55,577 nucleotides of DNA from Bacteroidales bacterium (GCA_021740245.1 JAIPAE010000003.1:1-55577); one strand, 5' to 3'; counted from the first letter of the stretch, positions 1-55,577 are shown. The notes: generated by a model from the letters alone, not told the origin. Numbers and translations: made by a program.

Positions 1-795
1 GGTTTCTACTCTGGCTTGCTCTTCTTCTGTAATATCATTGATCATCAAAGTCATTTCATGAGCTGTGTGCCCGACATAAGCCAATGGTTTGTACAAAGCA
101 TTATCTGCATTATTATCTCTCATCATTTCAACTTTTGCAAAATTAGTTCCGCCAAATGCCCCAAATTCTAAGGCTTCAAGCGGTAGTTTCAATAAAGCCC
201 TCAGGCTTTCCTTACCCATTCCCTGCCCAACTTCTTTGGCAATAACCGGATAGTTTGTATCTTTTAAAAAAGCACGGATAGTTTCCAGGGGAGGCATGGT
301 TATAGTATCACCCTCCATCTGAAAGAACTCATGCATCGGATTAATATGCACGATCATACCATCAGCTTTGAGCAAACTCACAAGGTCATGTAATTCACTT
401 ATTCTATCATCCCTGACCATTTGTTCCAATTGCGCAATACCGATGTTTGCGAAAAAAGGCTGGTTTTCACCAATGATTTTTCTCATATCAAAATCCGGCA
501 AAAACTTTTCATTTTCCAAAATAATTCTGCAGGACCCAAGTCCCATGCCTAAACCAAATTCAGCAGCAACTCTGGCCAAGTTAGAATTTATCTTGCGGGC
601 CATTTTTGTACCCCCGGTCATGCTTGATATCCAAAATGGATATTTCATGGTTTTACCAGCCACCTTTTGTTTCAGGGTATAGGATTTCGGGATAGCTGTT
701 AGTACGGGTTCATAAGTAAACCTGTCGTCTTTTTCAACAGCATTAGTTACTGAGTTTAATGCCAGCGTAATATGATCTTTTTTCCGTTCTTCCAT
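1..795 (-). CDS. fni: Type 2 (FMN-dependent) isopentenyl-diphosphate delta-isomerase, 3' end runs off the window
   Basis: Absent from the ORF track because it has no stop in the window. Manual translation from the ATG at 795 gives MEERKKDHITLAL...PFWISSMTGG...GMGLGS...NIGIAQL...VHINPMHE...IAKEVGQG...GAFGGTNFAKVE, matching the IDI-2 motifs RKxxH, MTGG, NIG, HxNxxxE, KEVGxG and GGT. Confidence 0.92.
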   Translation of the reverse strand, partial: MEERKKDHITLALNSVTNAVEKDDRFTYEPVLTAIPKSYTLKQKVAGKTMKYPFWISSMTGGTKMARKINSNLARVAAEFGLGMGLGSCRIILENEKFLPDFDMRKIIGENQPFFANIGIAQLEQMVRDDRISELHDLVSLLKADGMIVHINPMHEFFQMEGDTITMPPLETIRAFLKDTNYPVIAKEVGQGMGKESLRALLKLPLEALEFGAFGGTNFAKVEMMRDNNADNALYKPLAYVGHTAHEMTLMINDITEEEQARVET

Positions 796-801
796 AATAT
801 T

Positions 802-1947
802 TTATAAGCTTCGGGAAATTACCAGTTTTATGATTTCTGATGTACCTTCACCAATTTGCAAGATACGTTGATCACGATAATGTCGCTCAACTTCATTTCC
901 TTTAACAAGTGCATAAGCTCCGAATATCTGCACAGCTTCATCTGCTACTTCCTTAGCAGTCTCGGTACAATAAAGTTTAGCCATGGCAGCTTCTTTGGCA
1001 AAAGGATAATCATTCATTTTAAGCCAGGTTGCATGATAGAGCATATTTCGTGAAGCTTCAATTTTTGTAGCCATTTCGGCAAGTTTAAAGCTAACAGCCT
1101 GAAAGCGTCCGATAGGTTTGCCAAACTGTTTTCTTTCTTTGGAATATTTCAGGGCGGCATCAAAAGCTCCCTGCGCATGCCCAAGACCCATTGCAGCCAC
1201 AGAAAGGCGTCCTGAATCAAGTGTTTCCAACATCATGCGTGAACCAGCACCACGTTTCCCCAACAAGTTGGATTCTGGTACTTTTACATCCTTACATATT
1301 AACTTTCCTGTATCTCCTGCACGCCACATCATCTTATCCCTGATTCGCTCGGTAGTAAATCCTTTGGTTCCGCTTTCTACCAATATCGTGGAATACTCTT
1401 TCCTGCCATTTTCATTTTCTTCTGTAATGCATTGTAATGAAACGCCGGCAGACATTTCTGATGTTGAATTTGAAATAAATAGTTTTTCTCCGTTGATATG
1501 CCAGTATCCATCTTTTAATTCTGCTGTTGTCTCAGTTCCCCGGGAATCAGAACCGGCATTTTTTTCTGTCAGTCCAAAAGCCCACACATAATTACCCGAT
1601 GTTAATTTAGGTAACAATTCCCGCTTTTGTTTTTCTGTACCATAATTATATATCGGACCAATTCCAAGAGAATTGTGAGCAGCTACAGTGCTTCCCTGCG
1701 ATCCGTCTATCCGGCATATTTCTTCCACTGCAATGATAAGGGAAAGGTAATCCCTGCCCTGTCCACCATAATCTTCTGGTATTGCCAGGCCCAGCAAACC
1801 CAGTTGCCCCATCTTACGGCTTAACTCAACCGAAAATTCCGCTTTTTCATCCAGCTCAGTGGCTACAGGCCGGATTTCTCTTTCCGCAAAATCACGTACC
1901 TGTTTCCTTAGCTCGTGATGATGTTTTGTTAAATAAGGACTTTTCAT
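802..1947 (-). CDS. Acyl-CoA dehydrogenase (LiuA/isovaleryl-CoA dehydrogenase-like by context)
   Basis: FGLTEKNAGSD, NGEKLFISN, RKQFGKPIGRFQ and IGEGTSEI motifs. Start trimmed to MKSPYL (1947), 10 bp after the upstream stop. Confidence 0.9.
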   Translation of the reverse strand: MKSPYLTKHHHELRKQVRDFAEREIRPVATELDEKAEFSVELSRKMGQLGLLGLAIPEDYGGQGRDYLSLIIAVEEICRIDGSQGSTVAAHNSLGIGPIYNYGTEKQKRELLPKLTSGNYVWAFGLTEKNAGSDSRGTETTAELKDGYWHINGEKLFISNSTSEMSAGVSLQCITEENENGRKEYSTILVESGTKGFTTERIRDKMMWRAGDTGKLICKDVKVPESNLLGKRGAGSRMMLETLDSGRLSVAAMGLGHAQGAFDAALKYSKERKQFGKPIGRFQAVSFKLAEMATKIEASRNMLYHATWLKMNDYPFAKEAAMAKLYCTETAKEVADEAVQIFGAYALVKGNEVERHYRDQRILQIGEGTSEIIKLVISRSL

Positions 1948-1957
1948 GTTCTTGATT

Positions 1958-3967
1958 TTATTCTTTTTCTTTTTCTTCTTCAATATTTTTCATTCTGATC
2001 AATAGCTGACCATCTTTTACCTGATCCCCTTCGTTGACTTCAACTCGAGCCACTTCAACATCTGATTCAGCCAGTATATTATTCTCAATTTTCATTGACT
2101 CAATAACAACCAATGTATCACCTGTCTTTACAGAATCTCCATTTGATACCTGAATAGCAACAACCCGCCCATGCATTGGTGAAATCACATGTTCATAAGA
2201 ACGGCCAGAATCCTTGTATGCATCTTCAAAATCGCTGGGGCTTAATACATCATGTCTTTGTATGTTGTAATAATATCCTCCGTATTTTAAAACAGCATTC
2301 GAAATATTTTGTTTAACAATTTTAAATTTATGTTCAACATTATTTATTTCTATAACACAATCTTCATGTTCTTTTTTTATACAACAGGCTGTTGATAATG
2401 AATCTTCAATTTGAACGTGAAACTTCCCAGCTCTTTTCCTAATTCCCACATTATATTTTTTATTGTTAAATGAAACAGCGATATTATTTCGAATCCGCCA
2501 GAATCCTAATTTGTTCCATGTTTCTGGTTTAGAATTTTCGTTGCATCTGTCCATTTCTGAAACCAGAAAAGCTGTAATCAAAAAAACAGGCGATATATGT
2601 TCTTTTTTTCTGATGAGTTGATCAATTATTGGCCGTGTATTTTTCTCAAGATATTGTGTAGATATCTTATTATTTATAAAATCCTTACTTAAAAGTATTT
2701 CGGAAAGAAACTCCTGGTTTGTTGTCGTTCCTGTCACCGTAATTTCCTTCAGGTAACCTGCAAGCTTATGAATTGCTTGTATCCTGTTTGTATCATGAGC
2801 AATTACTTTAGCAATCATAGGATCATAATCAGGATAAATAAAATCCTGCTTACGTAATCCATGATCAATTCTGATATCCACATGATCGGGAAAGGAAATT
2901 GAATTCAAAAAACCCGGAGAAGGTTTATAATTCTGAAGTGGATCTTCAGCATATAATCTTGCCTGAACAGCATGACCGCTTACATTCAGGTTTTTCAAGC
3001 TAATTGAAAGCTCATACCCTTCGGCTATTTTAATTTGTTGCTCTACAATATCAATCCCTGTAATTTTCTCAGTCACCGGGTGCTCCACCTGTATTCTTGT
3101 ATTCATTTCAAGGAAGTATATTCTGTCTTGATGATCCACAAGAAATTCTACCGTACCGGCACTGCAATAATTTATAGCTTTAGCTATTTTCACCGCACTA
3201 TCTGTCAAATCCTTTCGAAGCTTTTGATTGACCGATGGTGAAGGAGCTTCTTCAATAACCTTTTGATGTCTTCGTTGCAAAGAACATTCACGCTCAAACA
3301 GATGTATAACATTACCATGATTATCGCCTAAAATTTGAACTTCAATATGCCGTGGATTTTCGAAATAATGTTCTACAAAAACAGTATCATTTCCAAAATA
3401 GTTTTTTGCTTCCCGAGCTGTTGTTTTCAATATATCATTAAGGTTTTCAGCACCTGAAACAACACGCATTCCTTTACCGCCACCACCTGCTGAAGCTTTC
3501 ACAAGCACCGGATAAATCAGTTCATTCTTTCTTGCCAGTATCTCTAGCGGGCTGCCGGTAATCCCTTCAGAAATGTTGACTCCTGCTTTATGCGCTGTGA
3601 TTCTCGATTGTATCTTATCCCCCATAACACGAATGGCTTTTGCATCCGGGCCTATGAAAAGTGCATTATTACGTTCACATAATAACGGAAATTCAGGATT
3701 TTCAGATAAAAAACCATAACCAGGATGGACAGCATCAACGGCTGATTGTCTGATAGCAGCCTCAATCTTTCGAAGATTAAGATAGGTATTCTGTAAAGTA
3801 CCTGTCCCTAATGCATAAGCCTCATCAGCCTGAGTGACATGAAAAGCTTGTTTATCATTAGCTGCATAGATGGCCACTGTTTTTATACCCATTTTTCCGG
3901 CAGTACGCATAATTCGCACAGCTATTTCACCCCTGTTAGCAATCAGTATTTTGCGTATTTTCTTCAT
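1958..3967 (-). CDS. Biotin carboxylase/biotin carrier subunit (3-methylcrotonyl-CoA carboxylase alpha, LiuD-like)
   Basis: LIANRGEIA, HPGYGFLSEN, GGGGKGMR, ERECSLQRRHQK and EMNTRIQVEHP motifs; C-terminal biotinyl domain with ESMKIE. Confidence 0.9.
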   Translation of the reverse strand: MKKIRKILIANRGEIAVRIMRTAGKMGIKTVAIYAANDKQAFHVTQADEAYALGTGTLQNTYLNLRKIEAAIRQSAVDAVHPGYGFLSENPEFPLLCERNNALFIGPDAKAIRVMGDKIQSRITAHKAGVNISEGITGSPLEILARKNELIYPVLVKASAGGGGKGMRVVSGAENLNDILKTTAREAKNYFGNDTVFVEHYFENPRHIEVQILGDNHGNVIHLFERECSLQRRHQKVIEEAPSPSVNQKLRKDLTDSAVKIAKAINYCSAGTVEFLVDHQDRIYFLEMNTRIQVEHPVTEKITGIDIVEQQIKIAEGYELSISLKNLNVSGHAVQARLYAEDPLQNYKPSPGFLNSISFPDHVDIRIDHGLRKQDFIYPDYDPMIAKVIAHDTNRIQAIHKLAGYLKEITVTGTTTNQEFLSEILLSKDFINNKISTQYLEKNTRPIIDQLIRKKEHISPVFLITAFLVSEMDRCNENSKPETWNKLGFWRIRNNIAVSFNNKKYNVGIRKRAGKFHVQIEDSLSTACCIKKEHEDCVIEINNVEHKFKIVKQNISNAVLKYGGYYYNIQRHDVLSPSDFEDAYKDSGRSYEHVISPMHGRVVAIQVSNGDSVKTGDTLVVIESMKIENNILAESDVEVARVEVNEGDQVKDGQLLIRMKNIEEEKEKE

Positions 3968-3970
3968 ACT

Positions 3971-4771
3971 TCAGTTTTGAGTATTTGATATTTTAGACCA
4001 GTCCGGGTTTCGTTTTTCAGCAAAAGCTTTCATACCTTCCTGGCCTTCGTCACTCAACCGTGCCGATGCGATCATATCTGCTGTAATATCTTCCATCTCA
4101 CCCATATGAATACGATCAGCAATTTTGCTTATTAGCCATTTTGTGTTTTTTACTGACCCAGCTGCAGCAGCCTGGATAGAATTTACTGTACTATGCAAAT
4201 AATCATTTATTTCTTTTTCCTTACCGCTGAAATTTATCAATCCTGTTTTTAAAGCCCTGTCAGCATCAAACTGTTTCCCGGTTAGCATCAACTCCCGCGC
4301 ATTAAACTCACCAATTCTGTTAACTACAAAAGGAGATATAGTTGCAGGAATTAATCCCAGTTGAACTTCAGAAAACCGGAACACGGTTTCATCATCAGCA
4401 ATACTGATATCTGAGGCTGCTACTATACCGTTCGCCCCTCCAAAGCTGGCACCGTGAACAATTGTAATAACCGGAACCGGGAAACTGTATATTGCGTAGA
4501 ACAACCGGTATAACTGTTTGCTTTCAAGCTTATTTTCATTAAAAGAATAATTCATCACCGATTGCATCCAGTCTATATCAGCACCGGCACTAAAAACAAT
4601 GCCTCTTCCACGGATAATCAATATCCGCAAATTTTTTTCATGTTTAAATGATCCTAAAGCCATTAATAGTTCATCTATCATTTGTTCATGAAAAGCATTG
4701 CGCTTTTCTGGTCTGGACAACCATATTATGGCTGTATTCTCATTTTTTTCTGTTTCAATATATCTGTACAT
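3971..4771 (-). CDS. Enoyl-CoA hydratase family, methylglutaconyl-CoA hydratase (LiuC-like)
   Basis: RPEKRNAF, FSAGADIDWM, GASFGGANG, FSEVQLGLIPATISPFV and EGQEGMKAFAEKR; lies between the MCC subunits. Start trimmed to MYRYIE. Confidence 0.85.
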   Translation of the reverse strand: MYRYIETEKNENTAIIWLSRPEKRNAFHEQMIDELLMALGSFKHEKNLRILIIRGRGIVFSAGADIDWMQSVMNYSFNENKLESKQLYRLFYAIYSFPVPVITIVHGASFGGANGIVAASDISIADDETVFRFSEVQLGLIPATISPFVVNRIGEFNARELMLTGKQFDADRALKTGLINFSGKEKEINDYLHSTVNSIQAAAAGSVKNTKWLISKIADRIHMGEMEDITADMIASARLSDEGQEGMKAFAEKRNPDWSKISNTQN

Positions 4772-4778
4772 AATAACT

Positions 4779-6386
4779 TTACATTCGGAAGACACCATTT
4801 TTCATATCTTCAATTGGTTTATTCAATGACATCGATATCGCCATTGCTATAATATTTCTGGTTTCTGCAGGATCTATAATCCCATCATCCCAAACTCTTG
4901 ATGTGCTGTAATAGGCAGAGCTTTCATACTCATATTGGTCCAGAATTCCTTTTCGTATGGACTGAATTTCTTTATCATCCGGTTCTTTCCCTTTCGTTTT
5001 TAATTGTTTTAATTTAACAGATGTTAAAACGCCTGCAGCTTGTTCACCACCCATAACAGATATGCGGGAATTGGGCCATATCAATAGAAGATTCGGATCG
5101 TAGGCACGACCGGCCATAGCATAGTTTCCTGCACCAAAAGACCCCCCCACAATTACAGTAAATTTCGGAACATTAGCATTTGCTATAGCATGAATAAGTT
5201 TTGCACCGTGTTTGGCCAGTCCTTCGTGTTCATATTTCTTCCCGACAATAAATCCGGATATATTCTGTAAAAACAAAATTGGAATTTTACGGGACTGACA
5301 GAGCTCAATAAAATGTGCTCCTTTCATAGCTGATTCTGAACCAAAAACACCATAATTTCCTAAAATTCCAACCGGATAACCCATAAGATAAGCAAATCCG
5401 GTAACCAAAGTTGTTCCATAATCACGTTTAAACTCATGAAAACGGCTACCATCAACAATTCTCATAATAATTTCCCGTGGATCTACTGATTTTTTCAAAT
5501 CTATTGGAGCTATGCCATATAATTCTTCAGCAGCATAAACCGGATTTTCAACTCGCTTTTTTTCGAGTTTGTATTTTTCTTTAAGCGGTATGGTTTGAAA
5601 CAGGTTCCTGCAAATTTCCAGGGCATGATCATCATTTTCGGCAATATGATCAGCAACTCCGGATATACTTGTATGCACATGTGCTCCGCCAAGTTCTTCT
5701 GCACTGACTTCTTCGCCTGTTGCTGCTTTGACCAACGGTGGCCCGCCTATAAATATTGTCCCTTCTCCCCTTACAATTATTGTTTCATCGCTCATTGCAG
5801 GGACATATGCTCCTCCTGCTGTACATGATCCCATCACAATTGAAATCTGATGGAGCCCCATTGCTGACATTCGGGCCTGATTATAGAACAAACGGCCAAA
5901 ATCCTCTTTATCGGGAAAAACTCTGGATTGTTCCGGTAAAAAGACTCCTCCGGAATCCACAAGATAAACCACCGGCAAATGATTTTGCATGGCCATTTCC
6001 TGAGCGCGAACATGTTTTCGTATTGTTTCACGAATATAGGTTCCTCCTTTTACAGTAGCATCATTCGCTATAATAATTGCTTCATGTCCCTCGATAACTC
6101 CAATACCGGTTACAATGCCTGCTCCCAAAAACTGGTCTTTATATTGACCGTTGGCTGCAAGGGTAGACAACTCTAAAAAAGGTGTATTAGGATCCAATAA
6201 TAAATTTATTCGATCGCGAACCAATAGTTTACCTCGCTCCTTGTGCTTTTCTACTGATTTCGGAGAACCTCCGGCCAATACTCGATCAATGTCTGAATAA
6301 AACTTATCCAATAGTTTTTCATATTGCTTTACGGATGCCAGAAATTTTTCTGACGTTGTATTTAATTTCGTTTTTAGTTGATACAC
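4779..6386 (-). CDS. 3-methylcrotonyl-CoA carboxylase beta subunit (carboxyltransferase, LiuB-like)
   Basis: ANDATVKGGTY, YLVDSGG, GSCTAGGAYVPAMSDE, GGPPLVKAATGE, GAGNYAMAGRAY and C-terminal GVFRM; GTG start. Confidence 0.92.
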   Translation of the reverse strand: MYQLKTKLNTTSEKFLASVKQYEKLLDKFYSDIDRVLAGGSPKSVEKHKERGKLLVRDRINLLLDPNTPFLELSTLAANGQYKDQFLGAGIVTGIGVIEGHEAIIIANDATVKGGTYIRETIRKHVRAQEMAMQNHLPVVYLVDSGGVFLPEQSRVFPDKEDFGRLFYNQARMSAMGLHQISIVMGSCTAGGAYVPAMSDETIIVRGEGTIFIGGPPLVKAATGEEVSAEELGGAHVHTSISGVADHIAENDDHALEICRNLFQTIPLKEKYKLEKKRVENPVYAAEELYGIAPIDLKKSVDPREIIMRIVDGSRFHEFKRDYGTTLVTGFAYLMGYPVGILGNYGVFGSESAMKGAHFIELCQSRKIPILFLQNISGFIVGKKYEHEGLAKHGAKLIHAIANANVPKFTVIVGGSFGAGNYAMAGRAYDPNLLLIWPNSRISVMGGEQAAGVLTSVKLKQLKTKGKEPDDKEIQSIRKGILDQYEYESSAYYSTSRVWDDGIIDPAETRNIIAMAISMSLNKPIEDMKNGVFRM

Positions 6387-6600
6387 GGCTTATCTGGTTT
6401 TCATATCAAAAAACAATAGGTATTTATTTTTGTTTCACCTTAACGATAATATAGTTCTACAAGATTTTAAAACATGTAAAAATAATGAGAATTACGATTA
6501 TAACAAATATCCTTATCAACTGAATGAAATAAATTCATAACAAATATGTCATAATCCCTCCTGAAAATGCTTTTTACTCAACAATTAACCTTTGTGAAAT

Positions 6601-7941
6601 TCATTTTTTTGATGATATCCTGTAAATCACAAACCCGATTAGGAGGGTAATCAAGCCTGCCACCGAGGCCAAAGGTTTTTGAATGAGTGAATGAACAACC
6701 ATCCAGGACATCCCCAATAAAAAAATCACCGGAGTTATTGGAAATAGAGGGATTTTATAATTTGATAATGACCTATCTGCTCTCTGCTGATGGATAAAAA
6801 TACCGGCAACAGTCAAACCAGATATCAGGCTTAAGGTAAAGCCCACATATACCAGTATTGTTTCAAATGTAAAAGTAAGTATCATAAAAACAGAAATAGC
6901 CATTTGTAGAATAATTGCTGCATAAGGTGCACCTCCTTTAGACGTTACGGATAAAATATTAAATAACTTAAAGTCCTCTCCCATAACTTTATAAACCCTT
7001 GGCCCTGCCATGATCATAGAGCTTAGTGATGATAACAGGAACAATGCTACGGCAAGCGAGAAAAATTTACCGGCATTTTCCCCAAATACTTTTACTGCAA
7101 CAAAATGAGCTGTTTCAACTTTTCCTTCTATTTCAGCAGCCGGAACTGAGCTAAGGAAGAAATAATTCACTGTCAGATAAACAATGATTACTATGACAGT
7201 ACCTGCAACTAGTGCAAATGGCAGATTTTTTGCCGGCTTTTTTATTTCACCGGCAACATAAGTAGCTGCATTCCAACCGGAATAGGCATACATTACAAAA
7301 ATCAAACCTGCAGCATATGCAGAACTAAAAATGCTTTTGATCTCAAATTCCTGCGTACTCAATGTCCAGGCTTTTTCTTCCTGAATTAAAAAGCCTGCTG
7401 ATACAAATATGACAATTAATATAATTTTAAGTGCTGTGATTATATTCTGAACTTTTGCCCCGGCACTGACACTCCATATATGTAAAATCGAAAAAATAAA
7501 TACTGCGGATATTGCAACTTCCATAACAGGTAAATCCGGGATAACACCGGCAAGGTACCGGCTAAAAGCTACTGCAACAGCTGCTATCGGAGCGGAAAAA
7601 CCGACAATAAGAGAAACCCAGCCTGCCAGAAATCCTGCTACCGGATGAAACAGTTCAGACAAATAATGATATTCGCCTCCACTGCGTGGCATATCTGCAC
7701 CTAATTTTCCATATGTCAATGCACCACATAAAGCTATAATTCCTCCCATCAACCAAGAGATCAACACCGTTAAAGGGTGATGCATATCTCTGATCAAAAA
7801 ACCGGTTGTAGTGAACAGACCTGTGCCTATCATATTGGCAATCACCAAAAGTATAGCAGTATGCAACCCCAAAATTCGTCTGGAACTACTTTTGTTCTTT
7901 TTCCGGGTTTCTTTCATAGTTTGTTCCCGGTTTTTAATCAT
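6601..7941 (-). CDS. APC-superfamily (LAT-type) amino acid permease
   Basis: About 12 hydrophobic segments; IANMIGTGLF, MPRSGGEYHY, YAYSGWNAATYVAGEIKKP and GPRV motifs. Alternative start at 7917. Confidence 0.9.
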   Translation of the reverse strand: MIKNREQTMKETRKKNKSSSRRILGLHTAILLVIANMIGTGLFTTTGFLIRDMHHPLTVLISWLMGGIIALCGALTYGKLGADMPRSGGEYHYLSELFHPVAGFLAGWVSLIVGFSAPIAAVAVAFSRYLAGVIPDLPVMEVAISAVFIFSILHIWSVSAGAKVQNIITALKIILIVIFVSAGFLIQEEKAWTLSTQEFEIKSIFSSAYAAGLIFVMYAYSGWNAATYVAGEIKKPAKNLPFALVAGTVIVIIVYLTVNYFFLSSVPAAEIEGKVETAHFVAVKVFGENAGKFFSLAVALFLLSSLSSMIMAGPRVYKVMGEDFKLFNILSVTSKGGAPYAAIILQMAISVFMILTFTFETILVYVGFTLSLISGLTVAGIFIHQQRADRSLSNYKIPLFPITPVIFLLGMSWMVVHSLIQKPLASVAGLITLLIGFVIYRISSKK

Positions 7942-8713
7942 TATTTTCTTCAGGATGTACCATCGGAACGAACCTTACCCCGGTTATGATCTCCTCATTG
8001 ATATTTCCGTTTTCATATTTGGTAACCTGCTTGAGTAATTGCATATTTTTTCCTTCAGGTAAAACCATAATTCCACCGGGTTTCAACTGTTGCAATAATT
8101 TTTCAGGTATCTTTTCCGGAGCAGCAGTAACTATAATGCGATCAAAGGGAGCATGCTCAGGCCAACCCTGATAACCATCTCCGTGAAGAACCCGAACATT
8201 ATCATATTCCAGGGATTTTAGTTTTCGCCTGGCAGATATGGCAAGTTCTTCTACAATTTCTATGGTATAAACCTCTTTAGCTAAACCTGCCAGTATTGCG
8301 GCCTGATAAGCTGACCCGGTCCCTATTTCAAGAACCTTTTCATCTCCGTTTAGCTCAAGTTGGCTGGTCATAAGTGCTACAATATACGGTTGTGATATCG
8401 TTTGCCCAAAACCAATCGGCAAAGGATTGTCATCCCAGGCAGCATATCTGTAATGCGCCGGTATAAAGCGGTGTCTGGGTGTATTTTTCATCACTTTCAA
8501 AAGTTGCTTATCATTTATTCCACGCGATTTGATCTGGTTTTCAACCATTTTACGGGCAGAACTTTTCCAGGTTGTATCCTTTTTTGTAGGCTGGTTAACC
8601 GGTTTTTGGGTTGCTTTATGATTATTATTCCCTTGTCCATGCTGGCATGAAACAGTAAGCATTATAAATATTACAGACAAACAGGTTACCTTATGCATCA
8701 AAAGTGTTTTCAT
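7934..8713 (-). CDS. pcm: Protein-L-isoaspartate O-methyltransferase with N-terminal lipoprotein signal
   Basis: PRHRF, LPIGFGQTISQPYIVA, VLEIGTGSAYQAA, APFDRIIVTAA, QLKPGG and VRFVPM motifs; the N-terminal hydrophobic stretch ends in LTVSC. Confidence 0.92.
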   Translation of the reverse strand: MKTLLMHKVTCLSVIFIMLTVSCQHGQGNNNHKATQKPVNQPTKKDTTWKSSARKMVENQIKSRGINDKQLLKVMKNTPRHRFIPAHYRYAAWDDNPLPIGFGQTISQPYIVALMTSQLELNGDEKVLEIGTGSAYQAAILAGLAKEVYTIEIVEELAISARRKLKSLEYDNVRVLHGDGYQGWPEHAPFDRIIVTAAPEKIPEKLLQQLKPGGIMVLPEGKNMQLLKQVTKYENGNINEEIITGVRFVPMVHPEENND

Positions 8714-8748
8714 AGTAATTCGTTTAGTGATTTTATAGATGTAAGTAA

Positions 8749-8756
8749 CAAATATA
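8749..8756 (-). promoter_or_regulatory. Bacteroidota sigma-70 -7 element (TATATTTG) for pcm-APC
   Basis: Matches the TAnnTTTG consensus 35 bp upstream of the pcm start, downstream of the rplT terminator. Confidence 0.5.
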
Positions 8757-8794
8757 ATTTATACGCGACTTTTGATCAAGCCAAAACAAAACAT

Positions 8795-8824
8795 AAAAAA
8801 AACGTCACCCTAAAAAGAGTGACG
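8795..8824 (-). terminator. Intrinsic terminator of thrS-infC-rpmI-rplT
   Basis: Minus strand CGTCACTC-TTTTTA-GGGTGACG followed by a run of T, just after the rplT stop. Confidence 0.85.
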
Positions 8825-8850
8825 CCAGTAAGTAATTGATATGATTATCT

Positions 8851-9195
8851 TTATTTTACTTTTTCCACAACTGCTTTGAATGCTTCCGGATTATTCATAG
8901 CCATATCGGCAAGCACCTTACGGTCTAGCTCAATATTGTTAGCTTTTAATTTACCCATAAACTCTGAGTAGGACATTCCATAAGTTCTAGCACCTGCGTT
9001 GATACGCTGAATCCATAATTTGCGGAAATTGCGTTTTTTGTTTCTTCGATCCCGATATGCATACTGCAACCCTTTTTCGTATGCATTTTTTGAAACGCTC
9101 CAGACATTTTTTCTCCGGCCATATTGTCCTTTTACCGCATTATAAACTTTTTTCTTTCTTTGTTTGGCCGCAACTGAATTTACTGATCTTGGCAT
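8851..9195 (-). CDS. rplT: 50S ribosomal protein L20
   Basis: [29 protein letters not shown] and [10 protein letters not shown]. Confidence 0.98.
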
Positions 9196-9273
9196 AATTT
9201 TTTACTTTTTTTTTGCATTAGCGCCTGTTTAGAAAAACAGATCTTACAGCTAATGTCAAATTCAACACTTTTT

Positions 9274-9468
9274 TTACCTGAGCAACATACGTTTTACTTT
9301 TTTCACATCAGTCTGGTCAACGAGAGTGAAATAACGAAGATTCCTCTTCTGTTTTTTCGTTTTCTTAGTCAGGATGTGACTTTTGTATGCATGCTTTCTT
9401 TTAATCTTACCAGTTCCGGTTATTCCAAAACGTTTTTTGGCTCCGGATTTCGTCTTCATCTTAGGCAT
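9274..9468 (-). CDS. rpmI: 50S ribosomal protein L35
   Basis: [14 protein letters not shown]...HILTKK; canonical position between infC and rplT. Confidence 0.98.
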
Positions 9469-9495
9469 CTTAATACGCGTTTATTATATGTTCAA

Positions 9496-10050
9496 CTACT
9501 TACTTTTCTTAGGTGAAATCATCATGATCATTCGTTTACCTTCCATTTTAGGCATACTTTCCACTTTTCCATATTCTTCCAGTTCGTCGGCAAATTTAAG
9601 CAATTTGTATTTGCCCTGGTCTTTATAAATGATGGTACGCCCTTTAAAGAAAACTTCAGTTTTCACTTTGTTTCCATCCGAGAGGAATTTTTTTGCATGA
9701 TTCAGCTTAAAGTTAAAATCATGATCATCGGTATTTGGTCCCATCCGAATTTCTTTCACCTGGACTTTAGCTGTTTTTTGCTTTATTTCTTTTTCCTTTT
9801 TCTTTTTTTCGTAAAGGAATTTTTTGTAATCAATTACTTTGCAAACCGGAGGATTGGCTTTAGGTGAAATTTCCACCAAATCCAGTTCCTGATTATCTGC
9901 CATTTCAAGGGCTTCCTCGATGGGATATATCCCAACATCAACGTTATCCCCTACCACACGCACCATTTGTGCTTTGATCCTTTCATTAATGCGATAAGGT
10001 TCCTCAATTTTTCTCCGGTAACCTCCCTTTTTTGGTCTTCTTGGTGCTAT
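9496..10050 (-). CDS. infC: Translation initiation factor IF-3 with non-canonical ATA start
   Basis: The frame stays open 28 codons upstream of the track's ATG and encodes the conserved RINERI motif. ATA at 10050 is preceded by AGGAGGT at 6-nt spacing. Core motifs DLVEISP...PPVCK and KEIRMGP are present. Confidence 0.93.
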
Positions 10051-10056
10051 AGTACT

Positions 10057-10063
10057 ACCTCCT
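10057..10063 (-). promoter_or_regulatory. Strong Shine-Dalgarno AGGAGGT for infC
   Basis: Plus-strand acctcct at 10057-10063, 6 nt from the ATA codon. Confidence 0.75.
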
Positions 10064-10071
10064 GTATTTTA

Positions 10072-12009
10072 TTAAACATTCAATTCGTTTTCAATTTTGT
10101 TTTTCATATCGTGGATAAATTCCTGAATTGGAATTGCTCCTATATCCCCTTCACCCTGTCGTCGTATAGAAACTGTTTTATTTTCGGCCTCTTTCTCTCC
10201 AATTATGAGCATATATGGGATTTTTTTTAACTCTGAATCCCTTATTTTGCGGCCAATTTTTTCATTTCTGCGATCAATTTGGGCACGAATATCGTAATTA
10301 TCCAGCAAAGATAAAACTTTTTCTGCATAATTATGATATTTTTCACTGATTGGCAATATCCTAACCTGATCCGGTGTAAGCCAAAGCGGAAATTTACCGG
10401 CCGTGTGCTCAATTAAAACAGCCACAAAACGCTCCATCGAGCCAAAAGGAGCACGATGGATCATAACCGGCCTGTGTTTTTCATTATCACTGCCTGTATA
10501 TTCAAGGTTAAAACGCTCCGGAAGGTTGTAATCTACCTGCACTGTTCCCAGTTGCCAGGAACGGCCGAGTGCATCTTTGACCATAAAGTCCAGCTTTGGT
10601 CCATAAAAAGCAGCTTCACCATATTCTACTATGTAATCTAAACCACTGTCTTCAACAATGTCTAAAATGGCGCTTTCAGCTTTATCCCAGTTTTCATCCG
10701 AGCCAATATATTTTTCATTATTTTCAGAATCACGTAAAGATACCTGAGCTACATAATCCTGAAAATTCAATGCTTTAAATATCTTCATGATGATATCTAT
10801 AACACCTTTAAACTCATTTTTTACTTGTTCAGGTGTGCAAAAGATATGAGCATCATCCTGTGTGAAACCGCGAACACGAGTCAAACCATGAAGTTCTCCA
10901 CTTTGTTCATAGCGATATACGGTTCCAAATTCAGCATATCGTACAGGCAAGTCACGAAAAGAAAACTGTTTTGCATTGTACATTTCACAATGATGCGGAC
11001 AATTCATGGGCTTAAGCATAAACTCCTCACCTTCGTTAGGAGTCTTAATTGTTTGAAACGAATCCTCTCCATATTTTTGAAAATGACCGGAAGTTTTATA
11101 TAAATTGACGTTCCCGATATGTGGTGAAATAACCTGCTCATAACCTGCTTTATGTTGGATTTTTTTCAAAAAACTCTCCAGGCGTTCACGCAAAGCGGCT
11201 CCTTTAGGCAGCCACAAAGGCAACCCAGACCCAACTTGTTGGGAAAAAGTAAATATCTCAAGCTCTTTTCCAATTTTCCGGTGATCACGCTTTTGCGCTT
11301 CTTCCAACATTTCCAGATATTCATCCAGTTGTTTTTTCTTTGGAAATGTTATGCCATAAATCCGCGTTAACTGCTTCCTGTTTTCATCACCTCGCCAGTA
11401 TGCACCTGCAATACTCAATAATTTGATTGCCTTAATCGGAGATGTGGATGGTATATGAGGCCCCCGGCATAAGTCCGTAAACTCTCCTGATTTGTAAAAT
11501 GTGATTGTACCATCCTCCAATTCATCTATAAGTTCTACCTTATATTCATCTCCTTTTTCTTTATAATATTCCAGAGCCTGCTTTTTCGGTACTTCTTCAC
11601 GAACAAATTCCTGCTTTTGTTTTGCAAGCTCTTTCATCTTTGACTCAATCTTTGGCAGATCATCCTTTGTAATATTATGATGTCCTGGATCAATATCGTA
11701 ATAAAAACCATGATCAATAGCAGGTCCTATACCAAATTTAACACCCGGATACAACAACTCAACAGCTTCTGCCATAAGATGAGCCGAAGAGTGCCACATG
11801 GCTTCTTTTCCCTCTTTATCTTCCCAGGTAAGTAATTTTAATTCTGCATCTTTATTAATGGGTTGTATTGCATCATTAACCTCTCCGTTTACTTTTGCTG
11901 CAAGTACATTCCTGGCAAGTCCTTCACTTATATCCCTCGCTACATCCATTGCTGTAGTCCCCTTAGGCACCTCCTTTGTACTATTATCAGGTAATCTTAT
12001 TGTTATCAT
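10072..12009 (-). CDS. thrS: Threonine--tRNA ligase
   Basis: TGS domain, [41 protein letters not shown] and [11 protein letters not shown]. Start trimmed to MITIRL because the longer ORF overlaps the promoter. Confidence 0.98.
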
Positions 12010-12041
12010 TGTCTTATTTTCAATATTTCTAAAACGGTTTG

Positions 12042-12071
12042 CAAAGATATAAAAATGCAATGAAGTTCAAA
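12042..12071 (-). promoter_or_regulatory. Bacteroidota promoter for thrS operon (-33 TTTG / -7 TATCTTTG)
   Basis: TATCTTTG at 12049-12042 and TTTG at 12071-12068, with an 18-nt spacer. Confidence 0.6.
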
Positions 12072-12442
12072 TGTTTCTTTATTGATTTTCACAACTTCAT
12101 ACAACAAATAATGAAGGTGCTTGTTGAATTACAATCACTTTTAACATGATCTTAAACTAATTTATTTTCAGTAGATATATGCTTTAATGGTTGTAACCAG
12201 AGTGATTCCTGTTTTAATTTTTTTTTGATAACGGGATGAAACCTATTTTTTTGATCTATCATGAAAATATTACCAGATATTTTTCTCTTTCCATGTTCTA
12301 TAAATTTTAAAATAGAAGGAAGGCATATTAGTCACCTGTAATCTAGGCATTACAGAATGTTGCTTCTACCATGCAATGAAAAACGGTAAAACAGGGAATC
12401 TAATAGCAGCATTATGAGATGGAATCTACCCTCAACGCTTTA

Positions 12443-13816
12443 TCAATGAATAATGATTTTTTGTTGAGCCTGAGCTTTCTCACTAAATAATTTCAAAATA
12501 TAAATACCTTTATTCATTCCTTTTATATTTAAGATAACTTTACGGTTGATAATATCACTCATGACCAGACGATTTGTCATATCATAGAGTTCATAGCGCT
12601 GATACCAATTTTCTTCATCATGAATAACCAGATTCTCATACGCAGGATTTGGGTATATGCTAACTTCTTTTCTAATTTTTTTAGGTTTACCGGTAGTTCC
12701 CCAGTTTTGGAGCCATATCACTCTATCCCCAAAAAATTCCGTCAATACAATATCATTGTCTCCGTCTCCATCCATATCAGCAGAACTAACAGCACCCGGT
12801 GCATAAAAATTCGTATCAATGACCTGCTGATTTCCAAACTGACCATTACCTAAATTTTTATACCATGCTAATTTATTATCTTGGTTGGACGTCGATAATA
12901 TATCCGGTAGATTATCACCATTCAGATCAGCAGCATAAACCGAATTGGCGCCATCAGCATTTGTGGTTATTACCTTATCTCCGGAGAAATTTCCATACCC
13001 ATCATTTTCGAACCAGGCAATTTTATCATCATGAGTTGAAGCAGTTAAAATATCATAATCTCCATCATTATCCACATCCTGAACTTCCAGGTCATAAATC
13101 CAGTCCAGGTTTTGACTTAAAATATTTTCCGATCCAAAGTTTCCGGTGCCATCATTTTCAAACCAGGACAATTTATCTAGCTTAAAAGAAGCGGCAACAA
13201 CATCCATATCATTATCACCATCAAGATCTGCGGCATGAACATTACTAACTGCCTCATAAGGTTTCTTTATGACATGAGCAGTATCAAAATTTCCATTACC
13301 GTCGTTGGAATACCAGTGGAGTATATCATCATTAGTGGGCGATGCAAGTATATCCACATCTCCATCACCATCAATATCTGCAGGATACTCAAAATTAGAT
13401 GTAACATCGGTATCGGATACTACATGCTGAATCCATGTTCCTTCAAAACGTTCATACCATGCGACTAAATTGCTTGGCACTCCTGATGCTGTTACATCAA
13501 GGTATCCATCCCCATTAATATCTGCAGTATGTATTGATCCTGCTCCGGGTACGGAATCATATATCATGATTGGTGTGCTGAAATTTCCATTTCCATAATT
13601 TTGAAACCACACAAGGTAATGACCATTAAAGGATGGAACAAATACATCAATTTGTCCATCATCATTAAAATCAACCAGATGAAGCTCACCCGGATAATCA
13701 ATCGAATCGTTGATCACCAAAGGCGAACTAAATCCAATTTGTGCAAAACCAGAGTCAGATAATAAAATAAAACTTAAAAAAAACCACACTGAACGGAGCA
13801 AAATCTTTGTTAACAT
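12443..13816 (-). CDS. FG-GAP/VCBS repeat protein (7 repeats) with T9SS type A C-terminal sorting domain
   Basis: Signal peptide ending GFA-Q; seven DxDxDGxxD motifs; C-terminus IYPNPA...KGIYILKL...KIIIH. Confidence 0.88.
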   Translation of the reverse strand: MLTKILLRSVWFFLSFILLSDSGFAQIGFSSPLVINDSIDYPGELHLVDFNDDGQIDVFVPSFNGHYLVWFQNYGNGNFSTPIMIYDSVPGAGSIHTADINGDGYLDVTASGVPSNLVAWYERFEGTWIQHVVSDTDVTSNFEYPADIDGDGDVDILASPTNDDILHWYSNDGNGNFDTAHVIKKPYEAVSNVHAADLDGDNDMDVVAASFKLDKLSWFENDGTGNFGSENILSQNLDWIYDLEVQDVDNDGDYDILTASTHDDKIAWFENDGYGNFSGDKVITTNADGANSVYAADLNGDNLPDILSTSNQDNKLAWYKNLGNGQFGNQQVIDTNFYAPGAVSSADMDGDGDNDIVLTEFFGDRVIWLQNWGTTGKPKKIRKEVSIYPNPAYENLVIHDEENWYQRYELYDMTNRLVMSDIINRKVILNIKGMNKGIYILKLFSEKAQAQQKIIIH

Positions 13817-13944
13817 AAATATTTGGATTTAGTTTCATTTTTTGACGAAAAAATAAGCCCAACGTTTAACATAAATAAAAATCTATATGTTAATATATTG
13901 AAATCTACACTATTTAACCTTGCAGTGAGAATTAAAGAAAATGA

Positions 13945-14319
13945 CTATTCTATCTTAAACTCCGGATTATATATCAGTCCGATGATATTTCCCCATGGAT
14001 CTTTTACAGAAGCTACTTTCAACTCTCCGCCTACTCCGGTTGGTGGTTCATGATCTGTCGCACCCAATTCGCGAAGACGCTCAAATTCTTTTTCAATATC
14101 ATCAACACCCCAGTATGTTAAAACACTTTCAGCTTTTTCCTTTACATCTAATTCTTCCGGTTGAAGTCCCAATTCATAACCACCAACATTAAATCCGATG
14201 TAAAACGGTTCATCAAAATAAGGCTCTGTTTCAAATACACGGGTATACCATTTTTTTGCCTCCTGCATATCAGCAACCTTATAAATACAGGTTCGCAACC
14301 CTTTGATCCCTTTTTTCAT
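13945..14319 (-). CDS. VOC/glyoxalase family protein
   Basis: YKVADMQEAKKWY, YWGVDDIE and DPWGNIIGL. Start trimmed to MKKGIKG, 4 bp after the macrodomain stop. Confidence 0.85.
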   Translation of the reverse strand: MKKGIKGLRTCIYKVADMQEAKKWYTRVFETEPYFDEPFYIGFNVGGYELGLQPEELDVKEKAESVLTYWGVDDIEKEFERLRELGATDHEPPTGVGGELKVASVKDPWGNIIGLIYNPEFKIE

Positions 14320-14323
14320 ATTA

Positions 14324-14824
14324 TCACAACTTTTGGTTATAGATGTTAAAATTATCATCATCAAAACAGACAAAATAAACTTTACGGGGAAACTCATTAT
14401 CTTGCTGAAAATCACGTACGGTTTTTATTGCAATATCGGCAGCCAGTTCACGGGGAAAATGATAAACACCTGTACTAATATTAGGAAAAGCTATGGTTTC
14501 AAATTCATTCATTGCTGCCAGCTTTAAACTGTTACGGTATGCTTTTTCTAATAACTCTTCTTCATTGTTATTTCCTCCATTCCAGACGGGCCCCACCGTG
14601 TGGATCACATAGCTTGCCGGGAGGTCATATCCTTTGGTTAGTTTTGCTTGACCAGTTTCAGCTCCGCCCAGGGTTTCACATTCTTTTTTCAGATACGGAC
14701 CCGCAGCCCGGTGAATGGCGCCATCAACACCGCCACCTCCCAATAGTGATTTATTAGCAGCGTTGACTATGGCATCAACCTCCAGTTTGGTGATATCTTC
14801 ACGGATAAGTTCAATTTTATTCAT
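14324..14824 (-). CDS. Macrodomain O-acetyl-ADP-ribose deacetylase (YmdB/MacroD type)
   Basis: [31 protein letters not shown] and [13 protein letters not shown]. Confidence 0.93.
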
Positions 14825-14985
14825 AGCATATGGATTTTCCAGAATTAAATGAATCTGCTAAGTTAACAACTGAAATCGGATAACACAAACGAAGCCAGGT
14901 TGCAAATTATGCATCTCTCTTCAATTAATACGGGTTTATTGATTAAATCTTAACTTTTAGCAGTAATCATACATCATATATTAGC

Positions 14986-17475
14986 TCATTCTTGTTTTAC
15001 CACTTTTCTGACGTGGGTATTACCAGCATCTTCAATGATCAGGAAATAAACACCCACAGGAAGTTTTGAAATACTGAGCTGATGTCTTTTTTGATCAATA
15101 TTCTCCATCTTCAAAATTTGAGTTCCGTCAATTGCGATAATTCTCAGGTTTTTCACAGGTATAGATGATTCCACATGGACAATATCTGTAGCCGGATTGG
15201 GGAATACTTCAATATTGTTTTTTCTGGCTTTGCTAATCCCCACATTATTTAAATTCTCATTCCAGATAATTTTATCGTTTCCAATACCCATAGCCAGGAT
15301 ATCATTAACATCATCACCAGTCAGATCAGTAACTATAATCTCCCACGGAATACGAAGTTCACCATGAACGGGTTTGGGATTACTAAAATTATTTTGTCCC
15401 AGATTTTTAATCCAAAAAATGCCATAATTATCCATTGAACCAAAAACAATATCCATGTCACCATCAACATCATAATCGATAGCACGCAAAGGCCATGACC
15501 AACCTGTTTGATCTGTTAACTCAACACGTGAGGCATAGTTGCCATTTCCGGTATTTTCATAGTAAAATATTTTATCATAATTCGGGAATTGTGAATTATA
15601 CACTATACCAATGATATCTAAATCACCATCTAAATCAAAATCAACCAAATCTAAATCCAGAACATCATAAAGATTATTATCAATATCTTTTTTGACAAAA
15701 CTATTACCCAGTGCATCGGCATTTTCATACCAATACGGAATTGTTGCTCCCTGCACGGGCAAAATATCGACATCCCCGTCTCCATCTATGTCACCAGTGA
15801 GAATATTTTCAACAGATGAAATATTATGTGTTATTTCAAAGCGGTTTCCAAAAGTTCCCTGCCCATCCAGATTTTCAAACCACCCCAGGAATTGCCATTC
15901 AGATGCAACAACCAAATCCTGATCTTCATCTCCATCCATATCACATGCTGTAACTTCATGCGCTTCATTCACAAAATTACTCACCACTTGTTCTGTTCCG
16001 AAACTTCCCTGACCATCCAGATTTTCAAACCAGGCAATTTTCTGATCACCAGAAGCAGCAATGATCACATCATTATCTCCATCACCGTCAATATCGGTTG
16101 CAGATACAGCTTTTGCTGAAGAGGCACTGTCGGTAATCAGATGATATGATCCAAATCCATTACCGGTTTGGGTGTTTTTGTACCAGCCAATTTTATTATC
16201 TTTTGAAGATGCCACAAGAACATCATTCAGCCCATCGCCATCAATATCGGAAGCATAAATACACTCAATGCCAGCAAAATCTGATTCACAAAGGTTTTGT
16301 TGCAGTGAAAAACTGCCTGTACCATCATTTTTATACCAGGATATTCTGTTATGATTCGAAGCATTGGAAACCAAATCCGGATCATTATCTCCGTCAATAT
16401 CAGCAACAATCAAATCAATAGCCCCCAGATCGTTATTTGATATTATGCTGCCAAATTCAAATGTTCCGTATCCATTGATGTTTTCATACCAGGCAACTTC
16501 GCCATTCGGGTTTGTATTATAGGCCAAATCGATGTCTCCATCACCATCAAAGTCAGCCGGATATATTTTATAAACATCGTTTGTGGAATCAGAAATAACA
16601 TGTTTCGTGGGGAAAGATAGTTGTCCGTTGGTATTTTCAAGCCAGCCCAGTTCTGAGTCACCCTGATTGGAGTAAACAATATCTATATTCCCATCTCCGT
16701 TTACATCAGCAGGCCAGGCATCCCGGAAATAGTTCTGAGAACCTGTTACAGCTACCGGGTCTTCATACGGACTTAAATTCATAGTATTTGGCCCAAGCGT
16801 ATCATACTCCAGTGTAGCAATACTTGTTCCTCCCTGCCAGGAGGGAATATTAGTTAAAATATCAGGGTCGTTATCATTATCAAAGTCGGCAAATCTCAAA
16901 AACATCGGAGAAGAAAAAAACATTGAGATTTCATCCATGAAATAAAAAGTATTACCCGTACCTCCAATGTATTCAACCCATACAACAGAACCACTGGTAT
17001 TCAATACGTCCACATTTGTATTAAAATTGATATCTGTGGTCACAATCTGATTTGCATATCCCCCATAACAAACAAGCCTGGGGTTGGAAAATGTTCCTGA
17101 TCCGTTTACATTCTCATACCAATAGATACCTGCATCAAGACTGGTTTTGGCAACCAACAGGTCCACATCTCCATCACCATCAACATCTGCAGCTTTAACA
17201 CGTCTTCCGCTCTGTATCGAATCACTAATTAACACAGATGAAGAAAATGTACCATAACCATCCGTATTTTCAAACCAAACCAACTTTTGATCGTTGGAAG
17301 AAATACTCACAACATCCAGATCATTATCGCCATCCAAATCGGCTACATCTATTGATTGTATTCCAGTCACTTCAGATTCTGCTATGATCTTTTGATTTCC
17401 AAAATAATTTTGCGAAGAAATACTGCATGCGATAAACAAGCTTAGTACAAGAATAAAATAATTTTTCATGATCAT
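14986..17475 (-). CDS. FG-GAP/VCBS repeat protein (14 repeats) with T9SS type A C-terminal sorting domain
   Basis: Signal peptide; fourteen DxDxDGxxD-type motifs (one degenerate); C-terminus VFPNPATD...LPVGVYFL...RKVVKQ. Confidence 0.88.
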   Translation of the reverse strand: MIMKNYFILVLSLFIACSISSQNYFGNQKIIAESEVTGIQSIDVADLDGDNDLDVVSISSNDQKLVWFENTDGYGTFSSSVLISDSIQSGRRVKAADVDGDGDVDLLVAKTSLDAGIYWYENVNGSGTFSNPRLVCYGGYANQIVTTDINFNTNVDVLNTSGSVVWVEYIGGTGNTFYFMDEISMFFSSPMFLRFADFDNDNDPDILTNIPSWQGGTSIATLEYDTLGPNTMNLSPYEDPVAVTGSQNYFRDAWPADVNGDGNIDIVYSNQGDSELGWLENTNGQLSFPTKHVISDSTNDVYKIYPADFDGDGDIDLAYNTNPNGEVAWYENINGYGTFEFGSIISNNDLGAIDLIVADIDGDNDPDLVSNASNHNRISWYKNDGTGSFSLQQNLCESDFAGIECIYASDIDGDGLNDVLVASSKDNKIGWYKNTQTGNGFGSYHLITDSASSAKAVSATDIDGDGDNDVIIAASGDQKIAWFENLDGQGSFGTEQVVSNFVNEAHEVTACDMDGDEDQDLVVASEWQFLGWFENLDGQGTFGNRFEITHNISSVENILTGDIDGDGDVDILPVQGATIPYWYENADALGNSFVKKDIDNNLYDVLDLDLVDFDLDGDLDIIGIVYNSQFPNYDKIFYYENTGNGNYASRVELTDQTGWSWPLRAIDYDVDGDMDIVFGSMDNYGIFWIKNLGQNNFSNPKPVHGELRIPWEIIVTDLTGDDVNDILAMGIGNDKIIWNENLNNVGISKARKNNIEVFPNPATDIVHVESSIPVKNLRIIAIDGTQILKMENIDQKRHQLSISKLPVGVYFLIIEDAGNTHVRKVVKQE

Positions 17476-17500
17476 ACATTTATATTATAATTCACATTCT

Positions 17501-17508
17501 CAAATATA
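17501..17508 (-). promoter_or_regulatory. -7 element (TATATTTG) for the long FG-GAP gene
   Basis: TAnnTTTG match 25 bp upstream of the start, in a very AT-rich spacer, so a chance match is possible. Confidence 0.4.
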
Positions 17509-17586
17509 TTAAATATTTATTAATATTCAAAGCAATCAATATAAATTATAATAATCAATCTATCCGTATTACGAAGATAAAATTAT

Positions 17587-19011
17587 TTATTCATCGTAGG
17601 GTCTGTCCACTATAAGTTGCGTATTGTGATAGCTGACCACTTCCACCTCTTCACCTTTTTCAATATATCCGGTTTCGGCTGTTGCATCATAAATTTCCTC
17701 ATCAATTTCAATTTTACCTGAAGGTCGCAAAACCGTGTATGCTATACCGTGATGACCGACCATACTTTTCATAGTAGCATCAGCGCTTGTATAGCCGGTA
17801 TCAGCCGTCAGTTCATCCTGCAAAGCCAGATTCTTAAAAAATTTATTGGAACTTCCGGCAAATAATCTCATGCTTAAATAATATGATCCCACCAATGCAA
17901 AGAAAGAAGCAATAATAACGGTAAGAAAAGCTCTGACAAGACCTTCCAGCTGAATGCCTGTAAAGTCAAAAGCCACATTATCTACCATACTTAATGTGAG
18001 GCCGGCAACAAGCAAAATGAGCCCACTAATACCGGCAACCCCAAAGCCCGGAATAGCAAATATTTCGACAGCTAATAGCGCCAATCCCCCCACAAACAAA
18101 AGGATTTCCCAGTTTTCAGCCAGACCTTCAAGATATAATGGAGCAAAATAAAGAATAGCAGCCACAACGGATGTTATTAAAGCAAACCCTATTCCGGGTG
18201 ATTGCAATTCAAAATAAATACCGCCAATAATCAAAAGGATTAGAATCCCATTAACAAAAGGACTGATCAGGAAACCAATAATCTTGTCAACGGCATCAGC
18301 TTCATATGTAGCTTTTTTATAATTCTTTAAACCATATGCTTGAATTACTTCGTCAACCGTTTCATACATTCCTTCACAAAAACCATTTTCCAACGCTTCG
18401 GAAGCAGTGAATGTAAGCACTTTACCGGAATCGCTGATTCCTTTCACGTACACATCGGGGTCTACCATAGCCTCTGCAATGTCCGGGTCTCGACCCTTGG
18501 ATTCTGCTGTGGAACGCATTGTTGAACGCATATACGATTGATATTTATCGGGAGCTGCCTCCTGATTTTGGTTTACAACGGTACTGGCACCGATGTTGCT
18601 CCCTTTACGCATGTAGATACTGTCGCAGGCTATGGAAATCAAGGCACCAGCTGAAGCTGCATTATTGTCAATGAACACAACTACAGGAATTTTACTATTT
18701 AATATCCTGGTACGCATGGAATCTGCCGTTTTAACCATGCCACCATACGTATTCATATGCAATAAAATAAGGTCAGCATTTTGTTCCCGGGCATCTTTAA
18801 AGCTTTTTTGCATCATTCGCCATACAGGTGGTGCAATTTCCTCTTTTACATCTATCACATATACCAGCTTTTGAGCTCCTTTACCGGAGACTGCTGTATC
18901 ACTTTTATTAACCGGATTTTCAATAGTTGTATCCAGCTGATCTTCGACATCCTGTGCGTTTGATGCCAAAAACACAGGTAGCACCATCAGGATCAGTATA
19001 ATTTTTTTCAT
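17587..19011 (-). CDS. Long NfeD (NfeD1b/YqeZ-like): ClpP-class protease domain, TM domain, OB fold
   Basis: MNTYGG, AASAGALI, ELQSPGIG, EIFAIPGFGVAG and LRPSGK motifs; signal peptide. Confidence 0.9.
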   Translation of the reverse strand: MKKIILILMVLPVFLASNAQDVEDQLDTTIENPVNKSDTAVSGKGAQKLVYVIDVKEEIAPPVWRMMQKSFKDAREQNADLILLHMNTYGGMVKTADSMRTRILNSKIPVVVFIDNNAASAGALISIACDSIYMRKGSNIGASTVVNQNQEAAPDKYQSYMRSTMRSTAESKGRDPDIAEAMVDPDVYVKGISDSGKVLTFTASEALENGFCEGMYETVDEVIQAYGLKNYKKATYEADAVDKIIGFLISPFVNGILILLIIGGIYFELQSPGIGFALITSVVAAILYFAPLYLEGLAENWEILLFVGGLALLAVEIFAIPGFGVAGISGLILLVAGLTLSMVDNVAFDFTGIQLEGLVRAFLTVIIASFFALVGSYYLSMRLFAGSSNKFFKNLALQDELTADTGYTSADATMKSMVGHHGIAYTVLRPSGKIEIDEEIYDATAETGYIEKGEEVEVVSYHNTQLIVDRPYDE

Positions 19012-19037
19012 TCGTAAATTAGTTTATTAACAAGCTT

Positions 19038-20606
19038 TTATTTGGTTTTGACTTTATATACAGCGTCAATAATAGTACCGTCTACCCATTTCACCACACC
19101 AATAATTTCATCTTCCAGTTGGGGGTTTTCCGGCATACCACAAATATCTTCTGCTTCCACTTTTAACTCTTCTATGGTTTTTAACGGCAATCCTGCATTA
19201 TGAGCTTTTTCGATCAGATCAATACGTTTTGGATTTATTGCAATACCCCGCTCGGTAACGATGACATCAATCAGTTCACCCGGACCGCAAAGCGTTGTAA
19301 CGCGATCACGGATCACCGGGATTCGATCACGGAACAATGGAATCGGCAAGATCGTAGTTCGCGCAAACAGGCAGTTTTGCCATCCACCAATACCATGTAA
19401 CATATATCCATCTGAGTGAGTAACGACGTTGGCATTGAAATTTACATCCACTTCCGTTGCTCCAAGCATTACAACATCCACCATAGAAGCAAAATTACCT
19501 TTTCCGTGATAGTTATAGCTGGTAAATGGGCTTGTATTCACATGATTAGGATTCTCCCGTATGGAACGAACACCTTCCAGATCAAAAGTCTGTCCGTCCA
19601 GAATATAATCTGCCAGTCCATCCTCAAGCATTTTCACCGGGTATTTATTAGAACCTGCACGTATGAAACGGGCTTTGATATTTCTTTCCTTCATCATTTG
19701 AGCAAAAAATTCACCTACAGCCAGCGCAGTACCACCTGCACCTGACTGAAACGAAAACCCGTCACGGATGATGCCGGCTGCATCGCAAAAATTAGCTGTT
19801 AATTCAGCGATTCGGAGCCTGTCAGGGCTTTTTGTTATCCGAGTGGTTCCGGAAACTATTTTTTCCGGTATTCCGATCTTGTCCACTTCTACAGTGTAGT
19901 CCACCCAGTTACCATGGATTTGCCAGGGAATACATGGAAAATCCACCAGATTATCAGTAGCCACGATCACTTTGTCAGCATGTTGTGCATCTGCCAGGGC
20001 AAAACCAAGTAATCCGCATGCAGCATCGCCATGAACGCCATTGGCATTACCAAATGCATCAGCGGCAGGTGCAGCAATAACTGCAATATCAATATGAACT
20101 TCACCATCTTGTACAGCCTGATAACGACCTCCATGAGAGCGCAAAACACCTACTCCTTTCATATTTCCTTCAGAGGCAAATTTTCCCAGGGGCCCATTCA
20201 TACTTCCCTCTATCCTGTTGATCACACCTGATTTCATATGTTCAATCATCGGCTCGTGGCAGGGGAAGGAAGCCGAGGGAAACCATCGTAAATCTTTAAT
20301 GCCCAGCTCAGCAGCAATTGCAAATATCTGATTAGCTATTACATCACCATTACGGAAATGATGATGTGTGGAAATAGTCATACCGTCTTTAATGCCAGAT
20401 TTTAACAAAGCTTCCTTCAGGGAAGACTGACGTTTATCCCCATCATCAGGATAATCAGCACAGCTTGGAATCGGTGGACCATACTTATTTCCCGTTGGGC
20501 GGTGCTTTCCAACACCTTTGAAAGCCACATGTTTTTCTCCGTTTATTTCTTCAGGGACCTTACGTCCTACAGCATTTTCGACTATTTTATCGTATTTTTT
20601 TGACAT
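19038..20606 (-). CDS. citF: Citrate lyase alpha subunit / CoA-transferase
   Basis: GIKDGMTISTHHHFRNGD, LRSHGGR, FSFQSGAGG, LGATEVDVNFNANV and DVIVTERGIAINP. Confidence 0.92.
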   Translation of the reverse strand: MSKKYDKIVENAVGRKVPEEINGEKHVAFKGVGKHRPTGNKYGPPIPSCADYPDDGDKRQSSLKEALLKSGIKDGMTISTHHHFRNGDVIANQIFAIAAELGIKDLRWFPSASFPCHEPMIEHMKSGVINRIEGSMNGPLGKFASEGNMKGVGVLRSHGGRYQAVQDGEVHIDIAVIAAPAADAFGNANGVHGDAACGLLGFALADAQHADKVIVATDNLVDFPCIPWQIHGNWVDYTVEVDKIGIPEKIVSGTTRITKSPDRLRIAELTANFCDAAGIIRDGFSFQSGAGGTALAVGEFFAQMMKERNIKARFIRAGSNKYPVKMLEDGLADYILDGQTFDLEGVRSIRENPNHVNTSPFTSYNYHGKGNFASMVDVVMLGATEVDVNFNANVVTHSDGYMLHGIGGWQNCLFARTTILPIPLFRDRIPVIRDRVTTLCGPGELIDVIVTERGIAINPKRIDLIEKAHNAGLPLKTIEELKVEAEDICGMPENPQLEDEIIGVVKWVDGTIIDAVYKVKTK

Positions 20607-20618
20607 CGTATTCCTGTT

Positions 20619-21830
20619 TTATTCTTTGTTTATCCAGTTTTCATCCAACAACCCGGTTTTTACAGCTACATATATCTGGCGTTGTGCCCGTTTCACAACC
20701 GGTGGGTCAATCATTTTAGAACCCAGTGAAACAACGCCCAGCCCTTTAGCTTTCGCATCTTCAAAAGCCTTATAGATTTTTTTCGCTTTATCCAGCTCTT
20801 TTTCAGAGGGTGCAAAAGTCTTCTGAACCACAGGAACCTGCCGTGGATGAATACAGCCCATGCCTTCAAACCCTAATTGTTTTGATCGAAGCACATTCTC
20901 TCTTAAGGCTTCCATATCTTCAATATCAGAAAAAACAGAATCTATCGGCTGAATTTTTGCAGCCCGGCAAGCATTAACCATTTGGCTTCGTGCATAAAAT
21001 GATTCTACGCCTTCATCGGTACGTAATGTACCCAGGTCTGCTGTGTAGTCTTCCAGCCCTATTGCCATAGCAACAACATTGTCAGTTGAAGATGCTATCT
21101 CATACGCTTTTATTACTCCTAAAGCACTCTCGATAATAGGCATCAACCAAATGTCATTATCTATATGGTGTTCATTTTTCAACTTATCTATAACCTTATT
21201 AACCGAATGAATTTGTTCAGCAGACTCACATTTGGGTACCAGAACCATATTAACACCGTGAGGAACTATGTATTCAAGGTCTTCCAATCCCTGTGGAATC
21301 TGATTTACTCTAACCATTCTTTCAGCCCCATAAAACTTTAGGTTTCTCAAAGCATTACGCACCAGAAAACGAGCTTCATATTTTTTATCAGGAGCAACAG
21401 CATCCTCCAGGTCCAGAATTAGTCCATCCGGTGAATGTACACCGGCATTTAGCATAAGCTTTGGAGTATTCCCGGGCAGATAAAGCCTTGTAAAACGATA
21501 ACGATCTTTTTTTCCGGGTTCACGGTTATCATCGCGTTGCGGCAACAAATAACTGATCTCCTTTCCTGTGGCCATACGCAAAGCAGCCTCAAGACGTGCA
21601 ACTATGATAAAATCCAGTGCACCTGTATCAACAACCCGGATTGTTCCATGAGTAAACTCAAACTGCGCTGCAACATCCTTCACCAGTTTGCGGATGTTAT
21701 TACCGTATAATTTGTCCACTTTACTCTCCAAGGATATTTCCAATGGGTTCTCACTCCTTAGGATTTCAACATAACAGTCTGATCTTACCTTGTCTCCATT
21801 ATTTCCGGCCTTGTAAATGTTTTTATTCAT
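20619..21830 (-). CDS. Fused citrate lyase ACP (CitD-like, about aa 1-90) and citryl-CoA lyase beta subunit (CitE)
   Basis: N-terminal SKVDKLYG...DTGALDFIIVARLEAA resembles CitD. C-terminal LYLPGN, LDLEDAV, RVN, IIESALG, GLEDYTAD, GMGCIHPRQ and KMIDPPV resemble CitE. Confidence 0.88.
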   Translation of the reverse strand: MNKNIYKAGNNGDKVRSDCYVEILRSENPLEISLESKVDKLYGNNIRKLVKDVAAQFEFTHGTIRVVDTGALDFIIVARLEAALRMATGKEISYLLPQRDDNREPGKKDRYRFTRLYLPGNTPKLMLNAGVHSPDGLILDLEDAVAPDKKYEARFLVRNALRNLKFYGAERMVRVNQIPQGLEDLEYIVPHGVNMVLVPKCESAEQIHSVNKVIDKLKNEHHIDNDIWLMPIIESALGVIKAYEIASSTDNVVAMAIGLEDYTADLGTLRTDEGVESFYARSQMVNACRAAKIQPIDSVFSDIEDMEALRENVLRSKQLGFEGMGCIHPRQVPVVQKTFAPSEKELDKAKKIYKAFEDAKAKGLGVVSLGSKMIDPPVVKRAQRQIYVAVKTGLLDENWINKE

Positions 21831-22127
21831 AATATGGATTTTGTCCTTAAAATTTTAACTACGAACTTAACAATAATGTGTTTAATTTACAACTATCGTT
21901 ATGCATCTTTTTTAGCTTGTTTTATTATGTGACTGATATCATTGTTTTACCATAATACCTGCTATTATATGTTTTTACAGGTACAATCTCACTTACATAA
22001 AATACACATTGAGAAAATCTATCATAATATCAAGTTCGATATATAAATTTAAACGTTCATCGTATATTACTAACAAGACAAATATAATCTTTATAACAAA
22101 AATATCCGTTTTAATCTTCTTAAATGT

Positions 22128-22135
22128 TAATTTTG
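22128..22135 (+). promoter_or_regulatory. -7 element (TAATTTTG) for the DUF5011 lipoprotein
   Basis: TAnnTTTG match ending 7 nt before the ATG at 22143. Confidence 0.5.
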
Positions 22136-22142
22136 TATCGTT

Positions 22143-22805
22143 ATGAGATCAAAACATATCAGCATTCTCGTTATTGGCCTGATATCCGCTATAGCATTCC
22201 GGCAATGCAATACACCGGATACTACACCGCCGGAATTAACACTTTCAGGACAAGATACACTTTTTTTAGTCTTGAATCAGGCATTTAATGATCCCGGGGC
22301 AACAGCTTATGATGAAGAAGAGGGTGATATCAGCAATAGTATCCTGGTAACAACCAGGTTAAATCCTGATAAAACAGGCATTTATAAAGTCTATTACACC
22401 GTAACCGATAAAGGTGGAAATAAGGCCCAAGAAGTCCGTTATGTTGTTGTTTATAATGAGGCTGAAAAGTATGCTGCTGTATATAACGCTCAGGTCAATG
22501 GTTTGAATAGCGGAACAAGCTTGAACTATACCGATTCCCTGACATTTTCAGAAACTGAAAATCATTTTCTGAATACCAGCAATTTTTTGAAGCAAAATAT
22601 TGAAATACTGGTTTATGCTTATTCTGACAGCGCCAGGATTGATCATCAACAGATAATTTATAACCAGGACACAGTATATATCGCTTCTGCAATAGCAGGA
22701 ACTGCAGATACTACGAAAATTGAATTAACATTTGATATGTTGGATGCAGACAGTAATCTGATAGATAGTTATAATTTTCAGTATCAAAATATCAGTCCAC
22801 TTTAA
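22143..22805 (+). CDS. Probable lipoprotein with DUF5011/HYR-like Ig domain
   Basis: Signal ending FRQC; DTTPPELTLSG...DPGATAYDEEEGD...GIYKVYYTVTDKGGN...RYVVV. Confidence 0.8.
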   Translation: MRSKHISILVIGLISAIAFRQCNTPDTTPPELTLSGQDTLFLVLNQAFNDPGATAYDEEEGDISNSILVTTRLNPDKTGIYKVYYTVTDKGGNKAQEVRYVVVYNEAEKYAAVYNAQVNGLNSGTSLNYTDSLTFSETENHFLNTSNFLKQNIEILVYAYSDSARIDHQQIIYNQDTVYIASAIAGTADTTKIELTFDMLDADSNLIDSYNFQYQNISPL

Positions 22806-23352
22806 TATGACCCCAGTTTTCTCCAGAACGGATACGGTTTAGCTGTGTATGTGTAATGCCAAATTCCTGCGCAATTTTATAAAGCTTCATATCTCCCTGC
22901 TTCAACATCTTTTTGATTTGTATCACCTGACTTTCGGTCAGTTTTGCATTATACATCCGCTTGTTGGAGTAATTGGGGTTTAATTTTTGATGGGCAAACA
23001 TTGTTGGTTTTGTAACCCATCTCAGGTTTTTTACGTGGTTATTGGTTTTATCATAATCCAAATGAATGACGTACTCTTGTTTATCATTATCTTTTGGTAA
23101 AAATTTGCCTGCCACCAGTTTATGAATATAGCGGGTTGTTCGCCGCCCGTTGATCAGCTTAATACTGATGCAGTTATATCCTTTCAGACGTCCACCTTTG
23201 ATAATTTTACCTTCTTTTGGGTTACGTTTAAAGCTTTTTATCCGTCCGTAATTGGATAACATATAATGCTCATCCGGATGCAATTCTGGTATATCCAGTC
23301 TTTTCCACTCTTCATCAGGGTATTTCTGTCGTATTTTTTTCTTTCTACCCAT
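22792..23352 (-). CDS. NUMOD4 + HNH_3-like + C-terminal HTH protein
   Basis: EEWK...YMLSNYGRIKS (NUMOD4); IHKLVA...VIHLDYDKTNNHVKNLRWVT (HNH); AKLTESQV...IAQEFGITHTQLNRIRSGENWGH (HTH). Confidence 0.85.
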   Translation of the reverse strand: MGRKKKIRQKYPDEEWKRLDIPELHPDEHYMLSNYGRIKSFKRNPKEGKIIKGGRLKGYNCISIKLINGRRTTRYIHKLVAGKFLPKDNDKQEYVIHLDYDKTNNHVKNLRWVTKPTMFAHQKLNPNYSNKRMYNAKLTESQVIQIKKMLKQGDMKLYKIAQEFGITHTQLNRIRSGENWGHIKVD

Positions 23353-23374
23353 AGTAATGGATTTTAGTCTAATA

Positions 23375-23382
23375 CAAACTTA
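23375..23382 (-). promoter_or_regulatory. -7 element (TAAGTTTG) for the NUMOD4/HNH gene
   Basis: TAnnTTTG match 22 bp upstream of the start. Confidence 0.5.
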
Positions 23383-23564
23383 ATAAAAAAACAAAACTCT
23401 TCACAAAAAGTAAAGAAAGAATTCCATAAAAACGTTGAGTTATTAACCACAGACAATACAGGCATAACTAACTGTATTAAAGCATCATTTAATCAGAGAA
23501 AAGCAAAGATTTAAGTAAAGTCTGTTAATAATGTCCTTGTGCGATAAAAAATAATATATTTGGC

Positions 23565-24467
23565 ATGTTGATAAAAAAAAATGATATTTTGTATAAATAT
23601 AAAGTACAGCTTTTAGCATTCGTTTTAGGTTTGAGTTTCCTTATTGTTTCTCAGGGATTTGCTCAGGAAAACAATCAGACTATGCAAAAGGGCTGGATGA
23701 TCGGTCTTCATATGGGCGTATATTTTGCAAATAATCACAGTGCAGAGTATTATAACGGACAGGAAACCAACGAGAACAACATCAGTTTTGTACTGGATAA
23801 TCAATACCGGAAGCAGGAGATTGTAGAATACTTCAATGTTCAGACATACATCTGGGATGAATCCGATCTTCCACAAAATATGAAATACGAGCCGGATATC
23901 AACATTGGTTTTTTGGCCCGCAACAATATAACAAATGACTGGGGTATATTTTTCAACATCAATTACACAAAGCTGGTAGCCAAGGGAAACTTCACTTTAC
24001 AATTCGATCCGGGTCAGATTATTACAGAACCGGATATGCGTGTTTTTGAAATCTATGGTGTAGAGGAGAGAACAAATATTGATATCGGAGTACATCGCCA
24101 ATTTAATACATTAACTCCAAACCTGACTTATTATGGAGAAATTGGCATTAACGTGAACAATACCAAAGTTGAAGAATCATCTGTTCAGTTAGAAGACCTG
24201 AATTACTCCATTGTTAATCGTTACGGTCCCGGACGCAACTATGTACCCGGACTGGCCCAGACAGAATATAATTTTCGTTTGGGCGGTATTGGTGCAGGTG
24301 CATTCGGAAGTATGGGGATTAAATATTTATACAATAATAAACTAACCATGAATGCAGGGCTAACATCTTACTTTAAGTACATTAATCTTACTGGCTACAA
24401 GAGTTTTACAGTACACTGGGCACCTTATGTCAGAGTCATGTATAATGGATTCTTTGATTTCCTTTAA
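23565..24467 (+). CDS. Hypothetical outer-membrane beta-barrel protein
   Basis: Signal peptide ending GFA-Q; alternating amphipathic strands (GWMIGLHMGVYF, YYGEIGINVN, GAFGSMGIKYLY). Exact start uncertain. Confidence 0.6.
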   Translation: MLIKKNDILYKYKVQLLAFVLGLSFLIVSQGFAQENNQTMQKGWMIGLHMGVYFANNHSAEYYNGQETNENNISFVLDNQYRKQEIVEYFNVQTYIWDESDLPQNMKYEPDINIGFLARNNITNDWGIFFNINYTKLVAKGNFTLQFDPGQIITEPDMRVFEIYGVEERTNIDIGVHRQFNTLTPNLTYYGEIGINVNNTKVEESSVQLEDLNYSIVNRYGPGRNYVPGLAQTEYNFRLGGIGAGAFGSMGIKYLYNNKLTMNAGLTSYFKYINLTGYKSFTVHWAPYVRVMYNGFFDFL

Positions 24468-24470
24468 GGC

Positions 24471-25865
24471 TTATTCATATTTACGGGCAGCGGGATAAAA
24501 GCCTTGTTCTCCATGGCCATTTTCAGCTTTCACTACAACCTTTCGTTTCCATCTGCCGGTTCGGTAATAAATATATGAAGCCAAAAAGCCAAAAAACCAG
24601 GCAATAGGAATCCCCCACCAGATACCTTCGTAACCCAGCCCGACAGATTCACGGGATAAAAGATAAGAGGCCGGAATGCGGAGTAGCCAAAGGGAAAACA
24701 ATGTTATCAGCATGCTGGTAATGGTATCTCCTGCTCCTCTAAGCACAGCCTGATTGATAAACATAGAAGAGAAAACAATATAAAAAGCGCCGACAATCAT
24801 CAAATAAGAATGCCCGATCTCCTTCACTGTCTGATCAGAAGTAAATGCTCCCATAAGTCTTTGACCAAACAGGATAACAATCAGGCTTATTACCAGTGAA
24901 ACACCAAATGAAATAAGCCATGTTGCATATAATCCTTTTTTTACACGTTCTGGCCGATTAGCTCCCAGATTTTGTCCGACAAAAGTTGACAAAGCTGCAG
25001 ATAAACTCATAGCCGGCATACCGGCAAATGAATCTATACGAATAGCTGCGGTATAAGCCGCTACTGTATTCGTTCCAAAATCGTTAACAATACGGAATAA
25101 GGCTATCATGCCAAATGCTACAAATGTGTGTTGTAACCCTGAGGGAATACCTATTTTTAATCCTTTTTTTAGAATTTCTCCGTCAAATACCCAGTTACGA
25201 ATCCTGAATGAAATGATTTCGTGAGTTCGGTTCAAATATATCACTGCTGTAAAAAAAGCACCGGCCTGAGACAGAACCGTGGCCAAAGCAGCACCTTCAA
25301 CTCCCATATCCATGCCAACAACAAAAAGAAAATCGAACAAAATATTTGCTAGTGTAGAAATAATCAAAAAATATAACGGTGTTTTACTATCGCCGGTTCC
25401 CCGGAGTATCGCACTGGTTGCATTGAACCCAAACAAAAAGACAAGGCCGGAAGCAAATATGGTAAAATATGACGATGCCATGGGGATAACTTCTTTGGGC
25501 AAGCGTATTAATTTAAAGATGTCATCACTGAAATATATTCCTATTCCTCCGAGGATAATTGCTGAAACAAGTGCAAAAGAAAACATCGTTGTTATAGAGC
25601 GGTGTACATTTTCGAACTGCTTTGCTCCGTAATACTGAGCAATCAGTATAGTTACACCAGCAGAAACCCCGATAAGCAAAGAAACCAAAACAAAAATCAC
25701 AGGAAAAGAAGCGCCTACTGCTGCCAGAGCTTCTTTTCCTATATATTTACCGACAATAATAGTATCTACAACATTATATAATTGTTGGAAAACATTACCT
25801 AAAAGCATCGGTAATGCAAAATATATAATTCTGCGACTTTCTTTACCTTTTGTGAGATCTGCCAT
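24471..25865 (-). CDS. MATE family efflux transporter
   Basis: DLTKG, GNVFQQLYNVVDTIIVG, LRGTGDSKTPL, GAALATV and GQNLGA. Confidence 0.95.
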   Translation of the reverse strand: MADLTKGKESRRIIYFALPMLLGNVFQQLYNVVDTIIVGKYIGKEALAAVGASFPVIFVLVSLLIGVSAGVTILIAQYYGAKQFENVHRSITTMFSFALVSAIILGGIGIYFSDDIFKLIRLPKEVIPMASSYFTIFASGLVFLFGFNATSAILRGTGDSKTPLYFLIISTLANILFDFLFVVGMDMGVEGAALATVLSQAGAFFTAVIYLNRTHEIISFRIRNWVFDGEILKKGLKIGIPSGLQHTFVAFGMIALFRIVNDFGTNTVAAYTAAIRIDSFAGMPAMSLSAALSTFVGQNLGANRPERVKKGLYATWLISFGVSLVISLIVILFGQRLMGAFTSDQTVKEIGHSYLMIVGAFYIVFSSMFINQAVLRGAGDTITSMLITLFSLWLLRIPASYLLSRESVGLGYEGIWWGIPIAWFFGFLASYIYYRTGRWKRKVVVKAENGHGEQGFYPAARKYE

Positions 25866-25931
25866 AGTCGTAGCTTCACTGAATTCTTAATAATGCAGTA
25901 TCACTTTAACTGCCAATGTTCAATTGGTTGG

Positions 25932-25939
25932 CAAAGATA
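25932..25939 (-). promoter_or_regulatory. -7 element (TATCTTTG) for MATE gene
   Basis: TAnnTTTG match in the response regulator-MATE spacer. Confidence 0.5.
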
Positions 25940-25977
25940 TTCTTTCGAACGATAATTTGAAATAAGAATGTAAACTT

Positions 25978-26403
25978 TTACTGGATCAGATGTTTGGCAA
26001 CAGTTTCCAGCAATACTTTCAACCGTATGGGCTTTGTAATTAAGTCATCGCAACCTGCCTGCAACACTTTTCCTTTCTCATTGGACATAACATAAGCTGT
26101 TTGGGCAATAATAGGGAGGTTTTTCCGGAAGGCTTTAATTTGTTTAGTTGCCTCATATCCATCAAGCTCTGGCAAACGTATATCCATTAACACCAGATCA
26201 ATATCCGGATTCTCTAATGCTAATTTCACAGCATCTTTACCATTCTTAGCCCACAACATTTTAGCATTTGTTCTGCTGAGTGCAGATGATATAAATAAAT
26301 GGTTTGCTTCAACATCCTCAACTATCAAGATAAGTTTATCACTCCAATTAAAGCGTTGTGCCCAGTTTATCGATGATTTATTAGACTCTTCCACAATTTT
26401 CAC
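25978..26403 (-). CDS. Single-domain response regulator receiver
   Basis: LIVEDV, LVLMDIRLPELDG (phospho-Asp), AQTA and TKP; no output domain. Confidence 0.9.
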   Translation of the reverse strand: MKIVEESNKSSINWAQRFNWSDKLILIVEDVEANHLFISSALSRTNAKMLWAKNGKDAVKLALENPDIDLVLMDIRLPELDGYEATKQIKAFRKNLPIIAQTAYVMSNEKGKVLQAGCDDLITKPIRLKVLLETVAKHLIQ

Positions 26404-26481
26404 ATTTTTTGAGGCATAAAATTATAAAAAAATCTCCTGATTTGCAAATAAGAAAGAAGATACATTTTAAATTAATCAAAT

Positions 26482-26513
26482 AAAAAAGCGGAGAACATGT
26501 ATAGTTCTCCGCT
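26482..26513 (-). terminator. Intrinsic terminator after floA
   Basis: Minus strand GCGGAGAAC-TATACAT-GTTCTCCGC-TTTTTT. Confidence 0.88.
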
Positions 26514-26531
26514 CTATTAGATCAATAAAAA

Positions 26532-27563
26532 TTATTCATCTTTTTTATCATTTTCATTTTTTGAAGTCTGATCATCATCCCTGTATGAAGAATCCTCTTC
26601 TTCCGGGTTGGCAATAGAACTTCTCATTTCCGTATCTGCTTGAATATTACGATATTTCTGATAGTCCATAATACCAAGATTTCCCGACCGGAAAGCTTCT
26701 GAAATGGCCTTAGGCACTTCAGCTTCAGCCTCAATAACTTTAGCCCTTGCTTCCTGTGCCTTAGCTTTCATTTCCTGTTCTTCGGCTACAGCCATAGCTC
26801 GTCGTTCTTCCGCTTTGGCCTGCGCAATATTCTTATCAGCATACGCCTGGTCCATTTGCAATTGAGCTCCTATATTCTTTCCTACATCAACATCGGCAAT
26901 ATCAATGGAAAGTATCTCAAAAGCAGTTCCGGAATCGAGTCCTTTTTCAAGAACTACGCGGGAGATGGAATCCGGGTTTTCGAGTACAGCCTTATGACTT
27001 TGAGCTGATCCGATGGACGAAACAACACCCTCACCAACGCGAGCCAGAACCGTTTCTTCACCTGCTCCACCGACAAGTTGCTTAATGTTAGCCCGCACAG
27101 TTACTCTTGCTTTGGCAATTAACTGAATTCCATCTTTGGCGATGGCTGATACTGGTGGTGTATTAATCACTTTTGGGTTAACAGACATTTGCACAGCTTC
27201 CAGTACATCACGGCCGGCCAGATCAATAGCTGCGGCTGTCTGAAAATCAAGCCCCATATTAGCTTTTTCGGCTGATATCAATGCATTAACAACTGATTTT
27301 ACCCGGCCACCTGCCAGGTAATGCGCTTCTAACTGGTCACGAGACAGGTTTAGTCCTGCTTTTGTTGAATTGATCATTGCCGTAACAATTATTCCAGGTG
27401 GTACCTTTCGCCAGCGCATAAGAACGAGCTGTAAAAGTGATATTCTTACGTTGGAAACCAACGCAGAAAACCACAACCCTACTGGGATAAAGTAAAAGAT
27501 GAGCCACAAAAAGAATATTGCAGCTACTCCAATGGCAATTAAAATTCCGATATTATAATCCAT
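26532..27563 (-). CDS. floA: Flotillin-like protein FloA (YqfA)
   Basis: [43 protein letters not shown] and [14 protein letters not shown]. Confidence 0.95.
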
Positions 27564-27574
27564 AGCATTCGTAT

Positions 27575-28048
27575 TTAATTTATATTATTTGGTTTAACAT
27601 ATATTTTTGTCCCTTCAACTTTGGTGACAATAATTTTGGTTTTTGCATTTATCATCCCTGAACGGGAATGTACTTCGTAATATTTCCCGTTGATCCTTGC
27701 TTTACCACTTGGTGTTAAACGCGATACAGCAATTCCAGCATCACCTTTCTGTACAACATTTTCTTCTAGTGTATTTGCTTTACCGCTAATCGTATAATCC
27801 AGTCCGGCTCGTTTCCAGGTTTTGGAACGAAAAGCCATGATTATGCTGGCCAGCGAACCCACTGCAGCACCGGCTAATGTCCAATGCCCGGCAGTAGCTC
27901 CATGCGTATTATAGGCCATGTAGATTGAAAAAACGATCAATCCAAACCCTGCTATGCCTGCTACGGTCGCACCAGGAATCACCAGTAACTCCAGCAGAAG
28001 CAATAAAATACCTACTAAAATCAAAATTATAATTAGTATCCAGCTCAT
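27575..28048 (-). CDS. Short NfeD (NfeD2) membrane protein
   Basis: ELLVIPG TM region followed by OB fold ([13 protein letters not shown]); directly upstream of floA. Confidence 0.88.
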
Positions 28049-28851
28049 TATTTTGTATTCGGTTTATAGTATTCTTTTGCTTTAGGCAGAAACTCCTTCA
28101 TTGCTTTGATCCTGTTTTCATCCGAAGGATGTGTCGATATAAATTGAGGTACCGAAGCACCGTTTTTCATATCCTGCATCCGCTTCCAAAACTCTATGGA
28201 TTTTGCCGGATCATAACCGGCCTGGGCCATAAATACCATTCCAAGCTTATCGGCTTCATATTCATGTTTCCTGGAATAAGCCAAAGTACCTAGTTGAGTA
28301 CCAATACCATAAGCTGCCCTGAAAATATTTTTCGTTTTCTCAGGTTCTTCTTTCATTGCTACTTCCAGAGACATCCCTCCTAACATCACCAATAATTGCT
28401 GACTCATCCTTTCGTTACCGTGCTTGGCAACGGCATGTGCTATTTCATGTCCCAAAACTGTTGCCATCCCATATTTATCTTTTGTAACAGGTATTATGCC
28501 CGTATAAACAGCAATCTTGCCACCTGGCATACACCAGGCATTCACTACATCATCTTTTATCACATTATACTCCCACTCGAAACCTTTTATCCGGTTTGTC
28601 TTCCCCTTTTTTTTCAAATACGATTCCACCGCATTGGAAATATCAGTTCCAATTTTGCTCACGAACTGAGAATGTTGATTCCGATCAGACAATACAGTGC
28701 TTTCCTTTAGTATCCCTTGATAATTTGTCAGGCTCATGCTAAGCATAATATTACCCGGGAGTAAATTCATCTGCTTCCTTCCGCTAATCGGAACTTTTGC
28801 ACATGATGAAAACAGTGTAACCACAACTAATACTAATAATGACTTTTTCAT
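28048..28851 (-). CDS. M48 family Zn metalloprotease lipoprotein
   Basis: Lipobox FSSC; NAWCMPGG, HEIAH, YSRKHEYEAD and STHPS. Confidence 0.92.
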   Translation of the reverse strand: MKKSLLVLVVVTLFSSCAKVPISGRKQMNLLPGNIMLSMSLTNYQGILKESTVLSDRNQHSQFVSKIGTDISNAVESYLKKKGKTNRIKGFEWEYNVIKDDVVNAWCMPGGKIAVYTGIIPVTKDKYGMATVLGHEIAHAVAKHGNERMSQQLLVMLGGMSLEVAMKEEPEKTKNIFRAAYGIGTQLGTLAYSRKHEYEADKLGMVFMAQAGYDPAKSIEFWKRMQDMKNGASVPQFISTHPSDENRIKAMKEFLPKAKEYYKPNTK

Positions 28852-28879
28852 AATGTTTTTTTAATCAATTGTGATTTAA

Positions 28880-29152
28880 TTATTTAATGGATACTGTCAA
28901 CATCTTATGCATCATAATATCATAACGTGGCTTCAGATCATCATAAGCTCCCCTTTTAACTGAACATTTACCTTTAAAGTGCACAATATAGGCACACTGT
29001 TCAGCCTGTTCAGGTTCATGATCACACACATCCATTAATGTTTTAATAACAAAGTCAAAAGTATTAAAGTCATCATTATGCAGAATCAATTGACGCTCTT
29101 TATTTTCTATGCCAATTTCTTCAGTTGATACTTTTTCCTTTTCTTTTGTCAT
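28880..29152 (-). CDS. clpS: ATP-dependent Clp protease adaptor ClpS
   Basis: LILHNDDFNTFDFV...QAEQCAYIVHFKGKCSVK. Confidence 0.9.
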   Translation of the reverse strand: MTKEKEKVSTEEIGIENKERQLILHNDDFNTFDFVIKTLMDVCDHEPEQAEQCAYIVHFKGKCSVKRGAYDDLKPRYDIMMHKMLTVSIK

Positions 29153-29219
29153 AATTGTTTCATTATTTTTACAAATATAAATGAAAACTACCAGTAAGCA
29201 AAGTCAAAAATAAACTCAT

Positions 29220-30104
29220 TTAATATTTCGTAATATATTTTAATTTTTCCATAATAGTTACTGCCTGTCTGGCTTCTTTCACATCATGCACACGCAAGAT
29301 GTCAACTCCTCGTTCTAATGCCAGAACATTAAGAATTGTAGTTCCGTTTAATGCTTCCTCAGGTTTGATCCCAAGTAATTTATTAATCATTGATTTTCGG
29401 GAAACTCCTACCAAAACAGGAAGTTCAAACATATTAAAGTATTCCAGTTCATTAAGCAACTGGTAATTATGATCCAGGTTCTTTCCAAATCCAAACCCCG
29501 GATCAAGGATAATATCATTAATTCCCATTGTTTTCATTTTTTCAATTTGCCGGGCAAAAAACATTCCGATATCTTTAACCACATCCCGGTATTCAGGATT
29601 TTTTTGCATAGTTTCAGGAGTTCCCTGCATATGCATCATGATATAAGGAACCTGCAAATCGGCAATTGTGGAAATCATTTCAGCATCCTGCATCCCACCG
29701 GAAATATCATTGATAATATCTGCACCGGCGTGTACAACTTCTCTGGTCACTTGAGACCGGAAAGTATCAACAGATAACACAGCCTCAGGAAATTCTTTTC
29801 TTAATATTTTCAGAGCAGGCAAAAGTCTTTTTAATTCCTCATCCTTGCTAATGAAAGCAGCTCCCGGACGCGTAGACATACCACCGATATCAATTATATC
29901 AGCGCCTTGCAAAAACATAGTATTTACCCGCTGAATCACATCTTCCTCCAAGGTATATCGGCCTCCGTCATAAAATGAATCCGGGGTGAGATTTAGAATT
30001 CCCATTACAAGAGGCCGGGAAAATTCTATTAACTTCCCGCCACAATTAATACTTCGTGGAGGTCGGAAAAAAGTATCTTGTTGCTTTGTGCTTGTTCGAT
30101 TCAA
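29220..30104 (-). CDS. folP: Dihydropteroate synthase
   Basis: MGILNLTPDSFYDGG, STRPGA, INDISG, DPGFGFGK, SRKS and LRVHDV. Confidence 0.96.
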   Translation of the reverse strand: MNRTSTKQQDTFFRPPRSINCGGKLIEFSRPLVMGILNLTPDSFYDGGRYTLEEDVIQRVNTMFLQGADIIDIGGMSTRPGAAFISKDEELKRLLPALKILRKEFPEAVLSVDTFRSQVTREVVHAGADIINDISGGMQDAEMISTIADLQVPYIMMHMQGTPETMQKNPEYRDVVKDIGMFFARQIEKMKTMGINDIILDPGFGFGKNLDHNYQLLNELEYFNMFELPVLVGVSRKSMINKLLGIKPEEALNGTTILNVLALERGVDILRVHDVKEARQAVTIMEKLKYITKY

Positions 30105-30170
30105 TTTTTTATAATTTTGGGTGCTGTTTCGAATTCAGAAATAATTTTTGACTTGTAAAACAAGCTTCGA

Positions 30171-30719
30171 ATGTACAACAAAACATCAAATCAATACGAT
30201 AAAATCATAGAAAAATGTAAACATATTTTTCTTACAAAGATGGAAGATTACGGCAGTGCATGGCGTGTTTTAAGACCTTCCAGCTTAACCGACCAGATTT
30301 ATATTAAAGCTGAGCGCATTAAAAGTTTTGAAGAAAAAGGCATTCAAAAGATAGACGAGGAAATTGACGGAGAGTACATTGGCATTATCAATTATTCGGT
30401 TATGGCTCTGATCCAGTTAGAACTTGGTACAGCAGATAACGACAACGATATTTCAAAAGCGGATGCTGAAGAACTTTTTACCAAACACTTTAAGGCTTCC
30501 AAAGCTTTAATGGAAAATAAAAACCATGATTACAGTGAAGCCTGGCGGAATATGCGCCGGGAATCACTTACTGACATTATCCTGATGAAGCTTTTACGGG
30601 TCAAACAAATAGAAGACAATGCCGGAGAAACAAAAATATCCGAAGGTGTTGATGCTAATTACCGTGATATTATTAATTATGCAGTATTTGCTTTAATAAA
30701 ATTAGAGGAAAACAAATAA
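30171..30719 (+). CDS. DUF1599 family protein (two tandem repeats)
   Basis: Two copies of KxxDYxxAW...SLTDxIxxK..RxK..E...IINYxVxALI; usual Bacteroidota position divergent from folP. Confidence 0.85.
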   Translation: MYNKTSNQYDKIIEKCKHIFLTKMEDYGSAWRVLRPSSLTDQIYIKAERIKSFEEKGIQKIDEEIDGEYIGIINYSVMALIQLELGTADNDNDISKADAEELFTKHFKASKALMENKNHDYSEAWRNMRRESLTDIILMKLLRVKQIEDNAGETKISEGVDANYRDIINYAVFALIKLEENK

Positions 30720-30732
30720 ACTGTTAACCATT

Positions 30733-31833
30733 ATGAAAATAGTGCGCAATCTTAGCCGGATACTTTTGGGTTTGGTTTTTATGTTTTCAGGATTTGTAAA
30801 AGGGATTGACCCCTGGGGGTTTACCTACAAATTAATCGATTATTTTGAAGCCTTTCATCTGGAGTGGCTTGAAACCATTGCTATTTTCCTATCAGTGTTT
30901 GTAAGTGCACTGGAGTTTGTTATAGGTTTCCTGTTGTTATTAAATGCCCGCCCAAAGCTGGCAGCTTGGGGAAACCTGCTGTTTATGGCCATTTTTACAC
31001 CGCTGACGTTATATCTGGCTATTGAGAACCCGGTTAGCGATTGTGGCTGTTTTGGCGATGCCATAATCCTTTCAAATTGGGAAACATTCTATAAAAATTT
31101 GATATTGTTTGCATTATCCATCCTTGTTTTTGTAGAACGTAAAAAATTCAGGCCTGCGTGGAAACCTTTGCAACAGACAATCATCATTTTTATAGGTTTC
31201 TTCATTATGTTTGGCTTCTCATGGTATTCTTATCAACATTTGCCCATGATCGACTTCCGCGCCTGGAAAGTGGGCAGCGATATGACACAAAAACCACCAA
31301 AACCTGATGTTTACCTTAAATATAAAAATACTAAAACTGGTGAAACCAAAGAATGGTTAACGCAGGATTTACCATACGACAAACCTGGGTTCAACGATCA
31401 ATGGGAATTCGTTAACCAGCGTGTTGTAGAACCGGATATGCCCGATAATACATTACGATTGGAAAACAGGGATGGAATTAATGTGAGTGAAAAAGTGTTG
31501 GATGTTGAAGGATTTAACTTTATTATGGTCGCTTATGACCTGGAAAAAGCAGATGCTGAAAGCATGGTGAAAATGGATAATTTCTATAATCAGTGTCAAC
31601 AAGACAGCATCGCCTTCCAGGTAATAACGGGTTCACTATTCAATACAATTGCAAGTTATAAAAAAGCAAATAATCTGAATTATCCATTTTATCTGGCTGA
31701 TGATATTGCCTTAAAAACGGTAATTCGTTCAAACCCGGGATTGTTATTGTTGAAAGACGGTGTTATTAAGGAAAAATGGCATTATAATGACTTTCCGGAA
31801 TACTCACAGTTCCGTAAAGAATATTTGAAATAA
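30733..31833 (+). CDS. BT_3928-like DoxX/MauE membrane protein with C-terminal thioredoxin-like domain
   Basis: SGFVKGIDPWG, DCGCFGDA, HLPMIDFRAW and IRSNPGL. Confidence 0.85.
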   Translation: MKIVRNLSRILLGLVFMFSGFVKGIDPWGFTYKLIDYFEAFHLEWLETIAIFLSVFVSALEFVIGFLLLLNARPKLAAWGNLLFMAIFTPLTLYLAIENPVSDCGCFGDAIILSNWETFYKNLILFALSILVFVERKKFRPAWKPLQQTIIIFIGFFIMFGFSWYSYQHLPMIDFRAWKVGSDMTQKPPKPDVYLKYKNTKTGETKEWLTQDLPYDKPGFNDQWEFVNQRVVEPDMPDNTLRLENRDGINVSEKVLDVEGFNFIMVAYDLEKADAESMVKMDNFYNQCQQDSIAFQVITGSLFNTIASYKKANNLNYPFYLADDIALKTVIRSNPGLLLLKDGVIKEKWHYNDFPEYSQFRKEYLK

Positions 31834-31839
31834 AACAAC

Positions 31840-32922
31840 ATGGCACGCTTTATACTTCGGCGTTTGGGTTATGGTCTTCTGGTTTTAGCCGGAGTAGTAA
31901 CCATCGTTTTCTTTTTGTTCAATATTTTGCCGGGTGATCCGGCCAGGATGATGCTGGGACAGCGTGCTGATGTAGCTTCTGTTGAGACAATACGGAAAGA
32001 CCTGGGACTCGATCAGCCACTGTCCAGGCAATATTTAAAGTATGTTAATGATTTATCGCCTTTATCTTACCATAACAAAAATCAGGAATCACATTATTTC
32101 TTTTTGGATAAACACAAATACGGGAAAACCATAACATTGTTAAAACCTGGTAAAGATGGTGTCTTGGTATTGAAAAAACCGTATCTGCGTCGCTCCTATC
32201 AAAGCAAACGAAAAGTAAATCATATCCTCTCCCAGGCTTTTGTTAAAACAGCAGTGCTGGCTGTTACAGCCATGACCTTTGCTGTTATTTTCGGACTGAT
32301 CATTGGTGTGATCAGTGCTCTGAAAAAAGACGGATTGTTCGATAAATCGTCATTGGTACTTTCAGTTCTTGGCATGTCCATACCATCGTTTTTTGCAGCA
32401 ATCCTGATCGGTTGGTTTTTTGCATTTATACTTGGCGAATACACTGGTTTGAACATGATCGGCAGCATGTATACGGTCGATAATTTTGGCCGTGGAAAAT
32501 ATCTTGACCTTCAAAATCTCATACTTCCGGCACTTACGCTTGGAATACGGCCACTTGCCATTGTGACAGAACTAACACGAAGTTCCATGCTTGATGTTTT
32601 ATCGCAGGATTATATAAAAACAGCCAAAGCCAAAGGTCTCAGACAAAACAAAATCATCATGCGACATGCATTAAAAAATGCTTTGAATCCTGTTATTACA
32701 GCTACATCCGGTTGGTTTGCCTCTTTGCTGGCAGGGGCTGTTTTTGTGGAATATATTTTCGACTGGAAAGGGCTGGGTGTTGTCATTGTAAAAGCACTGG
32801 AACAATATGACTTTCCTGTAATTATGGGAGCTGTCCTGTTTATATCCGTTATTCTGATCATAATAAACATCCTGATAGATATTATTTATAGTTTGCTGGA
32901 TCCTCGTGTCCTCATCGCATAA
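31840..32922 (+). CDS. Peptide ABC transporter permease (OppB/DppB-like)
   Basis: PGDPAR, LGLDQPL, RSSMLDVLSQDYIKTAKAKGL and HALKNA. Confidence 0.92.
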   Translation: MARFILRRLGYGLLVLAGVVTIVFFLFNILPGDPARMMLGQRADVASVETIRKDLGLDQPLSRQYLKYVNDLSPLSYHNKNQESHYFFLDKHKYGKTITLLKPGKDGVLVLKKPYLRRSYQSKRKVNHILSQAFVKTAVLAVTAMTFAVIFGLIIGVISALKKDGLFDKSSLVLSVLGMSIPSFFAAILIGWFFAFILGEYTGLNMIGSMYTVDNFGRGKYLDLQNLILPALTLGIRPLAIVTELTRSSMLDVLSQDYIKTAKAKGLRQNKIIMRHALKNALNPVITATSGWFASLLAGAVFVEYIFDWKGLGVVIVKALEQYDFPVIMGAVLFISVILIIINILIDIIYSLLDPRVLIA

Positions 32923-32955
32923 TTTTTTGTAAATTTGAAGAAAATCAAATGAACT

Positions 32956-33723
32956 ATGAGAACAAAAATTGTTGCTGGAAACTGGAAAATGAATATGCTT
33001 CAGCATGAAGCGATTTCCCTGATTAGTGATATAAAAAAAGAGCTAAAAAACAGAGGCCCTAATGCCAAAAACACTTCAATGATCATCATGCCACCCTTTA
33101 CCTGGATACCAGCGGCTGTGGAGATGACATCCGCTGAACCGGCTATCAGCATTGGTGCTCAGAACTGTTATCACGAACCCAATGGAGCTTTCACCGGAGA
33201 AGTTTCACCGGAAATGATCCAATCCACAGGAGCAGAATACGCCATTTTAGGTCACTCCGAACGCAGACAATACTTTAAAGAATCTCATGAGCTATTGAAA
33301 AAGAAAGTAAACGCTGTGATAAATGCTGAGCTTTATCCCGTTTTTTGCTGTGGAGAGCCTCTGGAAGTAAGAGAAGAAAACAAACAGGAAACCCTGATTA
33401 AACAGCAACTGAAAGAAAGCCTCTTTCATCTGGATGAACAAGACTTCAGCAAAGTAATCATAGCTTACGAACCCGTTTGGGCTATCGGAACCGGAAAAAC
33501 CGCAAGTCCGGAGCAAGCTCAGAGTATGCATCAGTTTATACGGCAACTAATTCATGATAACTACAACGATAAACTGGCTGAGAATACAACAATACTCTAC
33601 GGAGGAAGCTGTAAACCGGATAATGCCAGGGAACTATTTTCCAAACCGGATGTTGATGGCGGACTTATAGGAGGTGCTTCCCTGAAAGCCAAAGACTTTA
33701 TTGATATATTTTTTAGCTTTTAA
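32956..33723 (+). CDS. tpiA: Triosephosphate isomerase
   Basis: AGNWKMN, GHSERR, AYEPVWAIGTG, YGGS and GGASL. Confidence 0.98.
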   Translation: MRTKIVAGNWKMNMLQHEAISLISDIKKELKNRGPNAKNTSMIIMPPFTWIPAAVEMTSAEPAISIGAQNCYHEPNGAFTGEVSPEMIQSTGAEYAILGHSERRQYFKESHELLKKKVNAVINAELYPVFCCGEPLEVREENKQETLIKQQLKESLFHLDEQDFSKVIIAYEPVWAIGTGKTASPEQAQSMHQFIRQLIHDNYNDKLAENTTILYGGSCKPDNARELFSKPDVDGGLIGGASLKAKDFIDIFFSF

Positions 33724-33736
33724 CACGTTAAAGCAA

Positions 33737-34567
33737 ATGGAATTTTTAGAAATCAATTTTTTACTTAATCCGGATTCATCCGAAAACCGGGAGATACTAA
33801 TATCAGAACTGGATGACCTGGGTTTTGATTCATATTGGGAAGAAGATGATGTATTCAGGGCCTATATTATGCCAGTGAATTTCACTGCTGAAAAACTTGA
33901 TGAACTCAAGAATAGAAACGAAGAGCTTTTTTATTTTAATTATACCATCCAAAACCTCCAGGAAAGAAACTGGAATGAACTATGGGAACGGAATTTTGAA
34001 CCGGTTCAAATCAATGATCAATGTGCTGTTCGGGCTCCGTTTCATAAACCATTCCCAAAAACTCCTTATGAGATTATCATAGAACCCAAAATGGCATTTG
34101 GAACAGCCCATCATGAAACTACTTCCATGATCCTGGATATGATGACCGATATGGACATGGACAGGCTTTCTATACTCGATATGGGATCCGGAACAGGAGT
34201 GCTGTCAATTATGGCTAAATTAAAAAATGCTGAAAAGGTAATTGCTGTGGATAATGACGATTGGGCATGTAAAAATACTGCCGAAAATATTATCATAAAC
34301 AAACAGGATATCCAAATTCGAAAAGGTGACATTGATGCCGTGCATGGTGAGACGTTTGACATTATCCTGGCCAATATCAACCGCAATATTCTTTTGCGAC
34401 ACATGCCCGGATATGCCAAAATGCTTAAAAAAAACGGACAAATTATATTTAGTGGCTTTTACACGGAAGATTTGGAAAGCATAAAGGGAAAAGCTGCAAA
34501 ATATGGTTTAAAACTTGTAAATATTGAAACTAAAAACAATTGGATTGCCGCATTATTCGTTGCATAA
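33737..34567 (+). CDS. prmA: Ribosomal protein L11 methyltransferase
   Basis: PKMAFGTAHHETT, LDMGSGTGVL and ANINRN. Start trimmed to MEFLE. Confidence 0.93.
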   Translation: MEFLEINFLLNPDSSENREILISELDDLGFDSYWEEDDVFRAYIMPVNFTAEKLDELKNRNEELFYFNYTIQNLQERNWNELWERNFEPVQINDQCAVRAPFHKPFPKTPYEIIIEPKMAFGTAHHETTSMILDMMTDMDMDRLSILDMGSGTGVLSIMAKLKNAEKVIAVDNDDWACKNTAENIIINKQDIQIRKGDIDAVHGETFDIILANINRNILLRHMPGYAKMLKKNGQIIFSGFYTEDLESIKGKAAKYGLKLVNIETKNNWIAALFVA

Positions 34568-34579
34568 AAAAACAACTTC

Positions 34580-37500
34580 ATGATACGAAATGTTCTATTA
34601 AGCATTATAACCATTTTACTACTTTCCCCTGCTTTTGTAAATGCACAGGTGATCAGGGAAATATCTAAAGACCCACAGGTTTTTCCAGAAGAACTGATTC
34701 GAATGGCAGAAAGCATCAATAAACGAGAAGTCAAAAAAGAAGCCGAAGAATTTGCAATGCAGTTCAATCGGATGTGGGCTTCAGATACGCTGAATTCAGA
34801 ACAGAAGAAGGCCGTAGTCGAAACAATCAACAGAATGCTGCAAAAAAGAATTTCTGTTGATCCGTCGGTTTTTAAGTATCTACATACGGTTTATGAACTT
34901 TGTCGCACCGATCATTTTGATAAAGACTTTAAAGGTATGACTTCCGGCCTTCATTACTTTACCAAACGGCTACAGCGGACTCATGTAGAAGAAACTATAG
35001 CTCGCCTGGAACATTTCGTAAAAGATCATACACTTACAACACTTACCTCTTCCACCTGGAAATCAACCTCTGGCAATTACAAAATACGCTTTGATAACTC
35101 CGATCGCACTTTCAAAATATTAATACCCAAAACAGACCTCATCGCCTATGCATACAAAGACTCCAGTGTGATCTACAATACAAGCGGATATTATGACCTT
35201 AGACGAAAACGCTGGTATGGCAAGGGAGGAATTGTGACCTGGGAAAATGCCGGATACAACCCGGATATAGTCTATGCAAAATTGGATGAATATGATATCA
35301 ACATGCAGTTTACTAAATACCGCGTGAATCGTGTCAACTTTTTTCATAAAGAATACTTTTCGGAGCCGTTGATTGGTCGTTTGAGTAACCAAACTGAGGT
35401 CGGTTCCACCAGCCGCAATAAAAAACGTGTTAATTACCCCCGGTTTATAGCCTCAGAAGGTCAAAAAACCATTAATAATATCTTTCCTGGTGTGGACTAC
35501 AACGGCGGGTTTTCAATGCTCGGGAGCAGATTTGTAGCCTCATCATCCAAAAAAAATCTGGCCTCAATCCTTATCAGCAAAGATGAAAAACCTTTTATAC
35601 GCCTGATGTCCAACAACTTTGCCATGGATTCAGCCCGTATCAAAAGTGAATTATCAGCGCTGACCATTTACCTGGATGAGGATTCTGTTTACCATCCCGC
35701 AGTCCGTTTTACCTATGACAATAACAATCAGTTATTATCCATATACCGCGATCAGGAAGGCCTATCCAGAAGTCCCTTTTTTGATACTTATCATATGGTT
35801 GATATTGATGTTGAGGCTATCTTTTGGAATATTGACGAAGAGAAAATCCTGCTCCGGAACATCCCGTCCTCATCCGACAGAAACACAGCATTTTTTCGTT
35901 CAATGAACTTCTTTGATGAACAGGAATTCAACCATATAAAAGGAATGGATCGTACCAACCCCATATATCATATTCAATCTTTTTATGAAAATACAGGGAT
36001 GAAAGAATTTCATCTTAACAACATGGTTAATTTCATAGGCTATGCACCGCATATGGTAAAATCTATGCTACTGAAGCTGGCCAATATGGGGTTTCTGAAT
36101 TATGATCTGAATAACGATATGGTAACCATACGCGATCGCCTCTTTCATTACCTTGAAGCAAGACAGGGAAAACGTGATTATGATGTGATCAATTTCAATT
36201 CACGAACACAAAAGAAAAGCAACGGGGAGCTCAGCCTGCTCGACTATAATATGAAACTTTATGGTATCCACACCATACAACTCAGCGATTCACAGAATGT
36301 AGTGATTAATCCCAGGGAGAACTCACTCACATTGAAGAAAAACCGGGATTTTGAATTTGACGGAAGAATCAAAGCCGGGCGCTTCGTAATCCATGGTAAC
36401 GGCTTTGAATTTTCCTACGAAAAATTTGGCATCGAAATGCCTCTTATTGATTCAATGCAATTCTGGGTAAAACCCTTTGAAGAGGACAAAGACAAATATG
36501 CCAATCGCAGATATGTAGAAAGTACGATACAAGATATGCAGGGCGAACTGGTCATTGATAAAGCCAATAATAAATCCGGCAGAAAATCATACCCGAAATA
36601 TCCGATTCTCAAAAACGAGAAAAATGCTTATGTCTATTACGACAAAAACTGCATCTATCCAAACATATATAAACCTGATGAGTTCTATTACCGTTTAGAC
36701 CCGTTTACTATTGACAGCCTTGATAATTTCACTACTGAGGGCTTACAATTTACGGGTTATTTGGCCTCATCGGGGATATTCCCTGTTATTAATCAACCGC
36801 TGGCGGTTCAAAAAGATTATTCCTTAGGGTTCATACATAACACTCCATCAACAGGCTATAATATTTACGGCGGAAAGGGACACTATAATGATCATATCCG
36901 TTTAAGTAACCAGGGGCTGGAAGGCAGCGGAGAGTTAAAATACCTGACGGCAAAAGCAAAATCTGTTGAATTCGATTTTTTCCCTGACAGCACAAATGCT
37001 TTAGCCAATGAATATGTCGTAAAAGAACAAAGCGGACAGGTGCAATATCCGGCTGTTACAGCCACTAACGTGAGGCTGCATTGGGAACCCTATAATGATA
37101 TCATGACCGTTAAAAGCCAGGTAAAACCGGTTAGCATGTTTAATCAACAAGCAAACATTGACGGAAAACTAAAATATACGCCTGATAAAATGACCGGAAA
37201 AGGAAAAATGCATATTGCCGATGCTGATATTTCTTCAGACCGTTTTGTTTATGCAAAACAAGATATCTATGCGGATACCTGTGACTTTAAACTAATTGCT
37301 AAATCTGATGAATTTGGATTAGGTACCGGCGATAAAGTGGAACATGACCTGATCACTAATAATTACAAAGCTGAGATATCTTTTAAAACCCGTAAAGGGA
37401 AATTTACATCAAACAGCGGCTCCTCACGGGTTAAATTTCCTGTCAATCAATATATTGGCTTTATCGACCAATTCAACTGGTTTATGGATAAAGAAGAAAT

Positions 37501-39148
37501 TGCTTTCTCATCTACATTATCGGAAAAAATGGCTAATGTTTACGACCAGTACACCCAGGATCAATTAATTGACAGCACATTACAAGGTGCCCGTTTTATT
37601 TCAATACATCCGGCACAGGATTCTCTTGAGTTTATAGCGGATTATGCAGTTTACAGTCGTAATGAGCAAACACTTCATGCCAACGGCATCCGGATACTAC
37701 GCATTGCAGATGCTGCAATCTTTCCTGTGGACAAAAAGCTACTGATCAAACGGCGCGCTGAGATCGAACCGCTTCAAAAAGCTACAATCCTGACTAATAC
37801 AACAACCCGCTACCATCAAATTTACAATGCCACTATTAATATCGATGGCAGATACCAATATCATGCGCGTGGAGATTATGACTACGTAGATAATAACAAT
37901 GAAATACAAACCATATATCTGAATGATATTTCTGTAAATAAAAACAGGATAACTAATGCATCAGGTGAAATAAAGCAAGATGATGACTTTAAGTTAAGTC
38001 CGGCATTTAAGTTCAAAGGACAGACAAACCTGATATCCACAGATCAATATCTGACTTTCGATGGTGGTTTTAGTGTCAGAAACCAGTGCGATACAATGCC
38101 TGATCAATGGGTTAAGTTCAAGTCGGTTATCCGACCAGACAGCGTTATGCTACCGGTAGACTCAAATGCTAAGACTATTCATGACAGGGCGACCTATGCA
38201 TCCATTCTGCACGCAAAAGACCGTAAACAGATTTACAGTTCTTTCTTTACGCAGGATAACACGCATCGCCTGCGACAGGGAAATGCCATTTTCAGTTCTT
38301 TCGGACATCTTATTTTTGATGAAGTATCTTCAGAATACAGACTGGCATCCAAAGAACGGTTAAACAACAAAACAGCAAGCGGAAATTATACAGCATATAA
38401 TACCAGAGACTGCATCCATACAGGCGAAGGTGAGATTAACTTCTTTGAAGAAACCGGACAGGTGGATATACAGATGCTTGGCAAAGCAGAGCATTATATC
38501 CTTGACGATTCAACACAAATTAGCGGAACCCTGGCCCTTGATTTCCTCTTTGATGAAAATGCACTGGAATATATGGCTAACAGTATCAATTCATATAGCA
38601 ACCTGAAAGGTGTTGAATTAAACTCAGATCGCTTTAAAGTAGCCATACGTAACATGGTTGAACCCGGATTAGCTGAAGAACTCATTAATGAGATCAACCT
38701 GTACAATAAAATAGAAAAAGTTCCGGACAAATTTAAACGGACTATGATCCTTACCGATGTTTCACTCAAATGGGATGACTATTCGCAAAGTTTTATTTCC
38801 AAAGCACCCGTTGGAATTGCATTTTTAGGTGATCAACAGGTAACCCGTTATGTGGATGCCTACATCATATTCAACAAGGGCAGGCGCGGAGGTTTCAGAG
38901 AAGGTGAATTCACCATTTTACTGGAGATATCATCTGCAGAATGGTATTATTTTAACTACAGACCAACAGGCGCTATGACAGTAGTTGCTGCATCCGATGA
39001 GTTTAAAACAATAATCAGTGAACTAAAAGCTAAAGAAAGAGAGCAGGAAGCTACAGATAATAAAAGATCATTCAGATATAACCTGGGTGGCAGTATACAG
39101 CGGGAACAATTTTTAAGGAATATAAAAAGATTAACAGGAGACCGGTAA
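34580..39148 (+). CDS. Very large exported hypothetical protein (1522 aa, beta-rich)
   Basis: Long uninterrupted ORF packed between prmA and plsY; signal peptide ending VNA-Q; no catalytic motif recognised. Confidence 0.85.
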   Translation: MIRNVLLSIITILLLSPAFVNAQVIREISKDPQVFPEELIRMAESINKREVKKEAEEFAMQFNRMWASDTLNSEQKKAVVETINRMLQKRISVDPSVFKYLHTVYELCRTDHFDKDFKGMTSGLHYFTKRLQRTHVEETIARLEHFVKDHTLTTLTSSTWKSTSGNYKIRFDNSDRTFKILIPKTDLIAYAYKDSSVIYNTSGYYDLRRKRWYGKGGIVTWENAGYNPDIVYAKLDEYDINMQFTKYRVNRVNFFHKEYFSEPLIGRLSNQTEVGSTSRNKKRVNYPRFIASEGQKTINNIFPGVDYNGGFSMLGSRFVASSSKKNLASILISKDEKPFIRLMSNNFAMDSARIKSELSALTIYLDEDSVYHPAVRFTYDNNNQLLSIYRDQEGLSRSPFFDTYHMVDIDVEAIFWNIDEEKILLRNIPSSSDRNTAFFRSMNFFDEQEFNHIKGMDRTNPIYHIQSFYENTGMKEFHLNNMVNFIGYAPHMVKSMLLKLANMGFLNYDLNNDMVTIRDRLFHYLEARQGKRDYDVINFNSRTQKKSNGELSLLDYNMKLYGIHTIQLSDSQNVVINPRENSLTLKKNRDFEFDGRIKAGRFVIHGNGFEFSYEKFGIEMPLIDSMQFWVKPFEEDKDKYANRRYVESTIQDMQGELVIDKANNKSGRKSYPKYPILKNEKNAYVYYDKNCIYPNIYKPDEFYYRLDPFTIDSLDNFTTEGLQFTGYLASSGIFPVINQPLAVQKDYSLGFIHNTPSTGYNIYGGKGHYNDHIRLSNQGLEGSGELKYLTAKAKSVEFDFFPDSTNALANEYVVKEQSGQVQYPAVTATNVRLHWEPYNDIMTVKSQVKPVSMFNQQANIDGKLKYTPDKMTGKGKMHIADADISSDRFVYAKQDIYADTCDFKLIAKSDEFGLGTGDKVEHDLITNNYKAEISFKTRKGKFTSNSGSSRVKFPVNQYIGFIDQFNWFMDKEEIAFSSTLSEKMANVYDQYTQDQLIDSTLQGARFISIHPAQDSLEFIADYAVYSRNEQTLHANGIRILRIADAAIFPVDKKLLIKRRAEIEPLQKATILTNTTTRYHQIYNATINIDGRYQYHARGDYDYVDNNNEIQTIYLNDISVNKNRITNASGEIKQDDDFKLSPAFKFKGQTNLISTDQYLTFDGGFSVRNQCDTMPDQWVKFKSVIRPDSVMLPVDSNAKTIHDRATYASILHAKDRKQIYSSFFTQDNTHRLRQGNAIFSSFGHLIFDEVSSEYRLASKERLNNKTASGNYTAYNTRDCIHTGEGEINFFEETGQVDIQMLGKAEHYILDDSTQISGTLALDFLFDENALEYMANSINSYSNLKGVELNSDRFKVAIRNMVEPGLAEELINEINLYNKIEKVPDKFKRTMILTDVSLKWDDYSQSFISKAPVGIAFLGDQQVTRYVDAYIIFNKGRRGGFREGEFTILLEISSAEWYYFNYRPTGAMTVVAASDEFKTIISELKAKEREQEATDNKRSFRYNLGGSIQREQFLRNIKRLTGDR

Positions 39149-39152
39149 CGTA

Positions 39153-39764
39153 ATGGAATGGATAAGTATACTAACCGGATATATATTAGGCTCAGTACCC
39201 TCTGCGGTATGGCTTGGACAAACATTTCACAACACTGACGTACGGGAATATGGTTCAAAAAATGCAGGAGCCACTAATACCTTCAGGGTGTTGGGTTGGA
39301 AAACCGGTGTTATTGTGTTGCTATCGGATATGATCAAAGGTTACGGCGCAATTCTGATTTGTGAACGCATTTTTTCACTTCCGCCACAGGATACAGTTCT
39401 GGTTCTGACCGGAGCAACTGCAGTCCTGGGTCATATTTTTCCACTGTTTGCCGGCTTCAGGGGCGGGAAAGGAATTGCCACACTGGCAGGAATTGGTATC
39501 GCTCTTTTCCCTTTGTCTTTTATTATTATTCTGGGAATTTTTCTGCTGGTCTTTCTGAGTACACGCTATGTGTCGCTGGGCTCTATTATCGGAGCCATTA
39601 GCCTGCCGTTTGTCTCATTCTTTATAGAACAGAACCAAAATCCTCAGATTGTCGTTTTTACGATTATTATTGCCATCATCGTTCCAATGACTCATCGTAA
39701 AAATATAATTCGCTTGAAAAAAGGCACAGAGAAAAAACTGAAAATTACTAATAACAAAAATTAA
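39153..39764 (+). CDS. plsY: Glycerol-3-phosphate acyltransferase PlsY
   Basis: YILGSVP, GSKNAGATN, DMIKG, GHIFP, FRGGKGIAT and HRKNI. Confidence 0.96.
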   Translation: MEWISILTGYILGSVPSAVWLGQTFHNTDVREYGSKNAGATNTFRVLGWKTGVIVLLSDMIKGYGAILICERIFSLPPQDTVLVLTGATAVLGHIFPLFAGFRGGKGIATLAGIGIALFPLSFIIILGIFLLVFLSTRYVSLGSIIGAISLPFVSFFIEQNQNPQIVVFTIIIAIIVPMTHRKNIIRLKKGTEKKLKITNNKN

Positions 39765-39779
39765 ACCTAAAAAAATCGT

Positions 39780-39787
39780 TAATTTTG
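39780..39787 (+). promoter_or_regulatory. -7 element (TAATTTTG) for cdaA
   Basis: TAnnTTTG match 19 bp upstream of the ATG. Confidence 0.5.
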
Positions 39788-39806
39788 AGCGCAGATTAAA
39801 TATGTT

Positions 39807-40604
39807 ATGACTGAATTATTAATCAATGCTTTTATTCAAATCCGCATACTGGATGTCATTGATATCCTGATGGTGGCATATTTACTTTACGCCTTGTATA
39901 ATCTCATAAAAGGCACGGCCGCCATAAACATTTTCGTAGGCATCGTTGCCTTTTACCTTATTTGGCAAATAGTGAAAGCTGCTCAAATGGAGTTGCTCAG
40001 TGAAATCCTGGGGAAATTTATTAGTGTTGGTGTTTTAGCGCTGATTATAGTATTTCAGCAAGAGATCAGAAAATTTCTGTTATTAATAGGTACTCCGAAT
40101 TTTATCAACCGTAAATCCCAGAATCTTTTTTTCTGGCGTACTAACGGTGATAACAAGGAGCAGCTAAATGTGGATGTAATCACCAGTGCATGCCAGCAAA
40201 TGTCCAATCAGAAAACAGGAGCATTGATAGTATTAACCCATAGGCACGAACTGGAAGAACCTATGCAAACCGGAATATTCATGGATGCAGAACTTTCATC
40301 TCAGCTTATTGAAAGTATCTTTTACAAAGAAAATCCATTACATGACGGAGCTATTATCATACATGGCAACCGCATTTTGGCTGCCCGTTGCATCCTTCCT
40401 GTTTCAAAACGCACGGACTTTCCTCCTATTTACGGCTTAAGACACCGCGCTGCACTGGGAATCACCGAACAAACCGATGCCAGTGCGGTAATCGTCTCTG
40501 AACAAACAGGGCAAATCGCCTATGCGAGGCGGGGTAAATTGACATCAAACCTCAAAGCAGAAGTACTAAAATCTATCCTGGAAAAAGAATTTAAAAATAC
40601 CTAA
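39807..40604 (+). CDS. cdaA: Diadenylate cyclase CdaA
   Basis: Three N-terminal TMs, FQQEIR, and catalytic LHDGA and GLRHRAA motifs. Confidence 0.94.
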   Translation: MTELLINAFIQIRILDVIDILMVAYLLYALYNLIKGTAAINIFVGIVAFYLIWQIVKAAQMELLSEILGKFISVGVLALIIVFQQEIRKFLLLIGTPNFINRKSQNLFFWRTNGDNKEQLNVDVITSACQQMSNQKTGALIVLTHRHELEEPMQTGIFMDAELSSQLIESIFYKENPLHDGAIIIHGNRILAARCILPVSKRTDFPPIYGLRHRAALGITEQTDASAVIVSEQTGQIAYARRGKLTSNLKAEVLKSILEKEFKNT

Positions 40605-40670
40605 GCAGATATAATGTCGTTAGGATTCTCAATCTCAATTCCTGCAATCTGGTCAACTATAACTTATCAA

Positions 40671-41231
40671 TTATGACGCAACTGTTGTATCCTGTTTTTC
40701 AAACTCCTCGATGATCTCGTTAAGATCTTTACCCAGGGTTTTAATCAGCATCTCAGCATCATCAGCAAATTCACTGTCAGGATACTCGTCCATTAGTCTC
40801 CGGTATGCTTTTTCTGCTTTGTTATAATCCTTCAGGTTGTCTTCATAGATCGTTCCCCGGAAAATCAACACCTGTGGCATATAAGAAGATTCGGGGTAAG
40901 TAGCTTCTAAACGTTTGAGTCGTTTCAAAGCTGCGTTATGGGCCTCCAGTGCAATATCTATCCGTGCTGCTTTAAATAAATAGTTGGAAGCCAAAGAATC
41001 TTCTTTGGAAAAATCATCAGCAAATTTCACATAACGTTTTATCAACAGCCGGGCACTATCCTTATTCACAGGACCGTCAATATCTGTAAACAGCTCTTCT
41101 TCAAGCTCATTTATTGCCTGCATCTGGGCTTCTTTACTTGCAGCTTCATCTTTGGATTTATTTTCAGAATTACACGAAGCAAATAACAAAGCCGGCATTA
41201 ATGCAATCATAAAGATTTTTAGCATTCTCAT
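40671..41231 (-). CDS. TPR-repeat lipoprotein (CpoB/BamD-like fold)
   Basis: Lipobox FASC; TPR-type helices with YPES and YPDS turns. Confidence 0.75.
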   Translation of the reverse strand: MRMLKIFMIALMPALLFASCNSENKSKDEAASKEAQMQAINELEEELFTDIDGPVNKDSARLLIKRYVKFADDFSKEDSLASNYLFKAARIDIALEAHNAALKRLKRLEATYPESSYMPQVLIFRGTIYEDNLKDYNKAEKAYRRLMDEYPDSEFADDAEMLIKTLGKDLNEIIEEFEKQDTTVAS

Positions 41232-41248
41232 AATTTCTTGATTTTGGT

Positions 41249-41818
41249 TTATTTTCTCTTTTTTAAATTCGGATAAAGCATACGATATCCGGGGTCCACC
41301 TTTCCATAAGCAATATCTCTGAGTTTCCCGCGAATAAGTGTTTTACGCAAAGGGCTTAAACGATCCGTAAACAATATTCCTTCAAGATGATCATATTCAT
41401 GCTGAATAATACGCCCAAGCATACCAGCGTATTTTTCATCATGAAATTCCCAGTTTTCATCGTAATACTGAATATGAACCTCATCTTTCCGGATAACTTC
41501 TTCATTGATACCCGGAATACTCAGGCATCCTTCATCCATTCCCCATTTATCACCTTCTTTCTCAATTACCTTCGGATTAATAAAAACCTTTTTGAAATCT
41601 TTAGCTTCAGGTATTTCTTTTTCATAAGGTGTGGCATCAATAAGAAAAAGTCTTATGGAAAGATTTACCTGTGGAGCAGCAAGCCCCACACCTTTGGAAT
41701 GATACATAGTCTCGAACATGTTCTCGATCAGACCATGTAATCCCTCATAATCTTTGTCAATTTTCTTTGCTTTTTTTCTAAGTGTTGGATGTCCATATGC
41801 TGTAACTGGCATCATCAT
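41249..41818 (-). CDS. def: Peptide deformylase
   Basis: GVGLAAPQ, EGCLS and QHEYDH. Confidence 0.97.
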   Translation of the reverse strand: MMMPVTAYGHPTLRKKAKKIDKDYEGLHGLIENMFETMYHSKGVGLAAPQVNLSIRLFLIDATPYEKEIPEAKDFKKVFINPKVIEKEGDKWGMDEGCLSIPGINEEVIRKDEVHIQYYDENWEFHDEKYAGMLGRIIQHEYDHLEGILFTDRLSPLRKTLIRGKLRDIAYGKVDPGYRMLYPNLKKRK

Positions 41819-41830
41819 GACTGTACAAAT

Positions 41831-42253
41831 TTAAAATTTTCGGTTCGGCTTTTCCATATAACTCTGTAAAATAATTGTAGCACTGATAGCATCTATTTTA
41901 CCTTTATTCTGACGGTCTTTCTTTTTAGTTCCCCCTTGAATCATAGCATCCAGGGCCATTTTTGAAGTAAAGCGTTCATCTATTCGTTCTACAGGTAATT
42001 GTGGAAATGTCTTTTTTAGTTTTTTAACAAACGGTTCTATAAATTCCGATGACTCAGAAGCAGTATTATCCATTTGACGCGCTTGCCCAATAACAAACCC
42101 TTCTGTTTCTTCTTTGTTTACGTAATCCTTTAAAAAAGTAAAAATATCTTTAGCATGCACTGTCGTTAGTGCATTAGCAATGATCTTCCCTGGATCGGTA
42201 ACGGCAATACCTACACGTTTACGCCCATAATCTATAGCAATTATTCGTCCCAT
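41831..42253 (-). CDS. ruvX: YqgF/RuvX RNase H-like pre-16S rRNA nuclease
   Basis: AIDYGRKRVGIAVTD, DERFTS and IDAISATIILQSY. Start trimmed to MGRII. Confidence 0.93.
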   Translation of the reverse strand: MGRIIAIDYGRKRVGIAVTDPGKIIANALTTVHAKDIFTFLKDYVNKEETEGFVIGQARQMDNTASESSEFIEPFVKKLKKTFPQLPVERIDERFTSKMALDAMIQGGTKKKDRQNKGKIDAISATIILQSYMEKPNRKF

Positions 42254-42322
42254 ATATTTTGCAAAGTTAGATAAAAAAGTATATTGCACGACAATCGACT
42301 GATATACTAATGATAACGCAAA

Positions 42323-44251
42323 TCATTCAATAACTTCAAATTCCGTCCTTCGGTTTTTTGCTCTCCCCTCTTCTGTATCATTGTCAGCTATCGGTTTCGA
42401 TTCACCAAAGCCTTTATACGATAAACGGTTTGGGGTTATTCCTTGTTGAATTAGAAAATCATAAACCGCTTTTGCCCTGTTTTCGGATAGCTTCTGGTTA
42501 TAAGCTTCATCACCACGGCTGTCCGTATGGCCCTGAATCCGTATATTGAGTTCCGGATTCTTGTTCAATAATTCTGCCAAACGGTTTAATTCAACCCGCG
42601 ACTCCGGCAGCAGATCATATTCATCATATTCAAAGAAGATATTATTCAGTACTACTGTTTCTCCTACCTGTATTGGTTTTAATGGTATATCTTTAATGAC
42701 CGGATCTGTTTTCTCACGCACATCCTTTAATTTAAAGTTATCCGAATAGAACAGGTAACCTTCTTTTTTCACATTTAATGCATAGTTTTTATTGGCAGGA
42801 ATCGAAAGCAAAAAGGCGCCGTCCTGTTTTGCAGAATAAGCATTGGTAATCACCTGACCAGAGTTCAGATCGATCAACTCAAATCTTGCCCTGAGCTTCA
42901 CTTTAGTAACTTTATCATAAACGATTCCTTTCATATACGTAACCGGGTCTGGCCTGGCCTCCATTGGCATATCAATGGCATAAATATCGAAACGTCCTTC
43001 GCCATTAAGCCTGTCGGTGGAGATATAAGCAATTTCGCCGGCTGCATTCACCTGTAGTCCAATTTCTTCACGATATGTATTGATCGGATATCCCAGATTT
43101 TGAGGTTCGGTCCAGCGTCCGTTTTCATCAAGACGCGAGACAAAAAAATCCAACTCACCCATTCCCAAGTGCCCGGCTGAGGAAAAATACAATGTATTAT
43201 TGTCGGGATGAATGAACGGATAACGTTCATTTTGAGGTGTATTTATTGTGCGTCCCAGATTTTCAGGATAAGACCAGTTTCCGTCTTCAAGCCGGGTAGT
43301 TTTATAAATATCGGATTTCCCCAGTCCTCCTTTACGCGTAGATGCAAAATAAATCGTTTTATTGTCTGACGCAATAGTTGGATGCGTATCCCATTGAGGG
43401 CTGTTTACACGATTGCCCATATTTTGAGGTTGACTCCAGCCGTCTTCACGGCGATAAGAAATATACAGATCACAACCCTTGACAGGGTCACAAGCAGTAT
43501 AAACCAAAAATGACCGGTCAGGCGAGATGAACATCGCCCCTTCATTCTCCAGGATATCGAACTGATTACTCATTTTTTGCCGTGGCAACCACTCTCCTGT
43601 TTCATTGTCCTTTTCAGAATAATAAAAATATTCCTCTTCAACATCTGGCTTGCTTTTATTAACAGGCTGACGAACAGTGAAGATCATATAAGACTCATCC
43701 ACAGTAATAGCATTGATCCACTCGCTGTAGGGTGAGTTTATATTACTTCCCAGATTGACAGGATTGTAAGGTACTGGATTCTTAATCTGTTCCAGGGCAA
43801 ATTCCACCTGATCCAGGTAACGCCTGTTTTTCATTAGTATCTTCTTATTTCTGCCTTTTTCCTGATAATAAATCAGGTTTTTCTTTGCCTTTTCATAATC
43901 CCCCAGCCTCAGATATAACTTTCCAATGTTAAAATAGGTCGGCAGAAAAAAATCAGGACGGATATCAACAGCATTTTTATAGGCTTTTAAAGCCATGGAG
44001 TCATTTTTCTCATCAAGATAAACCTGCCCCATCAGCAACCAAGGTTCAACAAACTGATTATCAATTTTGATTGCTTTTTGCAAGTGTTGTATAGCCAGTT
44101 CGTTATTATGGTTATCAAAGGCCTCAGTAGCTGATTCGTACTTCTTTATCGCCCGGTTTTTTGAAGAAGTATACAGACGGCCATTCTGAGGAACACTCTT
44201 ACACGAGATCAATATGGCGGGAAGAAACAAAAGCAAAAGTAGTTTACGCAT
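42323..44251 (-). CDS. OmpA_C family lipoprotein with TPR and PD40 repeats (PorE-like architecture)
   Basis: Lipobox LISC; TPRs; repeated PxNLGxxINxP/YFSS; C-terminal GHTD...NQKLSENRAKAV...NRRTEF. Confidence 0.9.
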   Translation of the reverse strand: MRKLLLLLFLPAILISCKSVPQNGRLYTSSKNRAIKKYESATEAFDNHNNELAIQHLQKAIKIDNQFVEPWLLMGQVYLDEKNDSMALKAYKNAVDIRPDFFLPTYFNIGKLYLRLGDYEKAKKNLIYYQEKGRNKKILMKNRRYLDQVEFALEQIKNPVPYNPVNLGSNINSPYSEWINAITVDESYMIFTVRQPVNKSKPDVEEEYFYYSEKDNETGEWLPRQKMSNQFDILENEGAMFISPDRSFLVYTACDPVKGCDLYISYRREDGWSQPQNMGNRVNSPQWDTHPTIASDNKTIYFASTRKGGLGKSDIYKTTRLEDGNWSYPENLGRTINTPQNERYPFIHPDNNTLYFSSAGHLGMGELDFFVSRLDENGRWTEPQNLGYPINTYREEIGLQVNAAGEIAYISTDRLNGEGRFDIYAIDMPMEARPDPVTYMKGIVYDKVTKVKLRARFELIDLNSGQVITNAYSAKQDGAFLLSIPANKNYALNVKKEGYLFYSDNFKLKDVREKTDPVIKDIPLKPIQVGETVVLNNIFFEYDEYDLLPESRVELNRLAELLNKNPELNIRIQGHTDSRGDEAYNQKLSENRAKAVYDFLIQQGITPNRLSYKGFGESKPIADNDTEEGRAKNRRTEFEVIE

Positions 44252-44262
44252 AGTAAGAATTG

Positions 44263-45147
44263 TTAATCAGTATAAACTTCCTTTTTATACGCTTTGAGTG
44301 TATTCATCAACAACGAAACGATCGTCATTGGTCCTACGCCACCCGGCACAGGTGAAATATAGGAAGCCTTTTTGGACACTTCATCAAAGGCAACATCACC
44401 TTTCAGCTTCCAGCCTGATTTGGTTTTATCTGATTTTTCGCGGTGTATCCCTACATCGATAACAACAGCGCCTTCTTTTACCATATCAGCCGTTACGAAT
44501 TCTTTTTTACCAATCGCTGCAATAATAATATCAGCAGATTTGACAATACCCTTCAGGTTTTGAGTCCGGCTGTGACACATGGTAACTGTTGCATTTCCGG
44601 GTTTTGTCTTTCGGGACATCAGGATATTCATGGGTGTTCCGACAATATTACTACGTCCAAGCACAACGCAATGTTTTCCTTCGGTTTCAATATCATAACG
44701 CTTCAGCAGTTCCATAATGCCATTAGGTGTAGCCGGAAGATAGGCCGGAAGCCCGATCATCATACGACCCAGATTTACCGGATGGAAACCATCCACATCT
44801 TTTTTAGGGTCAATAGCCTGTGTTACTTTATCAGCATTAATATGCTCCGGAAGAGGTAATTGCACAATAAATCCATCAACTTCCGGATCATTGTTCAGAA
44901 AATCTACTGTTTTAAGCAATTCTTCTTCTGTGGTATCTGCATCAAGCCTGTAAACTGATGAAGTAAATCCCAGTTTTTTGGCATTTTTCTCTTTTGAGCC
45001 TACATAAGTTTCGCTGGCGGGATCGTCACCAACCAAAACAGCAACCAGATGCGGTGCACGCTGGTCATTATCAACAATAGCCGCTACTTCTTCTTTTAGT
45101 TCTTCTTTAATTTTGTTGGCAGTTGATTTTCCATCAATTAGTTGCAT
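44263..45147 (-). CDS. folD: Methylenetetrahydrofolate dehydrogenase/cyclohydrolase
   Basis: [26 protein letters not shown] and [10 protein letters not shown]. Confidence 0.97.
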
Positions 45148-45174
45148 ATGCTAAAGGTTTTATCGTTATCTGGT

Positions 45175-46509
45175 TTAACGTCCGGGCATATTGCGCATCA
45201 TCCGTTTTGCTTTTTTGCCATCTGCCCCGGTCATGCTTTTCATCATTTTCCGGGTTTCCCCGAATTGTTTGATCAGGCGGTTCACCTCCTGAATACTTGT
45301 TCCTGATCCACGGGCTATTCGTTTTCTTCGGCTTCCGTCTATTAGTTTGGGATTTTTCCGCTCCTCATTAGTCATGGAAAAAATAATAGCTTCTATTCCC
45401 TTAAATGCATCATCATCAATATCCACATTTTTCAATGCTTTTCCCATTCCTGGTATCATGCCCATAAGGTCTTTTACATTACCCATTTTCTTAATCTGTT
45501 TGATCTGTGACAGGAAATCATCAAAATCAAACTGATTTTTGGATATCTTACTTTGCAGTTTTTTTGCCTGTTCCTGGTCGAACTGGTCTTGCGCTTTTTC
45601 CACCAGTGAGACAATGTCACCCATACCCAGAATTCTGTCGGCCATACGTTTAGGATGAAAAACATCCAGTCCTTCCACAGTTTCTCCGGTACCAACAAAT
45701 TTAATAGGCTTATCCACAACTTTCCTGATCGTCAACGCAGCACCTCCGCGGGTATCACCATCCATTTTCGTCAGGACAACACCGTCATAATCCAGGACAT
45801 CATTAAATGCTTTTGCCGTATTTACAGCATCCTGGCCAGTCATAGCATCCACTACAAATAGGGTTTCATGCGGTTTGACAGACTTATGAATATTCTGGAT
45901 TTCATCCATCATCTCCTGATCAATAGCCAAACGTCCGGCAGTGTCAATAATAACCACATCCTGCCCCATGTTTTTAGCTTCTGAGATAGCTTGCTTTGCC
46001 AGTTTTACCGGGTTTTTGTTCTCGTCTTCCGTGTATACCGGAACATCAATCTGTTCACCCAACACTTTAAGCTGATCGATAGCAGCGGGCCGGTAAACAT
46101 CACATGCAGCCAGCAGTGGCTTTTTGTTGCGTTTCTTTTTTAAATAATTGGCCAATTTCGCTGAGAAAGTTGTTTTGCCAGTCCCCTGCAAACCGGCAAC
46201 CAATATAACGGCCGGGCTTCCCTCCAGGGAAATATCCACACTGTCTTCACCCATAAGCTGTGCCAACTCATCATGCATGACCTTGACCATCAACTGGCCC
46301 GGTGATACAGCATTCAGTACACCCTGCCCAAGGGCTTTTTCTTTTACTTCGTTGGTAAACTCTTTGGCTATCTTATAACTTACATCTGCATCCAGCAGAG
46401 CCTTTCGAATCTCTTTAACGGTTTCTGCCACATTGATCTCCGTAATGTGGCCCTGACCCTTCATGACCTTAAATGCATTCTCTATTCTATCGGTTAAACT
46501 GTCAAACAT
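45175..46509 (-). CDS. ffh: Signal recognition particle protein
   Basis: GLQGTGKTT, DTAGR, TKMDGD and a Met-rich M domain (SRRKRIARGSG). Confidence 0.98.
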   Translation of the reverse strand: MFDSLTDRIENAFKVMKGQGHITEINVAETVKEIRKALLDADVSYKIAKEFTNEVKEKALGQGVLNAVSPGQLMVKVMHDELAQLMGEDSVDISLEGSPAVILVAGLQGTGKTTFSAKLANYLKKKRNKKPLLAACDVYRPAAIDQLKVLGEQIDVPVYTEDENKNPVKLAKQAISEAKNMGQDVVIIDTAGRLAIDQEMMDEIQNIHKSVKPHETLFVVDAMTGQDAVNTAKAFNDVLDYDGVVLTKMDGDTRGGAALTIRKVVDKPIKFVGTGETVEGLDVFHPKRMADRILGMGDIVSLVEKAQDQFDQEQAKKLQSKISKNQFDFDDFLSQIKQIKKMGNVKDLMGMIPGMGKALKNVDIDDDAFKGIEAIIFSMTNEERKNPKLIDGSRRKRIARGSGTSIQEVNRLIKQFGETRKMMKSMTGADGKKAKRMMRNMPGR

Positions 46510-46540
46510 ACGTTATTTGCTTTCTGTTTTAAACGGACGA

Positions 46541-46548
46541 CAAAGTTA
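46541..46548 (-). promoter_or_regulatory. -7 element (TAACTTTG) for ffh-folD
   Basis: TAnnTTTG match 31 bp upstream of the ffh start. Confidence 0.55.
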
Positions 46549-46606
46549 ATCATTTTATGTTTAATGAACTTGATCAGCATACAAATAAACTATATCTTCA
46601 CAACCT

Positions 46607-47302
46607 ATGAAAACAACAAATCTTAAACAAATTCTTCAAAAGCATACAGGTGGTTTTTCGCCAGTAACGCCGTTTGATATCAGAGAAAAAAAACTTTGTT
46701 ATATCGATCTGAGTGATAAAAATACAGACCTGACTCCAGAAGACATTGAAGATAATGAAGTTTTCGGACAGTATATCCAAAAAATTATTGAATCAAACAA
46801 TGCTGATCTTGCCATTGGGAAGTATAATGAAAACCGGACCATATACCGCAAAAGCGAACATTTTACGCCTAAAGGAGAAGAACCCCGGTCCATACACCTG
46901 GGAACAGATTTGTGGCTTCAGACAGGTACGGCCATACATGCACCTCTATCCGCAAAAGTACACAGCTTTCAAAACAACGATAATTATGGCGATTACGGCC
47001 CAACCATCATTCTGGAGCATCATCTGGATGGACAGACGTTTTTTACGCTTTACGGTCATCTTAACTTAAACTCCTTAAAAAATATCCATCAGGGCCAATA
47101 CATTGAGCAAGGAAAAACATTCTGCAATCTCGGAAACCCAAATGAAAACGGGCAATGGCCGGCCCACCTTCATTTTCAGATTATCAGCAATATGATGAAC
47201 AAAAAAGGGGACTTCCCGGGTGTGGCAAAGCCATCGGAAAAACAGGAATTTCTTGAAATATGTCCCGACCCCGGTCTTATTCTTGGAATTAAAACACACT
47301 GA
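46607..47302 (+). CDS. M23 family metallopeptidase without signal peptide
   Basis: Zn motifs HLGTD (HxxxD) and HLH (HxH), plus TLYGHL. Confidence 0.85.
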   Translation: MKTTNLKQILQKHTGGFSPVTPFDIREKKLCYIDLSDKNTDLTPEDIEDNEVFGQYIQKIIESNNADLAIGKYNENRTIYRKSEHFTPKGEEPRSIHLGTDLWLQTGTAIHAPLSAKVHSFQNNDNYGDYGPTIILEHHLDGQTFFTLYGHLNLNSLKNIHQGQYIEQGKTFCNLGNPNENGQWPAHLHFQIISNMMNKKGDFPGVAKPSEKQEFLEICPDPGLILGIKTH

Positions 47303-47394
47303 TAATTTATAGCCAAAGTCTTTTCTAAAAACGATTGTACTGTATGGCTTACAAAAAAAAATATCTTTGATTCAAATTGCTTATACCGGATATT

Positions 47395-47982
47395 ATGAAC
47401 AAAAAAGCATTTCTTAGAACCACTTTGGTATTTTTGCTGTGTACACTTTTTTGGTCATGTAATCAAGGTGGTTTTTCAAAAAGCCAGCCTCAGGAAAACA
47501 ATAATAAAACCCGGGGTGATACATGTATTAACACGAACAAAAAAACCGGCAATACAAACGGCATATCAGGTAAAACAAAACTACCATCATCGCCAAATGG
47601 CATAAGACTGGGCGAATACTATGGCAGTGATGATAATATGTATTCATTTTTCTGTGATGACAGTGTTAAATTTCTGTCCGGGGAGCATCATTACAAGTTG
47701 GGAACATGGACAATGCGAAATGACAGCATCATTATCCGTTATCACAAACTGGTTTGGCGGGAAGGCATTGGTGAACCCCATAAACGTCCTGAAGCAATTC
47801 CCGGTAACTGGCAGGACACTTATGATGATTATAAAATTCACCATGAGCAAATTGATGAACTAAAAACTCTGCATTGGCAGGAGATCAGAGAATATCTGGA
47901 AAAAGATCCCAAATATCCTTACCAGGTCATTAATCAAAACATTCATCGAATTGAGGGATTTATGGAAAACTATTATAAATAA
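47395..47982 (+). CDS. Hypothetical lipoprotein
   Basis: MNKKAF start, hydrophobic core and FWSC lipobox; TATCTTTG promoter element at 47362-47369. Confidence 0.7.
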   Translation: MNKKAFLRTTLVFLLCTLFWSCNQGGFSKSQPQENNNKTRGDTCINTNKKTGNTNGISGKTKLPSSPNGIRLGEYYGSDDNMYSFFCDDSVKFLSGEHHYKLGTWTMRNDSIIIRYHKLVWREGIGEPHKRPEAIPGNWQDTYDDYKIHHEQIDELKTLHWQEIREYLEKDPKYPYQVINQNIHRIEGFMENYYK

Positions 47983-47991
47983 AACGCGGCT

Positions 47992-48405
47992 ATGTTCAGA
48001 GATATTTTTGTTTATCTTTTATCACTTATTATATCAGCATTTCTCACTTTTGTGACATTTTTTTTTGCACTGAAATATGAAGGCTTCTATTATTCTTCGA
48101 TATTCATTTCCAGTGCATTGCATTTTACTTTATTCAGTTATTTGTTCATGTATTACCCAATACCGGGCAGAGTGCTTGCTGTGTCATCTGCAATAATCAT
48201 GGCATTTTTTCCAGTTGAGCAACTACTTACTGCCTTTAACTGGAGGGCCATGCTTATTCTTATCGGACTTGTAATTATCATTGAGTTACACGTTATTCAG
48301 TTATACAGGAAAGGGCCTGTAAAAATTAACTACCCCCTGCGGTTGATTTTAGCTCTAATCCCTGTTTTTACATTTATCATCTGTGTTTATACCATGTACA
48401 CCTGA
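47992..48405 (+). CDS. Hypothetical integral membrane protein (about 4-5 TM)
   Basis: Highly hydrophobic 137-aa ORF 9 bp after the lipoprotein gene. Confidence 0.65.
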   Translation: MFRDIFVYLLSLIISAFLTFVTFFFALKYEGFYYSSIFISSALHFTLFSYLFMYYPIPGRVLAVSSAIIMAFFPVEQLLTAFNWRAMLILIGLVIIIELHVIQLYRKGPVKINYPLRLILALIPVFTFIICVYTMYT

Positions 48406-48512
48406 TATTTAACTTCTCAGGATGATAAGTTTCTATTGCTTTGGAAAATGTTTTTAAGAATATACCGGCAATTCAAGTATAATTCTTAATTTTGATCTCA
48501 GATAGAGAAACT

Positions 48513-49319
48513 ATGGCCATAGTAACCTTGACAACAGATTGGGGCGTTCGTGATTTCTTTGCGGGGGCTGTGAAAGGTAAGCTGTTATCAGCTATACCGG
48601 GGTTGGATATTATTGACATTACTCATCATGTCGAACCGCATAATATTGCCGAGGCAGCATTTATTCTTCGACATGCCTACCCGGAATTTCCTGAGGGCAG
48701 TATTCACATCGTTTCACTGAGAGCTACAGCATCCCGTGAATCACCACATGTTGCCATAAAATTAGATGGACATTATTTCATCGGAACAGATAATGGCCTT
48801 TTAGGGCTACTTTCTGATAATAAACCAGAAGAAATTGTGGAAATCGATATTCCCCAGGATTCTAATTATTTTGTTTTTCCTGGTCGGGATATTTTTGTAA
48901 AAAGTGCTATTCATCTGGCTCAGGACAAAAGTATTAAAGAACTGGGTTTCAATATGCAAGGGCTTCAGGACAAATCTTCATGGTCAGCTTCCGTTGATAA
49001 AGATCCGGAAACCGGCAATGACCGTATAAGCGGACGAGTTATCCACGTGGACAACTATGGAAATTGCCTGACAAACATTAAAGATACAACTTTTCAACAA
49101 ATGAAAAAAAACCGCTCTTTTCGCATCTATCTGCCGGCAACTACTATCTCGCAGACAAAACTTTATGATGCCTATGATGAAGTGGATGAAGGCAAAATCC
49201 TGGTTCTGATGTCCAGTACCGGATTTCTTCAAATTGCCATTAACCAGGGTAGAGCAAATCGATTGCTGGGCCTTGAAGCCTACGATTCTTCAATAAATGT
49301 TGAGTTTATCAATTCATGA
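48513..49319 (+). CDS. DUF62 / SAM hydrolase-halogenase superfamily protein (divergent active site)
   Basis: TLTTDWG, IDITH, FPEGSIH, DNGLL, GRDIF, VDNYGNCLTNI and LQIAINQG. Start trimmed to MAIVTL. Confidence 0.88.
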   Translation: MAIVTLTTDWGVRDFFAGAVKGKLLSAIPGLDIIDITHHVEPHNIAEAAFILRHAYPEFPEGSIHIVSLRATASRESPHVAIKLDGHYFIGTDNGLLGLLSDNKPEEIVEIDIPQDSNYFVFPGRDIFVKSAIHLAQDKSIKELGFNMQGLQDKSSWSASVDKDPETGNDRISGRVIHVDNYGNCLTNIKDTTFQQMKKNRSFRIYLPATTISQTKLYDAYDEVDEGKILVLMSSTGFLQIAINQGRANRLLGLEAYDSSINVEFINS

Positions 49320-49519
49320 TTCTGTTTGAATACCCAGGAAGCCATAATTCTTTAATGCCTACCAACCCTCATTTTTGTTAAAAATGTTTAAAATGTACGT
49401 TTCATCTTTGTATCAGTAAATTATTCTAAGTTTTATCCACACATAATCAGACGCTCCTGATGATGGATAAAGAATAAGCATTCCGGTTGTGTTTACAACC
49501 ATACCTTGTTGAATTTTAC

Positions 49520-49527
49520 TATTTTTG
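49520..49527 (+). promoter_or_regulatory. -7 element (TATTTTTG) for gldF-gldG operon
   Basis: TAnnTTTG match 31 bp upstream of the gldF ATG. Confidence 0.5.
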
Positions 49528-49558
49528 CAATTGCTAAAAGATAAAAGTAGGAACCATT

Positions 49559-50290
49559 ATGTTTACGGTTTTTAAAAAAGAAATAAACACCTTTCTCAGC
49601 TCTTTGATCGGTCAGATTACGATTATAGTATTTCTTCTGATCAATGGGCTTTTTCTATGGGTTTTCCCGGCAGGCTTTAACATTTTAAACTACGGTTACG
49701 CCACACTGGACAATTTGTTTATGTTATCTCCTTTTGTTTTTCTATTCCTGATTCCGGCAGTTACAATGCGCACTTTTGCTGATGAGCGCAGGTCAGGCAC
49801 TTTTGAGATCATAATGACGCGTCCTGTTACGGATATGCAGGTAATATCGGGGAAATATTTTGCAGGCGTTGTTCTTGTCCTGCTCAGTATCGCACCTACC
49901 CTTATTTATTATTACTCTATTTATCAATTAGGCTCTCCCATAGGCAACATTGATACCGGAGCAACCTGGGGTTCCTATATCGGTTTGCTGTTTCTGGCAT
50001 CTGGCTTTGTTGCAATCGGCACTTTCTGTTCTTCCATTACCGATAATACTATTGTTTCATTCTTGCTGACGTTGATCATCAGTGGATTCTTCTATATCGG
50101 TTTTGATTTTATTCATTCGCTTTCTGTTTTTGGCTCTGTCGATCTCTTTATTAAATCACTGGGCATAAACGCTCATTACACTTCCATGAGCCGTGGCGTG
50201 CTGGATACCCGGGATATCCTTTACTTCCTGAGCCTTATAGCATTTTTTATACTGTTAACCAAAGTATCACTTGAAAGCAGAAAATGGTAA
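49559..50290 (+). CDS. gldF: Gliding motility-associated ABC permease GldF
   Basis: KKEINTF, LIPAVTMRTFADERRSGT and SMSRGVLDTRD; followed by gldG. Confidence 0.92.
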   Translation: MFTVFKKEINTFLSSLIGQITIIVFLLINGLFLWVFPAGFNILNYGYATLDNLFMLSPFVFLFLIPAVTMRTFADERRSGTFEIIMTRPVTDMQVISGKYFAGVVLVLLSIAPTLIYYYSIYQLGSPIGNIDTGATWGSYIGLLFLASGFVAIGTFCSSITDNTIVSFLLTLIISGFFYIGFDFIHSLSVFGSVDLFIKSLGINAHYTSMSRGVLDTRDILYFLSLIAFFILLTKVSLESRKW

Positions 50291-50293
50291 GTT

Positions 50294-52039
50294 ATGAGTA
50301 AGAAAAAAGATATACGCCGGCAAAATATCATCCAGCTTTTATTGGGATTGGTAATCATAGTTTTGATCAACATTATCGGACAATATTATTTCACCCGTTT
50401 TGATCTGACATCAGAAAAAAAATACACACTTTCGGAAACTACAAAAAAAATCGTACGCTCTTTCGATGATTATGTAACTTTTAAGGTTTACCTGGAAGGT
50501 GATTTTCCGGCCGGTTTCAAAAGATTACAGCGTGAAACAAAGGAAATGCTTGATGAATTTCACGCATACAATTCTAATATTCAATACGAATTTATTAATC
50601 CCACTGAATTAAATGATCAAAGTGATCGTAATAGTTTTTATGCAGAGCTGGCCCAAAAGGGACTGGAGCCAACCAATATCCGGATGGACGAAAAAGGGAA
50701 ACAATCACAACAGGTTGTTTTTCCCGGTGCTGTTGTATCTTACAAAAGCAACCGTGAAGAGGCCATAAATTTACTGGAGTCAAGCATGAATACATCACCC
50801 GATCAACAAATCAACTTGTCCATTCAGGCTTTGGAATACAACCTGACCAGTACACTTAAAAAATTAAGTAATCCGGAGAAAGAAAATATCGCTTTTTTAC
50901 ACGGCCACGGAGAACTCCCAAAAATAAGGCTGGACGGTGCAGATAAGGTATTATCCGGCTTTTATAATGTTACTCATCTGATTACAGAAAACAAAGTCAA
51001 TAGCTTGATTAAGCGCAACATAAATGATTCCTCCGGAAAAGTATTGACTGAACCCAGGTTCAAGGCACTTATTATTGCACATCCGACACGTTCTTTCAAC
51101 GAACGCGAAAAATTCCTTATCGACCAGTACGTCATGCACGGTGGCAAAATCCTATGGCTGGTTGATCCGGTTCAGACAAACATGGATTCACTGCAATCCA
51201 AACCATCAACTTTGGCGATGCCCTCCGATCTCAATCTTGATGATATGTTATTCCGGTATGGAGTTCGCCTGAACAAAAACCTGATCAAGGACCTGCGCTC
51301 AGCAAAAATTCCTCTTAACACCCAACCCAGAGGAAGCAAGCCACAATTTGAATACTTCCCATGGCCATACTTTCCGATACTGCTGTCACACAATGAGCAT
51401 CCCATTGTGAAAAATCTTAACGGAATTAAAGGTAAGTTTGTAAGCACACTGGATACCATATCAGGTAATAACATCAAGAAAACCATGCTTTTGAAAAGTT
51501 CCGCTAATTCCAATGTGATAAGTACTCCTCATGAGATCAGTCTTAGGACTATTGGTCGTCGGCCAGACCGGCGTCAATACAACAAAGGCAGTCAGGATGT
51601 TGCGGTTTTACTCGAAGGAAAATTCACTTCTGTTTTCAAAAACCGGGTTCCACCCCAAATCACCCAAAACAAGGAAATGGCATTCCGAACAGAAAGTACT
51701 CCGAACCAAATGATTATCGTTGCCGATGGAGATGTTATTAAAAACGATATTAGTGTGCGTGGAAACGAACCATTGCCACTTGGTGTCGACAGGTGGAGCG
51801 GAAGAAAGTTCGGAAATGAAGACTTTATCCTCAATGCCGTCAATTACCTTTGTGATGATTCCGGTTTGCTGAACCTCAGAGACCGCGACCTGAAAAACCG
51901 TATTATGGATTTACCACGGATAGAGGAAGAAAAAACAAAATGGCAGGTCATAAACATTGCAGGCCCTGTTCTGTTAATCCTGATCATGAGTTTTGCCTGG
52001 AATATAACCCGTCGTAGAAAATTCAACCGGAAATCATAA
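50294..52039 (+). CDS. gldG: Gliding motility-associated ABC auxiliary protein GldG
   Basis: RFDLTSEKKYTLS, YLEGDFPAGFKRL, GHGE, DQYVMHGGK, VADGD and FILNAVNYL. Confidence 0.92.
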   Translation: MSKKKDIRRQNIIQLLLGLVIIVLINIIGQYYFTRFDLTSEKKYTLSETTKKIVRSFDDYVTFKVYLEGDFPAGFKRLQRETKEMLDEFHAYNSNIQYEFINPTELNDQSDRNSFYAELAQKGLEPTNIRMDEKGKQSQQVVFPGAVVSYKSNREEAINLLESSMNTSPDQQINLSIQALEYNLTSTLKKLSNPEKENIAFLHGHGELPKIRLDGADKVLSGFYNVTHLITENKVNSLIKRNINDSSGKVLTEPRFKALIIAHPTRSFNEREKFLIDQYVMHGGKILWLVDPVQTNMDSLQSKPSTLAMPSDLNLDDMLFRYGVRLNKNLIKDLRSAKIPLNTQPRGSKPQFEYFPWPYFPILLSHNEHPIVKNLNGIKGKFVSTLDTISGNNIKKTMLLKSSANSNVISTPHEISLRTIGRRPDRRQYNKGSQDVAVLLEGKFTSVFKNRVPPQITQNKEMAFRTESTPNQMIIVADGDVIKNDISVRGNEPLPLGVDRWSGRKFGNEDFILNAVNYLCDDSGLLNLRDRDLKNRIMDLPRIEEEKTKWQVINIAGPVLLILIMSFAWNITRRRKFNRKS

Positions 52040-52080
52040 CATCAGAAAGCAGGTAACACGCACAACTAAACACGAAATCA

Positions 52081-53208
52081 ATGAGCAATTTTATAAAAAA
52101 GAACCGGATATCAATTACAACTGTCCTTATTTTGGCGATTATCACCGTTGTTATTCTATTAAGCCGTCGTAACAGCACTATGGAGGAAAAGGCCCGCAAC
52201 TTTGCTGTTCGCGATACAGCCAGCGTAACCAGGTTGTTTTTAGCTAAAAAAGACAGTTCACAGGTGTTGCTCACCAAAAATAATAACAGTCAGTGGACCA
52301 TCAATAATGAAGAAAAAGCTTCTAATGCAGCGGTGGAAATACTCCTGGAAACGCTGAAAAAAATGGATGTCAAACGCCCGGTAGCAAAATCAGAACATAA
52401 CACAGTGGTAAAGCACCTTTCATCCATTGGTGTTAAAGTAGAAGTCTATCAGAAGAAACCTTTGTTCACATTGCTGGGAGTTGACTTTTTCAATAAAGAA
52501 CGGTTAACACGGACGTTTTATGTGGGTGATGCCACCCAAAACAACCGGGGAACATACATGGTTATTGAAGGTGCTGAAATCCCTTACGTTGTTTATATTC
52601 CGGGCTTCCGTGGTTATTTGACCCCACGCTTCAAAGCTAAACCTGACGACTGGCGCGATCATACAATCATTTCTAAAGGTATTAACCAAATCAAATCCGT
52701 GGAAGTGATCCATAAGGAAAACCCCGAAGAGTCTTTCCGTATTAATAAGACAGGTAAAAACACATTTAACATCCGCCGGCTGCAGGATAACTCTCTTATG
52801 ATACCTTTTGATACACTAAAAGTGCTCGATTTTCTCGCTTCTTTCAATACGGTGAAGTTTGAAGACCTGCTGAATGATTTTGAGAAAAAAGACTCCATTA
52901 TCAATTCTACACCTTTTCATATAATCCGATTAAAAGATGCCCAAGACAAAACTAATGTGATAAAAACCTATCAACGGCGGGCTCCTGAAGGACTCAATAA
53001 TGTATATGGCGAAGAAATGAAATATGATCCTGACAGAATGTATGCATTGTTTAACAACGAAGAAGACTTTGCCCTTGTGCAATTTTATATCTTTGATAAC
53101 TTGACCAGAAAACTGAGCTATTTTTTACCACCAATGAACATGTCAACAAGTCAGAATCAACCAGTCAACAACGGTAAAGTGTCAATAAAAAATACTAAAA
53201 CCAGGTAA
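52081..53208 (+). CDS. DUF4340-like membrane-anchored periplasmic protein
   Basis: N-terminal anchor; FAVRDTA, FYVGDAT and IPGFRGYLTPRF...WRD; typical position after gldG. Confidence 0.75.
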   Translation: MSNFIKKNRISITTVLILAIITVVILLSRRNSTMEEKARNFAVRDTASVTRLFLAKKDSSQVLLTKNNNSQWTINNEEKASNAAVEILLETLKKMDVKRPVAKSEHNTVVKHLSSIGVKVEVYQKKPLFTLLGVDFFNKERLTRTFYVGDATQNNRGTYMVIEGAEIPYVVYIPGFRGYLTPRFKAKPDDWRDHTIISKGINQIKSVEVIHKENPEESFRINKTGKNTFNIRRLQDNSLMIPFDTLKVLDFLASFNTVKFEDLLNDFEKKDSIINSTPFHIIRLKDAQDKTNVIKTYQRRAPEGLNNVYGEEMKYDPDRMYALFNNEEDFALVQFYIFDNLTRKLSYFLPPMNMSTSQNQPVNNGKVSIKNTKTR

Positions 53209-53318
53209 TAATTTGTTGAAAAGTTTTTTATAATATCTGGTTTTAATACCGACAAATTAATGATTTTAACGTAATTTTAGATTTTAAATAAAGACACGTA
53301 ATTCAAAATTTTAATAAT

Positions 53319-54443
53319 ATGAAATTCATAGTCTCCAGCACTTTACTGTTGAAAAACGTGCAATCCATCAGCGGGGTTTTAAGCACAAATAATACCATGC
53401 CGATTTTAGACGATTTCCTGTTTGATGTTAAAGAAAACGAACTGGAAATAACGGCTTCGGATCTGGAAACCACTATGCAGGTAAGTGTTGGCATGACGCA
53501 AAGCGATGGAACGGGAACCATTGCTATTCCTGCCAAAATATTGCTTGATACGCTGAAAACATTTGCCGATATCCCAATTACTTTTGATATCAATCTGGAA
53601 GATTCAGCTATTGAACTCAGTACTGACGAAGGTAAATTTAAACTCACTGGTCACAAAGCAGATGAGTATCCTCAATTACCGATTATTGAAGAACCTCAGG
53701 AATTTGAGATAACAGCGGATGCTATGGCTACAGCCATCAACAAAACCATTTTTGCTACTGGTGTTGATGAGCTTCGCCCGGTAATGTCAGGTGTGCTTTG
53801 TGAACTGAATGAAGATGATATTACCTTTGTAGCTACAGACGCTCATAAGCTTGTACGCTATCGCAGAACCGATTACAAACCCGGATTATCACAAAACTTT
53901 ATCATCCCCAAAAAACCGCTGAACCAGATGAAAAGCATTCTCAGTGCCGGCGATGATGAAAAAGTTCAGGTGCAATACAACGAGACCAACGCCTTTTTCC
54001 ATTTCAATAATGTAAATGTGATCTGCCGCCTGATTGAAGGAAAATATCCCAACTATGAAGCCGTAATTCCCAAAGACAATACCAACACCCTTACGGTAGA
54101 CCGCCAGAATCTGCTTAACTCTATCAAGCGTGTTTCGATCTTTGCCAATCAATCAACCCATCAGGTACGTTTTGGTATATCCGGACAGGAACTTGTTCTT
54201 TCTGCCGAAGACGTGGACTTCAGCAATGAAGCTAAAGAACGCCTGAACTGTAATTACGACGGCGAAGATATGGAAATCGGATTTAACTCACGATTTATCA
54301 TCGAAATGCTGAATAACCTTACAAATGATGAAGTCATCTTTGAACTCTCAACACCGGAAAGAGCCGGATTGATCAGCCCTGCAGAAAAAGACGAAAATGA
54401 AGATATCCTGATGCTGGTGATGCCGGTGATGCTGAACTCGTAA
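53319..54443 (+). CDS. dnaN: DNA polymerase III beta sliding clamp
   Basis: SDLET, DELRPVMSGV, VATDAHKL, RLIEGKYPNY, IGFNSRF and LVMPV. Confidence 0.98.
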   Translation: MKFIVSSTLLLKNVQSISGVLSTNNTMPILDDFLFDVKENELEITASDLETTMQVSVGMTQSDGTGTIAIPAKILLDTLKTFADIPITFDINLEDSAIELSTDEGKFKLTGHKADEYPQLPIIEEPQEFEITADAMATAINKTIFATGVDELRPVMSGVLCELNEDDITFVATDAHKLVRYRRTDYKPGLSQNFIIPKKPLNQMKSILSAGDDEKVQVQYNETNAFFHFNNVNVICRLIEGKYPNYEAVIPKDNTNTLTVDRQNLLNSIKRVSIFANQSTHQVRFGISGQELVLSAEDVDFSNEAKERLNCNYDGEDMEIGFNSRFIIEMLNNLTNDEVIFELSTPERAGLISPAEKDENEDILMLVMPVMLNS

Positions 54444-54545
54444 TAAAATTTAAAGATTTGTAAATCCGATACCCAGACAATTTCGGAAATCAGTTGCTAA
54501 ATAATTCCGGATTTTTTGTAATTTTGATTTAGACTGTATTATTCA

Positions 54546-54666
54546 TGCATTAAGTTTAGGTCAGATGCAAGGCGTGGAAAGTCGCAGATATAGTAGTCTA
54601 TTTCAAAGTTTACCCCGTATTTATCGGGAACTTTCGCAACGCAGCAGATGGCCTGAAATTAATGCA
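54546..54666. repeat. 121-bp multi-branched palindromic element (MITE/REP-like repeat or structured RNA)
   Basis: 18-bp imperfect terminal inverted repeats TGCATTAAGTTTAGGTCA / TGGCCTGAAATTAATGCA; internal helices GAAAGT/ACTTTC, ATAG/CTAT and CCCG/CGGG. Confidence 0.65.
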
Positions 54667-54687
54667 GGTTAGGAAAAGAAACCTTTT

Positions 54688-55577
54688 ATGAATCAAAATC
54701 AATCAAAAACATCACACAGGGGATTTATTGCATTTACTATTTTCCAGAAAACAGCTCATTACATTTTTCTTTTTCTCTTTACACTGTTTTTTAAAAACTA
54801 CATAAACTACAATATAGAAGATTCATACCATTATTTCGGTATATTTCTATATTTGATCCCTATTGCATCTATAACTGGTGGATTTATATCTGATTACACG
54901 AATCGTACTCTGATTTTCCACATCGGTATCTGGCTGGCTATTATCGGATTATCCATCATTCTGTTTTCCGGGAGCGGAATTAGTTTAACCGTTTTTGTGG
55001 TATCATCCTTTGTTATGGCCATCGGACTGGGTTTTATTCATGTTATGATCATTACACTGATTGGTATCAATTCGGAGATCAGAAAAACCGAGAAGCAAAA
55101 CTACATTGATCTTGCATGGTACTTTCTTGCTATTACCTCAGCAAGCTTCCTGGTGAATATTCTCTCTCAATCAGGGGCCTTCAAAGAACCTGCCTTTAAG
55201 GCAACCGCGTTAAAAATTGCCGTTGTGTCCTTATTGACCGGATACATCATATGGCTAATACGGAATATAAAAAGAAATCCCTTTGCTGATGTAAGGCCTG
55301 AAACCAAATACAAACCCGCAAAGCCTGTTTTGATCCTTTTTTTAGTATTCATTTTTATATCCCTCATGAAAATCTCTGCAAATCAGATTTTATCTGTTCA
55401 CCTTAGCTTTAATTTTCACCACACTGTACATTGGAATTATGACGGCACTGCGCTTATTAAACTTATAATCACTCTGATAATTACAATAATATTATCAAAA
55501 AGAAATGGATTAAATACAAATATGATCTACAGAATATTCCGGTCATTATTCATCATATTTCCTGTTTTGTTTACCGG
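54688..55577 (+). CDS. MFS transporter, POT/PTR-like but degenerate; 3' end runs off the window
   Basis: Absent from the ORF track because it has no stop in the window. Manual translation MNQNQSKTSHRGFIAFTIFQKTAHY...ITGGFISDYTNR (MFS motif A-like)...MAIGLGF; many TM segments; open to the window end. Confidence 0.7.
   Translation, partial: MNQNQSKTSHRGFIAFTIFQKTAHYIFLFLFTLFFKNYINYNIEDSYHYFGIFLYLIPIASITGGFISDYTNRTLIFHIGIWLAIIGLSIILFSGSGISLTVFVVSSFVMAIGLGFIHVMIITLIGINSEIRKTEKQNYIDLAWYFLAITSASFLVNILSQSGAFKEPAFKATALKIAVVSLLTGYIIWLIRNIKRNPFADVRPETKYKPAKPVLILFLVFIFISLMKISANQILSVHLSFNFHHTVHWNYDGTALIKLIITLIITIILSKRNGLNTNMIYRIFRSLFIIFPVLFT

Follow-up and report, generated by a model that had tools for sequence, protein, structure and literature searches.

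The window, a stretch of 55,577 nucleotides from a Bacteroidales bacterium (GCA_021740245.1 JAIPAE010000003.1:1-55577), raises the question of where HMG-CoA goes when the genes that would form it from isovaleryl-CoA adjoin a gene for type-2 IPP isomerase and none for HMG-CoA lyase. Five co-oriented open reading frames were listed at the start of the window (Table 1), reading on the minus strand as mccB, a crotonase-type hydratase (ech), mccA, an acyl-CoA dehydrogenase (ACAD) and fni. For ech and ACAD the ATG codons at 4771 and 1947 were chosen as those matching the gene lengths in relatives; they lie 7 bp past the mccB stop and 10 bp past the mccA stop. With these starts the intergenic gaps of 7, 3, 10 and 6 bp given in the original prediction were reproduced exactly at all junctions. 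It was also correct that HMG-CoA lyase is absent among the five genes, as no HMGL-like gene was found in the run. The apparent end of the operon in fni is an artefact of assembly: contig C37 begins at position 1 and truncates fni, and the end of the operon can therefore not be placed there. The source MAG is 66.6% complete.

Table 1. Positions of the genes and of a terminator-like site at the start of the window.
Feature	Position	Strand	Longest ORF	Evidence
fni, type-2 IPP isomerase, N-terminal 265 residues	1..795	-	1..795, 265 aa, 3' open	TIGR02151, E 8.7e-57, 192.6 bits, model 1-254 of 338
Acyl-CoA dehydrogenase (ACAD), candidate isovaleryl-CoA dehydrogenase	802..1947	-	802..1983, 393 aa	N/M/C ACAD domains; 381 aa
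mccA, biotin carboxylase + BCCP (alpha)	1958..3967	-	1958..3967, 669 aa	Biotin_carb_N, CPSase_L_D2, Biotin_carb_C, Biotin_lipoyl; 669 aa
Crotonase-family hydratase (ech), LiuC-like, candidate 3-methylglutaconyl-CoA hydratase	3971..4771	-	3971..4798, 275 aa	ECH_1, 159 bits
mccB, 3-methylcrotonyl-CoA carboxylase beta (carboxyltransferase)	4779..6386	-	4779..6386, 535 aa	Carboxyl_trans, 487.6 bits; 535 aa, GTG start
Amino-acid permease (APC family)	6601..7941	-		AA_permease_2, 156 bits; co-oriented, 214 bp upstream of mccB
Terminator-like hairpin after rplT	8801..8826	-		11-pair stem, then T run; pattern match only

The permease gene upstream of mccB possibly provides the uptake step. It scored 117.6 bits against the model of the BcaP branched-chain transporter, far under the cut-off, and is found next to mccB also in congeners G001, G004 and G006. 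A pattern scan of positions 1-9300 revealed no terminator-like site between permease and mccB. The strongest minus-strand site of this kind in the region was the hairpin after rplT, which is a candidate for the nearest upstream boundary of the transcription unit. Co-transcription of the gene string is predicted.

mccB can be assigned as a clear MCC orthologue. Its best solved relative was the MCC beta chain 3u9r_B of P. aeruginosa with 687.9 bits, compared to 650 bits for human MCC beta (8j4z_J), 449 bits for geranyl-CoA carboxylase beta (5ikl_B) and about 245 bits for PCC beta. mccA matched the alpha chains of MCC and PCC over the full length at 430-469 bits. Its ATP-grasp biotin carboxylase domain is complete, and the biotin-attachment Met-Lys is located at residues 625-626 in the motif SMKI. 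The best NCBIfam model for the hydratase was PRK05674, named gamma-carboxygeranoyl-CoA hydratase, with 224.4 bits against a cut-off of 426. Solved relatives of the hydratase were generic crotonases only, at up to 188 bits; isohexenylglutaconyl-CoA hydratase reached 123.7 bits and no solved methylglutaconyl-CoA hydratase was found within E 1e-30. The assignment is at family level only, and it is the position of the gene that suggests a function as methylglutaconyl-CoA hydratase.

The nearest solved structures of the ACAD were of the Bcd/SCAD type (321-349 bits), among them butyryl-CoA dehydrogenases of anaerobes (5ol2_C, 329 bits; 4l1f, 321 bits). Chains named isovaleryl-CoA dehydrogenase scored 211-231 bits. 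The catalytic Glu is at the MCAD-type position. In the C-terminal motif IGEGTSE it is preceded by Gly instead of the Tyr of Bcd (IGEGT versus IYEGT), this Gly being the branched-chain hallmark of isovaleryl-CoA dehydrogenase. The protein is 63% identical to the ACADs of the lyase-ending liu clusters in genomes G010 and G031 and has the motif IGEGTSE in common with them; these ACADs are regarded as orthologous across differing endings of the liu block. ETF alpha was not found in the 66.6% complete source MAG.

The partial fni and a full-length congener protein gave 192.6 and 202.9 bits with TIGR02151, both below the cut-off of 281.3. All solved relatives of the full-length protein were IDI-2 enzymes (2zru, 117.8 bits; 1vcf, 110.8 bits), and fni keeps the R-K-x-x-H, GS-x-R, H-x-N, E, K-E and GGT positions. 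In the NPxQE motif of IDI-2, Gln is replaced by His in the source genus and is present in 77 of 80 relatives.

In relatives, fni is the first gene of a mevalonate block. HMG-CoA reductase (HMGR), mevalonate kinase and diphosphomevalonate decarboxylase (MDD) had been expected beyond position 1; these genes are unreadable in the source MAG because of the contig end, and the expected reductase, kinases and decarboxylase were present in congener G001. There, fni is followed by a class II HMGR (263 bits) and a GYDIA GHMP kinase (283.5 bits), each above the cut-off of its model, and then by an MDD (164.7 bits versus a cut-off of 171.35) and an MVK-like gene (71.2 bits versus 163.05). The GYDIA kinase probably acts as PMK. 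HMGR was identified in six of the seven congeners, directly behind fni in all four with contigs long enough to show it (G001, G004, G005 and G007); G003 has HMGR and an fni fragment on the same contig, and G006 has HMGR on a different contig. HMGR and MDD were not found in the 66.6% complete source MAG, and tblastn with HMGR, GYDIA kinase, MDD, MVK and the fni C-terminus of a congener gave no match in it. Since this MAG is incomplete and the contig ends inside fni, we infer the mevalonate half from the relatives; the source MAG is expected to carry the four downstream genes.

The linkage of liu genes and fni proved to be widespread in Bacteroidales and not confined to the source strain. The string mccB-ech-mccA-acad-fni is kept in five congeners. 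The full string is also present in G039, G036 and G017, the string with no more than a partial mccA match in G025, and only acad-fni, on a short contig, in G019. Congeners as well as several further Bacteroidales families show the continuation fni-HMGR-GYDIA kinase-MDD-MVK-like. A survey was made of the 80 best named loci, with evaluable subsets set by the available flanking sequence. ACAD lies in front of fni at 38 of the 71 loci with enough upstream sequence, HMGR lies behind fni at 67 of 73 evaluable loci, and all four liu genes are present at 27 of the 58 loci with at least 6.6 kb upstream. Among the 65 loci evaluable on both sides, 35 have both ACAD and HMGR flanking fni and none has ACAD without HMGR. 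The fusion is not universal, as fni-HMGR without ACAD occurs at 26 of the 65. G029 and G038 have the liu and mevalonate blocks on separate contigs, and Chitinophagales and Saprospiraceae loci have the fni-hmgr-kinase-mdd-mvk block without liu genes. Recurrence in five congeners, in other families and at 38 of 71 loci indicates that the arrangement is not due to chance. An MCC-beta orthologue was present in 17 of 18 HMGR-positive relatives. No publication on a fusion of liu and mevalonate genes came up in literature searches.

In the search for mvaS, none of 41 related genomes exceeded the TIGR01835 cut-off. Matches to this model in the 18 HMGR-bearing genomes were at most 38 bits and covered the FabH-like N-terminal part only, with no match in G015. 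Neither an archaeal-type synthase (TIGR00748 over the cut-off) nor HMG_CoA_synt_C (PF08540) was found in five genomes that are 97-100% complete. As a positive control, TIGR01835 was run on 80 other Bacteroidota genomes and detected HMG-CoA synthase (HMGS) in five of them, as split matches of 159-175 plus 92-109 bits. Each of the five has HMGR, so that HMGS was detected in 5 of the 13 HMGR-positive genomes of the sample.

The search for liuE likewise agreed with the original prediction. No lyase-like match of at least 157 bits was found in any genome with the fused cluster, and such matches were restricted to G010, G023, G031, G032 and G033. Congeners gave no more than 34.9 bits with the HMG-CoA lyase model NF004283. 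No HMG-CoA lyase was found in the source MAG, where the only two HMGL-like matches lie at contig ends; they were rejected as candidates for LiuE, since both are fragments of a gene for oxaloacetate decarboxylase alpha / pyruvate carboxylase B. Within the order, the endings of the liu block form a natural replacement series. In G010 a lyase-like gene immediately follows ACAD and closes the block, and HMGR is present but unlinked. G031 has two lyase-like genes beside the block, divergent from mccB. The block of G028 ends in an archaeal-type HMGS and a thiolase, and that of the source genus and others in the mevalonate block.

As far as the genomes show, with the gene string present and neither synthase nor lyase found, the leucine-to-isoprenoid reading is supported. 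We give a probability of about 0.7 to a hard-wired route from isovaleryl-CoA via HMG-CoA to IPP that replaces thiolase and HMG-CoA synthase. The nine-gene string in relatives without HMGS or lyase suggests that leucine carbon probably goes directly into isoprenoids. An operon of nine genes would lead from isovaleryl-CoA, derived from leucine or isovalerate, to IPP and DMAPP, and the five genes would form its upstream half. ACAD would oxidize isovaleryl-CoA to 3-methylcrotonyl-CoA, MccAB would use ATP and biotin to convert this to 3-methylglutaconyl-CoA, and the crotonase would hydrate the latter to HMG-CoA. Instead of being cleaved by a lyase, HMG-CoA would be reduced to mevalonate by the adjoining class II HMGR, so that the liu module would replace thiolase and HMG-CoA synthase as supplier. 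Mevalonate would then be phosphorylated twice (MVK-like, GYDIA kinase), decarboxylated (MDD) and isomerised (IDI-2). The substrate specificities of the cluster enzymes are predicted, as are direction and size of the flux. The route would run alongside the MEP pathway: dxr is present in the source MAG and in 39 of 41 related genomes, ispH was over the cut-off in 34 of the 41, and ispG was found in all five genomes examined. With MEP genes present, the mevalonate route is not needed a priori and is not the sole possible source of isoprenoids.

The two blocks might be neighbours that share no flux. A non-orthologous lyase that went unrecognised would then cleave the HMG-CoA of ordinary leucine catabolism, an unrecognised synthase would feed the mevalonate genes, and the adjacency would reflect nothing but co-regulation or history. 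We consider this improbable. It is true that isoprenoids need not derive from the cluster when the MEP pathway is present, and that the mevalonate block lacks liu genes in front at the 26 of 65 loci and is separate from them in G029 and G038. A CitE-type lyase fold is also encoded in the window (20619-21830), and a mycobacterial CitE-family enzyme cleaves HMG-CoA. However, the CitE of the window has a fused ACP domain and adjoins CitF, which is the make-up of citrate lyase proper. Two synthase models and the C-terminal domain model were negative in near-complete carriers, although synthases were detected elsewhere in the phylum. Where a lyase-like or HMGS gene is present in the order, it closes the liu block (G010, G028) or lies directly beside it (G031), and in G010 and G028 it occupies the exact place of the mevalonate block here. 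Furthermore, HMGR follows fni at 35 of 35 loci with ACAD in front.

Atu and Liu clusters use the same enzyme families, and catabolism of acyclic terpenes, with geranyl-CoA- or citronellyl-CoA-type substrates, would link isoprenoid breakdown rather than leucine to isoprenoid synthesis. The name of the hydratase's best NCBIfam model (224 bits) fits such a role, but the carboxyltransferase has 650-688 bits to solved MCC beta versus 449 to geranyl-CoA carboxylase beta, and the hydratase 123.7 bits to isohexenylglutaconyl-CoA hydratase versus 188 for its best generic matches. An Atu-type product is not HMG-CoA and would leave the adjoining reductase without substrate, and this explanation is very unlikely. 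The original prediction had also offered a link to the isovaleryl-CoA primer in the manner of the Aib route, in which HMG-CoA would be dehydrated and decarboxylated and the ACAD would reduce the product to isovaleryl-CoA for iso-fatty acids. Iso-fatty acids dominate in Bacteroidota, and the butyryl-CoA dehydrogenases of anaerobes nearest to the ACAD (5ol2_C, 4l1f) work reductively with Etf. This alternative was not upheld, because the HMG-CoA synthase required for de novo HMG-CoA was not found, and the complete ATP-grasp domain of the alpha subunit is the mark of a carboxylase, not a decarboxylase. The same ACAD orthologue occurs in lyase-ending, evidently catabolic clusters, and the mevalonate block contains kinases and a decarboxylase whose reactions are irreversible. 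A reversed route is scarcely credible.

Liu clusters, such as liuRABCDE of Pseudomonas aeruginosa, serve the utilisation of leucine and isovalerate. The present cluster has the same ACAD, MCC beta, hydratase and MCC alpha families for the conversion of isovaleryl-CoA to HMG-CoA, mccB being a clear orthologue. It differs in that no LiuE was found in the cluster or in the carrier genomes, that mevalonate genes take the place of the lyase, and that its ACAD is of Bcd/SCAD-like lineage. The lyase-free operon of the G028 type likewise lacks LiuE and ends in other HMG-CoA-handling enzymes (archaeal-type HMGS/thiolase); in that case HMG-CoA would presumably be cleaved into acetyl-CoA units, whereas in the fused cluster it would be reduced to mevalonate. 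The Aib route leads from HMG-CoA synthase towards isovaleryl-CoA by a CoA-transferase-like decarboxylase and a reductase. No synthase was found here and an ATP-dependent carboxylase is present. Aib is the alternative isovaleryl-CoA biosynthesis with LiuC in Myxococcus xanthus (PMC5389471). The intermediates HMG-CoA, 3-methylglutaconyl-CoA, 3-methylcrotonyl-CoA and isovaleryl-CoA as well as the hydratase step are the same as here.

According to PMC5993337, trypanosomatids (Leishmania, Trypanosoma brucei) convert leucine via HMG-CoA to sterols, and deletion of IVDH abolishes this flux. Leucine-derived HMG-CoA enters the mevalonate pathway directly, as proposed here. Their route is eukaryotic and mitochondrial with dispersed genes, and a bridge from acetyl-CoA by thiolase and HMG-CoA synthase is kept, whereas here a single string of bacterial genes would serve and no synthase was found. 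The Bacteroidota mevalonate pathway with divergent kinases is known from Flavobacterium johnsoniae (Hayakawa et al. 2017, as cited in PMC6107057). In common with the block described here it has a class II HMGR, MDD, IDI-2 and divergent GHMP kinases of MVK and PMK type. Other HMGR-positive Bacteroidota can have a detectable HMGS (5 of the 13 sampled), whereas the Bacteroidales carriers have none and keep MEP genes.

IspH was not found in G029 and G038, which are 98-99% complete and have dxr and ispG. It is conceivable, if rather doubtful, that the Bacteroidales carriers have no route from acetyl-CoA to HMG-CoA and feed their mevalonate pathway with the leucine/isovalerate skeleton only, and that all isoprenoids of the IspH-negative G029 and G038 are leucine-derived. 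If this is true, the undecaprenyl cell-wall carrier and the menaquinone of lineages of the G029 and G038 type would be made from leucine carbon, and a branched-chain precursor would be essential for growth.

Five co-oriented open reading frames on the minus strand, mccB, ech (hydratase), mccA, acad (acyl-CoA dehydrogenase, ACAD) and fni, were found by ORF listing within positions 1-6386 of the window. The gaps of 7, 3, 10 and 6 bp reported between them were borne out by the junction sequences, with ATG starts giving the gene lengths of the relatives, and no HMG-CoA lyase (HMGL)-like gene was present among the five ORFs. The five-gene string was thus confirmed as observed, and its genes may be co-transcribed. 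A co-oriented amino-acid permease gene lies 214 bp upstream of mccB, a position kept in three congeners, and no clear promoter was seen by eye in the 214-bp gap. A sigma-70 scan returned 37 sites against 29.0 +/- 6.4 expected and was uninformative, Bacteroidota promoters being outside its coverage. The features are collected in the table.

Features of the window, and genes that follow fni in the congener G001
Feature	Window position	Strand	Product length	Assignment
mccB	within 1-6386	minus	535 aa	carboxyltransferase; Carboxyl_trans, 487.6 bits
ech (hydratase)	within 1-6386	minus	275 aa	crotonase ECH_1; best NCBIfam PRK05674, 224 bits, under its cut-off
mccA	within 1-6386	minus	669 aa	three biotin-carboxylase domains and a biotinyl domain
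acad	within 1-6386	minus	393 aa	three acyl-CoA dehydrogenase domains
fni	within 1-6386	minus	265 aa, open-ended	TIGR02151 type-2 IPP isomerase, model positions 1-254 of 338, E 8.7e-57
fni His155 codon	331-333	minus		His in NPxQE motif
citrate lyase genes	19038-21830	minus		CitF (473 bits) adjoining the fusion gene of the next line
ACP (CitD-like)-CitE-type lyase fusion gene	20619-21830	minus
NUMOD4 ORF	22792-23352	minus	186 aa	NUMOD4 motif (homing-endonuclease-associated DNA-binding module)
ORF adjoining the NUMOD4 ORF			300 aa	unassigned
ORF between prmA and plsY	34580-39148	plus	1522 aa	no Pfam match at E 1e-6
G001, directly after fni				class II HMG-CoA reductase; TIGR00532, 263 bits (cut-off 259.95)
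G001, after fni				GYDIA-family GHMP kinase; 283.5 bits (cut-off 225)
G001, after fni				diphosphomevalonate decarboxylase; 164.7 bits, just below 171.35
G001, after fni				mevalonate-kinase-like protein; 71.2 bits (cut-off 163.05)

That the operon ends in IPP isomerase, as the original prediction had it, could not be read from the window DNA. The window is contig C37 from the first base, and since this contig starts at position 1, fni is cut by the assembly. Public-run contigs holding the same stretch likewise begin at position 1. The MAG consists of 107 contigs and is 66.6% complete, and when it was searched by tblastn with proteins of a congener, no other contig turned up with the fni C-terminus, HMG-CoA reductase (HMGR), GYDIA kinase, diphosphomevalonate decarboxylase (MDD) or mevalonate kinase (MVK). 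For the window itself the case is made by relatives, since the assembly breaks off within fni.

The fni flanks of relatives were retrieved and the proteins of the window were mapped onto them. In a search of 40 relatives, fni homologues were found in six of seven congeners and in seven of 33 genomes from other families of the order. The order mccB-ech-mccA-acad-fni was retained in the congeners G001, G004, G005, G006 and G007, and the full string was also found outside the genus in G039, G017 and G036, a complete genome with two fni copies, one of which lies inside a full liu-mevalonate string (liu denoting the ACAD, MCC and hydratase genes). Upstream of the first fni copy of G036 (locus L025) lies only a crotonase paralogue with 37% identity to the hydratase of the window, and HMGR does not follow that copy. 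The mccA match of G025 was only partial, G019 carried acad-fni on a short contig, and in G029 and G038 the string was not retained and fni had other upstream neighbours. The mevalonate genes predicted to lie beyond position 1 were found behind fni in the nearest genomes. In G001 they are HMGR, a GYDIA kinase, MDD and an MVK-like gene, and the next gene is on the opposite strand. Together with fni they are referred to here as the mevalonate block, which probably follows in the MAG as well.

To describe the spread of this arrangement, one genome per species was scanned with an alignment of twelve fni proteins, and 585 relatives were confirmed among 599 pattern matches. Loci were counted in the best 80 of these 585, with 10-kb flanks; these are the most similar loci, so the sample leans to Bacteroidales. 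Among the best 80, acad directly preceded fni in 38 of the 71 loci whose upstream sequence reached 1.3 kb or more, and HMGR was next after fni in 67 of 73 loci with at least 1.7 kb downstream. All four liu genes were present in 27 of the 58 loci with at least 6.6 kb upstream; three others of the 58 had mccB-ech-acad without mccA between and two had ACAD alone. Variant clusters of the form mccB-ech-acad-fni, without mccA between ech and acad, were seen at L055, L059 and L084. When both sides could be evaluated (65 of the best 80 loci), 35 had ACAD and HMGR, 26 HMGR only, none ACAD only and four neither. Synteny of liu genes with fni therefore extends beyond this strain, to the 38 of 71 ACAD-fni loci, to five congeners and to other families. 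By locus title, carriers included Bacteroidales MAGs, a Marinilabiliaceae MAG, Prolixibacteraceae MAGs, MAGs labelled Saccharicrinis and Sunxiuqinia, and the cultured Geofilum sp. (an isolate, L061) and Anaerophaga thermohalophila (L102). Loci titled Chitinophagales, Saprospiraceae and Lewinellaceae lacked liu genes beside their fni-HMGR block.

No genome of the 41 in the relatives set exceeded the cut-off of the bacterial HMG-CoA synthase model (TIGR01835), so mvaS, which bears directly on the original prediction, was not found. The maximum in the 18 HMGR-bearing genomes was 38 bits, and G015 was without any match. In five genomes of 97-100% completeness matches to the archaeal-type model (TIGR00748) did not exceed 36 bits, and the HMG_CoA_synt_C domain was not found. 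Weak matches to the bacterial model were confined to roughly its first 160 positions and came from ORFs of ~335 aa, a FabH-like pattern; neither these nor the weak TIGR00748 matches, which likewise reach only the FabH-like part, were counted as synthases. In a control with the same bacterial model on 80 other Bacteroidota genomes, split matches of 159-175 plus 92-109 bits were obtained in five; 13 of the 80 were HMGR-positive, all five synthase-positive genomes among them. All but one of the 18 HMGR-positive relatives had an MCC-beta orthologue of at least 57% identity.

Lyase-like matches of at least 157 bits occurred in the relatives set only in G010, G023, G031, G032 and G033. The congeners reached at most 34.9 bits, and the MAG had no HMGL-like match besides two fragments of oxaloacetate decarboxylase alpha. 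These two fragments were ruled out as a hidden liuE, being one oxaloacetate decarboxylase alpha/pyruvate carboxylase B gene split over contig ends. A hidden lyase was also rejected as the best reading of the CitE-type gene, whose lyase domain is joined to an ACP domain and whose neighbour is CitF.

The liu block was found with several endings. In G010 (L122) a lyase-like gene directly after ACAD closes it, in G031 (L124) two lyase-like genes lie beside it, divergent from mccB, and in G028 (L123) it closes with an archaeal-type HMG-CoA synthase (516 bits) and a thiolase. In the genus of the window and many others it is closed by the mevalonate block. The ACADs of the G010 and G031 clusters share 63% identity with that of the window and the same C-terminal motif; the piece of ACAD retrieved at the edge of the G028 locus matches at 57% identity across residues 17-237 and stops before this motif. 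Endings that replace one another at a single position in this way are expected if each consumes the product of the block, HMG-CoA.

The enzyme assignments differ in quality. Among solved relatives, the mccB product scored 687.9 bits with P. aeruginosa MCC beta, 650 with the human protein, 449 with geranyl-CoA carboxylase and ~245 with propionyl-CoA carboxylases, and it is a clear MCC orthologue. The mccA product aligned along its whole length with MCC and PCC alpha chains, and a Met-Lys biotin site is present. The hydratase is placeable only at the level of the crotonase family. The ACAD scored 321-349 bits with butyryl/short-chain enzymes versus 211-231 bits with solved chains named isovaleryl-CoA dehydrogenase (IVD). 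It retains the catalytic Glu of the MCAD/Bcd type and has Gly in place of Tyr (IGEGT versus IYEGT). In mammalian IVD, Gly at that motif position opens the pocket for the branched chain. The other ACAD of the MAG has IYEGT, and IGEGTSE was found in 38 of 42 fni-adjacent ACADs among the best 80 of the 585 loci. The predicted isomerase (IDI-2) is under its curated cut-off even at full length (202.9 versus 281.3 bits in G001), its solved relatives are IDI-2 enzymes only, and it preserves the conserved basic N-terminal residues along with the GS-x-R, H-x-N, E, K-E and GGT positions. In the NPxQE motif, Gln is replaced by His in the genus of the window (His155); among the best 80 of 585 loci His was found in three (L042-L044), as in the window, and Gln in the other 77. 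Elsewhere, the MAG encodes a 2-oxoacid dehydrogenase with E1 alpha and beta fused, and Etf alpha was found in four of four near-complete relatives and not in the MAG at its 66.6% completeness. As hints on the supply of isovaleryl-CoA, the E1 dehydrogenase, Etf alpha and the permease are suggestive only.

The most likely reading, with a probability of about 0.7, is a route from isovaleryl-CoA via HMG-CoA and mevalonate to IPP and DMAPP, the liu module replacing thiolase and HMG-CoA synthase. Isovaleryl-CoA from leucine or isovalerate would be oxidised, carboxylated and hydrated to HMG-CoA, which would be reduced to mevalonate and carried on to IPP and DMAPP, with enzyme specificities and flux to match. 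Comparative genomics supports the original leucine-to-isoprenoid interpretation. It is unlikely that the genes are adjacent without shared flux, lyase and synthase being present but unrecognised; the control, finding synthases in 5 of 80 genomes, indicates that those of the phylum are detectable where present. A terpene-catabolic role like that of Atu is highly improbable and is contradicted by the higher score of mccB with MCC than with geranyl-CoA carboxylase (687.9 versus 449 bits). The reverse route of the Aib type, proposed earlier as an alternative, is scarcely credible: both the missing synthase and the ATP-dependent carboxylase contradict it.

Bacterial mevalonate pathways are taken to begin at acetyl-CoA via thiolase and HMG-CoA synthase. 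The pathway is therefore described, in PMC9636800, as "not dependent on BCAA degradation". Trypanosomatids convert leucine via HMG-CoA into sterols, and deletion of isovaleryl-CoA dehydrogenase abolishes this flux (PMC5993337); the chemistry of the proposed route is known. A Bacteroidota mevalonate pathway with divergent kinases is that of Flavobacterium johnsoniae, as cited in PMC6107057. The operon is a variant of a known route. With subscription papers and supplements outside reach, no bacterial operon fusing liu and mevalonate genes was found in the literature, a prior description being possible, and no bacterial mevalonate pathway without a synthase.

The MEP pathway, whose presence bears on the proposed route, was found: dxr occurs in the MAG and in 39 of 41 genomes, 34 of the 41 have an ispH match above the cut-off, and ispG was present in five of five. 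Most carriers would therefore have the mevalonate route operating in parallel with MEP. G029 (fni locus L029) and G038 (L028) are 98-99% complete Bacteroidales genomes with dxr and ispG in which ispH was not found by two models; their mevalonate block, which is synthase-less, and their MCC-beta orthologue lie on different contigs. If the proposed route is true, it bears on the reading of isotope signatures of bacterial isoprenoid lipids and would provide a compact isovalerate-to-IPP module for pathway engineering. The liu module in the place of the synthase would open a second way into isoprenoid synthesis in bacteria, and would explain a mevalonate pathway beside MEP in peptide-degrading sediment and lake Bacteroidales.
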